NCBI GenBank assembly: GCA_950097015.1
Contig: CATNEN010000002.1
Location: forward strand, 9,114,001-9,178,000
Length of the DNA: 64,000 nt
Direction: 5' to 3'
DNA from: Macrostomum hystrix
Taxonomy: Eukaryota; Animalia; Platyhelminthes
In this document: one piece after another, positions 1 through 64,000 of the stretch
Position numbering within the stretch: the stretch's first letter is position 1
Layout of the letters: the number at the start of each line of letters is the position of its first letter
Notes under the pieces: generated by a model
The model's input: the letters and a program-made list of their open reading frames with translations, nothing else
Databases searched by the model: none
Told to the model about the DNA's origin: nothing
Made by a program: the position numbers and the translations under genes

Positions 1-648
1 TGCCGATAATTTCGATTTTATCCACACGGATCCGTGCCGATAATTTTCTGCTTATCCACATGGCAGCTTGTATGAATAGGTCTACTTTCAAGTCCCTACG
101 TACCTATTCTAATTCTTCTCTGAGCATAAGGCTTTTGCTTCAGAGTATAGTGTATAGTGTACACTATCAATGAATAGTGTAAAAGAATAACAATGATGTA
201 TAATGTGTGACGAGTTTGGTGCTGACTAGAATTCTGCTGGTTGACTCGTATTATTTTCTTTGATAGACTTTTTACTCTTTAAGTCAATACAATTCAAATG
301 AAAACATGTTAACGATGACAAAAGATTTAGTAAGTTGTTATTAAAATAATTAAAAAGGATGACAATAATGTCAGTTAATTAATGTGTATGTAGGTCGAAA
401 TGTAGAACACTGTCGTAACACACTGGCAACTTTGTCAATCTATTGGCTCGAGGGTTCAACAAAACGTTCAAATCTGAAAGGGCCTCATTTCAAAGAACAG
501 AACCGTGTGGATAAAATTGAAATTAATGGCACGGCATATTTATATTAAGAGTTGTAGACCTATTTATACAAGCTGCCGTGTGGATAAGCAGAAAATTATT
601 GGCACAGATCCGTGTGGATAAAATTGAAATTATCGGCACGGGACCGTG
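1..648. mobile_element. Non-autonomous DNA transposon (MITE) with long terminal inverted repeats, possibly CMC/Chapaev-like; left tip about 10 bp outside the window
   Basis: 1-85 is a near-perfect reverse complement of about 554-638. The right end reads ...GGCACGGGACCGTG(648), i.e. a CACGG..CCGTG type terminus. Subterminal motif TTATCCACA/TGTGGATAA occurs 5 times (18, 52, 506, 579, 613). No coding capacity seen. Confidence 0.7.
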
Positions 649-2255
649 GGAATAAGCTCTGCCTTTACAAATATGGTAGACAATTTAAAATGAAGAAAAT
701 TATATATAGTAAAACAAATTCTAGAAATTTTGAGTGAAAATTTGAAAATTCAACCACAACCAGTTACATTATTTCTATGGTTTCTTAAAAAAGTATTGGC
801 AATATCAACCTGGTGATGAAATCATACTTTAAAAGGGCTTAGTTAATCAATCTGAATAGCAGCTTGCCTAAAACAAATTCATGGCAGTGAGTCACAGAGT
901 CCTGTTTCTTTGGTAGAGTTATGGAGATAAAAGTTTAAAAACATTGTTAAATGCTAGCTACAATATAAAAAATGTAGGCCTAACCTCATATCTATTCAGC
1001 CACCTAAGCTATCTTGACTTTAGTAGACTTTAGTATAGTCATTCCCCACCCCCAACCTCTCTTCAGCACAGCTATGGCAGTCTTAGTCCTATATTGTTCT
1101 CTTATTGTTTTTCCTATAGATAGAAATTGTCCTATTTCCTATTTCCTTTTTGCCTGGACTTTTGCTCTTTGCTATATTGGTCATGATATTAGATATATAT
1201 ATATATATATATATATATGTGTCGGGGATTTCAGTGAACATTTCAGAATAAAAATAAAAGTGAATAAAATATGAAACACATAATAAAAAACTTATGAAAT
1301 ATATAAAAAAGTTTATGTGAGTCACTGTACCTAAGAAGCTAGCAATGCCACTGCCAAAAAGACTACTTAAGTACTTTTTAATTTGGTTAATTGTCCCAAA
1401 AAATAAAAAGTATTTAGCTATCATGGGCTTGTTTATATTCAGCCTACATTGCATATTGACAAATATATAGCTTACTCCAAGCCATCTTTGTGTTCCCCTC
1501 TTTTTATTATTATATCAGAAATAAAGTTATTTAAGCCAATTTTCAAGCACCTCTATAACATTTTTAAGACTTAAAAATAGTGCTTTTAAATGTATAAATT
1601 ATAAGTATATTATCATTTGTATTTGTTTTTCTTAAGTTATCTTATTCTTATTAAAGTTTATAGCTATTAGTGCATCTCCAGATATTAAACTCAGAAAAAA
1701 ATTCCAAGCATTGGCATCTTTTTCTATTAGATATTGAGTGCACCTAGTTTACATTCTGGTACCATATAGCTATATCATAAAGTACATTGCAAAACATAGA
1801 ACTGTCTGATCTTTTCCGAAGTCCTAGTAATCCAGTTTATTTTTTCTCATTATTCACATTGCTAACAAATTATTAATTGCTTAGTGCTGTGTAGTTATTT
1901 TATGACCGAAAATGTATTAAACTAGAACCATTGTCTTCTTTGCATAAATTATTGTAATTTGGCATTGTGTTTAGCAGTGAGCTAAACCTTTATGGAAAGA
2001 CTTTCAGTAATCTAAAACGCATTTATGCGGGGAATATATTACAGTAGTGTTTAAATTTTTCTTAAAAGTATGTAAAAGCCCATAAGATTGTTTTAACACT
2101 CCACTTATTGTCCAAGGGCATCATATAAATGTGTGTAGCAGGACTATAGTAGGAGCTTGTAACCCTGTGGTTTGAACTTTGAACTGCTCATTGAGAGTCT
2201 CAATGAAATTTTCCATGAGATTTTAATGGTGTGTTTGAAATTTGATGTGAATGAC

Positions 2256-3345
2256 ATTGACATCGTCAGTAACTTTATCACTGTTGCCATGCATCAGAAA
2301 ACTGTGTGAAACTCGCAGATTTGGTCTGGAGGGCATTGGCATCGTCAGTAACTTTATCACTGTTGCCGTGCATTAGGAAACTGTGTGAAACTCGCAGATT
2401 TGGTCTGGAGGGCATTGGCATCGTCAGTAGCTTTATCACTGTTGCCGTGCATTAGGAAACTGTGTGAAACTCGCAGATTTGGTCTGAAGGGCATTGGCAT
2501 CGTCAGTAGCTTTATCCCTGTTGCCGTGCATTAGGAAACTGTGTGAAACTCGCAGATTTGGTCTGAAGGGCATTGGCTTCGTCAGTAACTTTATCACTGT
2601 TGCCGTGCATTAGGAAACTGTGTGAAACTCGCAGACTTGGTCTGAAGGGCATTGGCATCGTCAGTAGCTTTATCCCTGTTGCCGTGCATTAGGAAACTGT
2701 GTGAAACTCGCAGATTTGGTCTGAAGGGCATTGGCATCGTCAGTAGCTTTATCCCTGTTGCCGTGCATTAGGAAACTGTGTGAAACTCGCAGATTTGGTC
2801 TGAAGGGCATTGGCATCGTCAGTAGCTTTATCCCTGTTGCCGTGCATTAGGAAACTGTGTGAAACTCGCAGATTTGGTCTGAAGGGCATTGGCTTCGTCA
2901 GTAACTTTATCACTGTTGCCGTGCATTAGGAAACTGTGTGAAACTCGCAGATTTGGTCTGAAGGGCATTGGCTTCGTCAGTAACTTTATCACTGTTGCCG
3001 TGCATTAGGAAACTGTGTGAAACTCGCAGATTTGGTCTGAAGGGCATTGGCTTCGTCAGTAACTTTATCACTGTTGCCGTGCATAAGGAAACTGTGTGAA
3101 ACTCGCAGATTTGGTCTGAAGGGCATTGGCTTCGTCAGTAACTTTATCACTGTTGCCGTGCATAAGGAAACTGTGTGAAACTCGCAGATTTGGTCTGAAG
3201 GGCATTGGCTTCGTCAGTAACTTTATCACTGTTGCCGTGCATTAGGAAACTGTGTGAAACTCGCAGATTTGGTCTGAAGGGCATTGGCTTCGTCAGTAAC
3301 TTTATCACTGTTGCCGTGCATTAGGAAACTGTCTGAAACTCGCAA
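2256..3345. repeat. Tandem minisatellite, 79-bp unit, about 14 copies
   Basis: Unit CATTGGCATCGTCAGTAGCTTTATCCCTGTTGCCGTGCATTAGGAAACTGTGTGAAACTCGCAGATTTGGTCTGAAGGG; period 2261->2340 = 79. Confidence 0.95.
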
Positions 3346-5026
3346 AATAACGCTCAGCGCTAGTTAATCATAGGCTGCGCTCCTCTATTCAGAGCAGAGC
3401 GTGAGATTCTGAAACTTTCAGACAGAATTCTAATGCGCACTTAAATTCGGAATCCGCACGCAACCAGCTGGTTTGTTGTTTATCATTTCTAGCAATGCAT
3501 TTTGGCATTCCAATTGTTATTTGTTTTGCTTATTTTCTTCTGCACAAAACTTGGCACTGACGTATCTTCTCGCTGATTCACCCTCTCCCTGCAGCTCGCC
3601 AGTCTTGAGCTGATGAAGACTGGCTACTCAGACGGAGCTGGGGTTGACCAGGCTATTGTTTAGTCTTTACTCAGCCTTGCTCATTGGGGGGCTTGGTGTG
3701 GCATTTTCTCTAGCTGTGCCTCGGAGCAGCCACCCACCCCAGACCACTGGAACTGGCACTGTAGACACTGAAAACAGCAGAGTACAGTTCGAATAGGAGT
3801 CAACTAGGCTTATCTGAACCTGTCTGCCCCCTGCTCTTGCTTGCTCTGTACAAACTAACAAAAAACACGCTGAGACCTGTCCGCAGTTACGGCTTCTAGG
3901 AGCAGCTTAGGGCAGCGGCGGCCGAAAGAAGAGCAAATAGTTTTGGAGAAGAAGTTTCGCATTAGTTTTCCTAACTAATTTTGTCAATGGCTGGGGTAGC
4001 CAGTCAACTGCTGCGCACAGCTTGCTGTTTATACAGACCAGTAAATAACTTTATATAGGCTGATTGTTTCTGTGCCTGGGTCGTAATTTATAAGCATATA
4101 AAATGTTTAATACGCCTATGTTTTGTTAGGAACTACAGGAATATTTCGAGCGACAACTACAACCCATTGTAGCCTCAGGATAACAGCGTTCGTTAGAATG
4201 ACTTAAATTTTAGAGGTTGGATTCCCAACTCCATTGGAGCAATTTGTGTATTTTTTAGCGAGACACTTGAACTCCCTCGTTGCTTCAGTTCACCCTGGTG
4301 TTAATTGGTTATCGGCATTGGCTGGGTTAATGGAGGGTCGGTATGGCGTTCTTGCAGTCCACGAACTGAACAGCCGTGCGCAGCCTGGAAAATATCTTCA
4401 AGTCCTGCCGATTTCATCAGTGAATTTGAGTGAATTAACAACTGCGCACACAGTTACTGACATAAAAGGATTTCGTTAAATTTCTTAAAGGGAATTTATT
4501 GCCTGCCAACAGAGGCGAGCTGTGGGGTGGCTGACTAAACAAGCTAGACTGCTTTTCGTACCTTCATATTGGACACGAGTTGCTTCGAGTTGTGTTTCCT
4601 CCTTCTCCGACACTCGGCTTGGAAGAAATTGAACTGTAGCCAGCCTGCCTGCCTGCGCACTCAATGTACATCTGTCTGCTGTAAACTGTCTGACCCACCC
4701 GAACCCCGCAATTTCTGCTGCCACTGCTTCTCGCACCCGGCCACCCCAGCCTCCGCCTATTTCACAACAAATGAGCTAACCCGTTCGACTGAGCTATCCT
4801 GACCTTTCTCAGTCTGCCGCTGCGCTATTTATTCTTGCTTACTTGTGGTTTCTGCTTATTTATTTTTATTTTTGTCAGTTCAGCTCAGAATTAGAAATAC
4901 ACCAGCCCTTGTTAGAGTCTACAGCTCAAAGCTATTTCTTTTTCTGTAAAAAAAGTTCAATAAAATTATCCACCGTTGCAGCGATAAGTTTGAGCAGTCC
5001 TGAACACCTGGCCGCAATTAGCTGCC

Positions 5027-6900
5027 ATGGACTATCACAGCCAGATTGACATAGAAGCGCACTCTAAGGATTTGAAGCGAATTCGAGAGAATGTGCAAAA
5101 GAAAACCTTCGAGCGGTGGACTAACCGCTTCCTGACTGAGCCCGACTATCGGGTTGGCAACCTGCTGACTGACCTGCGCGATGGCCGGCGACTTATCCGC
5201 CTGGTGGAGATCCTGCAGAAGGTCAGTGACTATAGTCCTGCTTTGTGCTAGTCCTGCTTGGTTTGTGATTGGTCTTTCAAATCATGTCTGGTTTGTGATT
5301 GGTCCTTCAAATCATGTCTGGTTTGTGACTGGTCCTTCAAATCATGTCTGGTTTGTGATTGGTCCTTCAAATCATGTCTGGTTTGTGACTGTTCCTTCAA
5401 ATCATGTCTGGTTTGTGATTGGTCCTTCAAATCATGTCTGGTTTGTGACTGTTCCTTCAAATCATGTCTGGTTTGTGATTGGTCCTTCAAATCATGTCTG
5501 GTTTGTGACTGTTCCTTCAAATCATGTCTGGTTTGTGATTGGTCCTTCAAATCATGTCTGGTTTGTGATTGGTCCTTCAAATCATGCCTGGTTTGTGATT
5601 GGTCCTTCAAATCATGTCTGGTTTGTGATTGGTCCTTCAAATCATGTCTGGTTTGTGATTGGTAACTTCAAATCATGTCTGGTTTGTGATTGGTCCTTCA
5701 AATCATGTCTGGTTTGTGATTGGTCCTTCAAATCATGTCTGGTTTGTGATTGGTAACTTCAAATCATGTCTGGTTTGTGATTAGTTTTTCAAATCATGTC
5801 TGGTTTCGTGATTGGTCCTTCAAATCATGTCTGGTTTGTGATTGGTCCTTCAAATCATGCCTGGTTTGTGATTGGTCCTTCAAATCATGTCTGGTTTGTG
5901 ATTGGTCCTTCAAATCATGTCTGGTTTGTGATTGGTAACTTCAAATCATGTCTGGTTTGTGATTGGTCCTTCAAATCATGTCTGGTTTGTGATTGGTCCT
6001 TCAAATCATGTCTGGTTTGTGATTGGTCCTTCAAATCATGTCTGGTTTGTGATTGGTCCTTCAAATCATGTCTGGTTTGCCAGTTTGGCCCTTTAGTAAT
6101 CAGGTAAAATGCAGTTATTGCTAAATTTGTGTTTGCAACTCGATCGCACAGCACTTAGCCCAAAATAAGTTAGGAAAGTATATTGGCAGAAATAAGGCAG
6201 CCATTAACCATCCTCTGTACCTGGCAGGTCAGCATCGGACGGCCCAACCAGGGCTTCATGCGGGTTCAGCGGGTGGACAATGTCTCCCGCGCTCTGGACG
6301 TGTTGCGCAACACCCGCAAGCGAATCCGAGACACCCGCACTGGCCAGGTGCGGGAGGGCCCGCCAATCATTGTCGGCATCGGCAATGAGAACATTGTGGA
6401 CGGCGATGTCACTCTCACACTCGGCCTGATCTGGCAGATGATTCGGCACTACCACATCGCCATGATTGCCGAGGAGCTGGCCTCCAACAATGAGGAGATC
6501 TCAAAAGAGGCCAAGTCCATCAATGATGCCCTGCTGCTCTGGTGCCAGCAGAAAACCAAAGGCTACCCCAACTGTCACATCCAGGTGAGACCCGATTCAT
6601 TAGTGCCTGAATGTTCCCCATCCACTTGACTCCAAGACTCACTTTGCTATCCTGCAGGATTTCCACAAATCCTGGAATGACGGCATGGCCTTCAACGCCC
6701 TGCTGCACGCTCACCGGCCCGAAGCCTTCGACTACAACCGCCTGCGGCCCGCTGACAAGCTGGCCAACCTCAACCACGCCTTCGATGTAGCGAACGATCA
6801 GTTCGGCGTGGCCAAGCTTCTCGACGCCGAAGACGTTGCCGTCGATATTCCGGACGAGAAGTCCATCATCATCTACGTGACGGACCTGTACTGCGCGCTT
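5027..6900 (+). other. Tandem calponin-homology actin-binding domain of the spectrin (exons 1-3)
   Basis: ENVQKKTFERWTNRFL, DLRDGRRLIRLVEIL, LTLGLIWQMI, DALLLWCQQKTKGY, KLLDAEDVAVDIPDEKSIIIYV match beta-spectrin CH1/CH2 consensus. Confidence 0.92.
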
Positions 6901-9900
6901 AACAAGGCCAAGACTGAGGAGACGGGCTCCAAGAGGGTCACCAACTTCCTCAATGATCTCAACAAGACTGCCAGAAATGTGCAGCGGTACGAGGCCAACG
7001 TGGACGACCTGTTCGCCTGGATCAAGCGCACCATCACCTGGCTGAGCAGCCGCGACTTCCCGAACAACATCGCCGGACTGCAGGAGGAGAAGCGAAAATT
7101 CAACACCTATGTGCAGGTGGAGAAGTTTGAGAAGTGAGTAGCGAGAAAAAAATTACTTTCTATGGTTTTATTAGTATAGGCTAACTGTGTACTGGAGTCA
7201 TTTTGGTATCATATCTGCACCTCATGACTTGTTCATACGCTTCAAGTACACACTTTACTTAAATCCTTTGATTTCCAGCAAATCCGCCTATTCACTCATG
7301 AGGTTTCCAGCCAATCTACTCAGTCATACATGAGGTTTCCAGCAAATCTACTCATTCATTAATGAGGTTTCCAGCAAATCTACTCCTTCATTCATGAGGT
7401 TTCCAGCTAATCTACTCAGTCATACATGAGGTTTCCAGCAAATCTACTCCTTCATTCATGAGGTTTCCAGCAAATCTACTCCTTCATTCATGAGGTTTCC
7501 AGCAAATCAACTCATTCATTCATGAGGTTTCCAGCAAATCTGCCACGATCATGGCATGAAGATTTTTCCAAAGAAGAATACGAATTAGCTAGCACATTTT
7601 TGGATTCAAGGCTGATGGAATATATTTAATTAATCTGTTCCCGCACTGTCTAGCCTCGGTCCCTGGTTTGTGATGCAGACTCGCTATCTCATGATAAAAA
7701 AACTGCTCTACTATAGAAGGTATTTGTTCAGTAGTAATTATGTGTTCAATTCAATCATCGACTCAATTTAGCTTAGGTATTGAGTTTATCAATCACTGAG
7801 TGAAAACATTTTATATCACAAGTATTTTTCACAGTTTTTTATGTCAAATTATAGAAATGTAACTGTACTTGCAGGAATTTGACCCCATCTGGCTAACTGA
7901 GCATACAATGTGAGCTGTCTCACCTACGCCTCTCATGCTAATCAAACCGCTTATTATTATTTACCGTTGTGCCGCATTCGCAAAGCTTTAGGCCTATCCT
8001 CTGTAGATTTGCTTGATGGATGGCTCAGCGTTTCATTGCCTTTGATCTCAGATGTTCTGACACGAATGGGTGTTAACTGGCATGCTGTTCTGTAGCACCT
8101 TCCCCCTAATTCCCCTTAGTAAAGTACATTTGAGCTGCACACGGGAGAGAAAAACACCTTTTGTGACATTGCTGCTAAATGCAGAAGAGAGTTTCTAGCC
8201 TAGTTGTCAGAGAGTCGGACTCCCAATTTGAAGGTCGGGAGTTCGATTCTTGACTCAATTAAGACAAATAGTGTCTTTTTTAGCTAGACACTCAAATATG
8301 CATGGCTTGAGTTCACCCAGCTGTTAACTGAATTGAGAGTGTCCACCCCACTAGTCCATGGACAGCCGTACAGCCTTCAGATGCGCCGCGCAATATCAGC
8401 GGCAGTGCTGTCGGCTGAATGCAGTCATTAAAAGTTTTGCTTTATTGATATTTTTTCTGCATTTTCTGAACCAGCATTAACTTTGCTTGCAGTCGTGGAC
8501 TCATAATAGGTCAATTATTTTTGTTAAACTTAACCAACCCAAACTGCAAATGCAAATTAGGTTAATTACTGGCAAACAATAATGATCTCAAATGCCATAA
8601 TTTCCTATTTGAAATTGTGGCGTGCGCGCAATTCTCTTGAGCAAGGCCTCAATCTGTGTTGGGCGGAGAAATATTCTCACAAATGACCAGCTCACAAAGT
8701 ATTTTTTTCAAGATTATTCTCGTTGTTAAATAGATGTCTGTTGTTGTTTCGCTTATACCATTTTGCATGAGTATATGTATTTTGTTGGTAGCGACTTTCC
8801 TATTCGTGCTTGCAATTATGCCTGAAAATTTTTAATCCGATCTGACACCCTCTCATCCAACCTGACACCCTCTCATCCAACCTGACACTCTCATCCAACC
8901 TGACACCCTCTCATCCAACCTGACACTCTCATCCAACCTGACACCCTCTCATCCAACCTGACACTCTCATCCAACCTGACACCCTCTCATCCAACCTGAC
9001 ACCCTCTCATCCAACCTGACACCCTCTCATACAACCTGACACTCTCATCCAACCTGACACCCTCTCATCCAACCTGACACTCTCATCCAACCTGACACCC
9101 TCTCATCCAACCTGACACTCTCATCCAACCTGACACCCTCTCATCCAACCTGACAACCTCTCATCCAACCTGACAGCCTCTCATCCAACCTGACAGCCTC
9201 ATCCAACCTGACACCCTCTCATCCAACCTGACACCCTCACATCCAACCTGACACCCTCTCATCCAACCTGACACTCATCCAACCTGACACCCTCTCATCC
9301 AACCTGACAGCCTCTCATCCAACCTGACAGCCTCATCCAACCTGACACCCTCTCATCCAACCTGACACCCTCACATCCAACCTGACACCCTCTCATCCAA
9401 CCTGACACCCTCTCATCCAACCTGACACTCTCATCCAACCTGACAGCCTCACATCCAACCTGACACCCTCTAATCCGATCTGACACCCTATTGTCCAGGT
9501 TCGGTGAGCTGACAAACCTGGAGGTGCTGCTGTATGACATTCAAAATCTGCAGCGCAAGGAAGGCCATCGCGTCTATGCGCCGAAAGATGGCAAAACTCT
9601 GGAGGATCTGGGCAAAGCTTGGGCTCGACTGGAGGAGGCTGAGCAGGTGTGTTACTCTGATTTTTATACAGTTTCATTTAAAATTGAAGTAGAGTTTCTC
9701 ACCTGACTACTTGTGCCAGTTTGATAAGTATTATAGTAAAGATGTTTGCCAACTAAACAGGCGCGCGAAAAAGCACTAGTTAGCGAGCTGCTCAAGCAGC
9801 TAGAGCTGGAGAAGCGAGCCCGACACTTCACCCTGGTGATGCTGCCGGCCCGGCTGAAGACACTCGGCGAACTGAGCGCCGCCCTAGCCGACATGCGCTT

Positions 9901-12900
9901 CAATGAGGACAGCATGAAGGACATCGAGGATGTCTGGGAGCGCCTTGTTGGCATCCAGAGCGCCATCCTCAACCAGAAGGAGATCCGCTTCGAGCCATTC
10001 TACCAGGCCGCTAGGCGGCTCATCGAAGAGAATTACAACGACAAGGCACGCATCGCCGAGGCTCGCGACGATGTTCATGCCAAGTGGGACCAGCTGATGG
10101 AGGCCTTCAAAGCCAAGGATGCCGTGATTCGTCCCTACGCTGACATTGTCGCCATCACCAAGGAGGTTGACGCGCTGCGCACCCAGCTGCTGGTGATGCG
10201 CGAGTCGCTGCCAGCTGGCCAGGACGCAGGAGCTCAGCTGTACGACGCAGAGGATTTGCTGGCTAGGCACAAAATCTCCGAGCAGGTGAGCGGGATGAAG
10301 CGAAAAACACTCTATTGCGGTTGCTCTCCCCTAAGCAAAAAGCTCCTAGTCTCCTTCCTAGCGAGCGTGGGCGGAGTCATAAGGTGTTTGGGCGGAGATC
10401 ATAAAGATTGTAAGCAAAGTCATAGAGAGTGATCGGATATCATTGTGGGCGGAGATAAATAGGAGCTTGGGGCGGAGATCATTCAAAGCGTGGGAGGTGG
10501 TCATTCAAAGCGGGGATTATAAATATCGTGGACGGAGTCAGGGAGCGTTGGTTGAGAAACGTCATACCAATTCTGCTAATTATAGCCGTGATAAAAGTAA
10601 ATTATCAGTGATCATTTTGCTTTGTTCCCAGGAGCTCCTGGCCGTGCATGACCAAATCGACCGGTTAAACAGCCGCGCCCAGAAGCTGTCCACCGGCCGC
10701 TCCAAGGGCACCCCGGCAATGACTCTCAGCCGCAACCTGTTCGCCCTGGAGGAGGAATATCAGACCCTCATGAAGCTGTTCGCCGACCGGCGCGCCGACC
10801 TTGAGCTGAGCCGGGACTATTATCAGTTCCTGCAGAGCTGCGAAGATGAGGAGGCCTGGCTGGCCGACAAGCGCTCCGTCCTGCAGGCTGACGTCACCTG
10901 CAAGGATCTGCGATCGGCTCGCAAGATGATCAACCGGTTGAAGGTTGAAGAGGCCGAGCTGTCGCATCGTCGGACGGTGAGACACGGAGAATGTGCGGAA
11001 GTTCGTAGGCAGAAAGTGGGCCAAGGTCACAGTGAGCGTGGGCGGAGGTTTTAGAGTGAGCGTGGGCGGAGGTTTTAGAGTGAACGTGGGCGGAGGTTTT
11101 AGAGTGAACGTGGGCGGAGATTTTAGAGTGAGCGTGGGCGGAGGTTTTAGAGTGAACGTGGGCGGAGGTTTTAGAGTGAGCGTGGGCGGAGGTTTTAGAG
11201 TGAGCGTGGGCGGAGGTTTTAGAGTGAACGTGGGCGGAGGTTTTAGAGTGAACGTGGGCGGAGGTTTTAGAGTGAACGTGGGCGGAGGTCATCGAGGGAG
11301 TCTTGGCGGAGGTTTAGAGGGAGTGTGGGCGGAGGTTTAGAGGGAGTGTGGGCGGAGGCCATAGAGTGAGCGTGTGTGGAGGCCATAGAGTGAGCGTGTG
11401 TGGAGGCCATAGAGTGAGCGTGTGTGGAGGCCATAGAGTGAGCGTGTGTGGAGGCCATAGAGTGAGCGTGTGTGGAGGCCATAGAGTGAGCGTGTGTGGA
11501 GGCCATAGAGTGAGCATGGGCGAAAGTCATAGTGTGAGCGTTGGCGGAGGTAAAATATTTAAGTCTTTGTTGTGGTCATAAACTTTTATACTTTTTTTCG
11601 AAATGTGAATCTCAGCTGTCTGTTTGCGAATCTCCAGGTGAAATTCGCTCACCTGTGCGCAGCCGGTGACGAGATGCAGCGCAGGCTGGCAGCCAGTCCA
11701 GACAAGCAGAAGGCCATCAGCGCCCGCCTAGCCGCCCTGCGCAAAGACTGGGAGAAGCTGCAGCAACTGCTGAAGGCGCACCAGGTCAAGGTCACCGACA
11801 TCTTCGAGGCGCAGCAATTCTACGCGGCGGCAAACGAGGCCGAGGACTACATGAACGGCCTCATGCCTGTGGTGCGCAGTCGCGACCTTGGCCAGGACGT
11901 CGGCTCTGCCAGGGCCCTCCTAAAGCGCCTCGGCTACCTGCGCCAGGAGCTGGATAATTTTGGCCGCGGTGACAATGGCGAGCTCATTAACCTGCACCGC
12001 ATGGCCACCCTGCTGACTGAGGCCGCGGACAAGCACAAAATCGACGCCGCCAAGGTTGGCGAGGCCGCTGCTCAGCGCACCGATGCCGCCGATGCCGAAG
12101 AAGAGGAAGAAGACCCGCTGGTGTCCGTGGAGGAGCCCTACGAAGATACCGTGACCGAGACTCGGGTGGAGGACGCCGAGGAGACCCGCCGCGTGCAGCG
12201 AGTCATGGTCAACCACGCCTACCAGGTATATGAGGGCCTTAAAGTTGCACTTGTCACCCTGAACTCACCCACCTGAACTCGTCAACCTGAACTCACCGAC
12301 CTGAACTCTCCCGCCTGAACTCACCGACCTGAACTTTTCAATCTGAACTCTCCCGCCTGAACTCTCCCGCCTGAACTTGTCAACCTGAATTCTCCCACCT
12401 GAACTTGTCAACCTGAACTCACCGACCTGAACTTGTCAATCTGAACTCTCCCGCCTGAACTTGTCAACCTGAACTCACCGACCTAAGCTTGCCAACCTGA
12501 ACTCATTCACCTGAACTATTCAATCTGTAATCACCTGCTTGAAGCAGCACTTCCTTCCGCATTAACCAACTGTCCGCAAACCCTTCCAGGCCAGGGACCC
12601 GAAGCAGCGAGATCTGAGCGCCGAGAAAGGCGACATTTTTGAGCTGCTACAGAAGACAAACAATGACTGGTACTCAGTACGAGATCTAGACACCAACAAG
12701 CGTGGCTTCCTGCCTGCCATCTACCTGACCGAAATCTCGCCAGCCACCGTCACTGTGCGGGTGCCAAAGACTGTTGAAGTGCAGCGCAAGGTGGCCAAGA
12801 CCCGCATTGTGTACAAGCGCGCCTCCGAGATCAGCGGCGGTGCCAAAGCCGCGGCCGGCAAAGGCGCCAACAGCGCCGCCGGTAGGCGAAAGCGGGCCGC

Positions 12901-15900
12901 CGGCCTGACCCGAAGGCCGTCTCTGCGGACTGCGGAGACCTTGCATGCTGACAAGGAGAACATCGCCAAGAGGATGGACGAGGTCGACAATCAATTCGAG
13001 CAGCTGGTGCTGATGGCCAACAACCGGGCTGGCGATTTGCAGGTGAGGCAGCGGAAATTTCAGTCAGCTGATTTAGATTTCAGTCAGCTGATGCAGATTT
13101 CAGTCAGCTGATTTAGATTTCAGTCAGCTGATTTAGATTTCAGTCAGCTGATGCAGATTTCAGTCAGCTGATTTAGATTTCAGTCAGCTGATTTAGACTT
13201 CAGTCGGCTGATTTAGATTTCAGTCAGCTGATGCAGATTTCAGTCAGCTGATGCAGATTTCAGTCAGCTGATTTAGATTTCAGTCAGCTGATTTAGATTT
13301 CAGTCAGCTGATGCAGATTTCAGTCAGCTGATTTAGATTTCAGTCAGCTGATTTAGATTTCAGTCAGCTGATGCAGATTTCAGTCAGCTGATGCAGATTT
13401 CAGTCAGCTGATTTAGATTTCAGTCAGCTGATGCAGATTTCAGTCAGCTGATTTAGATTTCAGTCAGCTGATTTAGACTTCAGTCAGCTGATTTAGATTT
13501 CAGTCAGCTGATGCAGATTTCAGTCAGCTGATGCAGATTTCAGTCAGCTGATGCAGATTTCAGTCAGCTGATTTAGATTTCAGTCAGCTGATTTAGATTT
13601 CAGTCTGCTGATTTAGATTTCAGTCAGCTGATTTAGATTTCAGTCAGCTGATTTAGATTTCAGTCTGCTGATTTAGATTTCAGTCAGCTGATTTAGATTT
13701 CAGTCAGCTGATTTAGATTTCAGTTAGAAGATGCTTAATAATCAGCTGTTAACAGTTTCCCGTAAATGTTTTTTTACAATAGAAAGACACCCTCCCGCCC
13801 TCCCACCTCAGGACTCGGCCAGGCAGTACCAGTTCTTTCAGCTGGCCCTGGCTTTCCAGTCCTGGCTGTCGGATAAGGAGGCCGTGTTCGCCGCTGAGGA
13901 GTCGCTAGCCGACAATTCTGCTGCCATCAAGAAGCGCTACGAGAAGCACTTCCAGGAGATGGCAGCCAACAAGGCGCGCCTGGACGAGATCGACCAACTG
14001 GCCAAGGAGCTGCTGACAGAGCCGGCGAAATCTGCGGATATGAAGTCAGCTTTGAAGACCGGACAGGACAGGTGAGAATGCACTTTTTAAGTTTGTTCTT
14101 ATTCCCTTTAAAAAAAATGTACTTTTAAATTATTTAAATGTACTTTTCTATGCAAAAATATTTTTGCTTAACATCATACTTTACATACTACTCATCTCTG
14201 ATAGTATGTTTTCATAATACTGGCTAATATTTATTTATTTCCCTAGTGTACTTTTAAGTTGACGTGTACTTGTACGAAAAATGTACTATAATTAATCTCG
14301 TCCAATCTAAAACTGCAGTGTCGTTGACCGAGATCGAGTTAAGAATGTTCACCAAGATATTATGACAAGGTTAGTGATTACATCTGATTTTAATTATTGC
14401 CCTGTCAAAATGTGGGCCCTCAAAAACATGCACAATAGCAATAAATCCTAACTATTTGCAGATGGGAACGCTTAAACAAACTCAAGATTGCAAAGGAGAA
14501 GAAGCTGGCAGATTCCTCTAGGTGAGCTTTAAAAAGTCTACTGAAATTCTTAGCCAACCATAAACTACTGAAAGTAGGCTAAAATGCATGCGAATATTCG
14601 CCAATCTGTTTTCTAGCATTGAGCGCTTCGCCAAGCGCGCCCAGGAGGCCAAGGATCAGCTCGAGGAGAAGCGGGACCTCCTGGCCGAGTTCGTTGACCT
14701 AGGCTTCGATCAGGCCGCCAACGCCGGCCTAATCACCCGGCACAAGAACCTGCTGCGTGACTTGGACCTGCTGCGCAAACGAGTCGCCGAGCTGGACTAC
14801 GAGGGCCGCGCCATCAAGGAGGTCCATCCTGGCGAGGCTGCCTTCATTGACCAAAAACTCGGACAGCTGCATAAACTGCTGGATGAGGTGCGGCCCGTCA
14901 TCATCCCGTCCCTCTCCCACCCCTCTTTACCATAGACTACAAATCCCCCACCCCAACTCAACCCTCCCCGCTCAGGTGTCGGCCCTGGCCAATCAGCGTG
15001 ACGCCGACCTGTCCAACAAGCGCGACAAGCTGGCACTCGAAGCCGCCGCCAAAAAGGCCATGGACGAGCTGGAGAACGCCATCGAGGCCGTCCTGAGCAG
15101 CACCGCCTCCCTCCCAGACGGCTCCAACCGCAAGCGGCGGCCAACCCTGGGCGACATCTCCGACGAGGACATCGCCCACCTGCTGGCCCAGACTGAGGAT
15201 CTGGAGAAGGCGGTGGACAAACTGCTGGAGAAAAATCCCAATGATCCTCAGCTTCTAGCTTTGAAGGCCAAGCTGAAGGCGCGGCGCGAGGTAAAAACTG
15301 AGGATTTTCAGATTTCAGCACATATCTGAACGTTCATGACCTTCCTTGATGCCATCATCGCTATCATCGCCCCCTCAGGAGCTGGAGGCCGCCCAGGAAA
15401 AACGAAAGCGCGAACGCGACAACGCCGAGAATCTGCGCAAATACCTGCGCTCCGCCGACCAGCTGCTGACCAAGCTGAACAGCGTCGACACCCGCCTGGG
15501 CAACCTGCAGCCCGCCGACACCCCCGATCAGCTCCGGGCTCAGCTGACAGAGCTCGAGAGCGCAGCGGCCAAGCTCGACCAGTACGCCGAGACGGCTGAG
15601 GATCTCGCCGACCGCGGCAAGACCGTCCGAGCCACCTGCCAGCCTGCCGACGTCGAGAAGGTCGACGCCCGTATGCGTGCCCTTGACGAAGCCGTTGTCA
15701 AAGCCAAGGCGCGCTGCCACGCCAAGCGGGACGAGCTGCAGTCGGCCGCCGAGTTCGCCAGCTTCAAGGACCGAGCTGACGAGCTGGCCGAGTGGCTGGC
15801 CGAGAAGCGCATCACCGCGGAGGACCGGTCCCACCGGGACCTGGCCAACCTGCCGTCCAAGAAGCAGCGCCACCGTGCCTTCGAGGCCGAGTTAGCCGCC

Positions 15901-18900
15901 CACAAACCCACACTGGAAGGCCTTCGAAAAGTAAGCATTGATGTTGATATGGAGGGACAAAGACTACACTTTGGTGGACCTGGCATGGACAAAGGCTACA
16001 CTGTGTCTGGTCCTGGCATGGACAAAGACTACACTGTGTCTTGCCCTGGCATGGACAAAGACTACACTGTGTCTGGTCTACAATAATCACCACATAGTAT
16101 ACATTGTAGTCTATGTAGTGATTAATTCGTGAATTAGCTAATCACAAAGACCGACATCCCCCTCGGCCCGCATCACAGGACGCAGCGGACATGCAGGCGA
16201 TGAAGCACCCAAAGTCGGCGCAGGCGCAGGCCTACATGGAGCGGCTCGACAAGGCCTGGCGCGAGCTAGAGGACAAGACCGGGCAGAAGGGCGCCGAAAT
16301 TGACGAAGCTCTGCAAGAGGATGAGCTGCTGAAGGAGCTGAGCGAATGCGGCGACCTGCTCGACCGGCTGGACCGAGAGGCCGGTCGCACTGACGACGGC
16401 AAGGACCTCCGCAGTGCCAGGAACATGCTGGATAGGCAGAAGGTGAGCCGGCAGAGCATTCACAAGAAATGCGCATCACCCTACTCACGGAGTCAGAGAT
16501 CAGTAGTATAAAGCAGTAAATTGTTCCCTCAAACAATTGCAGAGCATGGAGGCCAGCCTGGGCCAGTGTGGCAAGCAGCTGGCCGACTTGGCCAAGCGCG
16601 GTGATTCGCTAGCCAAGCGGGGCCACTACGATGCTGACAAGATTCAGCAGGCCGTGCGGGACCGGCTAGCTGCGCTGAGCCGTCTGGAGCCCAAGATGGC
16701 GCAACGCCGCGCCCAGCTGGAGGAGGCGCTGGCCTACAGGCAGCTGGAGTTCGACAAGGAGCGCGAGGCCCAGTGGATTGACGAGCACTCGCCGAGAGCT
16801 CCGCAGGACGGCCAGTCAGACTGGCTGGGCCGCAGTCTGGATGAGGCGCAGATGCTGAAGCAGAAGCATGGCAACCTGCAGCACGAGGTGGACAACCACC
16901 GCCCTGCATTCGAGAAGGTGAATTTCTGTTGGAATTAAGCTTTCGATCAGTTGATTTTCTAAAATATCAAATTATCAAATTCGACGATTTTTTACAATGA
17001 CAAAAAATCCTGAAAAAAACAGAAAGATAAAATCCCCAGTCCAAAGATTTCCCACAGTGAGAAAATCCCCAGTCCACAGGTTTCCCACAATGAGAAAATC
17101 CCCAGTCCACTGGTTTCCCACAATTAAAAATCCTAATTAGTGTGTCTCCCACAATGTGCGATTCCCAAGTTCGTCAATTTCGTAACGGGGATATATTTTG
17201 TTGATCCATTCATAGTATCTGAAGACTCCTGCATCCCGCTCGTCCCGTCACTATCGCGCAGGTCCTGTCCGCTGCCAAGCAGCTCGCGGGCGCTGGCGGT
17301 CGCTACGCCAAGCCGGCAGCCGAGCTGGCCGACAATCTGCGCAGCCGCATCGGCCGCCTGGAGCAGTCTCTGGTGGCCCGGGACCGTCAGCTCCAGGCTG
17401 CCGTGGCTGTTCAGCAATACGCTGCCGACCTCGGTGACCTGGACCAGCGCCTGGCCGACTGCAGCATGGTGCTGAGCACACTGCCCGAAGCCAAGGATCC
17501 CGCAGCTGTGGACAAGAATCTGAAGAAGCTAGCCGCAGTAGAAGAGGAGCTGGCTTCGGTCAGGGGACAGCTAGCCGACCTGGGAAAGCGGGGGGGTCAG
17601 CTGGGCAGCGCACCGGAGCTGGACTGGCTGGTTGCCAGGTAATTTGCTGGTTGCTACCAAAATCAGGTGTTAGATAAGTTTCTGATCAATCAATGTTTTA
17701 AACCGTTACTTCCAAAACCGTTACGTTCAAAACTGTTACCTTCAAAGCCGTTACTTTCAAAACCGTTACTTTCAAAATCGATACTTTCAAAACCGTTCAT
17801 TTCAAAATCGTTACTTTCATAAATCGTTACGTTTACAACCTGCTTCTATAATCAATACTTTTACAGCCGTTATTATCAGTAATATTCAATATTATCAGTA
17901 ACTATTTTACTAATGGATTGTCTCTGATCTTATTAATTATTGTTGTCTAGAAAGACCGCAGTATAGACACACCCGATATGTATCGAAAATTGTGAATCTC
18001 AACCAATTCACAGGCACTCCGACCTAGAGGCCAAGTTGGCCGACCTCAGCAAGCGGTCGCGCGCCGAGCGCAAGGAGCTGTCTGGCCGGCGCGACTACTC
18101 GCGCTACCTGCAGGAAATCTTCGACGCGCGCGAATGGATCGACAGCCAGCTGATGGCGGCGGCGTCGCAGGACTACGGCACCGACTTTGATCATTGCCGA
18201 CAGCTGCAGGCCGCATTCGACCAGTTCGCAGCCAACGTGGCGCCCGGACAGGCCAAGGTGGCCGCTTTGACCAGCCGGGCCGAGGCTCTGATCTCCGGCG
18301 GCAATCCGAACGCTGCCGACATTCTGAAGAAGGCGCGCGATCTGGAGGACTACTGGGGACAGCTGGCCGCCTGCTTGGAGTCCCGGGAGAAAAATCTCGC
18401 CAAGGTGCGCGTCTGGAGTCCCTAGCTTTTTGTAATGATAAACTTCTCAAATCCCAAACTGCTCGAATTCCCAAAACTTCTCAATTCCTAAGGTTCTCAA
18501 ATCCCAAACTCCTAAAATTCCTAATAGTTCTCAAATCCCAAACTCTTAAAATTCCTAATAGTTCTCAAATCCCAAACTTCTCGAATTCCTGAAATTTCTA
18601 AAATCCTAAACTTCTCGAACTCCCAAAACTTCTCAAATCTTAAACTGCTTACATCCCAATCCAAACTTCTGAAATTCCTAAACGTTTTTAAATCTCAAAC
18701 TTCTCGAATTCCCTAAATTTCTAAAATGCTAAATTTCTCGAACTCCCAAAACTTCTCAAATCCCAAACTGCTTAAATCCTAAACTTCTGAAATTCCTAAA
18801 CGTTTTTAAATCTCAAACTTCTAGAATTCCCGAAATTTCTAAATGCTAAATTTCTCGAACTCCCAAAACTTCTCAAATCCCAAACTGCTTAAATCCCAAA

Positions 18901-21900
18901 CTTCTGAAATTCCTAAACGTTCTTAAATCTCAAACTTCTCGAATTTCCGAAATTTCTCAAACTTCTGAAATTCCAGTTCGCTCAAAATTTATTGCTTTTT
19001 AGCAGTCAAAACTAGAATTATCCTAAAATAATCAATCGCAAGACTTCTCAAACTTGACCTCGCACTCCCAATCTGCTCAGGCCCTGGAGATTCACGAGTA
19101 CAACAAAGACGTCAGCGAGTTCTGTCAACGCCTTGACGAGAAGAAGCGGTCAATTTCCATAGAGGTTGGGCGCGACCTCGAGGCGCTGGAGAAGCACACG
19201 AAGAAGCACGCGCTGTTCGTTGAAGAGCTGGGCCTGCTGGATGAAAGCCTTCGACAGCTGCGGGCCAGAGCTGGCGATCTGAAGGCTAAGCTTGACAAGG
19301 TAGGAAACGGAAACTCGTGCAGCAACCGTTGCTATGGTCACAAAGACAGCTGTTTCTAGGAATGCTCAGATAGTAACTGTTTCTAGGAATGCTCAGATAG
19401 TAACTGTTTCTAGGAATCCTCAGTTGGCGAGCGTTTTATAAGAATATTAAGTAGCCATCATTTCTCGGAAAGCTTTAATTGCAATGTTTTCTAGGAATGT
19501 TGTACGCTCGTAGATTAACCAAACATCCCCTTTTCTGCCCTCGTTTCCCAGGAAAACGCCGAACGCGTTGCTGATCGTCAGCAGGTGGTTGAGGACAAGT
19601 TCGACGAGCTGGAAGAGCTGCAGAAAGCCCGCTTCCGTCAGCTGGAGGAGGCGCACGAGTTCTTCGCTTTCATGAAGCAGAAGCAGGCCATTAAGTCGTG
19701 GATCGATGATGGAGTTTTAGAGATCGACAACCTCATGAGCCGGCCAGTGCAGCCGGACGAAATTGCCAGCTTCTGCGACCGGGCAGCCGAGATGAGCGAC
19801 CAACTCCGCGGCCGGCTTGGCGACGTCAAACAGCTGGCCGAGGAGGGCGAGTCGCTGTGCGATCAGGAGAGTGAATTCTCGGACGATGTAAGCGGCTGTC
19901 CGAATTTTGCTTTCTTAGCTTGCTGTAATTATTTGTGAAATTTAGCTTCAAAAGGTCATGAGTTCGAATCAAATAGGACTCATATCGAGCCCATAGATAC
20001 TCGTACTTATCAAGTTACTTTTAAGATATTATCAAGTATCTATGGTCAAGGTCAAAGGTCAACGATATGTAAACAATAAGCTCAAAAGCTCAAAGGTCAA
20101 CGATATGTAAACAATAAGCTATTGCGTGACCTAACCTGTAGTGTCATCGATATGTATTGAAAAACCTATGTGCTGTTCATCCATCTAAATTCTGACCCAT
20201 ATTCATAAAAGGTATTGAAAAAAAATTGTTGATGTTGGACATAACCTGTGGTGTCGCAGATATGTATTGAAAAAAGATTTTTTGGTAGAAATTATGGTTT
20301 TTCTAGCTCGCACAAAAGTCTCCTTGTGGTCTAACCTTTAAAAATTATTAATTTACTATCTACTTACTAACTCTTGGCGCACAATGCAGACCACAGTGAT
20401 GTGGGCCATCTCGCAATTGGTAAATCGCTGTTGCTTGTTGTCGATGAAAAAATTGTTCACATTTTTTTCTCTTTGTTCAAGATCTAGTTCTTGACGTTGG
20501 CAATTTTCGTCATTGTTTTCTGATCCTTTTCACCTGTTCGGTGTTTGCCTACAGCTTGTACTGTTCAATTTTTGCTTGGACTCTTGAGGAAAGCGACTAA
20601 ACAATTTAGCTTTTATTCACACACCATTCAATTTTTTTCGTTTTGAGTAAATTACAATTAGTGATCACCAAACCGATATGTATAGAAAATTGTTACTAGT
20701 CCATGAAAGAAATAGAAAAACAATTTCTGAAAACACTCTTCCTAAAAATTCTATCAAAGATCTACTTTCCCCCGATTCTCCGAATCTCCCCGATATGTAT
20801 ATAAAAATTCGAATTCATTCATAAATCAATAAAACTTATTCGCTGTCTGTTCAGATTGGCCGGGCAGTGGACGACGTCATCGGAATGAAGGAGACGGTGG
20901 AGGACCGTCTGGCCCGCCTGGCCGACTACCTGGCCTGCCTGCGAGCGTTTGGCGACTTCGCCGACAAAACCCAGCCGCTGGTGAAGATCATGAACAAGCT
21001 GGAGCACCGAGTGTCGATTATGCCGTCTGGCAGCTCGCTTGAGCAGGTGGCCAAGATTACCCAGGACTTGGACGCCCTGCGTGCCATCTACGAAAAGAAC
21101 TCGCCCCGGCTGGCCGGCTGCCGAGAAGCCGCGGCCAAAGCTACCGCCCTTATGAAGCCCGGCCACCCGCTGCTGGACCAGGTAAGCTTCTGTTTGGCTG
21201 GCTCCGATCCTAAATTATCCCAAATTAGAGAGCAGAGTTAGAAACCCACTGGCTGTGGGTCTAGTGTCACCAATTGATGCGCCATTGCTCGCAGCCCTCC
21301 TGCAAATTACTATTGTTTTAATAATTTGAGCGAGATGTGCAGCCGTTCAGTCCTGTGGCTGACACTCCCAGCGAATTTTCTATCCGAACTTTGAGATAGG
21401 ATTCGAACTCCCGACGTCTCTGTCAGAATTCCGAAGCTTCTCACCCGGCTGCAAGTTGGTTCGGGGATTAAACAAGTTCTAATCTTCAAACCTACCTGCA
21501 TTCTCAGGTGAACGACCGCCTCAAATCGGCAGAGCAGCTGGTCGCTCGCGTTGGTGCCAGCATCGACCGCAGCCGAGCCGATCTGGCCGACCAGCGCCGC
21601 TACCTGGCCTTCGTTGTGGACAACATCGAGCTGGGCGACTTTATCAAGGCCCAGCAGGCGCTCATTGCTGCCACCACATCGTCGGCGAAGGCGCCCGCGG
21701 CCGCAGCCGCCGCATACGCTGACGCCAATAGGTCCAAGTCGGAGCAGCTACGCCGCCTGCAGGATCGCAAGGACGCCGTGGATGGTCATCGGCAGCGCAT
21801 CGAGAATCACATCGCCTACGGCCACGAGATGGTCGCCGGCGCCGCTGTTCCAACAGGGTCGGCCGCTGCCAAGGCTGTCGCTCCGGACGTCTCTGAACGG

Positions 21901-24900
21901 GTTCACCGCATCGCCGACGAGTGGGCGAAGCTGCTGCGCCTCTGCGCCGAACAGGAGGCCGCGCTGGAGTCCGCGCGCACCTTCCTTCGCTTCCTGGAGG
22001 ACTGCGACAAGGCCCAGGCTGCGCTGCTGAAGGTCAAGCCGATGCTGGACTCGTACAAGAGCGACGAGAAGGACACCGAGCTGGACAATTACCTGTACGA
22101 TGCGCTGCAGCAGCTCACGGTGGATCAGGTAGATAAACTTGACTGCATATTTTCATATTCAATGTTACTTTCTTTCACATTCTTTCTGTTTTTTCCCAAT
22201 TTTATACCACCTAATGTTCCATTATCCCCTCAGCTTCGGTGTTATCCCCTCAGCTTCAGTGTTATCCCCTCAGCTTCAGTGTTATCTCCTCAGCTTCAGT
22301 GTTATCCCCTCATCTTCAGTGTTATCCCCTCAGCTTCAGTGTTATCCCCTCAGCTTCAGTGTTATCCCCTCATCTTCAGTGTTATCCCCTCAGCCTCAGT
22401 GTTATCTCCTCAGCTTCAGTGTTATCCCCTCAGCTTCCGCGTTATCCTCTTAGCTTAATCCCCTGAAGCTAGAGATTCGTCAGAACATTTTCCCATGCCT
22501 CCCAAACCTCGCCTAAATCAGGATCGTGTGGAACGCCTGAAGTTGGAGGCCGCCAGTCTGCAGCGCGATCGGGCAGCTGGCGACGCCGACTCCATCGCTA
22601 TCAGACGCCGCTGCGACAAAGTTGTTCAGCTCTGGGGCGAGGTGAAGCCTCGCCTGGCCCTGTGCCGTCAGGAACTGGCCGCCAAAGTGAAGTTTCACCG
22701 GTTCAGCAACACGGCTGAGCAGCTGCACCAGGAGATGACCCGCCTGACCGAGTCTCTGGCCAAGGCGTTCCCGCCCGGCCGCTGCTCGGATCTGAAGGCT
22801 GTCGGCGAGCTAATCAAGCGGAATAACGCCGTCCGTGACACGGACCTCAAGAAGTTCGCCCAGCTGCTGATGCCGATGAAGGAGATCATGGAGGAATTCC
22901 AGGTGAGTTCGATTGTCTCATTGGCCTACTGCTGCTCCTGTACTGCTAAACCACTCAAATCACGGAAATTATTTATTTTTCGCGTTGCTTCCAAAAGCTC
23001 TTTCATGTTCAGTCCATGGACTTGGGGATGGGGCTGTACTTCAGCTGATGCTAATACCAATTTTTTGCCGAAAACGCTGAGTAATTTATTACTTACTTTT
23101 ATTAAAATTCGAACTCCGGACCCTCTTGGTCTAAAGTCTGAAGCCCTAACCACTTTTCTTCATCTCCATTCTCTTCCAATCTCACAGTGAACTTTAAACA
23201 GTAAAGATTTGCCGATATGTATCGAAAAGTGCATATTCCCCACTATACCCAACCCAGGCGGCAAGCATCTATCCGCAGACGCGGCAGACCTGCGCCAGCC
23301 TGCAATCCGAGCTAGACGAGCTCCGCAGCCTCTGCGCGACCAGGGACCGCGAATTGCAGGACGAGCGACGTTTTGCCGCCTTTGTCGACGGCGTCAATCA
23401 GTTCTGCTCCTGGGCCGTAGAATTCGAGCAGCGTCTCGCCGATGAGGCAGCCCAGGCTACGTTCACCAGCGAAGCCGTCGAGCAGCGACAGGCGCGCAAT
23501 CGAGATCGCAGCTCGATCGTGGGCCATCAGCTGGAGTCAGTCGAGTATCTCCGAGGTCGCGCTGTCGACCTCGCCGGCCTGGGCGACGCCTACGCCGAGG
23601 CGGTGGCGGAGCCTCGCGATCGACTGGAGGCTAGCCGGCAGCGTCTGAAGGCCTTCTTCGATCAGCACACCAAGGATCTCGTCGAGGACGCAGTGTACGC
23701 AGCCTTCTTGCATGCGACGCAGCGTCTCCGGCGCGGGCTGCAAGTGAGCTAATTATGCTTCTGCTCAAGCTCCTCATGCGCGCTACGCCTCACGGCTTAC
23801 CCTGACACCTCAGAGCCTACCCTGACACCTCAGAGCCTACCCTGACACCTCAGAGCCTACCCTGACACTTCAGAGCCTACCCTGACACCTCAGAGCCTAC
23901 CCTGACACCTCAGAGCCTTCCCTGACACCTCAGAGCCTTCCCTGACACCTCAGAGCCTACCCTGACACCTCAGAGCTTTCCTTGACACCTCAGAGCCTTC
24001 CCTGACACCTCAGAGCCTTCACTGACACCTCAGAGCCTTCCCTGACACCTCAGAGCCTACCCTGACACCTCAGAGCCTTCCCTGATACCTCAGAGCCTTC
24101 CTTGACTATTTACTGACTTTGTCTCCGCACTGGCCCCACCGCCCCCCAGTCGCTAGACGCGCGTCTCCGCGAGCCGGGCGCCCTGCCCCTGCACTCAGAG
24201 CTCCGCCAGCTGCGCGACTCCCTCGACGACTGCAAGGGGACTCACAAGAACCGCCTGGCAGAGAATCGCCATCTGCCGAAGTACCGCAGCGAAATAACTG
24301 AACTGAAACAACTCGTCAACTCGGCTGCCGAGCTTAACAGCTCCGTTGCTAAGCGACACGCCGCTCTAGACAAGCTTGCCGCCTACCTGCAGCACTGCGA
24401 CAACTACCGCTCCAGGCTGGACGCCAAGCGGGTCACAATCGATGAGCCGTTCGACGATGCGGACGTAAACCGAAAGCTGATGAAGAAATTCGCCACCTTG
24501 CAGACGGAGGTGCAGGGCTACGGCAAGCAGCTGGACCAGCTGGCCGAGGAGGGCTCGGAGCTCGGCGAGATCCTGGAGCCGTCTAACCAACAGATTGTCA
24601 GCGACCGCCTGGAAGAACTGCGGCGACTGCTGACCACGGCTGACGAGAGGCGAGTTGGCAGCTTCATCAAGCATCATTCAGGCCCCATCCAGCTTCATCC
24701 AGCATCATTCAGGCCTCACCCAGCTTCATCCAGCATCATTCAGCTTCATTCAGGCCTCATTCAGCTTCATTCAGGCCTCACCCAGCTTCATTCAGGCCCC
24801 ATCCAGCTTCATTCAGGCCCCATCCAGCTTCATTTAGGCCTCATCCAGCTTCATTCAGGCCTCATCCAGCATCATTCAGGCCTCATCCAGCATCATTCAG

Positions 24901-27900
24901 GCCTCACCCAGCTTCATCCAGCATCATTCAGCTTCATTCAGGCCTCATTCAGCTTCATTCAGGCCTCACCCAGCTTCATTCAGGCCCCATCCAGCTTCAT
25001 TCAGGCCCCATCCAGCTTCATTTAGGCCTCATCCAGCTTCATTCAGGCCTCATCCAGCATCATTCAGGCCTCATCCAGCATCATTCAGGCCCCATCCGGC
25101 ATCATTCAGGCCCCATCCAGCTTCATTTAGGCCTCATCCAGCATCATTCAGGCCTCATGCAGCTTCATTCAGGCCTCATTCAGCTTCATTCAGGCCTCAT
25201 TCAGCTTCATTCAGGCCTCATCCAGCATCATTCAGGCCCCATCCAGCATCATTCAGGCCCCATCCAGCATCATTCAGGCTTTATCCGGCATCATTCAGGC
25301 TTTATCCGGCATCATTCAGGCCTCATCCAGCATCATTCAGGCCTCATCAGCTTTATTCATGCCTCATCCAGCTTTATTCAGTCCTCATCGAGCCTTATTC
25401 AGGCCTCATTCAGTCATCATTCAGGCCTCATTCAGTCATCATTCAGGCCTCATCCTGGATGAGTCGCTGGCCCTCGCTAAGTAGTCTAAAATCCTTAGAT
25501 CCCATTGTCCAGGTGCTCAGCTCAGCTGTCGTTGGCCCGCGACGCCTACGCCGTGAAGCAGCTGCTGCAGCGCTGCGAAGATCTGGACCAATTTTGCCAG
25601 AACTCCGAGGACATCATCGAGGCCAACTCGGGCCTGGACAGTCTGGCCCGCGCCAAACAGGCCCAGAAGGATCTGGCTGGCCTTCAGGCCGATTTAAAAT
25701 CGCGCCAAGAGAGCCTGCTCGAAATCGAGTCCGGATTGTCCAGCCTGAAGTCCGACCGGGCCAGGGCGCAGTTCGACCGTCTTAACCGACGCTTTGCTGA
25801 GCTGCGCGAGGCAGCCAGACTGCACAGCGAGAACATCCAGCACTCAGTAAAGGTGTTCCGCTTTCTGGCCGAGGCGCAGGACGAGATCGCCTGGATCAGC
25901 GCCCGGACTCCGCTGGTTGAAGGCGCCGATGTTGGCGCCTCTAGCGCCGACGTTGAACGGCTGAACAGGCGGCTGAAACAGTTCGAAGAGGAGTTTGAAA
26001 ACAGGAGGCCGGTGAGTGGGGCTTATAAGTTAGAAATTTATGGCTAATACCTGAGGTCCTGAGTTCGATTCCATTATTTATTAAAATCGGTAATTTACCT
26101 GTTCAGGTAATTGATGGTGTCGCAAATGTCGGCAAAGCTCTTCTTGAGTCCTCCGGCTCCGAGGCCTATCGTCAACGCTCCGACTCGGTCAACAGCAATG
26201 CCAGCTGCTCCGATGCACTTCACTTCCGCGAGGAGGAGACCCGGCGCCGGCTTGCCCGGCTGCAGGCCGACTACGCCAGCCTGGCCCGCCTCACCAGGGA
26301 GCGCGGCGAGCGGCTGGAAGCGGCCCGCATTCGATTTGCTTATCTGGATGATCTGGCCGAAACCAAGAGCTGGATTGAGGAGAAGCTGGCCGGGGTTCGA
26401 ACCCTGGACGCCGGCGCCGACCAGTTTGTGTGCCTCTCCCGCTGCAAGACAGTGGAGACTCTGGCCACGGACGCCGAGACGGTGGAAGAACGGGTCACCG
26501 AGCTGGCTGAGGTTGCTAAGAAGCTGGACGATCCGGCCGTGTACAAGAGCCAGGCCGAGGTGCAGAACCTGCTAGACAGCCTCATCAGCCTGCTGCGACT
26601 GCACAAGCGCCGACTGGAGGAGAACCTCAAATACTTCGCCTTTAAGGAGCAGGTTGACGAATTCGACTCCTGGCTGAGGTGAGTTCCGGTTCGTAGATTG
26701 TTTATTCCATTTCTTAAATTGCTCAATCTAGTTCGTAGATTGTACAATCCAGTTCTTAGACTGTTCAATCCATTTCTTAGATTGTTCAATCTATTTCTCA
26801 GATTGTTCAATCCATTTCTATGATTGTGCAATCCATTTCTTAGATTGTTCAATCCATTTCTCAGACTGTTCAGCCCATTTCTCAGACTGTTCAATCCATT
26901 TCTCAGACTGTTCAATCCATTTCGTAGACTGTTCAATCCATTTCTAAAAATGTTAAATTCATTTCTAAGACTGTTCAATCCATTTCTAAGACTTTTAAAT
27001 CAATTTCTAAGACTGTTCAATCAACTTCTTAGATTGTTCAATCCAGTTTATACACTGTTCTATCCAGTTTGTTAATTTCTCAAGTCATTATGTTAAATTC
27101 TGTTTAAAGACAGAGTTATGTGCCTGTCAGTTGCCAATCAATTGTTAAATTGGTTCCCTAAAATCCCCTTTGAATTGCTTCCAAACCAGATCCCAGGAGA
27201 TTGCGCTAAAATCAATCGAGCCGGGCTCCGACGAAGAATCCTGCGACCGCGCCATCGAGAAATGCGGCCAGGCGCAGAGCGGCCTTCGCAGCCGCCAGTC
27301 GCAGCTGGACCAGCTGGACGCCAACTTCGCCAGCCTGCAGTCGGAAAAAAACTGCCGCCTGGAGGAGGCTAAGAATCTGCGCGACTCGCTGAAAACCCGC
27401 CTGGCCAATGTTCACCTGAGCGCCAGGGACCTGCGCAAATCTCTCCTGGACTCCAAGAAGATTCACAAGCTCCTTTACGAAGCCTGTGGCCTGCACGAGG
27501 CCCTGGACGAGAAGCTGCACGAGCTGCAGTCGCTGGCGCAGTTCGGCACCACCCTCACCTCCAATGAGGAGCTGCTGCGCAGTCTGAGCCTGCTCAGCGA
27601 CAGCGAGCTCAAACCTCTGGGCCAGCGGCGCGACGAGTTGGCTAAGAAGAGCCGCCAGCTCATTGACGAATTCAAGGGCTCCGATGCGGAAGCGGTGAGG
27701 CGCATTTATGACCGTTGGTGATGATTGCATTTTCCAGATAAGAACTGCAGTTTCCAGATAAGGATTGCAGTTTCCAGATAAGAACTGCAGTTTCTAGATA
27801 AGAATTGCAGTTTCTAGATAAGAATTGCAGTTTCTAGATAAGAATTGCAGTTTCCAGATAAGAACTGCAGTTTCTAGATAAGAATTGCAGTTTCCAGATA

Positions 27901-29199
27901 AGAACTGCAGTTTCTAGATAAGAACTGCAGTTTCTAGATACTGAGATACGGCGATAACTTAAAGACTGAGTCCATGAAAATGGCATCCCTAAAATTCCAG
28001 GTGATCGAAGAGGACGTCAGCGCCGTGGAGCATCTTTGGCAGGAGCTGACCAAGGCAGCCGAGGAGAAGCGCTCCGATCTGTTGGCAGCCAAGGAGGCCC
28101 ACAACGGTCTGCTGAAGTACGGCGATCTGCTGCAGGCGCTGCAACAGCTGCTTAACCAGATCCTGGCCGAGGACTTGGCGCCCTCCTACCAACTGGCTGT
28201 GGAGCAGGTGGGCCAACTAGCCACTGACTTGCATGCCGCAATTACCTTGGGATATTTAAATTAGCCAATTTGAGAACTGGTAGGGCTACTGTGCACAAAA
28301 GAAAGAGGAGAGCAAGGATAAGAGAGGAGAGCAAGGATAAGAGAGGAGAACAAGGATAAGAGAGGAGAGCAAGGATAAGAGAGGAGAGCAAGGATAAGAG
28401 AGGAGAGCAAGGATAAGAGAGGAGAGCAAGGATAAGAGAGGAGAGCAAGGATAAGAGAGGAGAGCAAGGATAAGAGAGGAGAGCAAGGATAAGAGAGGAG
28501 AGCAAGGATAAGAGAGGAGAACAAGGATAAGAGAGGAGAGCAAGGATAAGAGAGGAGCGCAAGCTGAAGGTTTGGCAGAGAGGGGGAGAACAAGATTGGA
28601 AATAGGTAGAGCAAAAATGACCAGGCAGGTGAGCACTATGGCAAGAGTTGATTTCTGAGTCCGAACGTCGGTCACCCGCCATCGCAGGTGGAGCGCAGCG
28701 CCCAGCGCGGCAAGGAGGCCAAGCAGCGCGAGTCGCAGGCGCAGGAGTTCGCCCGAGTGGCTGCCAAATGCCGTCGCGACTGTCCGTTCATGTCGGACTT
28801 CATCGACGCCAAGCTGTCGGCCGTGTCGAAGCTCTGTGAGCTCGTGCTGTCGTCCCAGAAGCAGCGGCACGAGCTTTACGTGGAGAACGCCGACATCCGC
28901 CGGGTGCTGGACGGCTGCCAGCGAATGAACCGCTGGCTGGACGACTTCGGGCGAGATTTTGGCGGCTGCGCTCCGGCCTTCGAGCACGGCCTCGACCAGC
29001 TGGAGATGCGCGGCAAGCGCAGCGACGAACTGGCGGCCCTCCTGGCGGCGCAGAAGCCGCGCGTGGATGCCCTGATGGACCTGACGCTGCTTGAGCGCCG
29101 CTTCGAGGAGCAGAAACGGACGGACAGCGCCAAGAGGAGCAAGTCAATCGCCTACAATGAGCTCACTGCCGGCGTCAAGAAGAGAGAGTCAATGCGCCA

Positions 29200-29230
<31 letters not shown>

Positions 29231-32200
29231 GCCGCTGCCAAGGTACGGGAGTAGCTTTCAGTCAGGTCTCAAACACTGACGACCCACCTGATTCTGACCC
29301 ATCTGACACTGACCCATCTGACTCTGACCCACCTGATACTGACCCATCTGACACTGGCCCAGCCTGACATTGACCCATCTGACACTGACCCACCTGACTC
29401 TGACCCATCTGACACTAACCCACCTGACACTGACCCACCTGACTCTGACCCATCTGACACTGACCCGTCTAACACTGAACCACCTGACTCTGAACCACCT
29501 GACACTAACCCACCTGACTCTGACCCATCTGACACTGACCCACCTGACACATGACTCACCTGATATTGACCCACCTGTCACCGACCCACCTGACTCCGAC
29601 CTATCTGACACTGACCCACCTGTTACCGACCCACCTGACTCTGACCCATCTGACAGTGACCCACCTGACACTGACCCACCTGACATTAACCCACCTGACT
29701 CTAACCCATCTGACCCCACCCGTCCCATCGCAGCAGCCAAACAAGCCTTCGATCTCCGAGGAGGCGTCGGCCGCCGTCCGGCCCCAGCTGACTCGGCCGC
29801 AGAGCATCGCCGAGGAGACGGACGCTCCCGATTCGGCCGGCGTCTCTCTGTCGGCCTCGGCTTCGTCCGACTCGGCGTCGGCCACCCAGATCCGCAAGCG
29901 TGGCCTGAACAAGTCGCACACCTTCAACACCAAGAAGGCAGCGGCCGGCGGCAAGCAGCTGGCCTCCCGCACCCGCCTGTCCGACCTCATGCCGCCGTCC
30001 ATCGAAGGCGAGCTGGAGATTCGGCAGGACCTGCAGGCTGGCGGCCTGAAGTTCCCCATCAAGAAGTGGAAGAAGCGATTCGCGGCTCTCTGCGGCCACC
30101 AGCTGGCGGTGTTCAAGGACCGCAACGGTGAGCACCTGGGAGCCTGGGACCCGATACCCATCCGCCTTGAACCGCTTTGACCATGAAAATAATGCGCTAT
30201 CCTACTACTTTTTGTCAGTAGCTTGAACAAGCATGTTGCCCTATTTAATTTGAGCCAGTTCTTTACTAGGTGATAGTTAGACTTAGCCAATTGTAATGAG
30301 TGACCAGCCAAGGTGCAGCTGATAAGATGGCTGGCCGGCGCCGTAAGTCGTCTCTCGTATTCAAAGTCGATAACGGAAAACTGATGAAAATCTGATAGTT
30401 AAGCTTTTTAGCAATCCGATTGCATCGGAACAGATTGGCTTCGGAGTGCAATATGAAATACTGTTCAACAGCTACTACTGGCAGCAGTAGCTGCATCCGG
30501 TTTTCAATCCACTTTTTACAGCTGTTTAAAAATATTTTCAATGCAGACAGATCTAAATAGGCCTGTAGGTTCTCAGCTGGCGGCATCTGGGTGCATTGTG
30601 AGTGTGCTTCTCATGTACTCTCTAGTAGAATATATTTATAATGAGCATGCGTACTCAAACATTGCTTATTCCTTGTTTAATAGCCTACCCGTGTTATTGT
30701 TTCCCATATTTTAGCTGGTAAGTTAACAGCCAATCAAATCAGGCGACGCAATTCATTTCGATAAATTTTGTTTGTTTCATCTAAGTTTTATGTAAATGGA
30801 TACATCAGTTGATTTATTGCTGGTTTTATAAGTAACTTGTCAAACAACATAATCGTATAAAAATTGATTAATTCCTCCGAATTCCAACCTCAAATTCTGA
30901 TTCCAGCTGGTAAGACGCGTGTTTTAACTATCTAATACTATCAGTAGCTACCTGAGACTCAACGATTTGTTTGTGGCATTTTTTAATTCCTGTGTTTTAC
31001 CGCATTAGTAAGCATCACCACTGACTGTTTAATAACAGAAGCAGTACATTTTGTTCAGTCTGTGTGATTAATAAATTTAACTGATTTCTGTTTCGTTAAT
31101 CGCTAGTTTAAATGTTATTAACAATCGAATGAAATTTCTAATACCCACATTTTTCTGTATCTCGAAAATATTCAACCAATCGCCATAAAAGTCTGGATCA
31201 CGGGCTAAGATTTTCCGCTCTATCCGATGAAACAACTGCTGACTCGAACGGCTTTGAAAGTTCGTTCAACGTAAAGGGTGGAAAATTTTGAGCCTTATGG
31301 TGGACTTTCACGAAAATCGGTCAATCGGTTAGGAAGTAGGCAGGGAGTTTTTTAAATATCCCCGTGTTCTTTCCTTTCCCCAGTGGGAAAAATTGCGTAG
31401 TATTTCTACTGTTAATATTCCCGGCCGGGCTGTGGGCAATAACGCATCATTCAGCGACAGTCAACCCGCAGGAGGCAATAGTGCTCATTCCTCTGACTCC
31501 TGAGCACACACTAGCTCATAATTGCGCATTCAGGCACACAGTTTAGTCGCTACTTTAGCAATAGTTCTTGTAGCTCAGTCGAGTTGAAATCTCATGCCTA
31601 ACGCAGCTGTGCTTTTTTTATAATTTCCTTCTTTTGAAAATTAGATTTTGCCATAGACAGTCGCCAACCGCACTGCTCACAGTAGTACCCCCCGGCTCTG
31701 ACATTGTTTAGCCTACATAACCGGCGACACGGCCCAGCACACCCTCATGATCCACGCCTGCCGCTGCGAGATGGACCCCGAGCACCGCCATTCCATCCGC
31801 CTGCACCTGCGTGACGGCTCCCTGTACCTGCTCATGCTGCCGACCCAGCAGGACTGCCTGGCCTGGCACGGCCAGATCAGCTTCAAGGCCAGCTTGGAAC
31901 CCAGACAGCAGCTCGCCGAGGACATCGGCGAAGGCGGCGTCTCCGCCGGAGCATACAAGTTCGACGCCGACGACACGACCGTCAGCCTGCAGGTGTCGCT
32001 GCGCGGCAGCGGCGGTGGCAGCGGCCGGGGAATCAAGCACGCCAGCGTTGCTGCCACTGCCGCCCCGGCAATGACCATCCAGCGCCCGGCGAGTCAGGTC
32101 CCGACGACTTCTTCCTCGTCGGCGACGACTCTGCCAAAGTCGCCGGCTAAGCCGACTGCCGCGTCGCCTGTACCGGTGCCAGCCGAGAGAAAGTCGGCCA

Positions 32201-33638
32201 CACTGACCGCTGCTCCCCGCGGCGCCTCCGTCGGCATCGCCGTCACCGCCGCGGCGCCGTCATCGGCATCGTCAGCTGGCAAAACTCGAACGGCCCAGTT
32301 GCGAGCTGAGGAAGGTGGCGGCGTTGTTAAAGGTGAGCTGCTGACAGCAAATTGTGCTCAAATGTCCTACTAACTAGTAGCGGCATGCGGATTTTCTCAT
32401 ATTTTTTGTAAAAAAATACCACAAAGCCAATTGAATATTCCTCACAGCTGCTGACAGCGACTCGTCTTCTGATGAAGCAGGTAAAGTTTCAATGGAGTAA
32501 CCCCATCAGTAACTATTTGCTCACCTGTGCTCACTGTCTGTCGTGAGTGTGTGCTTTTTACTCATTTTTACTCCCTTTTGGCTTTCTAAAATTCATAAAA
32601 GTCACCCTTGTGTTGTGCAGTCTTGGTATTCGTCCAATATTTGTTCCCGCAATACGCAAAGCTTCTTACCCACTGTCTCACAATCTCGCTTATAATTGTT
32701 GTAGTAGCCATCTGTCCTTCTCACACTGCTGCATGCCTGGCATGGTTGTAAATTCTTTGTCGGCCAAATTTTATACTTTCAATAATTCGATGTCGCATGC
32801 CCAACCGCGCCTGTTCACCTTTACGCATGTGTTCACTAACGAATCACCGTCCGCAGAGGTCCAGTCACCGTCTGGCCGAGTCTCCCAGACGCTTCCACGG
32901 GTGTCGGTGTCGGCTGATGTCTCCGGTACGGTGCTGGCGACCTCTCGTCATTGTGCCACTGCATGCTCTTTCACCTGCGCTTTATTGCTCTGTTGTCTGT
33001 ACCTGTATATACATTACTATATAGCTGCACAAAATGCTGTCATTGATCAGTATACAGTACTGTGGCAACTACGAGTATATGCAGTACTCAGATAGAGGAG
33101 TACACAGTATTGTCATATATCTGTACTCAGTGCTGTGATTGATCTGTGCACAGTAAAATCATTACTGTACACAATTATGTCATAGATATGTACACAGTGC
33201 TGTCATAGATATGTACACAGTGCTGTCATAGATATGTACACAGTGCTATCATAGATATGTACACAGTGCTGTCATAGATATGTACACAGTGCTGTCATAA
33301 ATATGTACACAGTGCTGTCATAGATATTTGCACAGTACTGTCAAATGGTCCGTCAAAGCTGTATACAGTACTGTGAAAGCTGTACACAGTAATAGCTGTA
33401 CACAGTACTGTAATAGCTGTACACAGTACTCTGATGGCTGTACACAGTACTTTAATAGAGCTGTACACAGTCCCAATGCTGTACATGTCTGTGCATCTGC
33501 CGAACTCTTCCACTGCATTTCCCAGGTGAGTCAGTCGCGCACGACTCCAAGGAGAAGAAGAAGAGCAGCCTGTTCCGCATGTTCTCGGGCCGGAAGAAGA
33601 AGGACAAGGAGGGCAAGGACAAGAAGGGCGGTGATTGA
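5027..33638 (+). CDS. SPTBN5: Beta-heavy spectrin (karst/sma-1/SPTBN5 orthologue), 34 coding exons, about 4129 aa
   Basis: Exons: 5027-5221, 6228-6584, 6658-7133, 9499-9646, 9761-10285, 10632-10976, 11638-12225, 12590-13042, 13812-14071, 14462-14521, 14617-14887, 14976-15290, 15379-15930, 16179-16442, 16543-16917, 17262-17638, 18014-18404, 19081-19299, 19552-19887, 20855-21181, 21508-22128, 22522-22902, 23258-23743, 24150-24649, 25513-26011, 26107-26678, 27190-27694, 28001-28207, 28688-29242, 29734(or 29737)-30127, 31712-32332, 32448-32480, 32857-32925, 33526-33638. All phases are compatible, with GT-AG boundaries except intron 24 (GC-AG); total 12390 nt. Motifs: VQKKTFERWTN (CH1), NIVDGDVTLTLGLIW, ALLLWCQ, SWNDGMAFNALLH, NLEVLLYDIQ, SH3 within the repeat region, PH domain, basic tail. 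Confidence 0.93.
5258..6078. repeat. Intron 1 minisatellite, 30-bp unit, about 27 copies
   Basis: TGGTTTGTGATTGGTCCTTCAAATCATGTC with 31-bp GGTAACTTC variants. Confidence 0.95.
7270..7540. repeat. Intron 3 minisatellite a, 32-bp unit, about 8 copies
   Basis: CATGAGGTTTCCAGCAAATCTACTCCTTCATT; period 7393->7425. Confidence 0.9.
8190..8345 (+). mobile_element. tRNA-derived SINE-like fragment in intron 3
   Basis: A-box-like TAGCCTAGTTGT (8196), anticodon-like loop CTCCCAA, B-box GAGTTCGATTC (8239), downstream CACCCAGCTGT body; no acceptor stem closure seen. Confidence 0.5.
8833..9489. repeat. Intron 3 minisatellite b, 20-bp unit (18-bp variants), about 33 copies
   Basis: CTCTCATCCAACCTGACACC; ends 9 nt before the exon 4 acceptor AG. 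Confidence 0.95.
11030..11550. repeat. Intron 6 minisatellite, 24-bp unit, about 21 copies in two variant blocks
   Basis: GTGAGCGTGGGCGGAGGTTTTAGA then GTGAGCGTGTGTGGAGGCCATAGA. Confidence 0.93.
12190..12760 (+). other. SH3 domain inserted in the spectrin-repeat region (diagnostic of beta-heavy spectrin)
   Basis: Spliced exon 7/8 sequence RVMVNHAYQ|ARDPKQRDLSAEKGDIFELLQKTNNDWYSVRDLDTNKRGFLPAIYLTEI. Confidence 0.88.
12255..12535. repeat. Intron 7 minisatellite, 14-bp unit, about 19 copies
   Basis: CCTGAACT + variable 6-mer (CACCGA, CTCCCG, TGTCAA). Confidence 0.88.
13058..13727. repeat. Intron 8 minisatellite, 20-bp unit, about 33 copies
   Basis: TTCAGTCAGCTGATTTAGAT / TTCAGTCAGCTGATGCAGAT. 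Confidence 0.96.
15975..16080. repeat. Intron 13 short tandem repeat, 33-bp unit, about 3 copies
   Basis: TGGCATGGACAAAGACTACACTGTGTCTGGTCC. Confidence 0.85.
17025..17130. repeat. Intron 15 short tandem repeat, 33-bp unit, about 3 copies
   Basis: AATCCCC recurs at 17031, 17064, 17097. Confidence 0.8.
17700..17830. repeat. Intron 16 degenerate repeat, 15-16-bp unit, about 8 copies
   Basis: AAAACCGTTACTTTC. Confidence 0.8.
18440..18975. repeat. Intron 17 degenerate minisatellite with about 117-118-bp higher-order unit
   Basis: AAACTTCTC/AAATCCC sub-units; AAACTTCTGAAATTCCTAAACG recurs at 18663, 18781, 18898. Confidence 0.85.
19348..19420. repeat. Intron 18 short tandem repeat, 27-bp unit, about 3 copies
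   Basis: TGTTTCTAGGAATGCTCAGATAGTAAC. Confidence 0.8.
22218..22460. repeat. Intron 21 minisatellite, 20-bp unit, about 12 copies
   Basis: GTTATCCCCTCAGCTTCAGT. Confidence 0.95.
23798..24105. repeat. Intron 23 minisatellite, 20-bp unit, about 15 copies
   Basis: CCCTGACACCTCAGAGCCTA/T. Confidence 0.95.
24660..25460. repeat. Intron 24 minisatellite, 21-bp unit, about 38 copies
   Basis: CATTCAGGCCTCATCCAGCTT and variants. Confidence 0.93.
26690..27065. repeat. Intron 26 minisatellite, 21-bp unit, about 17 copies
   Basis: TTCAATCCATTTCTCAGACTG. Confidence 0.9.
27725..27940. repeat. Intron 27 minisatellite, 20-bp unit, about 11 copies
   Basis: TTTCCAGATAAGAACTGCAG. Confidence 0.93.
28300..28560. 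repeat. Intron 28 purine-rich minisatellite, 19-bp unit, about 13 copies
   Basis: GAGAGGAGAGCAAGGATAA. Confidence 0.95.
29198..29230 (+). repeat. Coding (CAG)n tract, 11 Gln, in spectrin exon 29
   Basis: CAG CAA (CAG)9 in frame: ESMRQQQQQQQQQQQAAAK. Confidence 0.95.
29275..29716. repeat. Intron 29 minisatellite, 15-bp unit, about 29 copies
   Basis: CTGACCCACCTGACA / CTGACCCATCTGACT. Confidence 0.92.
29990..31900 (+). other. C-terminal PH domain of the spectrin (split over exons 30/31)
   Basis: IEGELEIRQDLQAGGLKFPIKKWKKRFAALCGHQLAVFKDRN|AYITG...SIRLHLRDGSLYLLMLPTQQDCLAWHGQI. Confidence 0.85.
33170..33480. repeat. Intron 33 minisatellite, 23-bp unit, about 7 clean copies then degenerate
   Basis: GTACACAGTGCTGTCATAGATAT. 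Confidence 0.88.
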
Positions 33639-34271
33639 TCGGTTCCAGTGGAACCTGATTGGTGTGAAATTGGCGTGAATTGTCACAACTGCAACTGGAT
33701 GAATTCATACACATCGCTAATGTTTTCAGTTTTGTATTGACTTTGACCTGGTAAACATTTAATATTATATTTGTTATAATTGTCTATTAAATTCGCAAAC
33801 TTTGTCATTACTACTAGTTATTGATATTATATTTAACCGCATAAATCACATTTTCTTTTTTTCTACTTGCCTTTTTCATTCTAAAACACTAACAAGTACT
33901 CGTATATTTTTTATATTATTAGACTTGGATATTTTAGATTTATAAGATCGATTGGTCCTAAAGATAGTTATCGGCGATAATTGAAAAAAAACTCAACTCG
34001 ATTATACTACTGCTGCTGCTGCTTGACGTTTCGCGATTTCCCTTTTTGCCCGGTTCCTTGGCAGTCTTAGTATAGTAGCTCTTTATATATATTAAGTTTT
34101 TTATTGACATGGTAAAAGGGATCGGGTTTTCAGTCTAACAAAAGGCTGTTCTGTACCCTTTAAGTTAATTGGCTCTGTGCCTTATAACAAACTTGCTAAC
34201 CCCACATTTTTGTTCTCTGCCATTGACACTGCTCGACTGTTAATCTGCAGCTTGTTTACTAACTATGCGTC

Positions 34272-34277
34272 AATAAA
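34272..34277 (+). promoter_or_regulatory. Candidate polyadenylation signal for the spectrin gene
   Basis: AATAAA about 635 nt after the stop codon, in an AT-rich 3' region. Confidence 0.35.
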
Positions 34278-34537
34278 TAAATACACATTGTCACTGCCAT
34301 TCTCATTTGTGTGCCTGTTCTGGCGATGGCTCGCTGCTTGGCATCACTCAATAATTTGCTATCAGCACTTTGATTGTGCTCCATTCATTCAACCTGACTG
34401 CTATTAGCTAGCACAGTGCACTACTCAGTGAGCACAGTAGTACTTATGGGAAACTAGCTCGCTGATATTTGATACGGAAGAAAACATGAAATCTACGGCT
34501 ATTTGACAACCAGAGACTTACCTTTTTAATCCTTCAT

Positions 34538-37132
34538 CACCTGTTAGACTTCAGGTGAATCATTTAGGGTGTTTTTGTGACCTGTTAGACACCGAGTCAG
34601 TTAGGATGTGTTTGTCACCTGTGAGAAACCGGGTGAGTCAGTTAGGGTGTGTTTGTCACCTGTGAGACACCGGGTGAGTCAGTTAGGGTGTGTTTGTCAC
34701 CTGTTTGACACCGGGTGAGTCAGTTAGGGTGTGTTTGTCACCTGTTAGACACCGGGTGAGTCAGTTATGGTGTGTTTGTCACCTGTGAGACACCGGGTGA
34801 GTCAGTTAGGGTGTGTTTGTCACCTGTTAGACACCGGGTGAGTCAGTTAGGGTGTGTTTGTCACCTGTTAGACACCGGGTGAGTCAGTTATGGTGTGTTT
34901 GTCACCTGTTAGACACCGAGTCAGTTAGGGTGTGTTTGTCACCTGTTAGACACCGGGTGAGTCAGTTAGGGTGTGTTTGTCACCTGTGAGACACCGGGTG
35001 AGTCAGTTAGGGTGTGTTTGTCACCTGTTAGACACCGGGTGAGTCAGTTATGGTGTGTTTGTCACCTGTTAGACACCGAGTCAGTTAGGGTGTGTTTGTC
35101 ACCTGTTATACACCGGGTGAGTCAGTTAGGGTGTGTTTGTCACCTGTGAGACACCGGGTGAGTCAGTTAGGGTGTGTTTGTCACCTGTTAGACACCGGGT
35201 GAGTCAGTTATGGTGTGTTTGTCACCTGTTAGACACCGGGTAAGTCAGTTAGGGTGTGTTTGTCACCTGTTTGACACCGGGTGAGTCAGTTAGGGTGTGT
35301 TTGTCACCTGTGAGACACCGGGTGAGTCAGTTAGGGTGTGTTTGTCACCTGTGAGACACCGGGTGAGTCAGTTAGGGTGTGTTTGTCACCTGTGAAACAC
35401 CGGGTGAGTCAGTTAGGGTGTGTTTGTCACCTGTTTGACACCGGGTGAGTCAGTTAGGGTGTGTTTGTCACCTGTTAGACACCGGGTGAGTCAGTTATGG
35501 TGTGTTTGTCACCTGTTAGAAACCGAGTCAGTTAGGGTGTGTTTGTCACCTGTTAGACACCGGGTGAGTCAGTTAGGGTGTGTTTGTCACCTGTTAGACA
35601 CCGGGTGAGTCAGTTAGGGTGTGTTTGTCACCTGTTAGACACCGGGTGAGTCAGTTATGGTGTGTTTGTCACCTGTTAGACACCGAGTCAGTTAGGGTGT
35701 GTTTGTCACCTGTTATACACCGGGTGAGTCAGTTAGGGTGTGTTTGTCACCTGTGAGACACCGGGTGAGTCAGTTAGGGTGTGTTTGTCACCTGTTAGAC
35801 ACCGGGTGAGTCAGTTATGGTGTGTTTGTCACCTGTGAGACACCGGGTGATTCAGTTATGGTGTGTTTGTCACCTGTGAGACACCGGGTGAGTCAGTTAG
35901 GGTGTGTTTGTCACCTGTTAGACACCGGGTGAGTCAGTTATGGTGTGTTTGTCACCTGTTAGACACCGAGTCAGTTAGGGTGTGTTTGTCACCTGTTATA
36001 CACCGGGTGAGTCAGTTAGGGTGTGTTTGTCACCTGTGAGACACCGGGTGAGTCAGTTAGGGTGTGTTTGTCACCTGTGAAACACCGGGTGAGTCAGTTA
36101 GGGTGTGTTTGTCACCTGTTAGACACCGGGTGAGTCAGTTATGGTGTGTTTGTCACCTGTTAAACACCGAGTCAGTTAGGGTGTGTTTGTCACCTGTTAG
36201 ACACCGGGTGAGTCATTTAGGGTGTGTTTGTCACCTGTGAGACACCGGGTGAGTCAGTTAGGGTGTGTTTGTCACCTGTTAGACACCGGGTGAGTCAGTT
36301 AGGGTGTGTTTGTCACCTGTGAGACACCGGGTGAGTCAGTTAGGGTGTGTTTGTCACCTGTTAGACACCGGGTGAGTCAGTTATGGTGTGTTTGTCACCT
36401 GTTAGACACCGAGTCAGTTAGGGTGTGTTTGTCACCTGTTAGACACCGGGTGAGTCATTTAGGGTGTGTTTGTCACCTGTGAGACACCGGGTGAGTCAGT
36501 TAGGGTGTGTTTGTCACCTGTGAGACACCGGGTGAGTCAGTTAGGGTGTGTTTGTCACCTGTTAGACACCGGGTGAGTCAGTTAGGGTGTGTTTGTCACC
36601 TGTGAGACACCGGGTGAGTCAGTTAGGGTGTGTTTGTCACCTGTTAGACACCGGGTGAGTCAGTTATGGTGTGTTTGTCACCTGTTAGACACCGAGTCAG
36701 TTAGGGTGTGTTTGTCACCTGTTAGACACCGGGTGAGTCATTTAGGGTGTGTTTGTCACCTGTGAGACACCGGGTGAGTCAGTTAGGGTGTGTTTGTCAC
36801 CTGTTAGACACCGGGTGAGTCAGTTAGGGTGTGTTTGTCACCTGTGAGACACCGGGTGAGTCAGTTAGGGTGTGTTTGTCACCTGTTAGACACCGGGTGA
36901 GTCAGTTAGGGTGTGTTTGTCACCTGTGAGACACCGGGTGAGTCAGTTAGGGTGTGTTTGTCACCTGTTAGACACCGGGTGAGTCAGTTAGGGTGTGTTT
37001 GTCACCTGTGAGACACCGGGTGAGTCAGTTAGGGTGTGTTTGTCACCTGTGAGACACCGGGTGATTCAGTTATGGTGTGTTTGTCACCTGTGAGACACCG
37101 GGTGATTCAGTTAGGGTGTGTTTGTCACCTGT
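34538..37132. repeat. Large satellite, 41-bp unit (37-bp deletion variants), about 63 copies
   Basis: GAGTCAGTTAGGGTGTGTTTGTCACCTGTTAGACACCGGGT. Confidence 0.97.
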
Positions 37133-37402
37133 TCTTTAAACTACTGAAATTCGTTAGATGATTAGTTCTGCATGTTAGTCAGTTTTTACTGATGAACTAC
37201 TGAGGGAGAATGCTAAAACTAGGCTAAACTGTAATGCATGTAAAATCTCAGACTCGGCCCAATCTTACCTTTATACGAGCTTCTACTTCATTCAGCTATT
37301 GAAGCAATTTTGGGTCAGGTGTACCAAGGAACTCTGAATACAGTATCTGGAATGGAAACTCCCATTGGCTGTCATACCCTACACGACTGCTTTTTCTAGC
37401 CA

Positions 37403-37820
37403 GGAAAGCCTCACTACCCCAAGCCTCACTACCCCAAGCCTCACTACCCCAAGCCTCACTACCCCAAGCCCCACTACCCCAAGCCCCACTACCCCAAGCC
37501 CCACTACCCCACGCCTCACTACCCCAAGCCTCACTACCCCAAGCCTCACTACCCCAAGCCCCACTACCCCAAGCCTCACTACCCCAAGCCTCACTACCCC
37601 AAGCCTCACTACCCCACGCCTCACTACCCCAAGCCTCACTACCCCAAACCTCACTACCCCAAGCCTCACTACCCCAAGCCTCACTACCCCAAGCCTCACT
37701 ACCCCAAGCCTCACTACCCCACGCCTCACTACCCCACGCCTCACTACCCCAAGCCTCACTACCCCAAACCTCACTACCCCAAGCCTCACTATCCCAAGCC
37801 TCACTACCCCAAGCCCCACT
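37403..37820. repeat. Minisatellite, 15-bp unit, about 28 copies (G-rich on minus strand)
   Basis: CCCAAGCCTCACTAC. Confidence 0.96.
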
Positions 37821-38136
37821 GCGAAATGGAAATAGAGTTTATTTTGCACGTGCACTAAGTAGAATCAAATATAGTATTAACTATGCTTGTACAGTAAACT
37901 GAAGAGAAATTAGAAAATTAATATGATGATCCATACACATTGCTTTCGTAACAATAGCTGAATAGCAAATTTAAATAGCAATATAGCAATAGTAAAAGAA
38001 AATAGAAACTTCGTAGCAAACACATAAAACATAAAAATTCCTGTCTCTTACTTTCAGTGAAAGTAATTAATAAAGTAATTAATAGTCCAACAGTAAAACA
38101 GTAACTATAGTCTCCTTAGTTAAGTTGTAAGTCCAT

Positions 38137-40077
38137 TTAACTTCTGCTACTGGAACCGGTCAGCTTCTGGAGCCTCCTTTGTGAGCCTTCCCACATCTCC
38201 AGGAAGTCCGCAAAGTTCTTTAGACATGCTAGCTTCCTGCCAAGGAAGACCGGACGGGGTCGCGCGTTATGTCTCTTTTGTGCTTTCCGATTGTAGTCGT
38301 GCGCACATTTAGGACATTCCAGAGCTTGAGAAATACTGTCAGAACAGAACCCGGTGGCTGTCTGTCGAAACCCACAGTGTTCAATGCATTGATGGTGGAT
38401 TCGTGAAACAGAGCGACAGCCAGCTGAACGTTGACCTTCTCGATGCTTGACGGATGTAGAACGACGTTGGTAAGCTTGTGCGCCAATTTTACCGGCTTGT
38501 CGGCTTCCAAGCGATATACTCTCTCGACGTCGGCGAAAGCAGCACGGGTTGGCTTGCCAGTATAGAAGGAATTCCCGGGCACACAAACTCACCTCGCGTC
38601 AAGAAGTTGTTGTACTAGTTCTTCATGTTGTGAGTTGGGTCGAATATGAGGAACAGTCTTTGTCCGTTGTACGGATTCGTCACGCTGATATCGAGGCGGC
38701 CAGAGCACAAAAAGTTGGTGTAGAAGCGCCTGTTCGCAGCCGCATTGTCAACGCTGATGGCAACCACACTGAATCCAATCTTGTGCAGCATGGGCATGAT
38801 ACTCAAATAGCCTCAGCCCGGTCTGTGCAAGGTTTCCTGTTTGCGTTAAACCATATAGTTCTCCTCCGCTCATCTCGACCCGCTTGCTGACATCTATCTC
38901 ATCGATCAGCAGAATGACGGTTGCCTCATAGGCTTGGATAGAATCGTAGCGCAATTTTAGATACTCGAAATTGCTGAGACCTGCACTAGAGCCAATCTTC
39001 TTTGTAACGTTTCTCAAAGTCTTGACTGTTGCTGAGACCTGCACTAGAGCCAATCTTCTTTGTAGCGTTTCTCAAAGTCTTGACTGATGGCAAAATCAAC
39101 GAATTCGTCTCCAGTAGCCGTTCATAAGCAGCAGGACTAGCTGCAAACAAAATGTAGGAAAAACCAGCAGCTCAGGTGAATACCTTCGTGCATGTTTCTC
39201 CATATTTAACAACTTCAGCTGCTCTATCAGGAACGAGAGACAGGTTGACGACACCTCAGTCAAGTGGTCTTCTTGTTGAAGTAAATTAAGACTACCGAGT
39301 GCGTCTTGCTGGTGATTAAGCACAGGAATGTCCGATTCGGCTGTGTGTAGTGTACAAACGACATCAAATTTGCCAGCTGAGAAGACGAACTGAGCGCTGA
39401 AGTCTCGGTTGTAATTATGTGACAGAACTTTTTGGAGGCACAATTCGATTGCCGTGATAAACGGCAACGTTCAGTGTTTCATTAACCACAATGCTGCTTT
39501 TAACAGATGGAGGAGGATCAGGAGCCATCAACATGAGGTTAAAGGAGCCCGCCGATTTGAAAATAGCAAATCCCAATGGCATATTCTCAGCGGCAAGTCC
39601 GGCTACTAGATTATCTTACGAAATTAGGGCCTCACTCGCAAAGAAATCTTGCCTCAGTTGCTCCTGCTGCGCCAAACTCGCTTCATGACGTCGTACTGAA
39701 CTAGCTTTGTCAGATCGGACAGCCGGTTGCGCTTAGGTGAAGTAGCTTGGCATTGTATTAGTGCTGAATTGCATCGGAACAGCATCTTCCTTAAGTCGCT
39801 TCGTTGCAGGAGCAGCGCTGGCCTGGGTCTTTTGCCTCTTTCTCCACGGATTGCTGTCCTTGTATTCGAAGACAAAGTCGGAGGCTAGGAAGTGCAGAGA
39901 ACAGACTCGGGAATGCTTGGTGGGTTGAAATGTTGACTCTCTGAACAGAATTCGCAGCCACTTTGCCAGATGATCGGCTTCAGTTGGAAATCGGTGGAAG
40001 GAAATTCCATCCGTTGGGTTGAGTCGTGTTGAGTCGTAGCCAGATTTGCACCTGAAAACCGAGCATTTGTCTGGCAT
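38137..40077 (-). pseudogene. Decayed THAP-domain P-element (THAP9-like) transposase, 3'-truncated
   Basis: THAP finger MPDKCSVFRC..SFHRFP..KW..HSRVCSLHFLASDF (ATG 40077). Downstream fragments FLIEQLKLL..RRYSPELL, ILLIDEI (first catalytic D), ISVDNAAANRRF (second D), FDPTHNMKN*YNNF (DxxH), KLAHKL..HPSSIEKVNVQLA. Multiple in-frame stops and frameshifts; the C-terminal Glu region was not found. Confidence 0.88.
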
Positions 40078-41873
40078 TTTTGCAATGCAATAACGCTGTG
40101 TGGATATTAAAATAAAGAAAAAAGGATTGAAAGTAGAGCCGTCCAATGAGCTCTTTACACATTTCAGCGTCCGTATCATTCGACACTCTGCTTCGGAGCG
40201 TACATTAATAAGTGAACTCCATAGATAAACAAACTCCTACCATTGCACGATACAACTCGAAGAAACAAACCCATTTAAAGTTTGACAGAGAACGTTAATC
40301 TCTTTTCCTACCCTCAAAGCTCATAGCGCTTCAAGTTTTGCGTCTCTTCTTCACTTGGTGTTTTCCTATAATTTGTCTAGCGGTTTATTGCAGTCTAGAT
40401 GTCTTAAAGGCTATAACTCCTAACGACTATTGATACTCAGTATACCGGCTGGCGGTTGCGATCTCTCTGGATCGTTATCTCGGATTCTGCTCAAGAAAGA
40501 ACACGAACACACTGAATTTTCTGATAAGTTTAGCTTAACGGAACTCAAGCTGATTCTCTAACTAACTCGCGCGGCGAATCTTTTTCCGCGCTCCGCTCCG
40601 ATATATATAATGTCTTTAAAACCCCTCGATCCGTAATACCATACCGTAATACCGTAATACCGTACCGGCAATACCGTAGCAACATTTCGCGAGAGGATTT
40701 ATGTGGGTTGAGGTCGCAGCCTCTAGTCTATTACAGTCATTATCATTAGACTAGTTGGTTGGCAGGCACGCCAACCCCTTTCCTATGGAGGGTGGGTAAA
40801 AGTCTTAAAAACGCCTTAGTTGAGTTAGGATGCGTTCCCACTTCTACTGAGACCTCTTTCCTACTGTTCATTATCCCCTTTCCTTTCATCGATCCAGTCT
40901 TCTTGTGCGGTCCCGGACTCCTCCAGATCTCGTTCCCGATCGGGTCCGGGCGGCTCCAGTTTCGGCTGGGTTGGGTCGATGCAGGCAGCTGCGGGTCGGG
41001 ACAGGCCGAGTTGATTCCGGCAGCTCCACGTCAGCGCAGCTGCAGGTCCGGTCTCGGGTCGTTCCACGTCAGCACAGCCGCGGGTCCAGTCTCAGTCGGT
41101 TCCACGTCAGCACAGCTGCGGATCCGGTCTCAGGCTGCTGTCATGCCGAACCGGGTTTGTGCTGAAATGATTAAGTGATCTAGGGGGCGGATTTTGTCTA
41201 ATCATTCTCCTTTCAGTTGCTCGCCCTCTCTGCTGTTGCTATTTTTAGCTTAGTTTCCTACTAACGCTCACTTAAATTCCCTTCACATTTCTAAGTCTTA
41301 TAAAGCTCAAACCCTTCCTTCAAGAATCAAAGACTGCGGGCTCTGCATGGAACTTCACATAGATACGAGATCGGGAAGGCGGAGTGGGAGAAAGAAGCAG
41401 TGAAGGAAAACTATTGTTTGAGGGAAAAGCGCTTCAGTTTGGCCAGCCGTGCATGTTATGAATTCCCTGCCTATCCTAACTGAGTTTCCATTCCAGATAC
41501 TGTATTCAGAGTTCCTTAATTGGGTGTACAAATACACCTTGGCTAGAATATTCCATACCGGAGAGTAAGGACAGAAGGCAAGCGGCAGCGATAAAAGGCG
41601 TCAGTTCTGGGTAGAGTTTTGAAAAATGTGAAGAATTCTTTCAGCTGTCGCTGCAGGCCGCACTGCACATAATCGAGCAAAATAATGGTAAAGGCGATTG
41701 ACATTTTACTAATTGTTTTTAATGATCAATTATTTTATGCTATAGAATAGGTACAACTAAGTGTATACCTCCAAATACTTAAACTACTATAAGCTATCGC
41801 CATTCTTATAACACACCACCTTTAATGAATTACCGATTATATCTAAGATCTGAGACACCAACCTGAGAACCCC

Positions 41874-43382
41874 ATGCCATTGCACACGCAATTTCAGTCA
41901 AGTCATCGTGGAAAAAGCCAAAGTGGTTCGACGTTGCCCGACTGTGTAGATATGGAGTTGAATTTTGCTGAGGCTATAACCATTTACCGTCTGGACCACG
42001 TGCTAATACAGAAAATTCCATTGGTCAAAGACTGGACAGAGGCTGGTCAGTTGTTTCCTACAATATATGCCAAGCAGACACCGTATGTAGCAGCTAAGTC
42101 TTTTAGTTGCGATAAATCCTGCCTGGCTGAGTACATGCTTCTCAGGGATAAAAAGCACACGAACATTGTCGAAGCCTTCGGGCTTCAACATAATAGCAGC
42201 TCGCCTACATTACCATTCATGTACATTATGGAGGTCGGTGAGTGCAGTCTATATCATCTGTTACACAATGAAACACAAGCCACCCAGTTTCCAACGGACA
42301 CGGAGGCTAATGGTGACATCAATCAATACAGCATGGGCCACGCGCTTCTCTGGAACTTTCAACTGTCCGACGCACTTGAGTTTCTGCATGGTGCTAACAT
42401 TCTGCACCGGGATGTTAAAAGTCCAAACATTCTGCTGTTTAATGGAGGCTTGGTTGTTAAGCTCTGCGATTTTGGTCTCGGCAGGCAATTAACTTCTAAC
42501 AGCAAAGAAAACCTTACACCTTATGTTGGAACCCAACTTTGGATGTCGCCTGAGATCAGTGAAGGTACCAATAATTATAACCAAACAAGCGACTGCTACT
42601 CTCTCGGTGTAGTGATGCTAGAAACTGTGTTTCGTCATAGTCCTCAAGCACTTTTGAACTTGCCGGACAATCTAGAAAAGCAACTTGATAAGCAGATTCA
42701 ATGGCACCGCAATGACAGGATAAAAGTCCTTGAATTATCGAAGAGTCCATTCAAATACGAAGTGCATAAGACTGTATTAGACTCGCTATCAGATATTTTA
42801 AACTCTCTTCTGACCGCTAACAAGGATGCACGCATTACAGCATCCCAGCTTAAAGCCCAACTGGCGGTGTTGAAGGACAATTGGGGACGAGAGCCAAAGC
42901 AGCGAACGGTAATTTCACCAGCAGTCGATATTGAGCCTCTGGCCAGCAACCCAATCGTTGAAACAGTGAGCAGCGTCTCGACAAAGAGTGAGAGCGTGTT
43001 CTACGAGTTCGACGTTAAGTGTCAACAAGATGAGGTGGATGAGATTCGCGCACGTGTAGAGACAGTTCTTAACGCCTTAGGTGAGCGCACCAACAAGAGA
43101 GTAAATCCAAGGAACCCTTTTAGCGCTACACACAAGTTCCAGATTTTAAATACTCGTATGCCTGAAAAGCCGTCAGCTTCTGACCCCGCGAGATTGTACA
43201 TCGAGCACAGAATTAGCGACAATAACTCCGATAATACGAAAAAGCTTCGCGACTACTGCAAGACTAATGAGAAGCACGTCGAGTGGCTGGTGAAGCTATT
43301 CGAAGAAGAAAACCTGGAGGCACTTTCAAGCGGTCTAGAAGTGAGGGTAAAAGTTTCTGAAAATGGAAATAATGAATGCTGA
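41874..43382 (+). CDS. Ser/Thr protein kinase, TKL group, most like TAK1/MAP3K7, with an unrelated about 125-aa C-terminal domain; uninterrupted 502-aa ORF (the true start may lie in an upstream exon)
   Basis: VAAK, alphaC Glu (LAEY), HRDVKSPNILL, KLCDFG, GTQLWMSPE, SDCYSLG. YSMGHALLW and FNGGLVVKLCDFG resemble TAK1 YTAAHAMSW and VAGGTVLKICDFG (from memory). The Gly-rich loop is degenerate. Confidence 0.85.
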   Translation: MPLHTQFQSSHRGKSQSGSTLPDCVDMELNFAEAITIYRLDHVLIQKIPLVKDWTEAGQLFPTIYAKQTPYVAAKSFSCDKSCLAEYMLLRDKKHTNIVEAFGLQHNSSSPTLPFMYIMEVGECSLYHLLHNETQATQFPTDTEANGDINQYSMGHALLWNFQLSDALEFLHGANILHRDVKSPNILLFNGGLVVKLCDFGLGRQLTSNSKENLTPYVGTQLWMSPEISEGTNNYNQTSDCYSLGVVMLETVFRHSPQALLNLPDNLEKQLDKQIQWHRNDRIKVLELSKSPFKYEVHKTVLDSLSDILNSLLTANKDARITASQLKAQLAVLKDNWGREPKQRTVISPAVDIEPLASNPIVETVSSVSTKSESVFYEFDVKCQQDEVDEIRARVETVLNALGERTNKRVNPRNPFSATHKFQILNTRMPEKPSASDPARLYIEHRISDNNSDNTKKLRDYCKTNEKHVEWLVKLFEEENLEALSSGLEVRVKVSENGNNEC

Positions 43383-44167
43383 TTCTAATTGAAGTATACC
43401 GGTTTGGATGGTAAAGTTACATTTTAACATCAAGCCCTTTCTGAACAAAGCTATAGCTATCCGATTCCAAACCCGTAAACTTCGTTTTTCTCACTTGTGT
43501 GCTGCGTGAAAGCATGTTGTATGCATTCTGGCATTGCAATTTCGTGTCATTAAATTGCTAATTGGTTATATTTTCCTTTTGATTCAGCATCAGCACTTTG
43601 TCTTTTTTATTTAGTTATTAGAATTTTAAAAATTATTCCCGCACAATTTCTACTTTTTCTTACCGTTATTTCCTTTCAATAAAGTAGAATTCATTCTACT
43701 TTTCATAAAGTAGAATTGTGTTTAATAAAAACTACCAACATTTATATTTGTTTAGCTGTGTTTCGTCCGCAGCGCGACATGTTATAGATTTTTATCGGTC
43801 CTTTCGCAAAAGGAAAATGCACTATTCACACATTTTTTCACTACGCTCACAAACCACTATCGGTGTACGTTAATGGACCACACAAAATACAATAGAAATC
43901 TAAAAACTATTAAGTAATACAATATTTGTAAATAAAAAATCTTACAGATGTTGTTAAATTTGTGTACAGTAATTATTTTATTTAAAAACGTGTAAATTCA
44001 ATATATCCTATTTTGTTTTAAATCTGTGCGCTTTTAATATAATCGGCATAATATTCCAAAGGATCATTCTTATAGTATTTGAAATCTGCACGAGTATCAT
44101 TTATTATTACGAAATATATATGATGCATTTCTTTATTGCGCCAAATTTAAATATTACTACTGCTAAA

Positions 44168-45085
44168 ACGCGCAACACGGGGAATTCCTCGAGCGTTTTC
44201 CAGAACGAGGTCCTGGCCATCAGCTCCTGCGCTGCGGAGCTGAACGAGAAAAACATGCATCTCAGGCAGGACTATCATCTTTCACTTGGACAGTCAGGCT
44301 GCTCTGCAAGCCCTCTGTCACACCACCACGACCTCCCGGACAGTCTCTGACTGTGTCCGGCAGCTTAAAAAACCTGGCCGGTAAGAATACCGTCAGACTT
44401 CAGTGGATACCAGGGCATGCCGGTTTTCCTGGAAACGAGCTTGCTGACTCCCTGGCCAAGCAGGGAGGCGCTAGCTCTGCGCCGGGCCCCTCCCCCCCGG
44501 TTCCAATTCCGAACACCGTCATCTATCGTCAGATTGATGACTGGGCCGCCAACCTTCATCTTGCCCGGTGGAGAAGCACCATTAATTGCCGCCAATCCAA
44601 AGCGGCAGTCTCAGTGCCATCCACTCGGCTCCGGAAGGTCCTCCTAAACCAGACCCGGAAGGACATCCGGGCCCTCACCATGACCCTCACGGGCCATGGA
44701 TGCCACGCCAGGCACTGCTTCCTCCGAGGAGACCTCCGGAGTGAGCTGTGCCCGTTCTGCAACCTTGAGAACGAGGATGCCCTGCACTTCGTCTGCCACT
44801 GCCCTTTCTTCACCAGCGAGAGGCTTAATCATCTCGGACCAAACCCATCCATGGACGACGTTTGCAGATCCGAGAACATCCCGCGGCTCGTCCGGTTCCT
44901 AAGGGCTACCAGACGAACATCTTTCTTCCCTAGTGAAGAGCAAGCTGCAGGAAGGACCGGCCACGGACCTCCCTGACTGGCCCCGCGCCTTCGGCCGATT
45001 GCGGGTCTTTCAGGGATTAGCGGAATGGGCGACCCCCGCCTCCCCGCTGTGTCCATCGGACCGCCCTGCAGTCAAGTAAGTCGAG
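44168..45085 (+). mobile_element. 5'-truncated non-LTR retrotransposon (RNase H-bearing, I/Loa/R1-group-like) with 10-bp TSD
   Basis: RNase H motifs SVFQNEVLAI, LDSQAALQAL (shifted frame), LQWIPGHAGFPGNELADSLAK; LTGHG and C-terminal CPFC-x7-H-x4-C knuckle; two frameshifts; 3' tail GTCAAGTAAGTC; TSD TACTGCTAAA at 44158-44167 and 45086-45095. Confidence 0.9.
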
Positions 45086-46982
45086 TACTGCTAAATTACG
45101 AGTACTATTTTATGAAATGCTACTAAAAGTTATTCTATACTTGTATGTAATAATTATAAGCTTCTAAACGTCCAATGTATGTTCAAAATATGCGACAGCA
45201 GGAATAAACTGACACTAATAGATTGGGTAGTTGAGTAGAAAAACATCCACTAGCTGATAATTAGCTCATTTAAACGCAATTAGGCTCAACTTGAAGAAAA
45301 AATCGTTTGAATTTTTGTAGGAGCCTTTCAAGAAAAATACTTTCTCTTAACTTCCTTCAATCACAGCTCACTGTGTGGCCTACAACAGGCTGACACACAG
45401 GAAGCACAAGCTTGAGCTACAGTGTACCAATCTTCGTTTTTATAAGCTAATTTCCGTCACTTGCTACTGCCAGTGGTTGTGTGCGCCTCCACCTAATATT
45501 TAAATATTTGAGGATTCAAAAAGCGAGGATAGTAGCTGAAACTCTAATAAACGCATATAGTACTTTTATCCTAGGCTATCCAAGATAACTTATTCAAGAT
45601 GCGCACATTACAGTGCACTCAAAATGTCAATCTTTTAGACACCGGGAAGGTCTGTTTAGGTAAATTTGGTGGAAGTGAAACGCCCCTCTATACTTTAGTA
45701 GCCAAGTGCATTTAGGTGTGAACAGCTGTGCAGAATTTAGTTCGCTTACACATACACCTATAATCTTTATGTGAGAGATACAATTCAGACTACTGACAAC
45801 AGTAGAAAAGCAAAGACTTGGCTGCAAAACTCTCACATAACACTAAAAAAGTATCGCCATAAAAATGGCAAGCTTAAGAGACTTCTGTGCACATTAAGAG
45901 TGGTGGGAGAGGACGGAGTGTGGCTATGGCTGACTGACAAAGGCAAACAAGCCAGAAACCGGTCTCGGTCTGCCAGCGCGAGGTTCGTTCCCCACTTTTA
46001 GTGTGTTACACTTTATTCGCATACATGCATTAATACCTTACGTACCACAGATACCTTACTGTTGAAACTGTTACTTTCGAGAAGCAAAAACTGTCGCGGC
46101 GAAGCAATGGACTGGAGTAAAGATCTCGTACAGTCTCACTGGTTATCTTATGTGGGCATTCCATAAGGAGCTGAAGAAATTTTTTATGAACTGATGTACT
46201 GTACATGTGCAATTATATGGCTGTCAAGTTGTGCAGTACTTCTTCGATATGAGCTATTAGAACACTTTTCTTGATCGATCTAAACATATAAATGGCGCCT
46301 AATACAGATTGGCCGAGTTGTGGAGTGTCTGTGTCCATTTGCATATAAATTGTACGCGTACATATATTATACTAATAGTACGATGATGGGAGGTGACATT
46401 TGCGGTGAGTTTATTGACAGGTTGTGGCCACTTAAAACCAAGCATTTGTCTTGGCTTCCTAATAATTGGTGTCTGCAATAAAATGCTCAGCTTAACCTGA
46501 ATACTAAGGCTTTTGAAAACACCAATTTTTGCTCTGTACAAGCGAAAAAAGCAACAGCAGAGAAGAGCGATACGTTTATTGGTATAACACAAGAAAATGT
46601 ATTAAAATGCAAGGTGAGTTGACATTTAATGCCATGTATAACAGTTAAAAATTAAACAATTAAAATTAACACAGAATTCCGAATCCACAACACGAATTAT
46701 ATCAATATCAAACAGCTTATCAAGTTTTGCTCATTGAAGCAAAAATTAAGAAAATACAGAAATAAAAAGCAGTGACAAATTTTAACATGTACTTTTACTT
46801 TACTGTAGTCTGAAATTAAATATAAAGTACACGTAGAACTAAAAAAACGTAAACTTTGAAAATCAAAACCTAAAAATTTTAACTTACAACAATAATTTAT
46901 TCCCTGCTTTTATTATTTTTGAGGAGTACATTGTCCATAGTGGCTCCATGTCTCAATAAAATAAAAAGCATATCTTACAGCA

Positions 46983-49900
46983 TCACTTTTTGGTCATTCT
47001 ACTCTTGCACGCGGCAAGCATTGAGAAGGCCGGTGCCAGCGGCTTGACTCGAGTTGCCGCGTAAATGTCGCCTGGGTGGGTGCTCAAGTTGAAACGCCAA
47101 TGTGATTTTAATGATTCGCACGGCTTCGCAGCGCTGATGCGACATGGTCGACCTGCATGACGTCAGATGAGTGCGTAAAATGATAAGCAAAATAACGCTA
47201 GATGGCTTTGGTGTAAGTAACGAAATTCAAGGGATCTTAAGTTTTTAATTTCGCTAAACACAAAACAAATGGCGTACCTGACTCAGAACCCGACTCAGTA
47301 TCTGACTCAGTAGAAGAAGCTGTGGCAGACCCAACATCAGGTGGTGCTATTTCTTCGCTAGCATGCATTCCAGTGGAGTCAGCTAAGTTAGAGTTAGTGA
47401 AGAACAACTTATGAAGAATCAATCATGAGGGTCGGTCACTGCGCCATCATTATTTTGCCTATTTTTACAAAATGTATTAGCTAAAATCTTATTAACTCTT
47501 AATACGTTCCCGACACTTAAATCGATGCTCAACTACTCGGCACAACAGACCGCTAAAGATAAAAGTACACGCTTTATAAATGCATAAATAAATTTAGACT
47601 TTAGAACAAGCAAGAAGACTTCTTATTTTTACTTAGTGCCTGTTCGTATAGGTTGTAAAACTGTCATGCTATTAGACAGCCAACGTCTACAAGTAATGCA
47701 GATATGCACATATCCACGCGGATTAACATGTTTGCACCTTATTGCAAGCATTAATGCTGCAATAATTGTCCCTAGAATTACTCTTATTTTTATCAATAGA
47801 CTTCACACTGCTGCGGATTATTTTTTGTTGAGAATCATATCTTGTTCTTCCGATAAAACCGGAAAGTGTAAATTTCACACCTGCCTTAAGTTTGAGCCTA
47901 AGTAATTTGCTATCAGATTTTAAGATTTAATTCACTTCTTACTGTTTTTTACCTTTAGCTTTAATAGATGTCGCCGATGCTGATTCAGCAGGTGCCGAAT
48001 TAGATAAGCTCTCAGTTAGAGGAGAGATAAAAGAAATAAGGTCCTTCGGCGGTTCATTTATCACAGGGGTCACATCTACAACATGTGAAATACGAGAATG
48101 CTCTTATAGTGTAAGAGTTAATGGCGATCGAGAAACGTGTTAAAACTTTTCGCTTAGATTCTCTTGGACAATAAAGGATCGAAACGTAAGCAGTAATTTA
48201 ACTCACCATTACTTTCTGGCGAGCAGGTTTCTAAATCTGGCAGAAATTCCACAGCCGTGGTTGGAAAGCTTTCCCAATACGATGTATCCATCGGGGTCAA
48301 TCTACTAGGCCGGCAATCTGTTTCAGTGCCGATGGGAGGTACATTGGTACGATCTGAAGTTTCTGCCTGATTAGACGCCCTTGCAATTGCATTCGACTGC
48401 TTAGCAGAAAGCATCGGATGTGCCTTTCGCCTAGAGCATTTTATCGTTCCTGGGGTTAACCTCCTGTCCTCAGGAGTATCAAGATCTAAATAAAATTCTG
48501 GTACCTGATCTGAAGTATGCTGTTGAGCATCAATCTGATGCACAGAAAAATCGCAGTGGATTAAACCTTCAGTAGCAGTCTTTTCGACATCTTCACATAA
48601 GGAATCTAGCTCGGACTCTCGTAGGACGGATTGGCTGTGCGGACTGTTGGCTGTGAGCCCAGTGTGGTTACTTTCTATTAAGTCCTTGGGTTCTTTTCGA
48701 TGTTTTACTATTCTCTTAACTTGCGTTCCTGCATTGATAAGAACTTGCGATTCAGCCTCGCTCTGTTCTTCGAGACACGTGGCCTCAGCTTCATCTGAGT
48801 CGCTTTTGTAAGATCGCTCTATGGTATTGCCAGTCGACTCATTGCGAATGGAATCGAAGAGGCACTTTACAATGAAGTCGACCTCGAGTACATCGCTGTA
48901 GCCGCTTACAGAAGCCGTAACAGATCGTTCGAATGAATCTCTAAGGAACGGGTTGATGATTCGGCTCGCTAGAGTTCCATTTTCCAGCCTCAAAATATTA
49001 ATAGTATTTTGATAGAGCCGTCTGAAGTGCTTTTCGGGTAGATTTATCGATTCACAAAGTTCTGACAGCAGAACATACGGTCTTAAATTTGGTGAATCTG
49101 GTGATTGAAGAACGAAAATCGAGGGCAATTTTCTCTGGCATACCACAGGCTCGTGTGTTTCTGGTTCACTGCCGGGGCTGTTACATTGGTGCGAATCCAA
49201 TGTGCTACGAATATAGCTTTGAACTTCATAAGATGTTTTAATTTCGGAAATTGTCCTGCCATTTTTATCCTTAGCTATCAAATCTGCACCGAAATCAACA
49301 AGCAGCTTGACTAATGAAAGATTCGATCTAATCACCGCTTCATACAATGGAGTGGAGCCACTGTCGCCACCGCACTCATTTGGTGATGCACCTGCCTGCA
49401 ATAACAGTTCAGCAGCGTCATAGTTTCCGACACTGCAGGCAATGTGCAATGGTGTGAAATCGGCATTGTCTCGACAGGAAAGCATGTTTCGCGTTTTAAA
49501 AACATTTACTGCGTGTTGCAGAGTTGGTTTGTGAAATGATCCCATCGCAATGTGCAGAGAAGACCGCCCCACATGATCGACAGTTGGTGTTCCATCTTTA
49601 TCAAAAGAAGCAGCAACAACAGGGTCAAGTGAAGACACGGTGGATTGGAACTGAATAGAAGCAGTAGTTCTTTTGTTGATTGTCGGCCGTCGAATTTTGG
49701 TTGAATGGAACGTCATCAATAGTGATTTTTGCTTTTTAGACTGCCTTCGTAGGGCTGAATTTCTTTTGTCCTTGTACTTGCGAATTCGACCGTGACAGGA
49801 CAGCACGCGAGATGGTGATCGGGACTGTTGCAGTGGTCCTTGAAGATGGATACCTTCAATCGATCGAATTCTGAATTGGTTTTTTTCAAGTCTGCTACAC

Positions 49901-50238
49901 AGATCTAAAACTTTACGCCTTTCGCGCTTCTCAGGAATGTTCAGGAAAGCACAGTAGCCATTAGAATCTGAAAGGCGCTTTAACTCCTGCAGCCGAGATT
50001 TCTGAATTGTTATTTCTGAAGACTGCATCTGCACTGACACTGCAGCAGCACCTTGTGTCGTTAGTTCAGCACCTGAAAGCAAAGCAGATTTTATCGGTGT
50101 TTCTGATTCTGTTGTTCTTGAAGGTTGACGATGTGATGACACAGTAAGATCTGACATACTGAAAGAATCTAGATATTGGGCAGACTGCTTATCATGTGAG
50201 CTCACAGAATTTAGTGACCTGACATCATCAGGATTCAT
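46983..50238 (-). CDS. BCOR: Ankyrin-repeat + PUFD-like protein (BCOR/BCORL1-like), 4 exons, about 818 aa from the first in-frame ATG
   Basis: Exons 50238-48207, 48102-47953, 47382-47278, 47152-46983; all introns phase 1, GT-AG; total 2457 nt. Ankyrins CRDNADFTPLHIAC..LLLQAGA..TPLYEAV..VKLLVDFGAD..KNGRTI. Segment KLPSIFVLQ..RPYVLLSELCESINLPEKHFRRLYQNTINIL aligns by eye to BCOR PUFD ([39 protein letters not shown], from memory). The 5' end is uncertain. Confidence 0.6.
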
Positions 50239-51454
50239 GTTTTCAGAAGTACAATGCTCATAAACAGATTCCAATGACAAACAACAACTATTACAGTATA
50301 CTTTAGTAGAATTCAAACTTAGTTTCAATATGAAACAGTTTCGAGGACTTTTTTAATGTCTGATGAGGCTGTATCTAGTGTTTTTAAACTACCTGCATCT
50401 AAATTTTGTTAAAAGGTAGCCATGCAGTCTTTTAACTTAAAATCAAGCTTATGTTAAGTAACTTATATTAAGTTCTACACAGTATTCACCTAGCTAATCT
50501 TTGATAATATGACAAAAATGATAAAAAATCATATAATGACTGCTGCCTCCATTTGCAAGCTACTCATAAATGAGATATATTTCTTACTAATCATATAGCA
50601 AATTTAGATTGATTTAAGCATGATTTTTAGTCTAGCTACTTTTGCTTATGGTTGACTGTGAATAAAAAACCCTTTTGACTTATAACTAGCGCCTACTACT
50701 ACTAGGCATAGGGGCATTCATTATCATGGATTAGCAACTAACCTATCAGAAATGACAACTTATAATAGCTAGATATATTTGTTTTATAAAGATGAAGTTT
50801 CATTTAAATAAATAGTTTGTTAGCTACTTAGCATAAGCCTAAAGCTTTTTTTAGTCCAACAAAAAAAAATTTGTGGTCTTTTTTTTCTATACTAAAAATG
50901 AAAATCTTGCTTGTGGGTTTAAGACAAGAAAAAAAACGACTGAACCAATTTACAATATTCTTTTGACAAAAGATGCCAAATTTTCCAACAATGGTACACA
51001 ACATTTTGCTTGGAAATTACTTTATTCTAAATGGGATAAGGTTCCAAAAACACACTTTTTGCCCATTTTTTCAAAGGTCAAACCATCTTGGCCTATTGAG
51101 AATTTCTTTGACTGTGCAACACCCCCTAGCTAACTGAGTTAGAAGCATGCACAATTTAAATAAATGTACACAACCTAAGTGTACTCTATTTGTACAAAGC
51201 CAGAACTTTGAGAATTCATTTTATAAGGCTAATTTTTGCATCCACAATCCAACAGTTGGAGTAGGGCCAATGTGTAGGCACTAGGAATAGGTTAGGGGCC
51301 TAGGTTAGGCTAGGCAAAGTGTCCCTGGTTCGACTATGCACAAAGTCAAATCTTTAAACTAATTGTCAGTCAGTAGTGATGTAAAGCAAAATTTTTCAAT
51401 TTAATTTTGAAAATAAAGTGGAAACTTTTAATTCACTTTTGCATGGCAAAACAA

Positions 51455-52125
51455 GAGTTTGAATCATGGCAAAACCAGAGTTTGAATCATGGCAAAACCA
51501 GAGTTTGAATCATGGCTAAACCAGAGTTTGAATCATGGCAAAACCAGAGTTTGAATCATGGCTAAACCAGTTTGAATCATGGCTAAACCAGAGTTTGAAT
51601 CATGGCTAAACCAGAGTTTGAATCATAGCCTACCAGAGCTTGAATCATGGCAAAACCAGAGTTTGAATCATGGCAAAACCAGAGTTTGAATCATGGCTAA
51701 ACCAGAGTTTGAATCATGGCAAAACCAGAGTTTGAATCATGGCTAAACCAGTTTGAATCATGGCTAAACCAGAGTTTGAATCATGGCTAAACCAGAGTTT
51801 GAATCATAGCCTACCAGAGCTTGAATCATGGCAAAACCAGAGCTTGAATCATAGCCAACCAGAGTTTGAATCATGGCTAAACCAGAGTTTGAATCATGGC
51901 AAAACGAGAGTTTGAATCATGGCTAAACTAGAGTTTGAATCATGGCTAAACCAGTTTGAATCATGGCTAAACCAGAGTTTGAATCATGGCTAAACCAGAG
52001 TTTGAATCATAGCCTACCAGAGCTTGAATCATGGCAAAACCAGAGTTTGAATCATAGCCCACCAGAGTTTCAATCATGGCAAAACCAGAGTGTGAATCAT
52101 GACTAAACATAAGTTTGAATCATAG
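51455..52125. repeat. Minisatellite, 23-bp unit (21-bp variants), about 29 copies
   Basis: TTGAATCATGGCAAAACCAGAGT. Confidence 0.95.
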
Positions 52126-52299
52126 CAATTTTTTTCTATTGTTATTAAATTGAATTCTCTATATTTATATTTTGTAATGTAGATTTTATAATATCATAAT
52201 GATTCTGAATTATAATTATAATAAATTTGCCTAATATTCATTAAATTCTTCTTCATCTCAATTTTCTATAAAAACCGCAAATATAAAAATTCAACTAGG

Positions 52300-52525
52300 G
52301 AACATTGTCAACTGGGGAATCATTAGGCCCTATCAAATGGGGGATCATGGTAAACTGGGGGATTATTGCCTACTAGGGGATCATTGTCAACTGAGGGATC
52401 ATCAAATGGTGGATAATTGTAAACTGGGGGATCATTGTCAACTGGGTGATCATTGTCAACTGGGGATCATTGTCAACTGTGGGATCATTGTCAACTGTGT
52501 TATCATTGTCAACTGGGGGATCATT
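52300..52525. repeat. Degenerate minisatellite, about 17-18-bp unit
   Basis: GGGGATCATTGTCAACT. Confidence 0.85.
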
Positions 52526-53447
52526 GTATTCAGTATTTGTAGCTTAAAAAAGCAGAAAATACAGCTGCTAAAAATTATACACTAGACAAATTAAAAATAC
52601 TTCTGCTCCCCGAAGGGGGGCAAAACTTGCTAGTTCTTAGCTAAAATTAAAATGAAAGAATTACTTTCTCATGAAAAAAATATAATAGTGAGTAGGCCTA
52701 TTGTAGAATTATAGGATATAAAAATAAAGAAGCCATTGAAATTTTGTCATAGTAAGTAATACTAATATATGTTAAAAGGCACAAAATTAACCTTATTAAT
52801 TAAATTTAAAACCAAAAACATGATTTCATAGCAATCTGCTCTAGCTTGACAACCATTCAAGCCTATTAATAAGAACTTGGTGTGTTTTATCATATACATA
52901 AGAGGATTATTGTGTTGGTCATTTATGTAAAGATATTAAAAAGCTAAAGAAGAAAGCTGTAACCCTTAGATCATCAGAAACGTTGAATAAGCGGACTGTA
53001 AGACTATAAGCAGAGCAGCCTAAAGCCTAACTATCTTAATAAGAATATATAATTCTCAGATTGTTATAAAAAATACCTTAAATTGGTCATAGTATAAAAA
53101 CCAATTGGAATTTAATGCGCTACCATTAAGAGCTAGGTACACGTATTTTTCACTCACAAGTTCGAGAAGCAGTTTGAAGTCAAATTAGTCATGAGTCCTG
53201 AGCATATGTAACCCAATATTAGAATTTAAATTGCCGCCAAAAAAGAATATTTCCCATTACCATATTTGTTTAAAAGCTGCATCAATCAATATTGATACCA
53301 CAAAATCAATATATACGTATTTATGTACTTTATTTTACTTTTTGTATTTATTTATAGTTATATATATTCTATTATTATCACTCAAGATCTTCCTGGACAT
53401 GCAAGCCTTACTTTAAAAAACCCTAGTCTTCTTGTCAGCCTCAGCAT

Positions 53448-54056
53448 CTAGATTAGATTTAGATTGTGAGTTCTGCTTTGTATTTAGATTAGTTGGATAT
53501 TGTTATTAGCACTATACACCGGCACTGAGATGAGCGAGCCCTGTCCTCGAACCAAAAAGAACTTTGTACCTACCCAAGACCAAAGGGTCCCTAAACACAA
53601 ATACTGCGGTAGATCAAGTACGTGTCGGCTATTAGGCAACTGTGACCCGCGGGGAACCCCAATTCCTGCAAAAAATAACTCCATCATGGGCCATCATTAG
53701 CCTTGGGGTTTCCTTCAATCACCCTCACCTTCATCATTCGATGACACTAGACCCGCAGCCAGCGAAGAGGCAATTCTGCCCATTTCGCTGACTCTTGAGC
53801 ACACATGCACAACCCACAGATACCGTACGCAGGCAGCACATGCTCACACAGGTGTGTACATCTGCCTGGCAGTGTGTGCACTAGCTCTTACTGTGCCTTG
53901 GAGGTTGGTCCTCAAAAGCGTAAAATTGACAAGCGCCCAAGACTTCTCTCCGCGGCTGCGCCCCAAACAAATGTGGCCTCGCCGCGGAATCGACCTCATG
54001 CCGTGCAGGGACCTTGGTGCGAGAGGCAAACGCAATAACCCGCTCTGCCACTGGTT
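53448..54056 (-). mobile_element. Candidate tRNA-derived SINE (about 600 bp) with (AATCT)n-like tail
   Basis: Minus strand: A-box TGGCAGAGCGGG (about 54051), B-box-like GGTCGATTCC (53995-53986), GC-richer body, tail AATCTAAATCTAATCTA at about 53465-53448; no TSD found. Confidence 0.45.
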
Positions 54057-54579
54057 GATTTCCCCCTACATGTATTTATTGTTATTGGTTAACTAATAAT
54101 AAATTTGAAGCAGAGTAATCATCTAGGCTATGATACAATTATTAAAGATTTTTATAAGCTTTTACGGTAAAGAAAATAATTTACTGAGCGAACGTGTTAT
54201 TCTCTGCTGAAGGAGACGTTATGGTTGTCTGCAGTGGGGAGAGACATTTTAGAGAGGAAATCGAGTTCTCTGCTGCTTTGAAAATACTTTTTTCGTCAAC
54301 AAACGAAATGAAAGAATCATACCACAGATGTGGGCACTGTATATACAAATGCAATCATTTTCAAATTTAAGTCAGAATGGTTTGTAAAAAAGTGTCCGCG
54401 AGTGACCTTTGGAAAAAGCATTCTTTCGAACATTTAATCTGCTTATTTAGCATGGTTAAGCTACGCATTACTCAAAAGATGTGTATATCGCCTTGAGAAA
54501 ATTTGTGATCGAATTGTGCACGTTTGGTAAATATCTATAATACCCATTTTCAATATAAAAAATCGTCTTCTGAATCCGA

Positions 54580-55140
54580 TCGAAAGAAGCGCGGACCCCT
54601 TCAAGCAGCAGGATGTCTGTACTTTGGGTGAGGGACAGGAGAGCGAAGCGCCGCTGATAATCCAAGGAGACGTGTCTCGGCAATGACTCGGACTTTAGTC
54701 TCTCTGAGACTCGAAGATGATAGTCGGACTGGCCCGCTTGTGTCGAGGGGAGGGGCTCTGGGAATCGTGGACTATCTCGGATCTCGTCTCACGTACGAAC
54801 AACTGGCTGAAGGCCAGAGGCTTCAACAGACACGAGGGCGCCTAGAATGAAGCCTATAAAAGCTTTCTTCGAAAGAAGCGCGGACCCCTTCAAGCAGCAG
54901 GATGTCTGTACTTTGGGTGAGGGACAGGAGAGCGAAGCGCCGCTGATAATCCAAGGAGACGTGTCTCGGCAATGACTCGGACTTTAGTCTCTCTGAGACT
55001 CGAAGATGATAGTCGGACTGGCCCGCTTGTGTCGAGGGGAGGGGCTCTGGGAATCGTGGACTATCTCGGATCTCGTCTCACGTACGAACAACTGGCTGAA
55101 GGCCAGAGGCTTCAACAGACACGAGGGCGCCTAGAATGAA
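54580..55140. repeat. Direct duplication of a 272-bp GC-rich segment with a 17-bp spacer
   Basis: 54580-54851 appears identical to 54869-55140 (offset 289); spacer GCCTATAAAAGCTTTCT. Confidence 0.93.
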
Positions 55141-55419
55141 TGCGGCCCGCATAGAAAGAATAAGTTTCTGTATTGCTTTTTATGACTCTATAACAATGGC
55201 TTTTTTTGTTTTAACGCATGTTATCTGCTACCTATATCACTCATATAGGTAAACGGAACCGAACGGAAAACGGAGACAAGATGCAGCAGATGCTTCTTCT
55301 CAAATGCCGCCTCAGCGACCGTCAGCCAGTGTTTTTGTTTGTATAATTTATGGGGCTCCCCTAGGCGCCAATAATGCAAAATAATGCATTTAGCAATGCA
55401 TGAATAATGCATTGTAATG

Positions 55420-55870
55420 TATTAATAATACATTATAATCTATTAATAATACATTATAATCCATTAATAATACATTATAATCTATTAATAATACATTATA
55501 ATCTATTAATAATACATTATAATCTATTGATAATACATTATAATCTATTAATAATACATTATAATCTATTAATAATACATTATAATCTATTAATAATACA
55601 TTATAATCTATTAATAATACATTATAATCTATTAATAATACATTATAATCTATTAATAATACATTATAATCTATTAATAATACATTATAATCTATTAATA
55701 ATACATTATAATCTATTAATAATACATTATAATCTATTAATAATACATTATAATCTATTAATAATACATTATAATCTATTAATAATGCATTATAATATAT
55801 TGTAGTGCATTATAATCTAGCAATAATGCATTATAATCTATAAATAATCCATTATAATCAATGCATTATA
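55420..55870. repeat. AT-rich minisatellite, 21-bp unit, about 19 clean copies plus degenerate flanks
   Basis: TAATACATTATAATCTATTAA. Confidence 0.96.
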
Positions 55871-57030
55871 ATTTTTATCGAAAGGCGGAATTGTTTAGGC
55901 CACTTACTTACAAGAAGCTTGACTTCAATTTCAAGGGTCTAGTGTCAAGTGCATGCCTAAATACATATGCAAGCTTCTAACCGTCTTTGCTAATAATTGT
56001 ACTTAGCTTGTCAGTTACGTAAATCCCATGTCAGAGCATTACACTAGATATTAAAATTCAGATATTTATGCCTAGACATGCACTTCTAAATAATATAAAA
56101 CATATGAAAAAGAACCGGATCATTCTACTTCCATCTATACATGTTTAGTTCAGCAGACTATGATGCTGGAGGACACAAAATCAGTGATTAACAGTGATAT
56201 GTTTGTTGGCACTTATTCATGTATAATTGTATATAATATAATATTATTGTGATTATATAAATACATTAATGTGATTATCATTGAAGAGAAAATTAAAAAA
56301 AGTTCAATCAAAATGAATATTACACATAAAAGCAACTAGCGCTTGCATGGGAAAACCTGATTACTTCAGTAATCATTGCTGCCAAGAGTCACATTTGCAT
56401 AAAGTGAAAATGCAGTCACTGATGCTAAATTGCAAGTGTAAGCAGCTTAGACAAAGTTAGTTTACAACGATTGTACATCGCATGGTTTCAATATATAGAA
56501 ATTTGAGGAAATTATGAGAATTTATAGAACATGTAGCACAAAATTTCCTTTACTTAAGTAAACAGGCAATTTAAAACATTTTTTTCTATGATTCAGCTGC
56601 TAAAGCAACAAAGGACCAACGGAAAAATTAACTTAAAATAACTATACACGCAAAAAGTAAATGCAGCCTGATTGCACGAAGCAGTTAAGAATGAACGTAT
56701 ACGCTTGCAGAATATTTCAGGAATATTTCAGCCCTGAAACAAAATGCATAAAAAGGACAACGAAAGTAGCACATGAGCGCATGGAAGGATTTTGAGTATC
56801 AACACATTTTTTTCTCTGAATATACAGAAAAATGCACGTGAAAACAGAGCACCTAAATAAATTGCATGATTAGCAATATATAAAAATAGCCTGATATTAG
56901 AGTACGAGATGATCGCAGAACAGACACATGGACTTCAATTGATAATTGAGATATTTGAGAAATTGAGTATTGTGAGCGAATGCAGAAAAATAGGACCGGA
57001 GAAATAAAGAAACAGTCTTCAATGCACCAC

Positions 57031-59532
57031 CTAGTCATGCTCGCTCTCTTCCAACATAGGTACCAGAGAAAAAAAACTACCTACACCACGCAGATGATTG
57101 AGATCAATCTTTATGCAGCGCGACTGAATCATTGAAGACGGAAACCATTCAATCCCATCATTGCGGGCATTTCTGTTGAACATTTCGTAGCGCAGCGACG
57201 GCTTGGAACGAGCTGCTGCTAGAACTGGCCGAGTAAACAGCGGGAAGAGGACACTTTGAAGCGTTCCCACTGAGTCTAGTATTAATCCTAGAAAACTCTG
57301 GCCACCTGGACAGACTTCCCTGATCAGAGAAAAGCGACCATCCTTCAGGTAGACGAACGAGGAGCATGTCTTGAAGTTGGTCTCGTGCCCATGTGCGAAG
57401 ACTGCTTGTCCATTTACCACTATGCAGTCCCTTGGTAGCGATGTATCAGCGATTGCAGATGTAAATGCCTCGTAAGCGGTGAATTCAGAGTGTTGAAAGG
57501 AATTAACCAATGAACTGTACCAAAAAAAACGCTCGGCAATCTGCTCGGCTTGATAGCGAGTACCAGAAAACATGTGCTTGAAATGCAGCATCGCACCTTC
57601 GAATGGAAACATTGAGTAAGAAGATATTGGTCCAAACTCGCGGCACTGATTCCCCATGTGCTCCAACAGATGGAAGTTCAATCGATGTACCTCCTCTGAA
57701 AAGACTTCAGCTGCACTCTCCATGAAAGCAGTGGTGAGCAACTGAACCTGCTCAAATCCGGCATTGCTGTACATGAAATGGTAGACTGCGATTAGGCAGA
57801 AAATGAGCTCCCGGTGTAAACCATTCTGTTGAGCCAGCAGCAAAGGAATCCACAAGTACAGGGAAAACAACTTAAAATCCTTCGCCTTCCAGAGACTCAA
57901 TCTTGCCAGGGTAGGCGGCCGATGAATTCCATGTGGAAACTTTAGATTTTCAAGCAATGAATCAACAACTTCGCGAACAGAACGACCGATGAAAAACTCC
58001 TCGTGGCGGTTCTTGCCGTCAGTTGACATTGTTAGCAGAAGCTTGACCTGGCCCTCGAAAAATGCATGCATTCCGTCAATTATGAAGTTTGCTGGGAAAC
58101 TGATACGCTTACACAGCGGTGACACTCCAGTTACGCCAAAAATGCTCTTTAGGCCCGACTGTTCAAGGAAGCGCACACATTCGAGATGAAATGCAGTTGT
58201 TCGGAGCGGACACTGGGAATTTGGGGCAAACACCCAGAGCCCAGTTCGCAGACTTTTGCCAGGGTTGAGGCACTTAGGACAGGAGAATTCTCCATTGAAC
58301 TGCTTTATGCAGAACAGTGAGGCGAGAGCTGGGAGATCACTTACAATGAAAGAGAAATGCAGGTGCACTGAAAATCTGCCATATTCAACCAGTGTAGGCA
58401 GCTTGTTGAGAATTGCAGGCAGACATTGGCGAAAGTTGGGCTTCTGTTTAGCGGAAACCAGTGCAAGCAAAATGATGTTTCGAAACAATTTCCTCTTGCC
58501 AGGAGGAAGATTCAGAAGGATTGCTGTCAGAGGCCATATCTGCACGTCAGAATTTTCCCAAAATGAAGCTCCATCTGCATTAAGCAAAAAATACATGTGT
58601 AGGTTAGTACCAGAGCTTCGCTCGAGGTTTTCTGCTACATCGGAGTTAAGGACATCAGTGTACATGCCACTGCTCATCTCGCGCTCGTACTCCAAAAGCA
58701 CCTCCAACTGTGAGTCCAAGATGTTCTCGATCTGGCCTTGCACATTCGTAATCACGACGGTAGTGGCCAAGTCTTCATGTTCACGGCAGCCAGCCTTTTC
58801 ACAAACCAGACACAGACGAGCAGAGGTAAATGAATGACAGAAGAAATTTTTCACTCGCGTTTTCATTTGCTTTGCAGACTTTGGCAAATTTCTATCCGGA
58901 ATGTGGCTTAGGAGGAGGAGTAGTCGATTCATAGCAGCATCGCTACAGTTCTCGTTAAGCTGCCACAGCCGCAAAAGAGAAGCAACGGTGCACTCGTCTT
59001 CAAGTGAATGCTGCAGAATGAGATGCCTCTCTTGAAAAACAGAGAGTGGCAGGAGTGGCTCTGCTGCTCCTTGGGCTGACACCGTTGAATGCAATCGTTG
59101 AGATGTCATTGGCACTGAGGCACCAGCAGACGCATGGTCAGATGACGACGACGATGACGACAGGGCCGATCCTGTCGCCGATGACACAGAGGCACTGGCC
59201 GATCCTGTCGCCGATGACACAGAGGCCCTGGCCGATCCTGTCGCCGATGACACAGAGGCACTGGCCGATCCTGTCGCCGATGACACAGAGGCACTGGCCG
59301 ATCCTGTCGCCGATGACACAGAGGCACTAGCCGATCCTGTCGCCGATGACACAGAGGCACTAGCCGATCCTGTCGCCGATGACACAGAGGCACTAGCCGA
59401 TCCTGTCGCCGATGACACAGAGGCACTAGCCGATCCTGTTGCCGATGACACAGAGGCACTGGCCGATCCTGTCGCCGATGACACAGAGGCACTGGCCGAT
59501 CCTGTCGCCGATGTCTTCTGGATGTGCTGCAT
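57031..59532 (-). CDS. CACTA/EnSpm (CMC superfamily) DDE transposase, 833 aa from ATG 59532, intact
   Basis: LNADG (D), IWPL..LLNLPPGKR..RNIILL, IVSDLPA (D), NGEFSCPKC, IDGMHAFFEG (DxxH), LWKAKDF, HLLEHM..FGPISSYSMFPFEG (E); ATG in GCCACCATG context directly after a polypyrimidine-CAG acceptor. Confidence 0.9.
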   Translation of the reverse strand: MQHIQKTSATGSASASVSSATGSASASVSSATGSASASVSSATGSASASVSSATGSASASVSSATGSASASVSSATGSASASVSSATGSASASVSSATGSARASVSSATGSASASVSSATGSALSSSSSSSDHASAGASVPMTSQRLHSTVSAQGAAEPLLPLSVFQERHLILQHSLEDECTVASLLRLWQLNENCSDAAMNRLLLLLSHIPDRNLPKSAKQMKTRVKNFFCHSFTSARLCLVCEKAGCREHEDLATTVVITNVQGQIENILDSQLEVLLEYEREMSSGMYTDVLNSDVAENLERSSGTNLHMYFLLNADGASFWENSDVQIWPLTAILLNLPPGKRKLFRNIILLALVSAKQKPNFRQCLPAILNKLPTLVEYGRFSVHLHFSFIVSDLPALASLFCIKQFNGEFSCPKCLNPGKSLRTGLWVFAPNSQCPLRTTAFHLECVRFLEQSGLKSIFGVTGVSPLCKRISFPANFIIDGMHAFFEGQVKLLLTMSTDGKNRHEEFFIGRSVREVVDSLLENLKFPHGIHRPPTLARLSLWKAKDFKLFSLYLWIPLLLAQQNGLHRELIFCLIAVYHFMYSNAGFEQVQLLTTAFMESAAEVFSEEVHRLNFHLLEHMGNQCREFGPISSYSMFPFEGAMLHFKHMFSGTRYQAEQIAERFFWYSSLVNSFQHSEFTAYEAFTSAIADTSLPRDCIVVNGQAVFAHGHETNFKTCSSFVYLKDGRFSLIREVCPGGQSFLGLILDSVGTLQSVLFPLFTRPVLAAARSKPSLRYEMFNRNARNDGIEWFPSSMIQSRCIKIDLNHLRGVGSFFSLVPMLEESEHD
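59160..59515 (-). repeat. In-frame 33-bp coding minisatellite (SATGSASASVS, about 11 copies) at the transposase N-terminus
   Basis: GGCACTGGCCGATCCTGTCGCCGATGACACAGA on the + strand; the frame stays open through the array. Confidence 0.95.
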
Positions 59533-60231
59533 GGTGGCTGCTGCAGAGTAAGAAAAGTAGCATTTGTACATACATTTACTATTCATTTAACACCCATCAC
59601 TACTTTCAGTCAACACTTGCTCTCAATATACAATGCAGGCGATTTAGAATACATGTCATTGCCATCTTTTATACAGTGCTATCGCAGTAGCTATATACAA
59701 TGGCCGACACTTATGTGAACTGAAGACTGAAGAAAAATTCTTTTCCTTACTATAAACTCTATATACTTAAGTAAAGGATTTAAATCAGACATTTATGTGC
59801 AAAGGCCCAAAATAGTTTGCATCAGTTATCTTATCCATGCTGACTCTGCAGTTATGATCATGTGCATCCCTTGATATTTCTCATATCTAACCAGAGAAGT
59901 ATAGATGAGCAGCCCTATTAGTAACTGCCATTGTTATGTTGACACTAGAAAAAAACAATTCATTTATTATACCTTAGACAAAACTTAACGCCACTAAATA
60001 TTATCTTAAGCAACACACAGAAGTACATTAAACAAGCAGAAAGTAATAACTCGAAGACAAAATTCCAAAAGTCAATGATTGCCATTTTTTTATTTCCACA
60101 AAAAATATCAACCCACACAATGCTTAGGCTCAACATTAACATATAATTAATACACTGCCTTCCATAAAAATAAAAAAATTAAACAATGCACTTCCCACCG
60201 TTGTAAATCAACCCAATATAATCCAGGGACC

Positions 60232-62893
60232 TTAGGTTTTAGGGCTCTTTGCAGCATGATTCTGCTCCGCATAAGTCTGATTCAGACTCTTCCGTGCCAT
60301 GGTCCACATCGCTTCTCCGGAATCGGCGCTGCTAGGTTGAAAAGCCAGTTGTAGAACCTCTACAATTTGGGAAGCAAAATTATACTAAATTTATCTGTTA
60401 TACTCTTTAGAGAAGAGAAAATAGGAGAGATGCATGGGGTGCATGACACATGGCAAAGAAAAACAGCATTGATAAATGTTGCATCCCTGACCATCAAGGT
60501 GAGCAAGTGACCAAGCATCCCTACTCCAGTCAACCAAGCTGTAAGTTGATATCCACTTTAAGGAAGATAAAGTAAACTTCATGGCCCACTGACTACAGAG
60601 CAGTGGAGTGCATAGTTACTCTACCAAGTGATTGCATTGACAGCACAATTTTGCTATTCACCTGAAAATATATTTCTTGGCATACTTGAATTGGAAATAA
60701 TTGGATTGTATTCCTTACTGCTAGTCTTAGTGGTTTACAATGTCATGTATGTCTTTAAATTTATGTTCCATATTAAGTTGCTAATAAAACTGTAGTTTAA
60801 TATTCAGAAATTTTATTCTGTTCCTCAAACCAACATTACCAAAAAGTACAGAATTAGCATATGGATATTACTGGTCATGCCACACTTCCACCCTTATTCC
60901 AAGGCTTATTACTTTACATACCTGATACAATACATTTATGCTGTCTAACAAGAAATTACTACACAGTCAAGCAAAATGTAATATCTTTCACAATAGATAA
61001 CAGGCATTAGTGCTATATTTCATAAAACAATCAGCAATTAAGCAACCAAAGGTTAACTCACTCTTTAGTTCATCCACTACCTCTTGTGAGGCAGCTATCC
61101 GGGTGGTCTTCTTTCCTGGTTCAACAACATGTGTCATCAAATAGGCCAGACCATACCGCTTGAGAGCAAACTGGCGGATGAATGTAGATGGATTGGTTCT
61201 CTTCAGAGACCCCAGGCCAAACTTGACACCATCAACATCAGTGAACTCCTGGAATGTGTGCAGAAAAATATAATGCTCCGCATGCTTCTATGCCACTTAA
61301 AATGAAGACTACCAAATATAATAATCCATTAATTTGCACATAATAACACACCTATATCCAAAAGAGAATTTCTAACTGGTAGCTATAAGCTAAGGACTAT
61401 GTTGCAAAAGTTTGAAATAACAATGAAATAACATATACAACCCACCTGACCTGCTGGAAAAAATTCTGTAAAGCAAAAAATGCTTCTGCTGCAAGTACTC
61501 TGCATGAAGTATGGGGTGCACCCAAGGGCTATGCATATATAGCTATACAGTCAGTAACCTGACTGTGGAGGAGGCAGTTGCAAGTCAAGCCACATGTAAA
61601 TTGTAATTTATCCTAGCTTAAAACTGGTACCATATCATTGTTTGCTTGACTGGGGCTAGAGAACAGCTGGTTTAAGCTATCAAAGGTTGCCTTGAGAGTC
61701 AGAAGCAAATTTAGCCTACAGTAAGTATAACAGCCAATATTGCTTAAATTTGTAGTGATGGTGGATGCAGCTAACCTACTGGACTAGCTGTAGCTACCTT
61801 GTCCCATATGGAAAAATGTAGAAGCGTTATTTAAATAAGAAAATGAATATATTTGTTGTGAATTTTATGCACATAGATATTTAAGAACTAAATAGCATCA
61901 TACCTCATTGCTAGGTTCAGCACGCCGGAAAGTCGATTCCTTTGCATTCCTCTTGAGCTTCCTGAACTCACTATGCATATAGGCTTCTATCTTCACTGAA
62001 AATGAAAAAAAGTGGAAAAAACCTTGCATAACCACATCATGGCTATAAAGTTACATAGATAAAGGACATATGTACTCCACAATCTACATTAAGTAAAGCT
62101 CGAAATATTGCAAGTCAAACAAGTGAGCCATGTGTGCTAATCTGAGGACAGAAGCCTAGAAAATGTGCCTCTCCCATGCTATAGTTATTGTGAAAACTGC
62201 ACACAGTCAAAGCAATCTGCCAACCTGTCCAAGTCAAGTTTTTACACAGAGTAAAATTATTTTGAAATTATTAAGCCACTAAAATTATTTACCCAGTTTG
62301 GCATAGATTTGGACATTAGAAATCTCTTCCCCATCGAGTGCATCAGTACCAATAGCAGCAGCTTCAGCAGCAGAATGACCAGGTGTGGCAGTCATGAACC
62401 TATTCATCACTGCAAACTCTTGCTCAATCCGAATTCCAGCACGGTCACCAGCTACATGGTTCTCAATACCAGTGAGGGCACCAGAACTTCTAGGACAAGC
62501 AGTAGCATCACCATGACAATTGGTGGCCTCATGGCGTGGGCGCTTTTGCAATGAAGCTCTGGCATCATTGGCATCAGCATGCTCAGAGTCATCAGAGGAA
62601 TCACTGGAAGATATTGGTGAATGCTGGCCTAAAATAGTAAGTATATGAATTGCCTGTCAACTATTGTAATAAGATGATACACAGTGTTCCAAAATGTATT
62701 TATATAGCAGCACTGACATACCCCTGACAAACTCTTGCAGAATGGCATCTGTTAAATTGCCTGCAGTTTTATGCTCAGAAATAAATGCTGCCATCTTCTT
62801 CTCCAGCATGTTGACAGATGCTTGTGTGCCAGCATGAAGCAGGCAACCTTGCCAGATTCCTTCTTGACCAAAATCTAGTGGGTAGAAGCCACC
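60232..62893 (-). CDS. Spliced BEN-domain protein (transposon accessory, TnpA-like), at least 5 exons, 5' end not found
   Basis: Exons 62893-62722, 62628-62293, 61995-61904, 61248-61062, 60359-60232 (stop); phases 1,1,0,1, all GT-AG. Joined C-terminus NPSTFIRQFALKRYGLAYLMTHVVEPGKKTTRIAASQEVVDELKKVLQLAFQPSSADSGEAMWTMARKSLNQTYAE fits the BEN helical pattern, preceded by a basic coiled segment YAKLVKIEAYMHSEFRKLKR. AATAAA on minus at 60094 and 59968. Confidence 0.72.
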
Positions 62894-64000
62894 CTAAACA
62901 GGAATGTAAAGAAAAAAATTAAATAAGAGATGAATGCAATCTACAAGTCAAAGAAAAGAATTCATAGCTTTTCTGAACAAGTCAAACAAATATGATTAGG
63001 GGTTTAATAGACAATAAACATTCTAAAAGAAGAACATAGAAAAAGGAAAGATACATATGTTTATCTTAGTGTTTTGCTGCTACAAATCCTTTGGACCATA
63101 ACCATAACGATAATAGTATCCATAATCAACTTTGCTATAATGAGTTTCCATAACTGTAATTGACATAAAATACAATTTTCTGCAACTTCGCATAGCCAAA
63201 ACCATAACCATATTTTGCTTCCTTTAGCTATATATTATTTCAACAAGGAAAAGATAAACTAAGAGATGAAAAGATAAACTAAGAGATGAAAATCCTACAC
63301 TTCTTAGATTCTATAAGACAATGGATATACTCTTCTAAATTAGTCATATTACACTTAAGAGTACAATTACAACATAGAAGAATATAACCATTTTAATCTA
63401 TTTAAACTTATATTTAACTAACTTAAAGACCTTAACTAACTATATTTAACTATGATTTGAAAATCATGTCATAACCATAACCACAATCAATTTATTTTTC
63501 AATAATGATGTTCCTATAACCATCATTACTCTTTTTACTTTTTAGGATGTTCTTATTATAATCTATAACAGTAGCCATAACTATACTATAGCAAAATACT
63601 AGTTTATCTATAAGAGACACTATCTATCAAAACCTATATGCACTGCAATAGGGTTAGTTGGTATCACTTTAAAAGGCAGTCTTTTTCATTTGAATATATA
63701 AATACTCTTAGTTCTAACTCTTTTTGGTTTATCATATTTATGCTTACTCAAGTATTTATTATCACTTTCTTATTTCTAAAGTAAAAGCTCACTTACAAGA
63801 CCTTACCATAATTAATATAAAATAATTTTAATGTTCTTTTTTTATATAAAGTCTAAATGCAAAGGTTATTTTTGGTTTGTAAAAATAGTTACAAGTTGCA
63901 TATATTCTATAGGGACCCTAGATATTGACCCTATATTTCTATAGGATATAATGGTAAAGACAATTTTTCTAGGGAATTAGCATTTAGGGTATCATATCTT

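Follow-up and report, generated by a model that had tools for sequence, protein, structure and literature searches.

The question raised by this locus is whether a spliced gene on the minus strand of the Macrostomum hystrix genome, lying immediately upstream of a transposase gene, encodes a DNA-binding partner for that transposase. An earlier note on the same DNA (a stretch of 64,000 nucleotides, here called the window) had described five exons with a BEN-like domain and had proposed that their product is the DNA-binding partner of an animal CACTA-type element, in a two-gene system. To our knowledge, two-protein transposition has been well studied only for maize En/Spm. Our analysis finds the two genes paired inside one element, and we regard an expressed, transposon-borne gene for a BEN-fold partner as very probable; its part in DNA binding and transposition is argued from analogy and is put forward below in conditional terms.

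Results

Both genes lie within a young CMC transposon

The accessory gene and the transposase gene follow one another in the same orientation, both inside one 10.8-kb element (Table 1). Six copies of this element align end to end, with differences confined to nine substitution columns and to changes of repeat number in the end arrays, and outside those arrays they are approximately 99.9% identical. The flanks differ among the six copies, and the 2-bp target duplications are ga, aa, ta, tg, aa, and ta. The 34-bp terminal inverted repeats start with CCCTAGG and are 91% identical between the two ends, and a search with the exact terminal-repeat pattern recovers 15 termini from the genome compared with none from the control. 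Inverted ends with a short target duplication (2–4 bp), which characterize CMC (CACTA/Mirage/Chapaev) transposons, are thus present in all six copies, as 34-bp repeats and a 2-bp duplication. The element also shares with the TRC type (the SmTRC1 group) the 2-bp duplication, CCC ends, a transposase of the Transposase_21 type, and a further product that is not a transposase; the end of the T. castaneum TRC element is CCCTAGTAGCACC... (PMC1636069). The CACTA ends and 3-bp duplication of plant-type En/Spm were not found at its termini, and the "EnSpm" label given to the transposase earlier is loose: with CCCTAGG ends and a 2-bp duplication the element is not a plant-type CACTA element, and it is placed in the animal TRC/Mirage-like branch of CMC. 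We classify the element as an autonomous, very young CMC DNA transposon of that kind. Whether other copies of the transposase keep the accessory gene had been posed as a check: it is retained at the same position and in the same orientation, inside the inverted ends, in six of six copies, and no single-copy synteny independent of the transposase was found.

Table 1. Features of the element and its two genes, in window coordinates.
Feature	Position	Strand	Basis or remarks
Transposon, window part	55359..64000	-	Whole element 10,774 bp, to window-equivalent 66132 (G000:C2:9169359-9180132)
3' terminal inverted repeat	55359..55392	-	CCCTAGGCGCCAATAATGCAAAATAATGCATTTA read inwards; 34-bp inverted match to 5' end
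3' subterminal array	55403..55859	.	21-bp unit x21.8, carrying variant AATGTATT; Tandem Repeats Finder
Transposase ORF	57031..59586	-	851 codons; Pfam DUF1258
33-bp tandem repeat	59164..59513	-	10.6 copies; encodes N-terminal SATGSASASVS repeats of transposase ORF
Accessory gene, last coding exon	60232..60359	-	C-terminal half of BEN-like domain and stop; joint 60359/61062 in four runs
Accessory gene exon	61062..61248	-	N-terminal half of BEN-like domain; joints either side
Accessory gene exon	61904..61995	-	Basic helix; joints, translation, helix 2-26 of paralogue model
Accessory gene exon	62293..62628	-	Ser/Asp-rich acidic linker with basic KRPRH patch; joints, translation
Accessory gene, second coding exon (exon 1 of the earlier note)	62722..62893	-	C-terminal part of conserved N-terminal domain; joint 62628/62722, loose end at 62894, alignment to relatives' N-terminal domain
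First intron, window part	62894..64000	-	Full length 1,581 nt
First coding exon	64475-64683 (window-equivalent, outside window, ~1.6 kb upstream)	-	ATG, 70 codons; RNA loose end

The accessory gene is spliced and has a sixth coding exon

All five of the phase-compatible GT-AG exons proposed on the minus strand exist, and the four introns between them lie at exactly the predicted bases in the transcript contigs of four runs, all belonging to one study, with joints at 60359/61062, 61248/61904, 61995/62293, and 62628/62722, each reading CT..AC on the plus strand and hence GT..AG on the strand of the gene. Depth over exons is approximately 10–30 times that over introns, though these RNA data are assembled contigs, all from one study whose library type is not recorded, so that neither depth nor transcript ends can be relied on. 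Translation also recovers the peptides quoted previously, namely GGFYPLDFGQEGIWQGCLLHAGTQ, the Ser/Asp-rich stretch, and the basic helix. The same kind of Ser/Asp linker is present in all full-length relatives, the basic helix is the equivalent of that preceding the BEN domain in the paralogues, and the last coding exon aligns to the last helix of the family (W..V..SLNQ).

Absent from the earlier gene model is the first coding exon, upstream of 62893 and beyond the end of the window; the exon previously taken as the first begins at a splice acceptor rather than at the start of the gene. This exon was not recovered by tblastn of paralogues against the element and was located instead by a 28-nt loose end at 62894 of the RNA contigs, which matches L045:3443-3470 uniquely and is followed there by a GT donor. 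In five sibling copies the exon is 210 nt long and open, whereas in the window's copy it is 209 nt long and frameshifted, with T9 (at window-equivalent 64582) where the five siblings have T10, such that the frame ends early. The accessory gene of the window's own copy is therefore apparently broken, and its protein would seem to have to be supplied by the sibling copies. In intact copies, the gene comprises six coding exons that specify 374 amino acids; it is spliced, and the transcript contigs represent it well. From N to C terminus, the protein has a conserved β-barrel-plus-helices domain, an acidic linker rich in Ser/Asp, a basic helix, and a domain of the BEN fold.

The C-terminal domain is assigned to the BEN fold through its family

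The Pfam BEN model (PF10523) matches neither the five exons nor the unspliced paralogues, on which every other Pfam family is likewise silent, including plant TnpA and other transposase-associated families, and just one of 33 family members reaches the BEN model (E = 5.8e-5). However, when a profile of 40 family sequences, including exons 61062..61248 and 60232..60359 of this gene, was compared with PDB sequences, it matched BEND6 (7yul) with E = 0.0014, aligning positions 46–124 with chain residues 11–95 and so covering the whole domain; the next match was at E = 0.81. This suggests a similarity to a solved BEN domain that is marginal in strength but full in length. A phmmer search of PDB sequences with the paralogue L041 gave no match.

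The domain of this gene is split by an intron and its exons were not joined, so the paralogue L041 (residues 300–429, approximately 27% identical to this gene) was modelled in its place. The AlphaFold2 model of the L041 C terminus has a pLDDT of 83.6, rising above 90 over the domain, in which DSSP assigns four helices compared with the five of the BEN definition, a globular helical fold with a middle loop (PMC10789644). The best 12 Foldseek matches of the model are all BEN domains, and a VIA-align comparison with 48,161 chains returned BEND6 (Z 9.2), BANP (8.9), Bsg25A (8.3), NACC1 (7.8), and BEND3 (6.4), followed by a drop to Z 4.2 after these five; the paralogue model superposes on the BEN domains with an rmsd of 2.5–3.3 Å over 75–90 residues. 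Taken with the profile match to BEND6, this comparison of a predicted paralogue structure supports a BEN fold for the C-terminal domain of the accessory protein, and with it the earlier proposal of a BEN-like domain divided between the last two exons. The N-terminal domain is also modelled confidently (pLDDT 86); its best structural matches, which are Tudor-like, are weak (Foldseek E = 0.06, VIA Z 4.4) and are not counted as an assignment.

The downstream gene encodes a DDE transposase

The transposase ORF matches Pfam DUF1258 with E = 5e-14 and 52.8 bits (cut-off 33.1), whereas its matches to Transposase_21 (14.2 bits, cut-off 28.6) and DUF4218 are weak; a relative, P0010, passes both of the latter models. 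Residues D338, D417, and E663, together with C436/C439 and H639/H643, are invariant in 14 transposase relatives. By homology, then, the gene encodes a DDE transposase related to DUF1258, as expected for a CMC element. A sister family carries a 24-bp repeat at the place in the transposase ORF that the 33-bp repeat occupies here.

The true start of the transposase is likely the ATG at 59532, as judged from the strong splice acceptor just upstream (AG at 59542-59541) and the GCCACC Kozak context. This acceptor, with its GCCACC-ATG at 59542-59530, is of phase 1, compatible with the donors of exons 1, 2, and 4 of the accessory gene, which could mean that the two genes form one transcription unit as in maize En/Spm, with the BEN and transposase mRNAs sharing a promoter and 5' exons through alternative splicing, or with the transposase as a downstream cistron expressed by read-through or spliced-leader trans-splicing. 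The accessory transcript does extend past its stop, at least to 59484 (contigs span 59484-60359), and one spliced contig containing exons 3-4-5 crosses the 645-nt spacer and reaches 59533, beyond the first ATG in the ORF of the transposase; En/Spm and SmTRC1, moreover, each yield several spliced transcripts (PMC1636069). However, a contig that spans two genes is no proof of a single transcript, a phase match with three of five donors is close to chance, and no joint from a BEN exon to the transposase acceptor occurs in the contigs of the four runs, which do drop rare forms. Searched with family profiles, transposase relatives from transcriptomes also show neither the N-terminal nor the BEN domain of the family fused to them. 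We consider this arrangement rather unlikely, though it is the most probable of the alternatives.

The gene family accompanies divergent transposases

Within the M. hystrix genome, exon 61062..61248 matches at 13 places; six of these adjoin the identical transposase, and several others lie beside transposases that are just 30–38% identical. In BLASTP this exon matched family members with E values down to 2.6e-14, among them M. lignano PAA51793.1 (7.7e-6), which UniRef names "BEN domain-containing", and Hydra XP_065671352.1 (2.7e-8), for which an exact look-up returned no contig. A word-index protein search with the paralogue L041 gave no match, but a profile search of representative proteins did find the family, with 69 proteins of the same architecture. 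The order of the paired genes varies: at the M. lignano locus L056 the BEN-like gene precedes a DUF4218 transposase gene, and on the metagenome contig L057 an 855-amino acid DUF1258 transposase precedes the BEN-like gene.

These pairings bear on whether the accessory gene could be a captured host gene, carried as cargo of no use to the element. CMC and other large DNA transposons do sometimes pick up host fragments, and the N-terminal domain has no assigned function, but the same gene family accompanies the 30–38% identical transposases in this genome as well as those of M. lignano and the metagenome contig, and its full architecture is conserved across divergent families where a passenger would not be kept. 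The passenger reading is thereby disfavoured and we regard it as highly improbable.

A palindromic motif is confined to the element ends

The 8-bp palindrome AATGCATT occurs 19 times in the element, 14 times in the first 520 bp and five times in the last 560 bp, with no exact copy in the 9.7-kb interior; in L045, 14 sites are seen compared with 0.56 expected. Sites of the 5' array alternate at spacings of 22 and 36–37 bp, and at the 3' end exact sites flank the 21-bp array on the side of the terminus. A different BEN lineage (L037 in M. hystrix, L056 in M. lignano) goes with arrays of AATTGCAA; in the metagenome relative L057, simple 8-mer counting revealed no clear end array. The enrichment at the ends is only circumstantial evidence of sequence-specific binding; by analogy, AATGCATT is probably the site read by the accessory protein.

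The start of the accessory gene is immediately preceded by the 5' array, and the BEN protein might act solely as a regulator, repressing the promoter of the element or shielding it from silencing without contributing to the transposition reaction. Among BEN factors of solved structure, Insv, BEND6, and BANP, for example, are described in the structure titles as transcriptional regulators or insulator proteins, and TnpA acts on the Spm promoter too (PMC1636069). Against this, the same motif also crowds the 3' end, where no promoter is near; this fits end recognition better, and the pairing of BEN protein and transposase persists whichever gene stands first. A purely regulatory role seems to us improbable, more so than a shared transcription unit.

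Discussion

Our preferred explanation is that the BEN protein would bind the end arrays in a sequence-specific manner, probably with one dimer per palindrome, and that the bound protein would mark and pair the two ends for the transposase and/or regulate the element promoter, which is sited just inside the 5' array, in a role parallel to that of TnpA for TnpD in maize En/Spm. Binding to the arrays and a cofactor role are by themselves plausible and slightly favoured, and we hold the complete account, of an expressed transposon-borne BEN-fold partner together with its role at the ends, to be reasonably likely.

Maize En/Spm, one of the closest known systems, is similar in its two-protein cut-and-paste mechanism, in a transposase of the same superfamily (Transposase_21/tnp2 homology), in having arrays of short motifs in both subterminal regions, and in the greater abundance of the transcript for the non-catalytic protein. 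It differs in its CACTA ends and 3-bp duplication, compared with CCCTAGG and 2 bp in the M. hystrix element, and in placing the transposase ORFs within a tnpA intron where the M. hystrix element has two genes in tandem; the M. hystrix accessory protein has a BEN fold without detectable similarity to plant TnpA. SmTRC1 of Schistosoma mansoni is likewise a flatworm element with a 2-bp duplication, ends that start with CCC, and a Transposase_21-type transposase, and of its transcripts the shorter and more abundant one encodes a protein other than the transposase, proposed to be TnpA-like (PMC1636069). DeMarco et al. 2006 had thus already suggested a partner of the TnpA kind for a CACTA element of a flatworm, but that protein, SmTRC-PrA, had no recognised domain or relatives (PMC1636069). 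Relative to that published description, the M. hystrix partner is assigned to a BEN-fold family with Macrostomum and Hydra members, and the motif arrays are defined.

A limited full-text search returned no paper linking a BEN domain with a CMC transposon. The accessory protein resembles known BEN factors (Drosophila Insv and Bsg25A/Elba; human BEND6, BANP, NACC1, and BEND3) in its fold and in the helix before the domain, and its candidate target, like those of Insv and BANP, is a palindrome. Known BEN factors, however, are transcription or insulator factors of the host, whereas this protein is encoded in a mobile element, differs in its N-terminal domain, and is not recognised by the Pfam BEN model. 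The locus is a clean example, its set of copies being expressed and practically intact and its partner having a recognisable DNA-binding fold, and because each end repeats a precisely defined candidate site for binding, the end-binding idea is directly testable. BEN domains are scattered through animal genomes and evolve fast, and such elements are one place from which they may have come.

More tentatively, and as a reading that we hold less likely than not, BEN-fold proteins may be the animal counterpart of TnpA, forming a widespread end-binding family of CMC elements in flatworms and cnidarians in which each lineage and its particular palindromic subterminal array would co-evolve, the array being AATGCATT here and AATTGCAA in the lineage common to two Macrostomum species. 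In that case, at least some host BEN transcription or insulator factors may be domesticated transposon partners, for which THAP, BED, and further DNA-binding domains provide precedents. The M. lignano BOX15_Mlig010160 genes (PAA51793.1 and the neighbouring DUF4218 transposase gene) share the protein architecture, and there too the accessory gene precedes the transposase gene and has its orientation, within an element that has CCCTAG...CTAGGG ends, a 2-bp duplication (TG), and palindromic end arrays, but the accessory gene is intronless and approximately 30% identical in the BEN half, and the arrays use AATTGCAA in place of AATGCATT. In database annotation this M. lignano protein is described only as a hypothetical protein.

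The transposon and its copies

The transposase ORF is present in six copies at about 100% identity in the 220-Mb Macrostomum hystrix assembly, together with a single degraded copy and numerous families of 26-45% identity. The earlier note had asked whether other transposase copies retain the adjoining BEN-like gene (hereafter the accessory gene); all six do, with exon 4 at the same distance and in the same orientation. When 20 kb around each copy is aligned, the copies share a block that is 10.8-11.2 kb long, depending solely on repeat number in the end arrays. The block terminates in a 34-bp inverted repeat (CCCTAGGCGCCAATAAT...), beyond which the DNA differs between copies, with 2-bp duplications of ga, aa, ta, tg, aa and ta, and the exact terminal pattern is found at 15 places in the genome versus none for the reversed control. 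Nine substitution columns over about 10.7 kb separate the six copies, and the element family is therefore very young.

Features of the element in the window copy (window-equivalent positions carry the window numbering past 64000)
Feature	Position	Strand	Remarks
Element, window copy	55359 to window-equivalent 66132	minus	common block of six copies
Upstream first coding exon of accessory gene	window-equivalent 64475-64683	minus	beyond window end; RNA loose end and GT donor
Accessory gene exon 1 (as first numbered)	62893-62722	minus	GT-AG borders, phase compatible
Accessory gene exon 2	62628-62293	minus	GT-AG borders, phase compatible
Accessory gene exon 3	61995-61904	minus	GT-AG borders, phase compatible
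Accessory gene exon 4	61248-61062	minus	GT-AG borders, phase compatible
Accessory gene exon 5	60359-60232	minus	GT-AG borders, phase compatible
Transposase ORF, 851 codons	59586-57031	minus	645 nt downstream of accessory gene, same strand

With Pfam, the transposase ORF matches DUF1258 above threshold and Transposase_21 and DUF4218 weakly. The closest database proteins share 27-47% identity with it and come from Macrostomum lignano and from unnamed transcriptome or metagenome records; DUF1258 is present in most of them, and one passes Transposase_21 and DUF4218. Across 14 sequences there is no variation at D338, D417, E663, a CxxC pair or two histidines. The Schistosoma TRC-type element described by DeMarco et al. 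2006 (PMC1636069) shares with the element described here a 2-bp duplication and ends starting CCC, and the T. castaneum TRC end reads CCCTAGTAGCACC (PMC1636069). The transposase matches and residues, the duplication of 2 bp and ends that start CCC place the element within the CMC superfamily, in its animal TRC/Mirage-like part, and not with the plant CACTA elements. The "EnSpm" transposase of the earlier note is thus a CMC-superfamily transposase with an adjoining gene, but not one of the plant CACTA type.

Structure and expression of the accessory gene

The five minus-strand exons proposed in the earlier note are borne out, and their peptides are those it quoted. The RNA evidence consists of assembled contigs from four public runs of a single study with library type unrecorded, which contain 84-93% of sampled words from the studied stretch; across window 58001-64000, the contigs behave like a transcriptome. 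In each of the four runs, all four introns are joined exactly at the predicted borders (60359/61062, 61248/61904, 61995/62293 and 62628/62722, all CT..AC on the forward strand), and contig depth is roughly 100-290 across accessory exons versus 5-13 across introns, although contigs of one study establish the existence of the spliced form and not its level, ends or rare isoforms. In the first intron (window 62895-64000) contig depth is 10-32, greater than in the other introns and similar to that of the transposase body, and this signal may be pre-mRNA or another transcript.

The five-exon model is nevertheless incomplete. A 28-nt loose end of the RNA contigs at 62894 indicates that exon 1 is spliced to upstream sequence, and it has a unique match at positions 3443-3470 of the 10-kb locus L045, with a GT donor next to it. 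In five sibling copies this first coding exon is intact, with a 210-nt frame from an ATG encoding MSNNATGSISRRSKRRSK...MKEFNSSFPDNRNWKV and an in-phase join to exon 1, and intact copies would encode a protein of 374 aa from six coding exons. The window copy has nine T where the siblings have ten (window-equivalent ~64582, L045 ~3549), giving a stop after 45 codons, and its accessory gene seems broken. The missing T may be a real mutation, since the window copy also has eight private substitutions, or it may be a homopolymer assembly error. The copy on contig C38 has a 1-nt insertion in the transposase at window-equivalent 57530, and in the four remaining copies both frames are open.

At window 59530-59560, 54 nt inside the transposase ORF, a pyrimidine tract and a CAG acceptor precede GCCACC-ATG, and because of this strong acceptor and start context the true transposase start is probably the ATG at 59532. 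The site could also serve as a cis- or trans-splice acceptor. The two genes might form one transcription unit, with read-through, alternative splicing or spliced-leader trans-splicing as candidate routes to the transposase mRNA. One spliced contig extends from exons 3-5 across the spacer as far as 59533, beyond the first ATG of the ORF, and the donors of exons 1, 2 and 4 match the acceptor at 59541 in phase; however, no joint from accessory exons to that acceptor was seen in contigs of the four runs, and relatives of the transposase are without any domain of the accessory family. Just downstream, the N-terminus of the transposase contains SATGSASASVS units encoded by a 33-bp tandem repeat of 10.6 copies (window 59164-59513), and a sister family (locus L038, ~2470-2600) has a 24-bp repeat encoding SESLSSGS in the equivalent place; N-termini encoded by repeats may characterize these transposases.

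The accessory protein belongs to a divergent BEN lineage

Pfam, the check suggested for the BEN domain, gave no match in any of the five accessory exons. Intronless paralogues lie beside other transposase families in the same genome, e.g. L041:472-1758 (429 aa) and L037:1402-2601 (400 aa), and are likewise without match in Pfam and in a word-index protein search. They share with the accessory gene a basic N-terminus, an N-terminal domain, an acidic Ser/Asp linker, a helix and a C-terminal domain ending W..V..SLNQ..RD, with both domains conserved. When 1.84 billion representatives were searched with a profile of the C-terminal part, 69 proteins matched, 28 of them with E 1e-10 or lower. Most have a length of 315-440 aa and share this architecture, and those with a name are M. 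lignano PAA51793.1 (UniRef "BEN domain-containing protein") and Hydra vulgaris XP_065671352.1; BLASTP with exon 4 reaches family members directly, down to 2.6e-14. Searched against PDB sequences, a 40-sequence family profile matches the full BEN domain of BEND6 at E 0.0014, the next match being at E 0.81. An alignment that takes in accessory exons 4 and 5 was used to model the L041 C-terminus with AlphaFold2, and the model has a pLDDT of 83.6 overall and >90 over the domain. All of its top 12 Foldseek matches in the PDB are BEN domains, and exhaustive structure alignment with 48,161 chains ranks BEND6 (Z 9.2), BANP (8.9), Bsg25A (8.3), NACC1 (7.8) and BEND3 (6.4) ahead of the next chain (4.2), with rmsd of 2.5-3.3 Å over 75-90 residues for these five. 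The family profile and the paralogue model thus support a BEN fold for the C-terminal domain of the accessory protein, as had been proposed for the last two exons. Of 33 family members, just one matches Pfam BEN (5.8e-5), which makes the family a divergent BEN lineage.

The N-terminal domain is confidently modeled (pLDDT 86) as a small beta-barrel with two helices; a Tudor-like identity was not assigned, the best matches being weak (E 0.06, Z 4.4). A "Pseudomonadota bacterium" MAG includes a 207-aa protein, MEL7308494.1, that falls at 90% identity into the cluster of the accessory-family protein P0021 and is probably eukaryotic contamination of the MAG.

Conserved pairing, end arrays and a possible mechanism

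Relatives of exon 4 in the same genome adjoin transposases only 30-38% identical to that of the element, and the sister family (contigs C5 and C12) has the same exon order, tandem arrangement and repeat-encoded transposase N-terminus. In M. lignano, a complete-looking relative (L056, NIVC01003357.1, ~5703-13138) has an intronless BEN-like gene with a DUF4218 transposase gene 1.8 kb downstream; the two are enclosed by CCCTAGACGACCG and CGGTCGACTAGGG ends, and the duplication is TG. A metagenome contig of 12.8 kb has the opposite order, with the BEN-like gene following an 855-aa DUF1258 transposase. A passenger gene would not persist beside transposases as divergent as these, and that reading is therefore disfavoured.

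The first 520 bp of the element contain 14 copies of the palindrome AATGCATT, at spacings alternating between 22 and 36-37 bp, the last 560 bp contain five, and the 9.7-kb interior contains none; 0.56 copies are expected by chance in L045, and shuffles never gave more than three. The 3' end also contains 21.8 copies of a 21-bp unit with a one-off variant, AATGTATT, of the palindrome. The 3' end of the sister family has three copies of AAATGCATTAT and the terminus ...CCCTAGGG, and a different BEN lineage, that of L037 and L056, has arrays of another palindrome, AATTGCAA, located at both ends of the L056 element. These few data points suggest that the end motifs are lineage-specific.

Our data demonstrate two genes in one element, splicing of the transcript, a BEN fold, and arrays of a motif that is restricted to the ends; by analogy we infer that the BEN protein binds these arrays, perhaps as a dimer, as the palindromic motif suggests. 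Bound there, it would bring the two ends together or label them for the transposase, as TnpA does in En/Spm, and may also, like TnpA, regulate the promoter beside the 5' array. Contig depth is higher across accessory exons than across the transposase, a difference that would match both En/Spm and SmTRC1, although depth in contigs is an unreliable gauge. For SmTRC1, a TnpA-like partner in an animal CACTA element, produced from an abundant shorter transcript, was published in 2006, the protein being without domain and without relatives (PMC1636069). Limited full-text literature searches found no paper linking BEN domains with CMC-type transposons. Since that partner concept was already published and automatic annotation in UniRef already calls the M. 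lignano relative BEN-containing, the element is a well-supported, testable example of a transposon-borne BEN partner and not a first sighting.

Other traces of the family include a short copy at C12:1320643-1324372, which retains the two types of end and a fragment of the transposase tail and adjoins a sister-family element, and a remnant at C38:33725248-33728945, which is 91-96% identical and contains many frameshifts. A 289-bp direct duplication (1.9 copies, 100% identical) lies at window 54580-55140, about 200 bp beyond the 3' end of the window copy.
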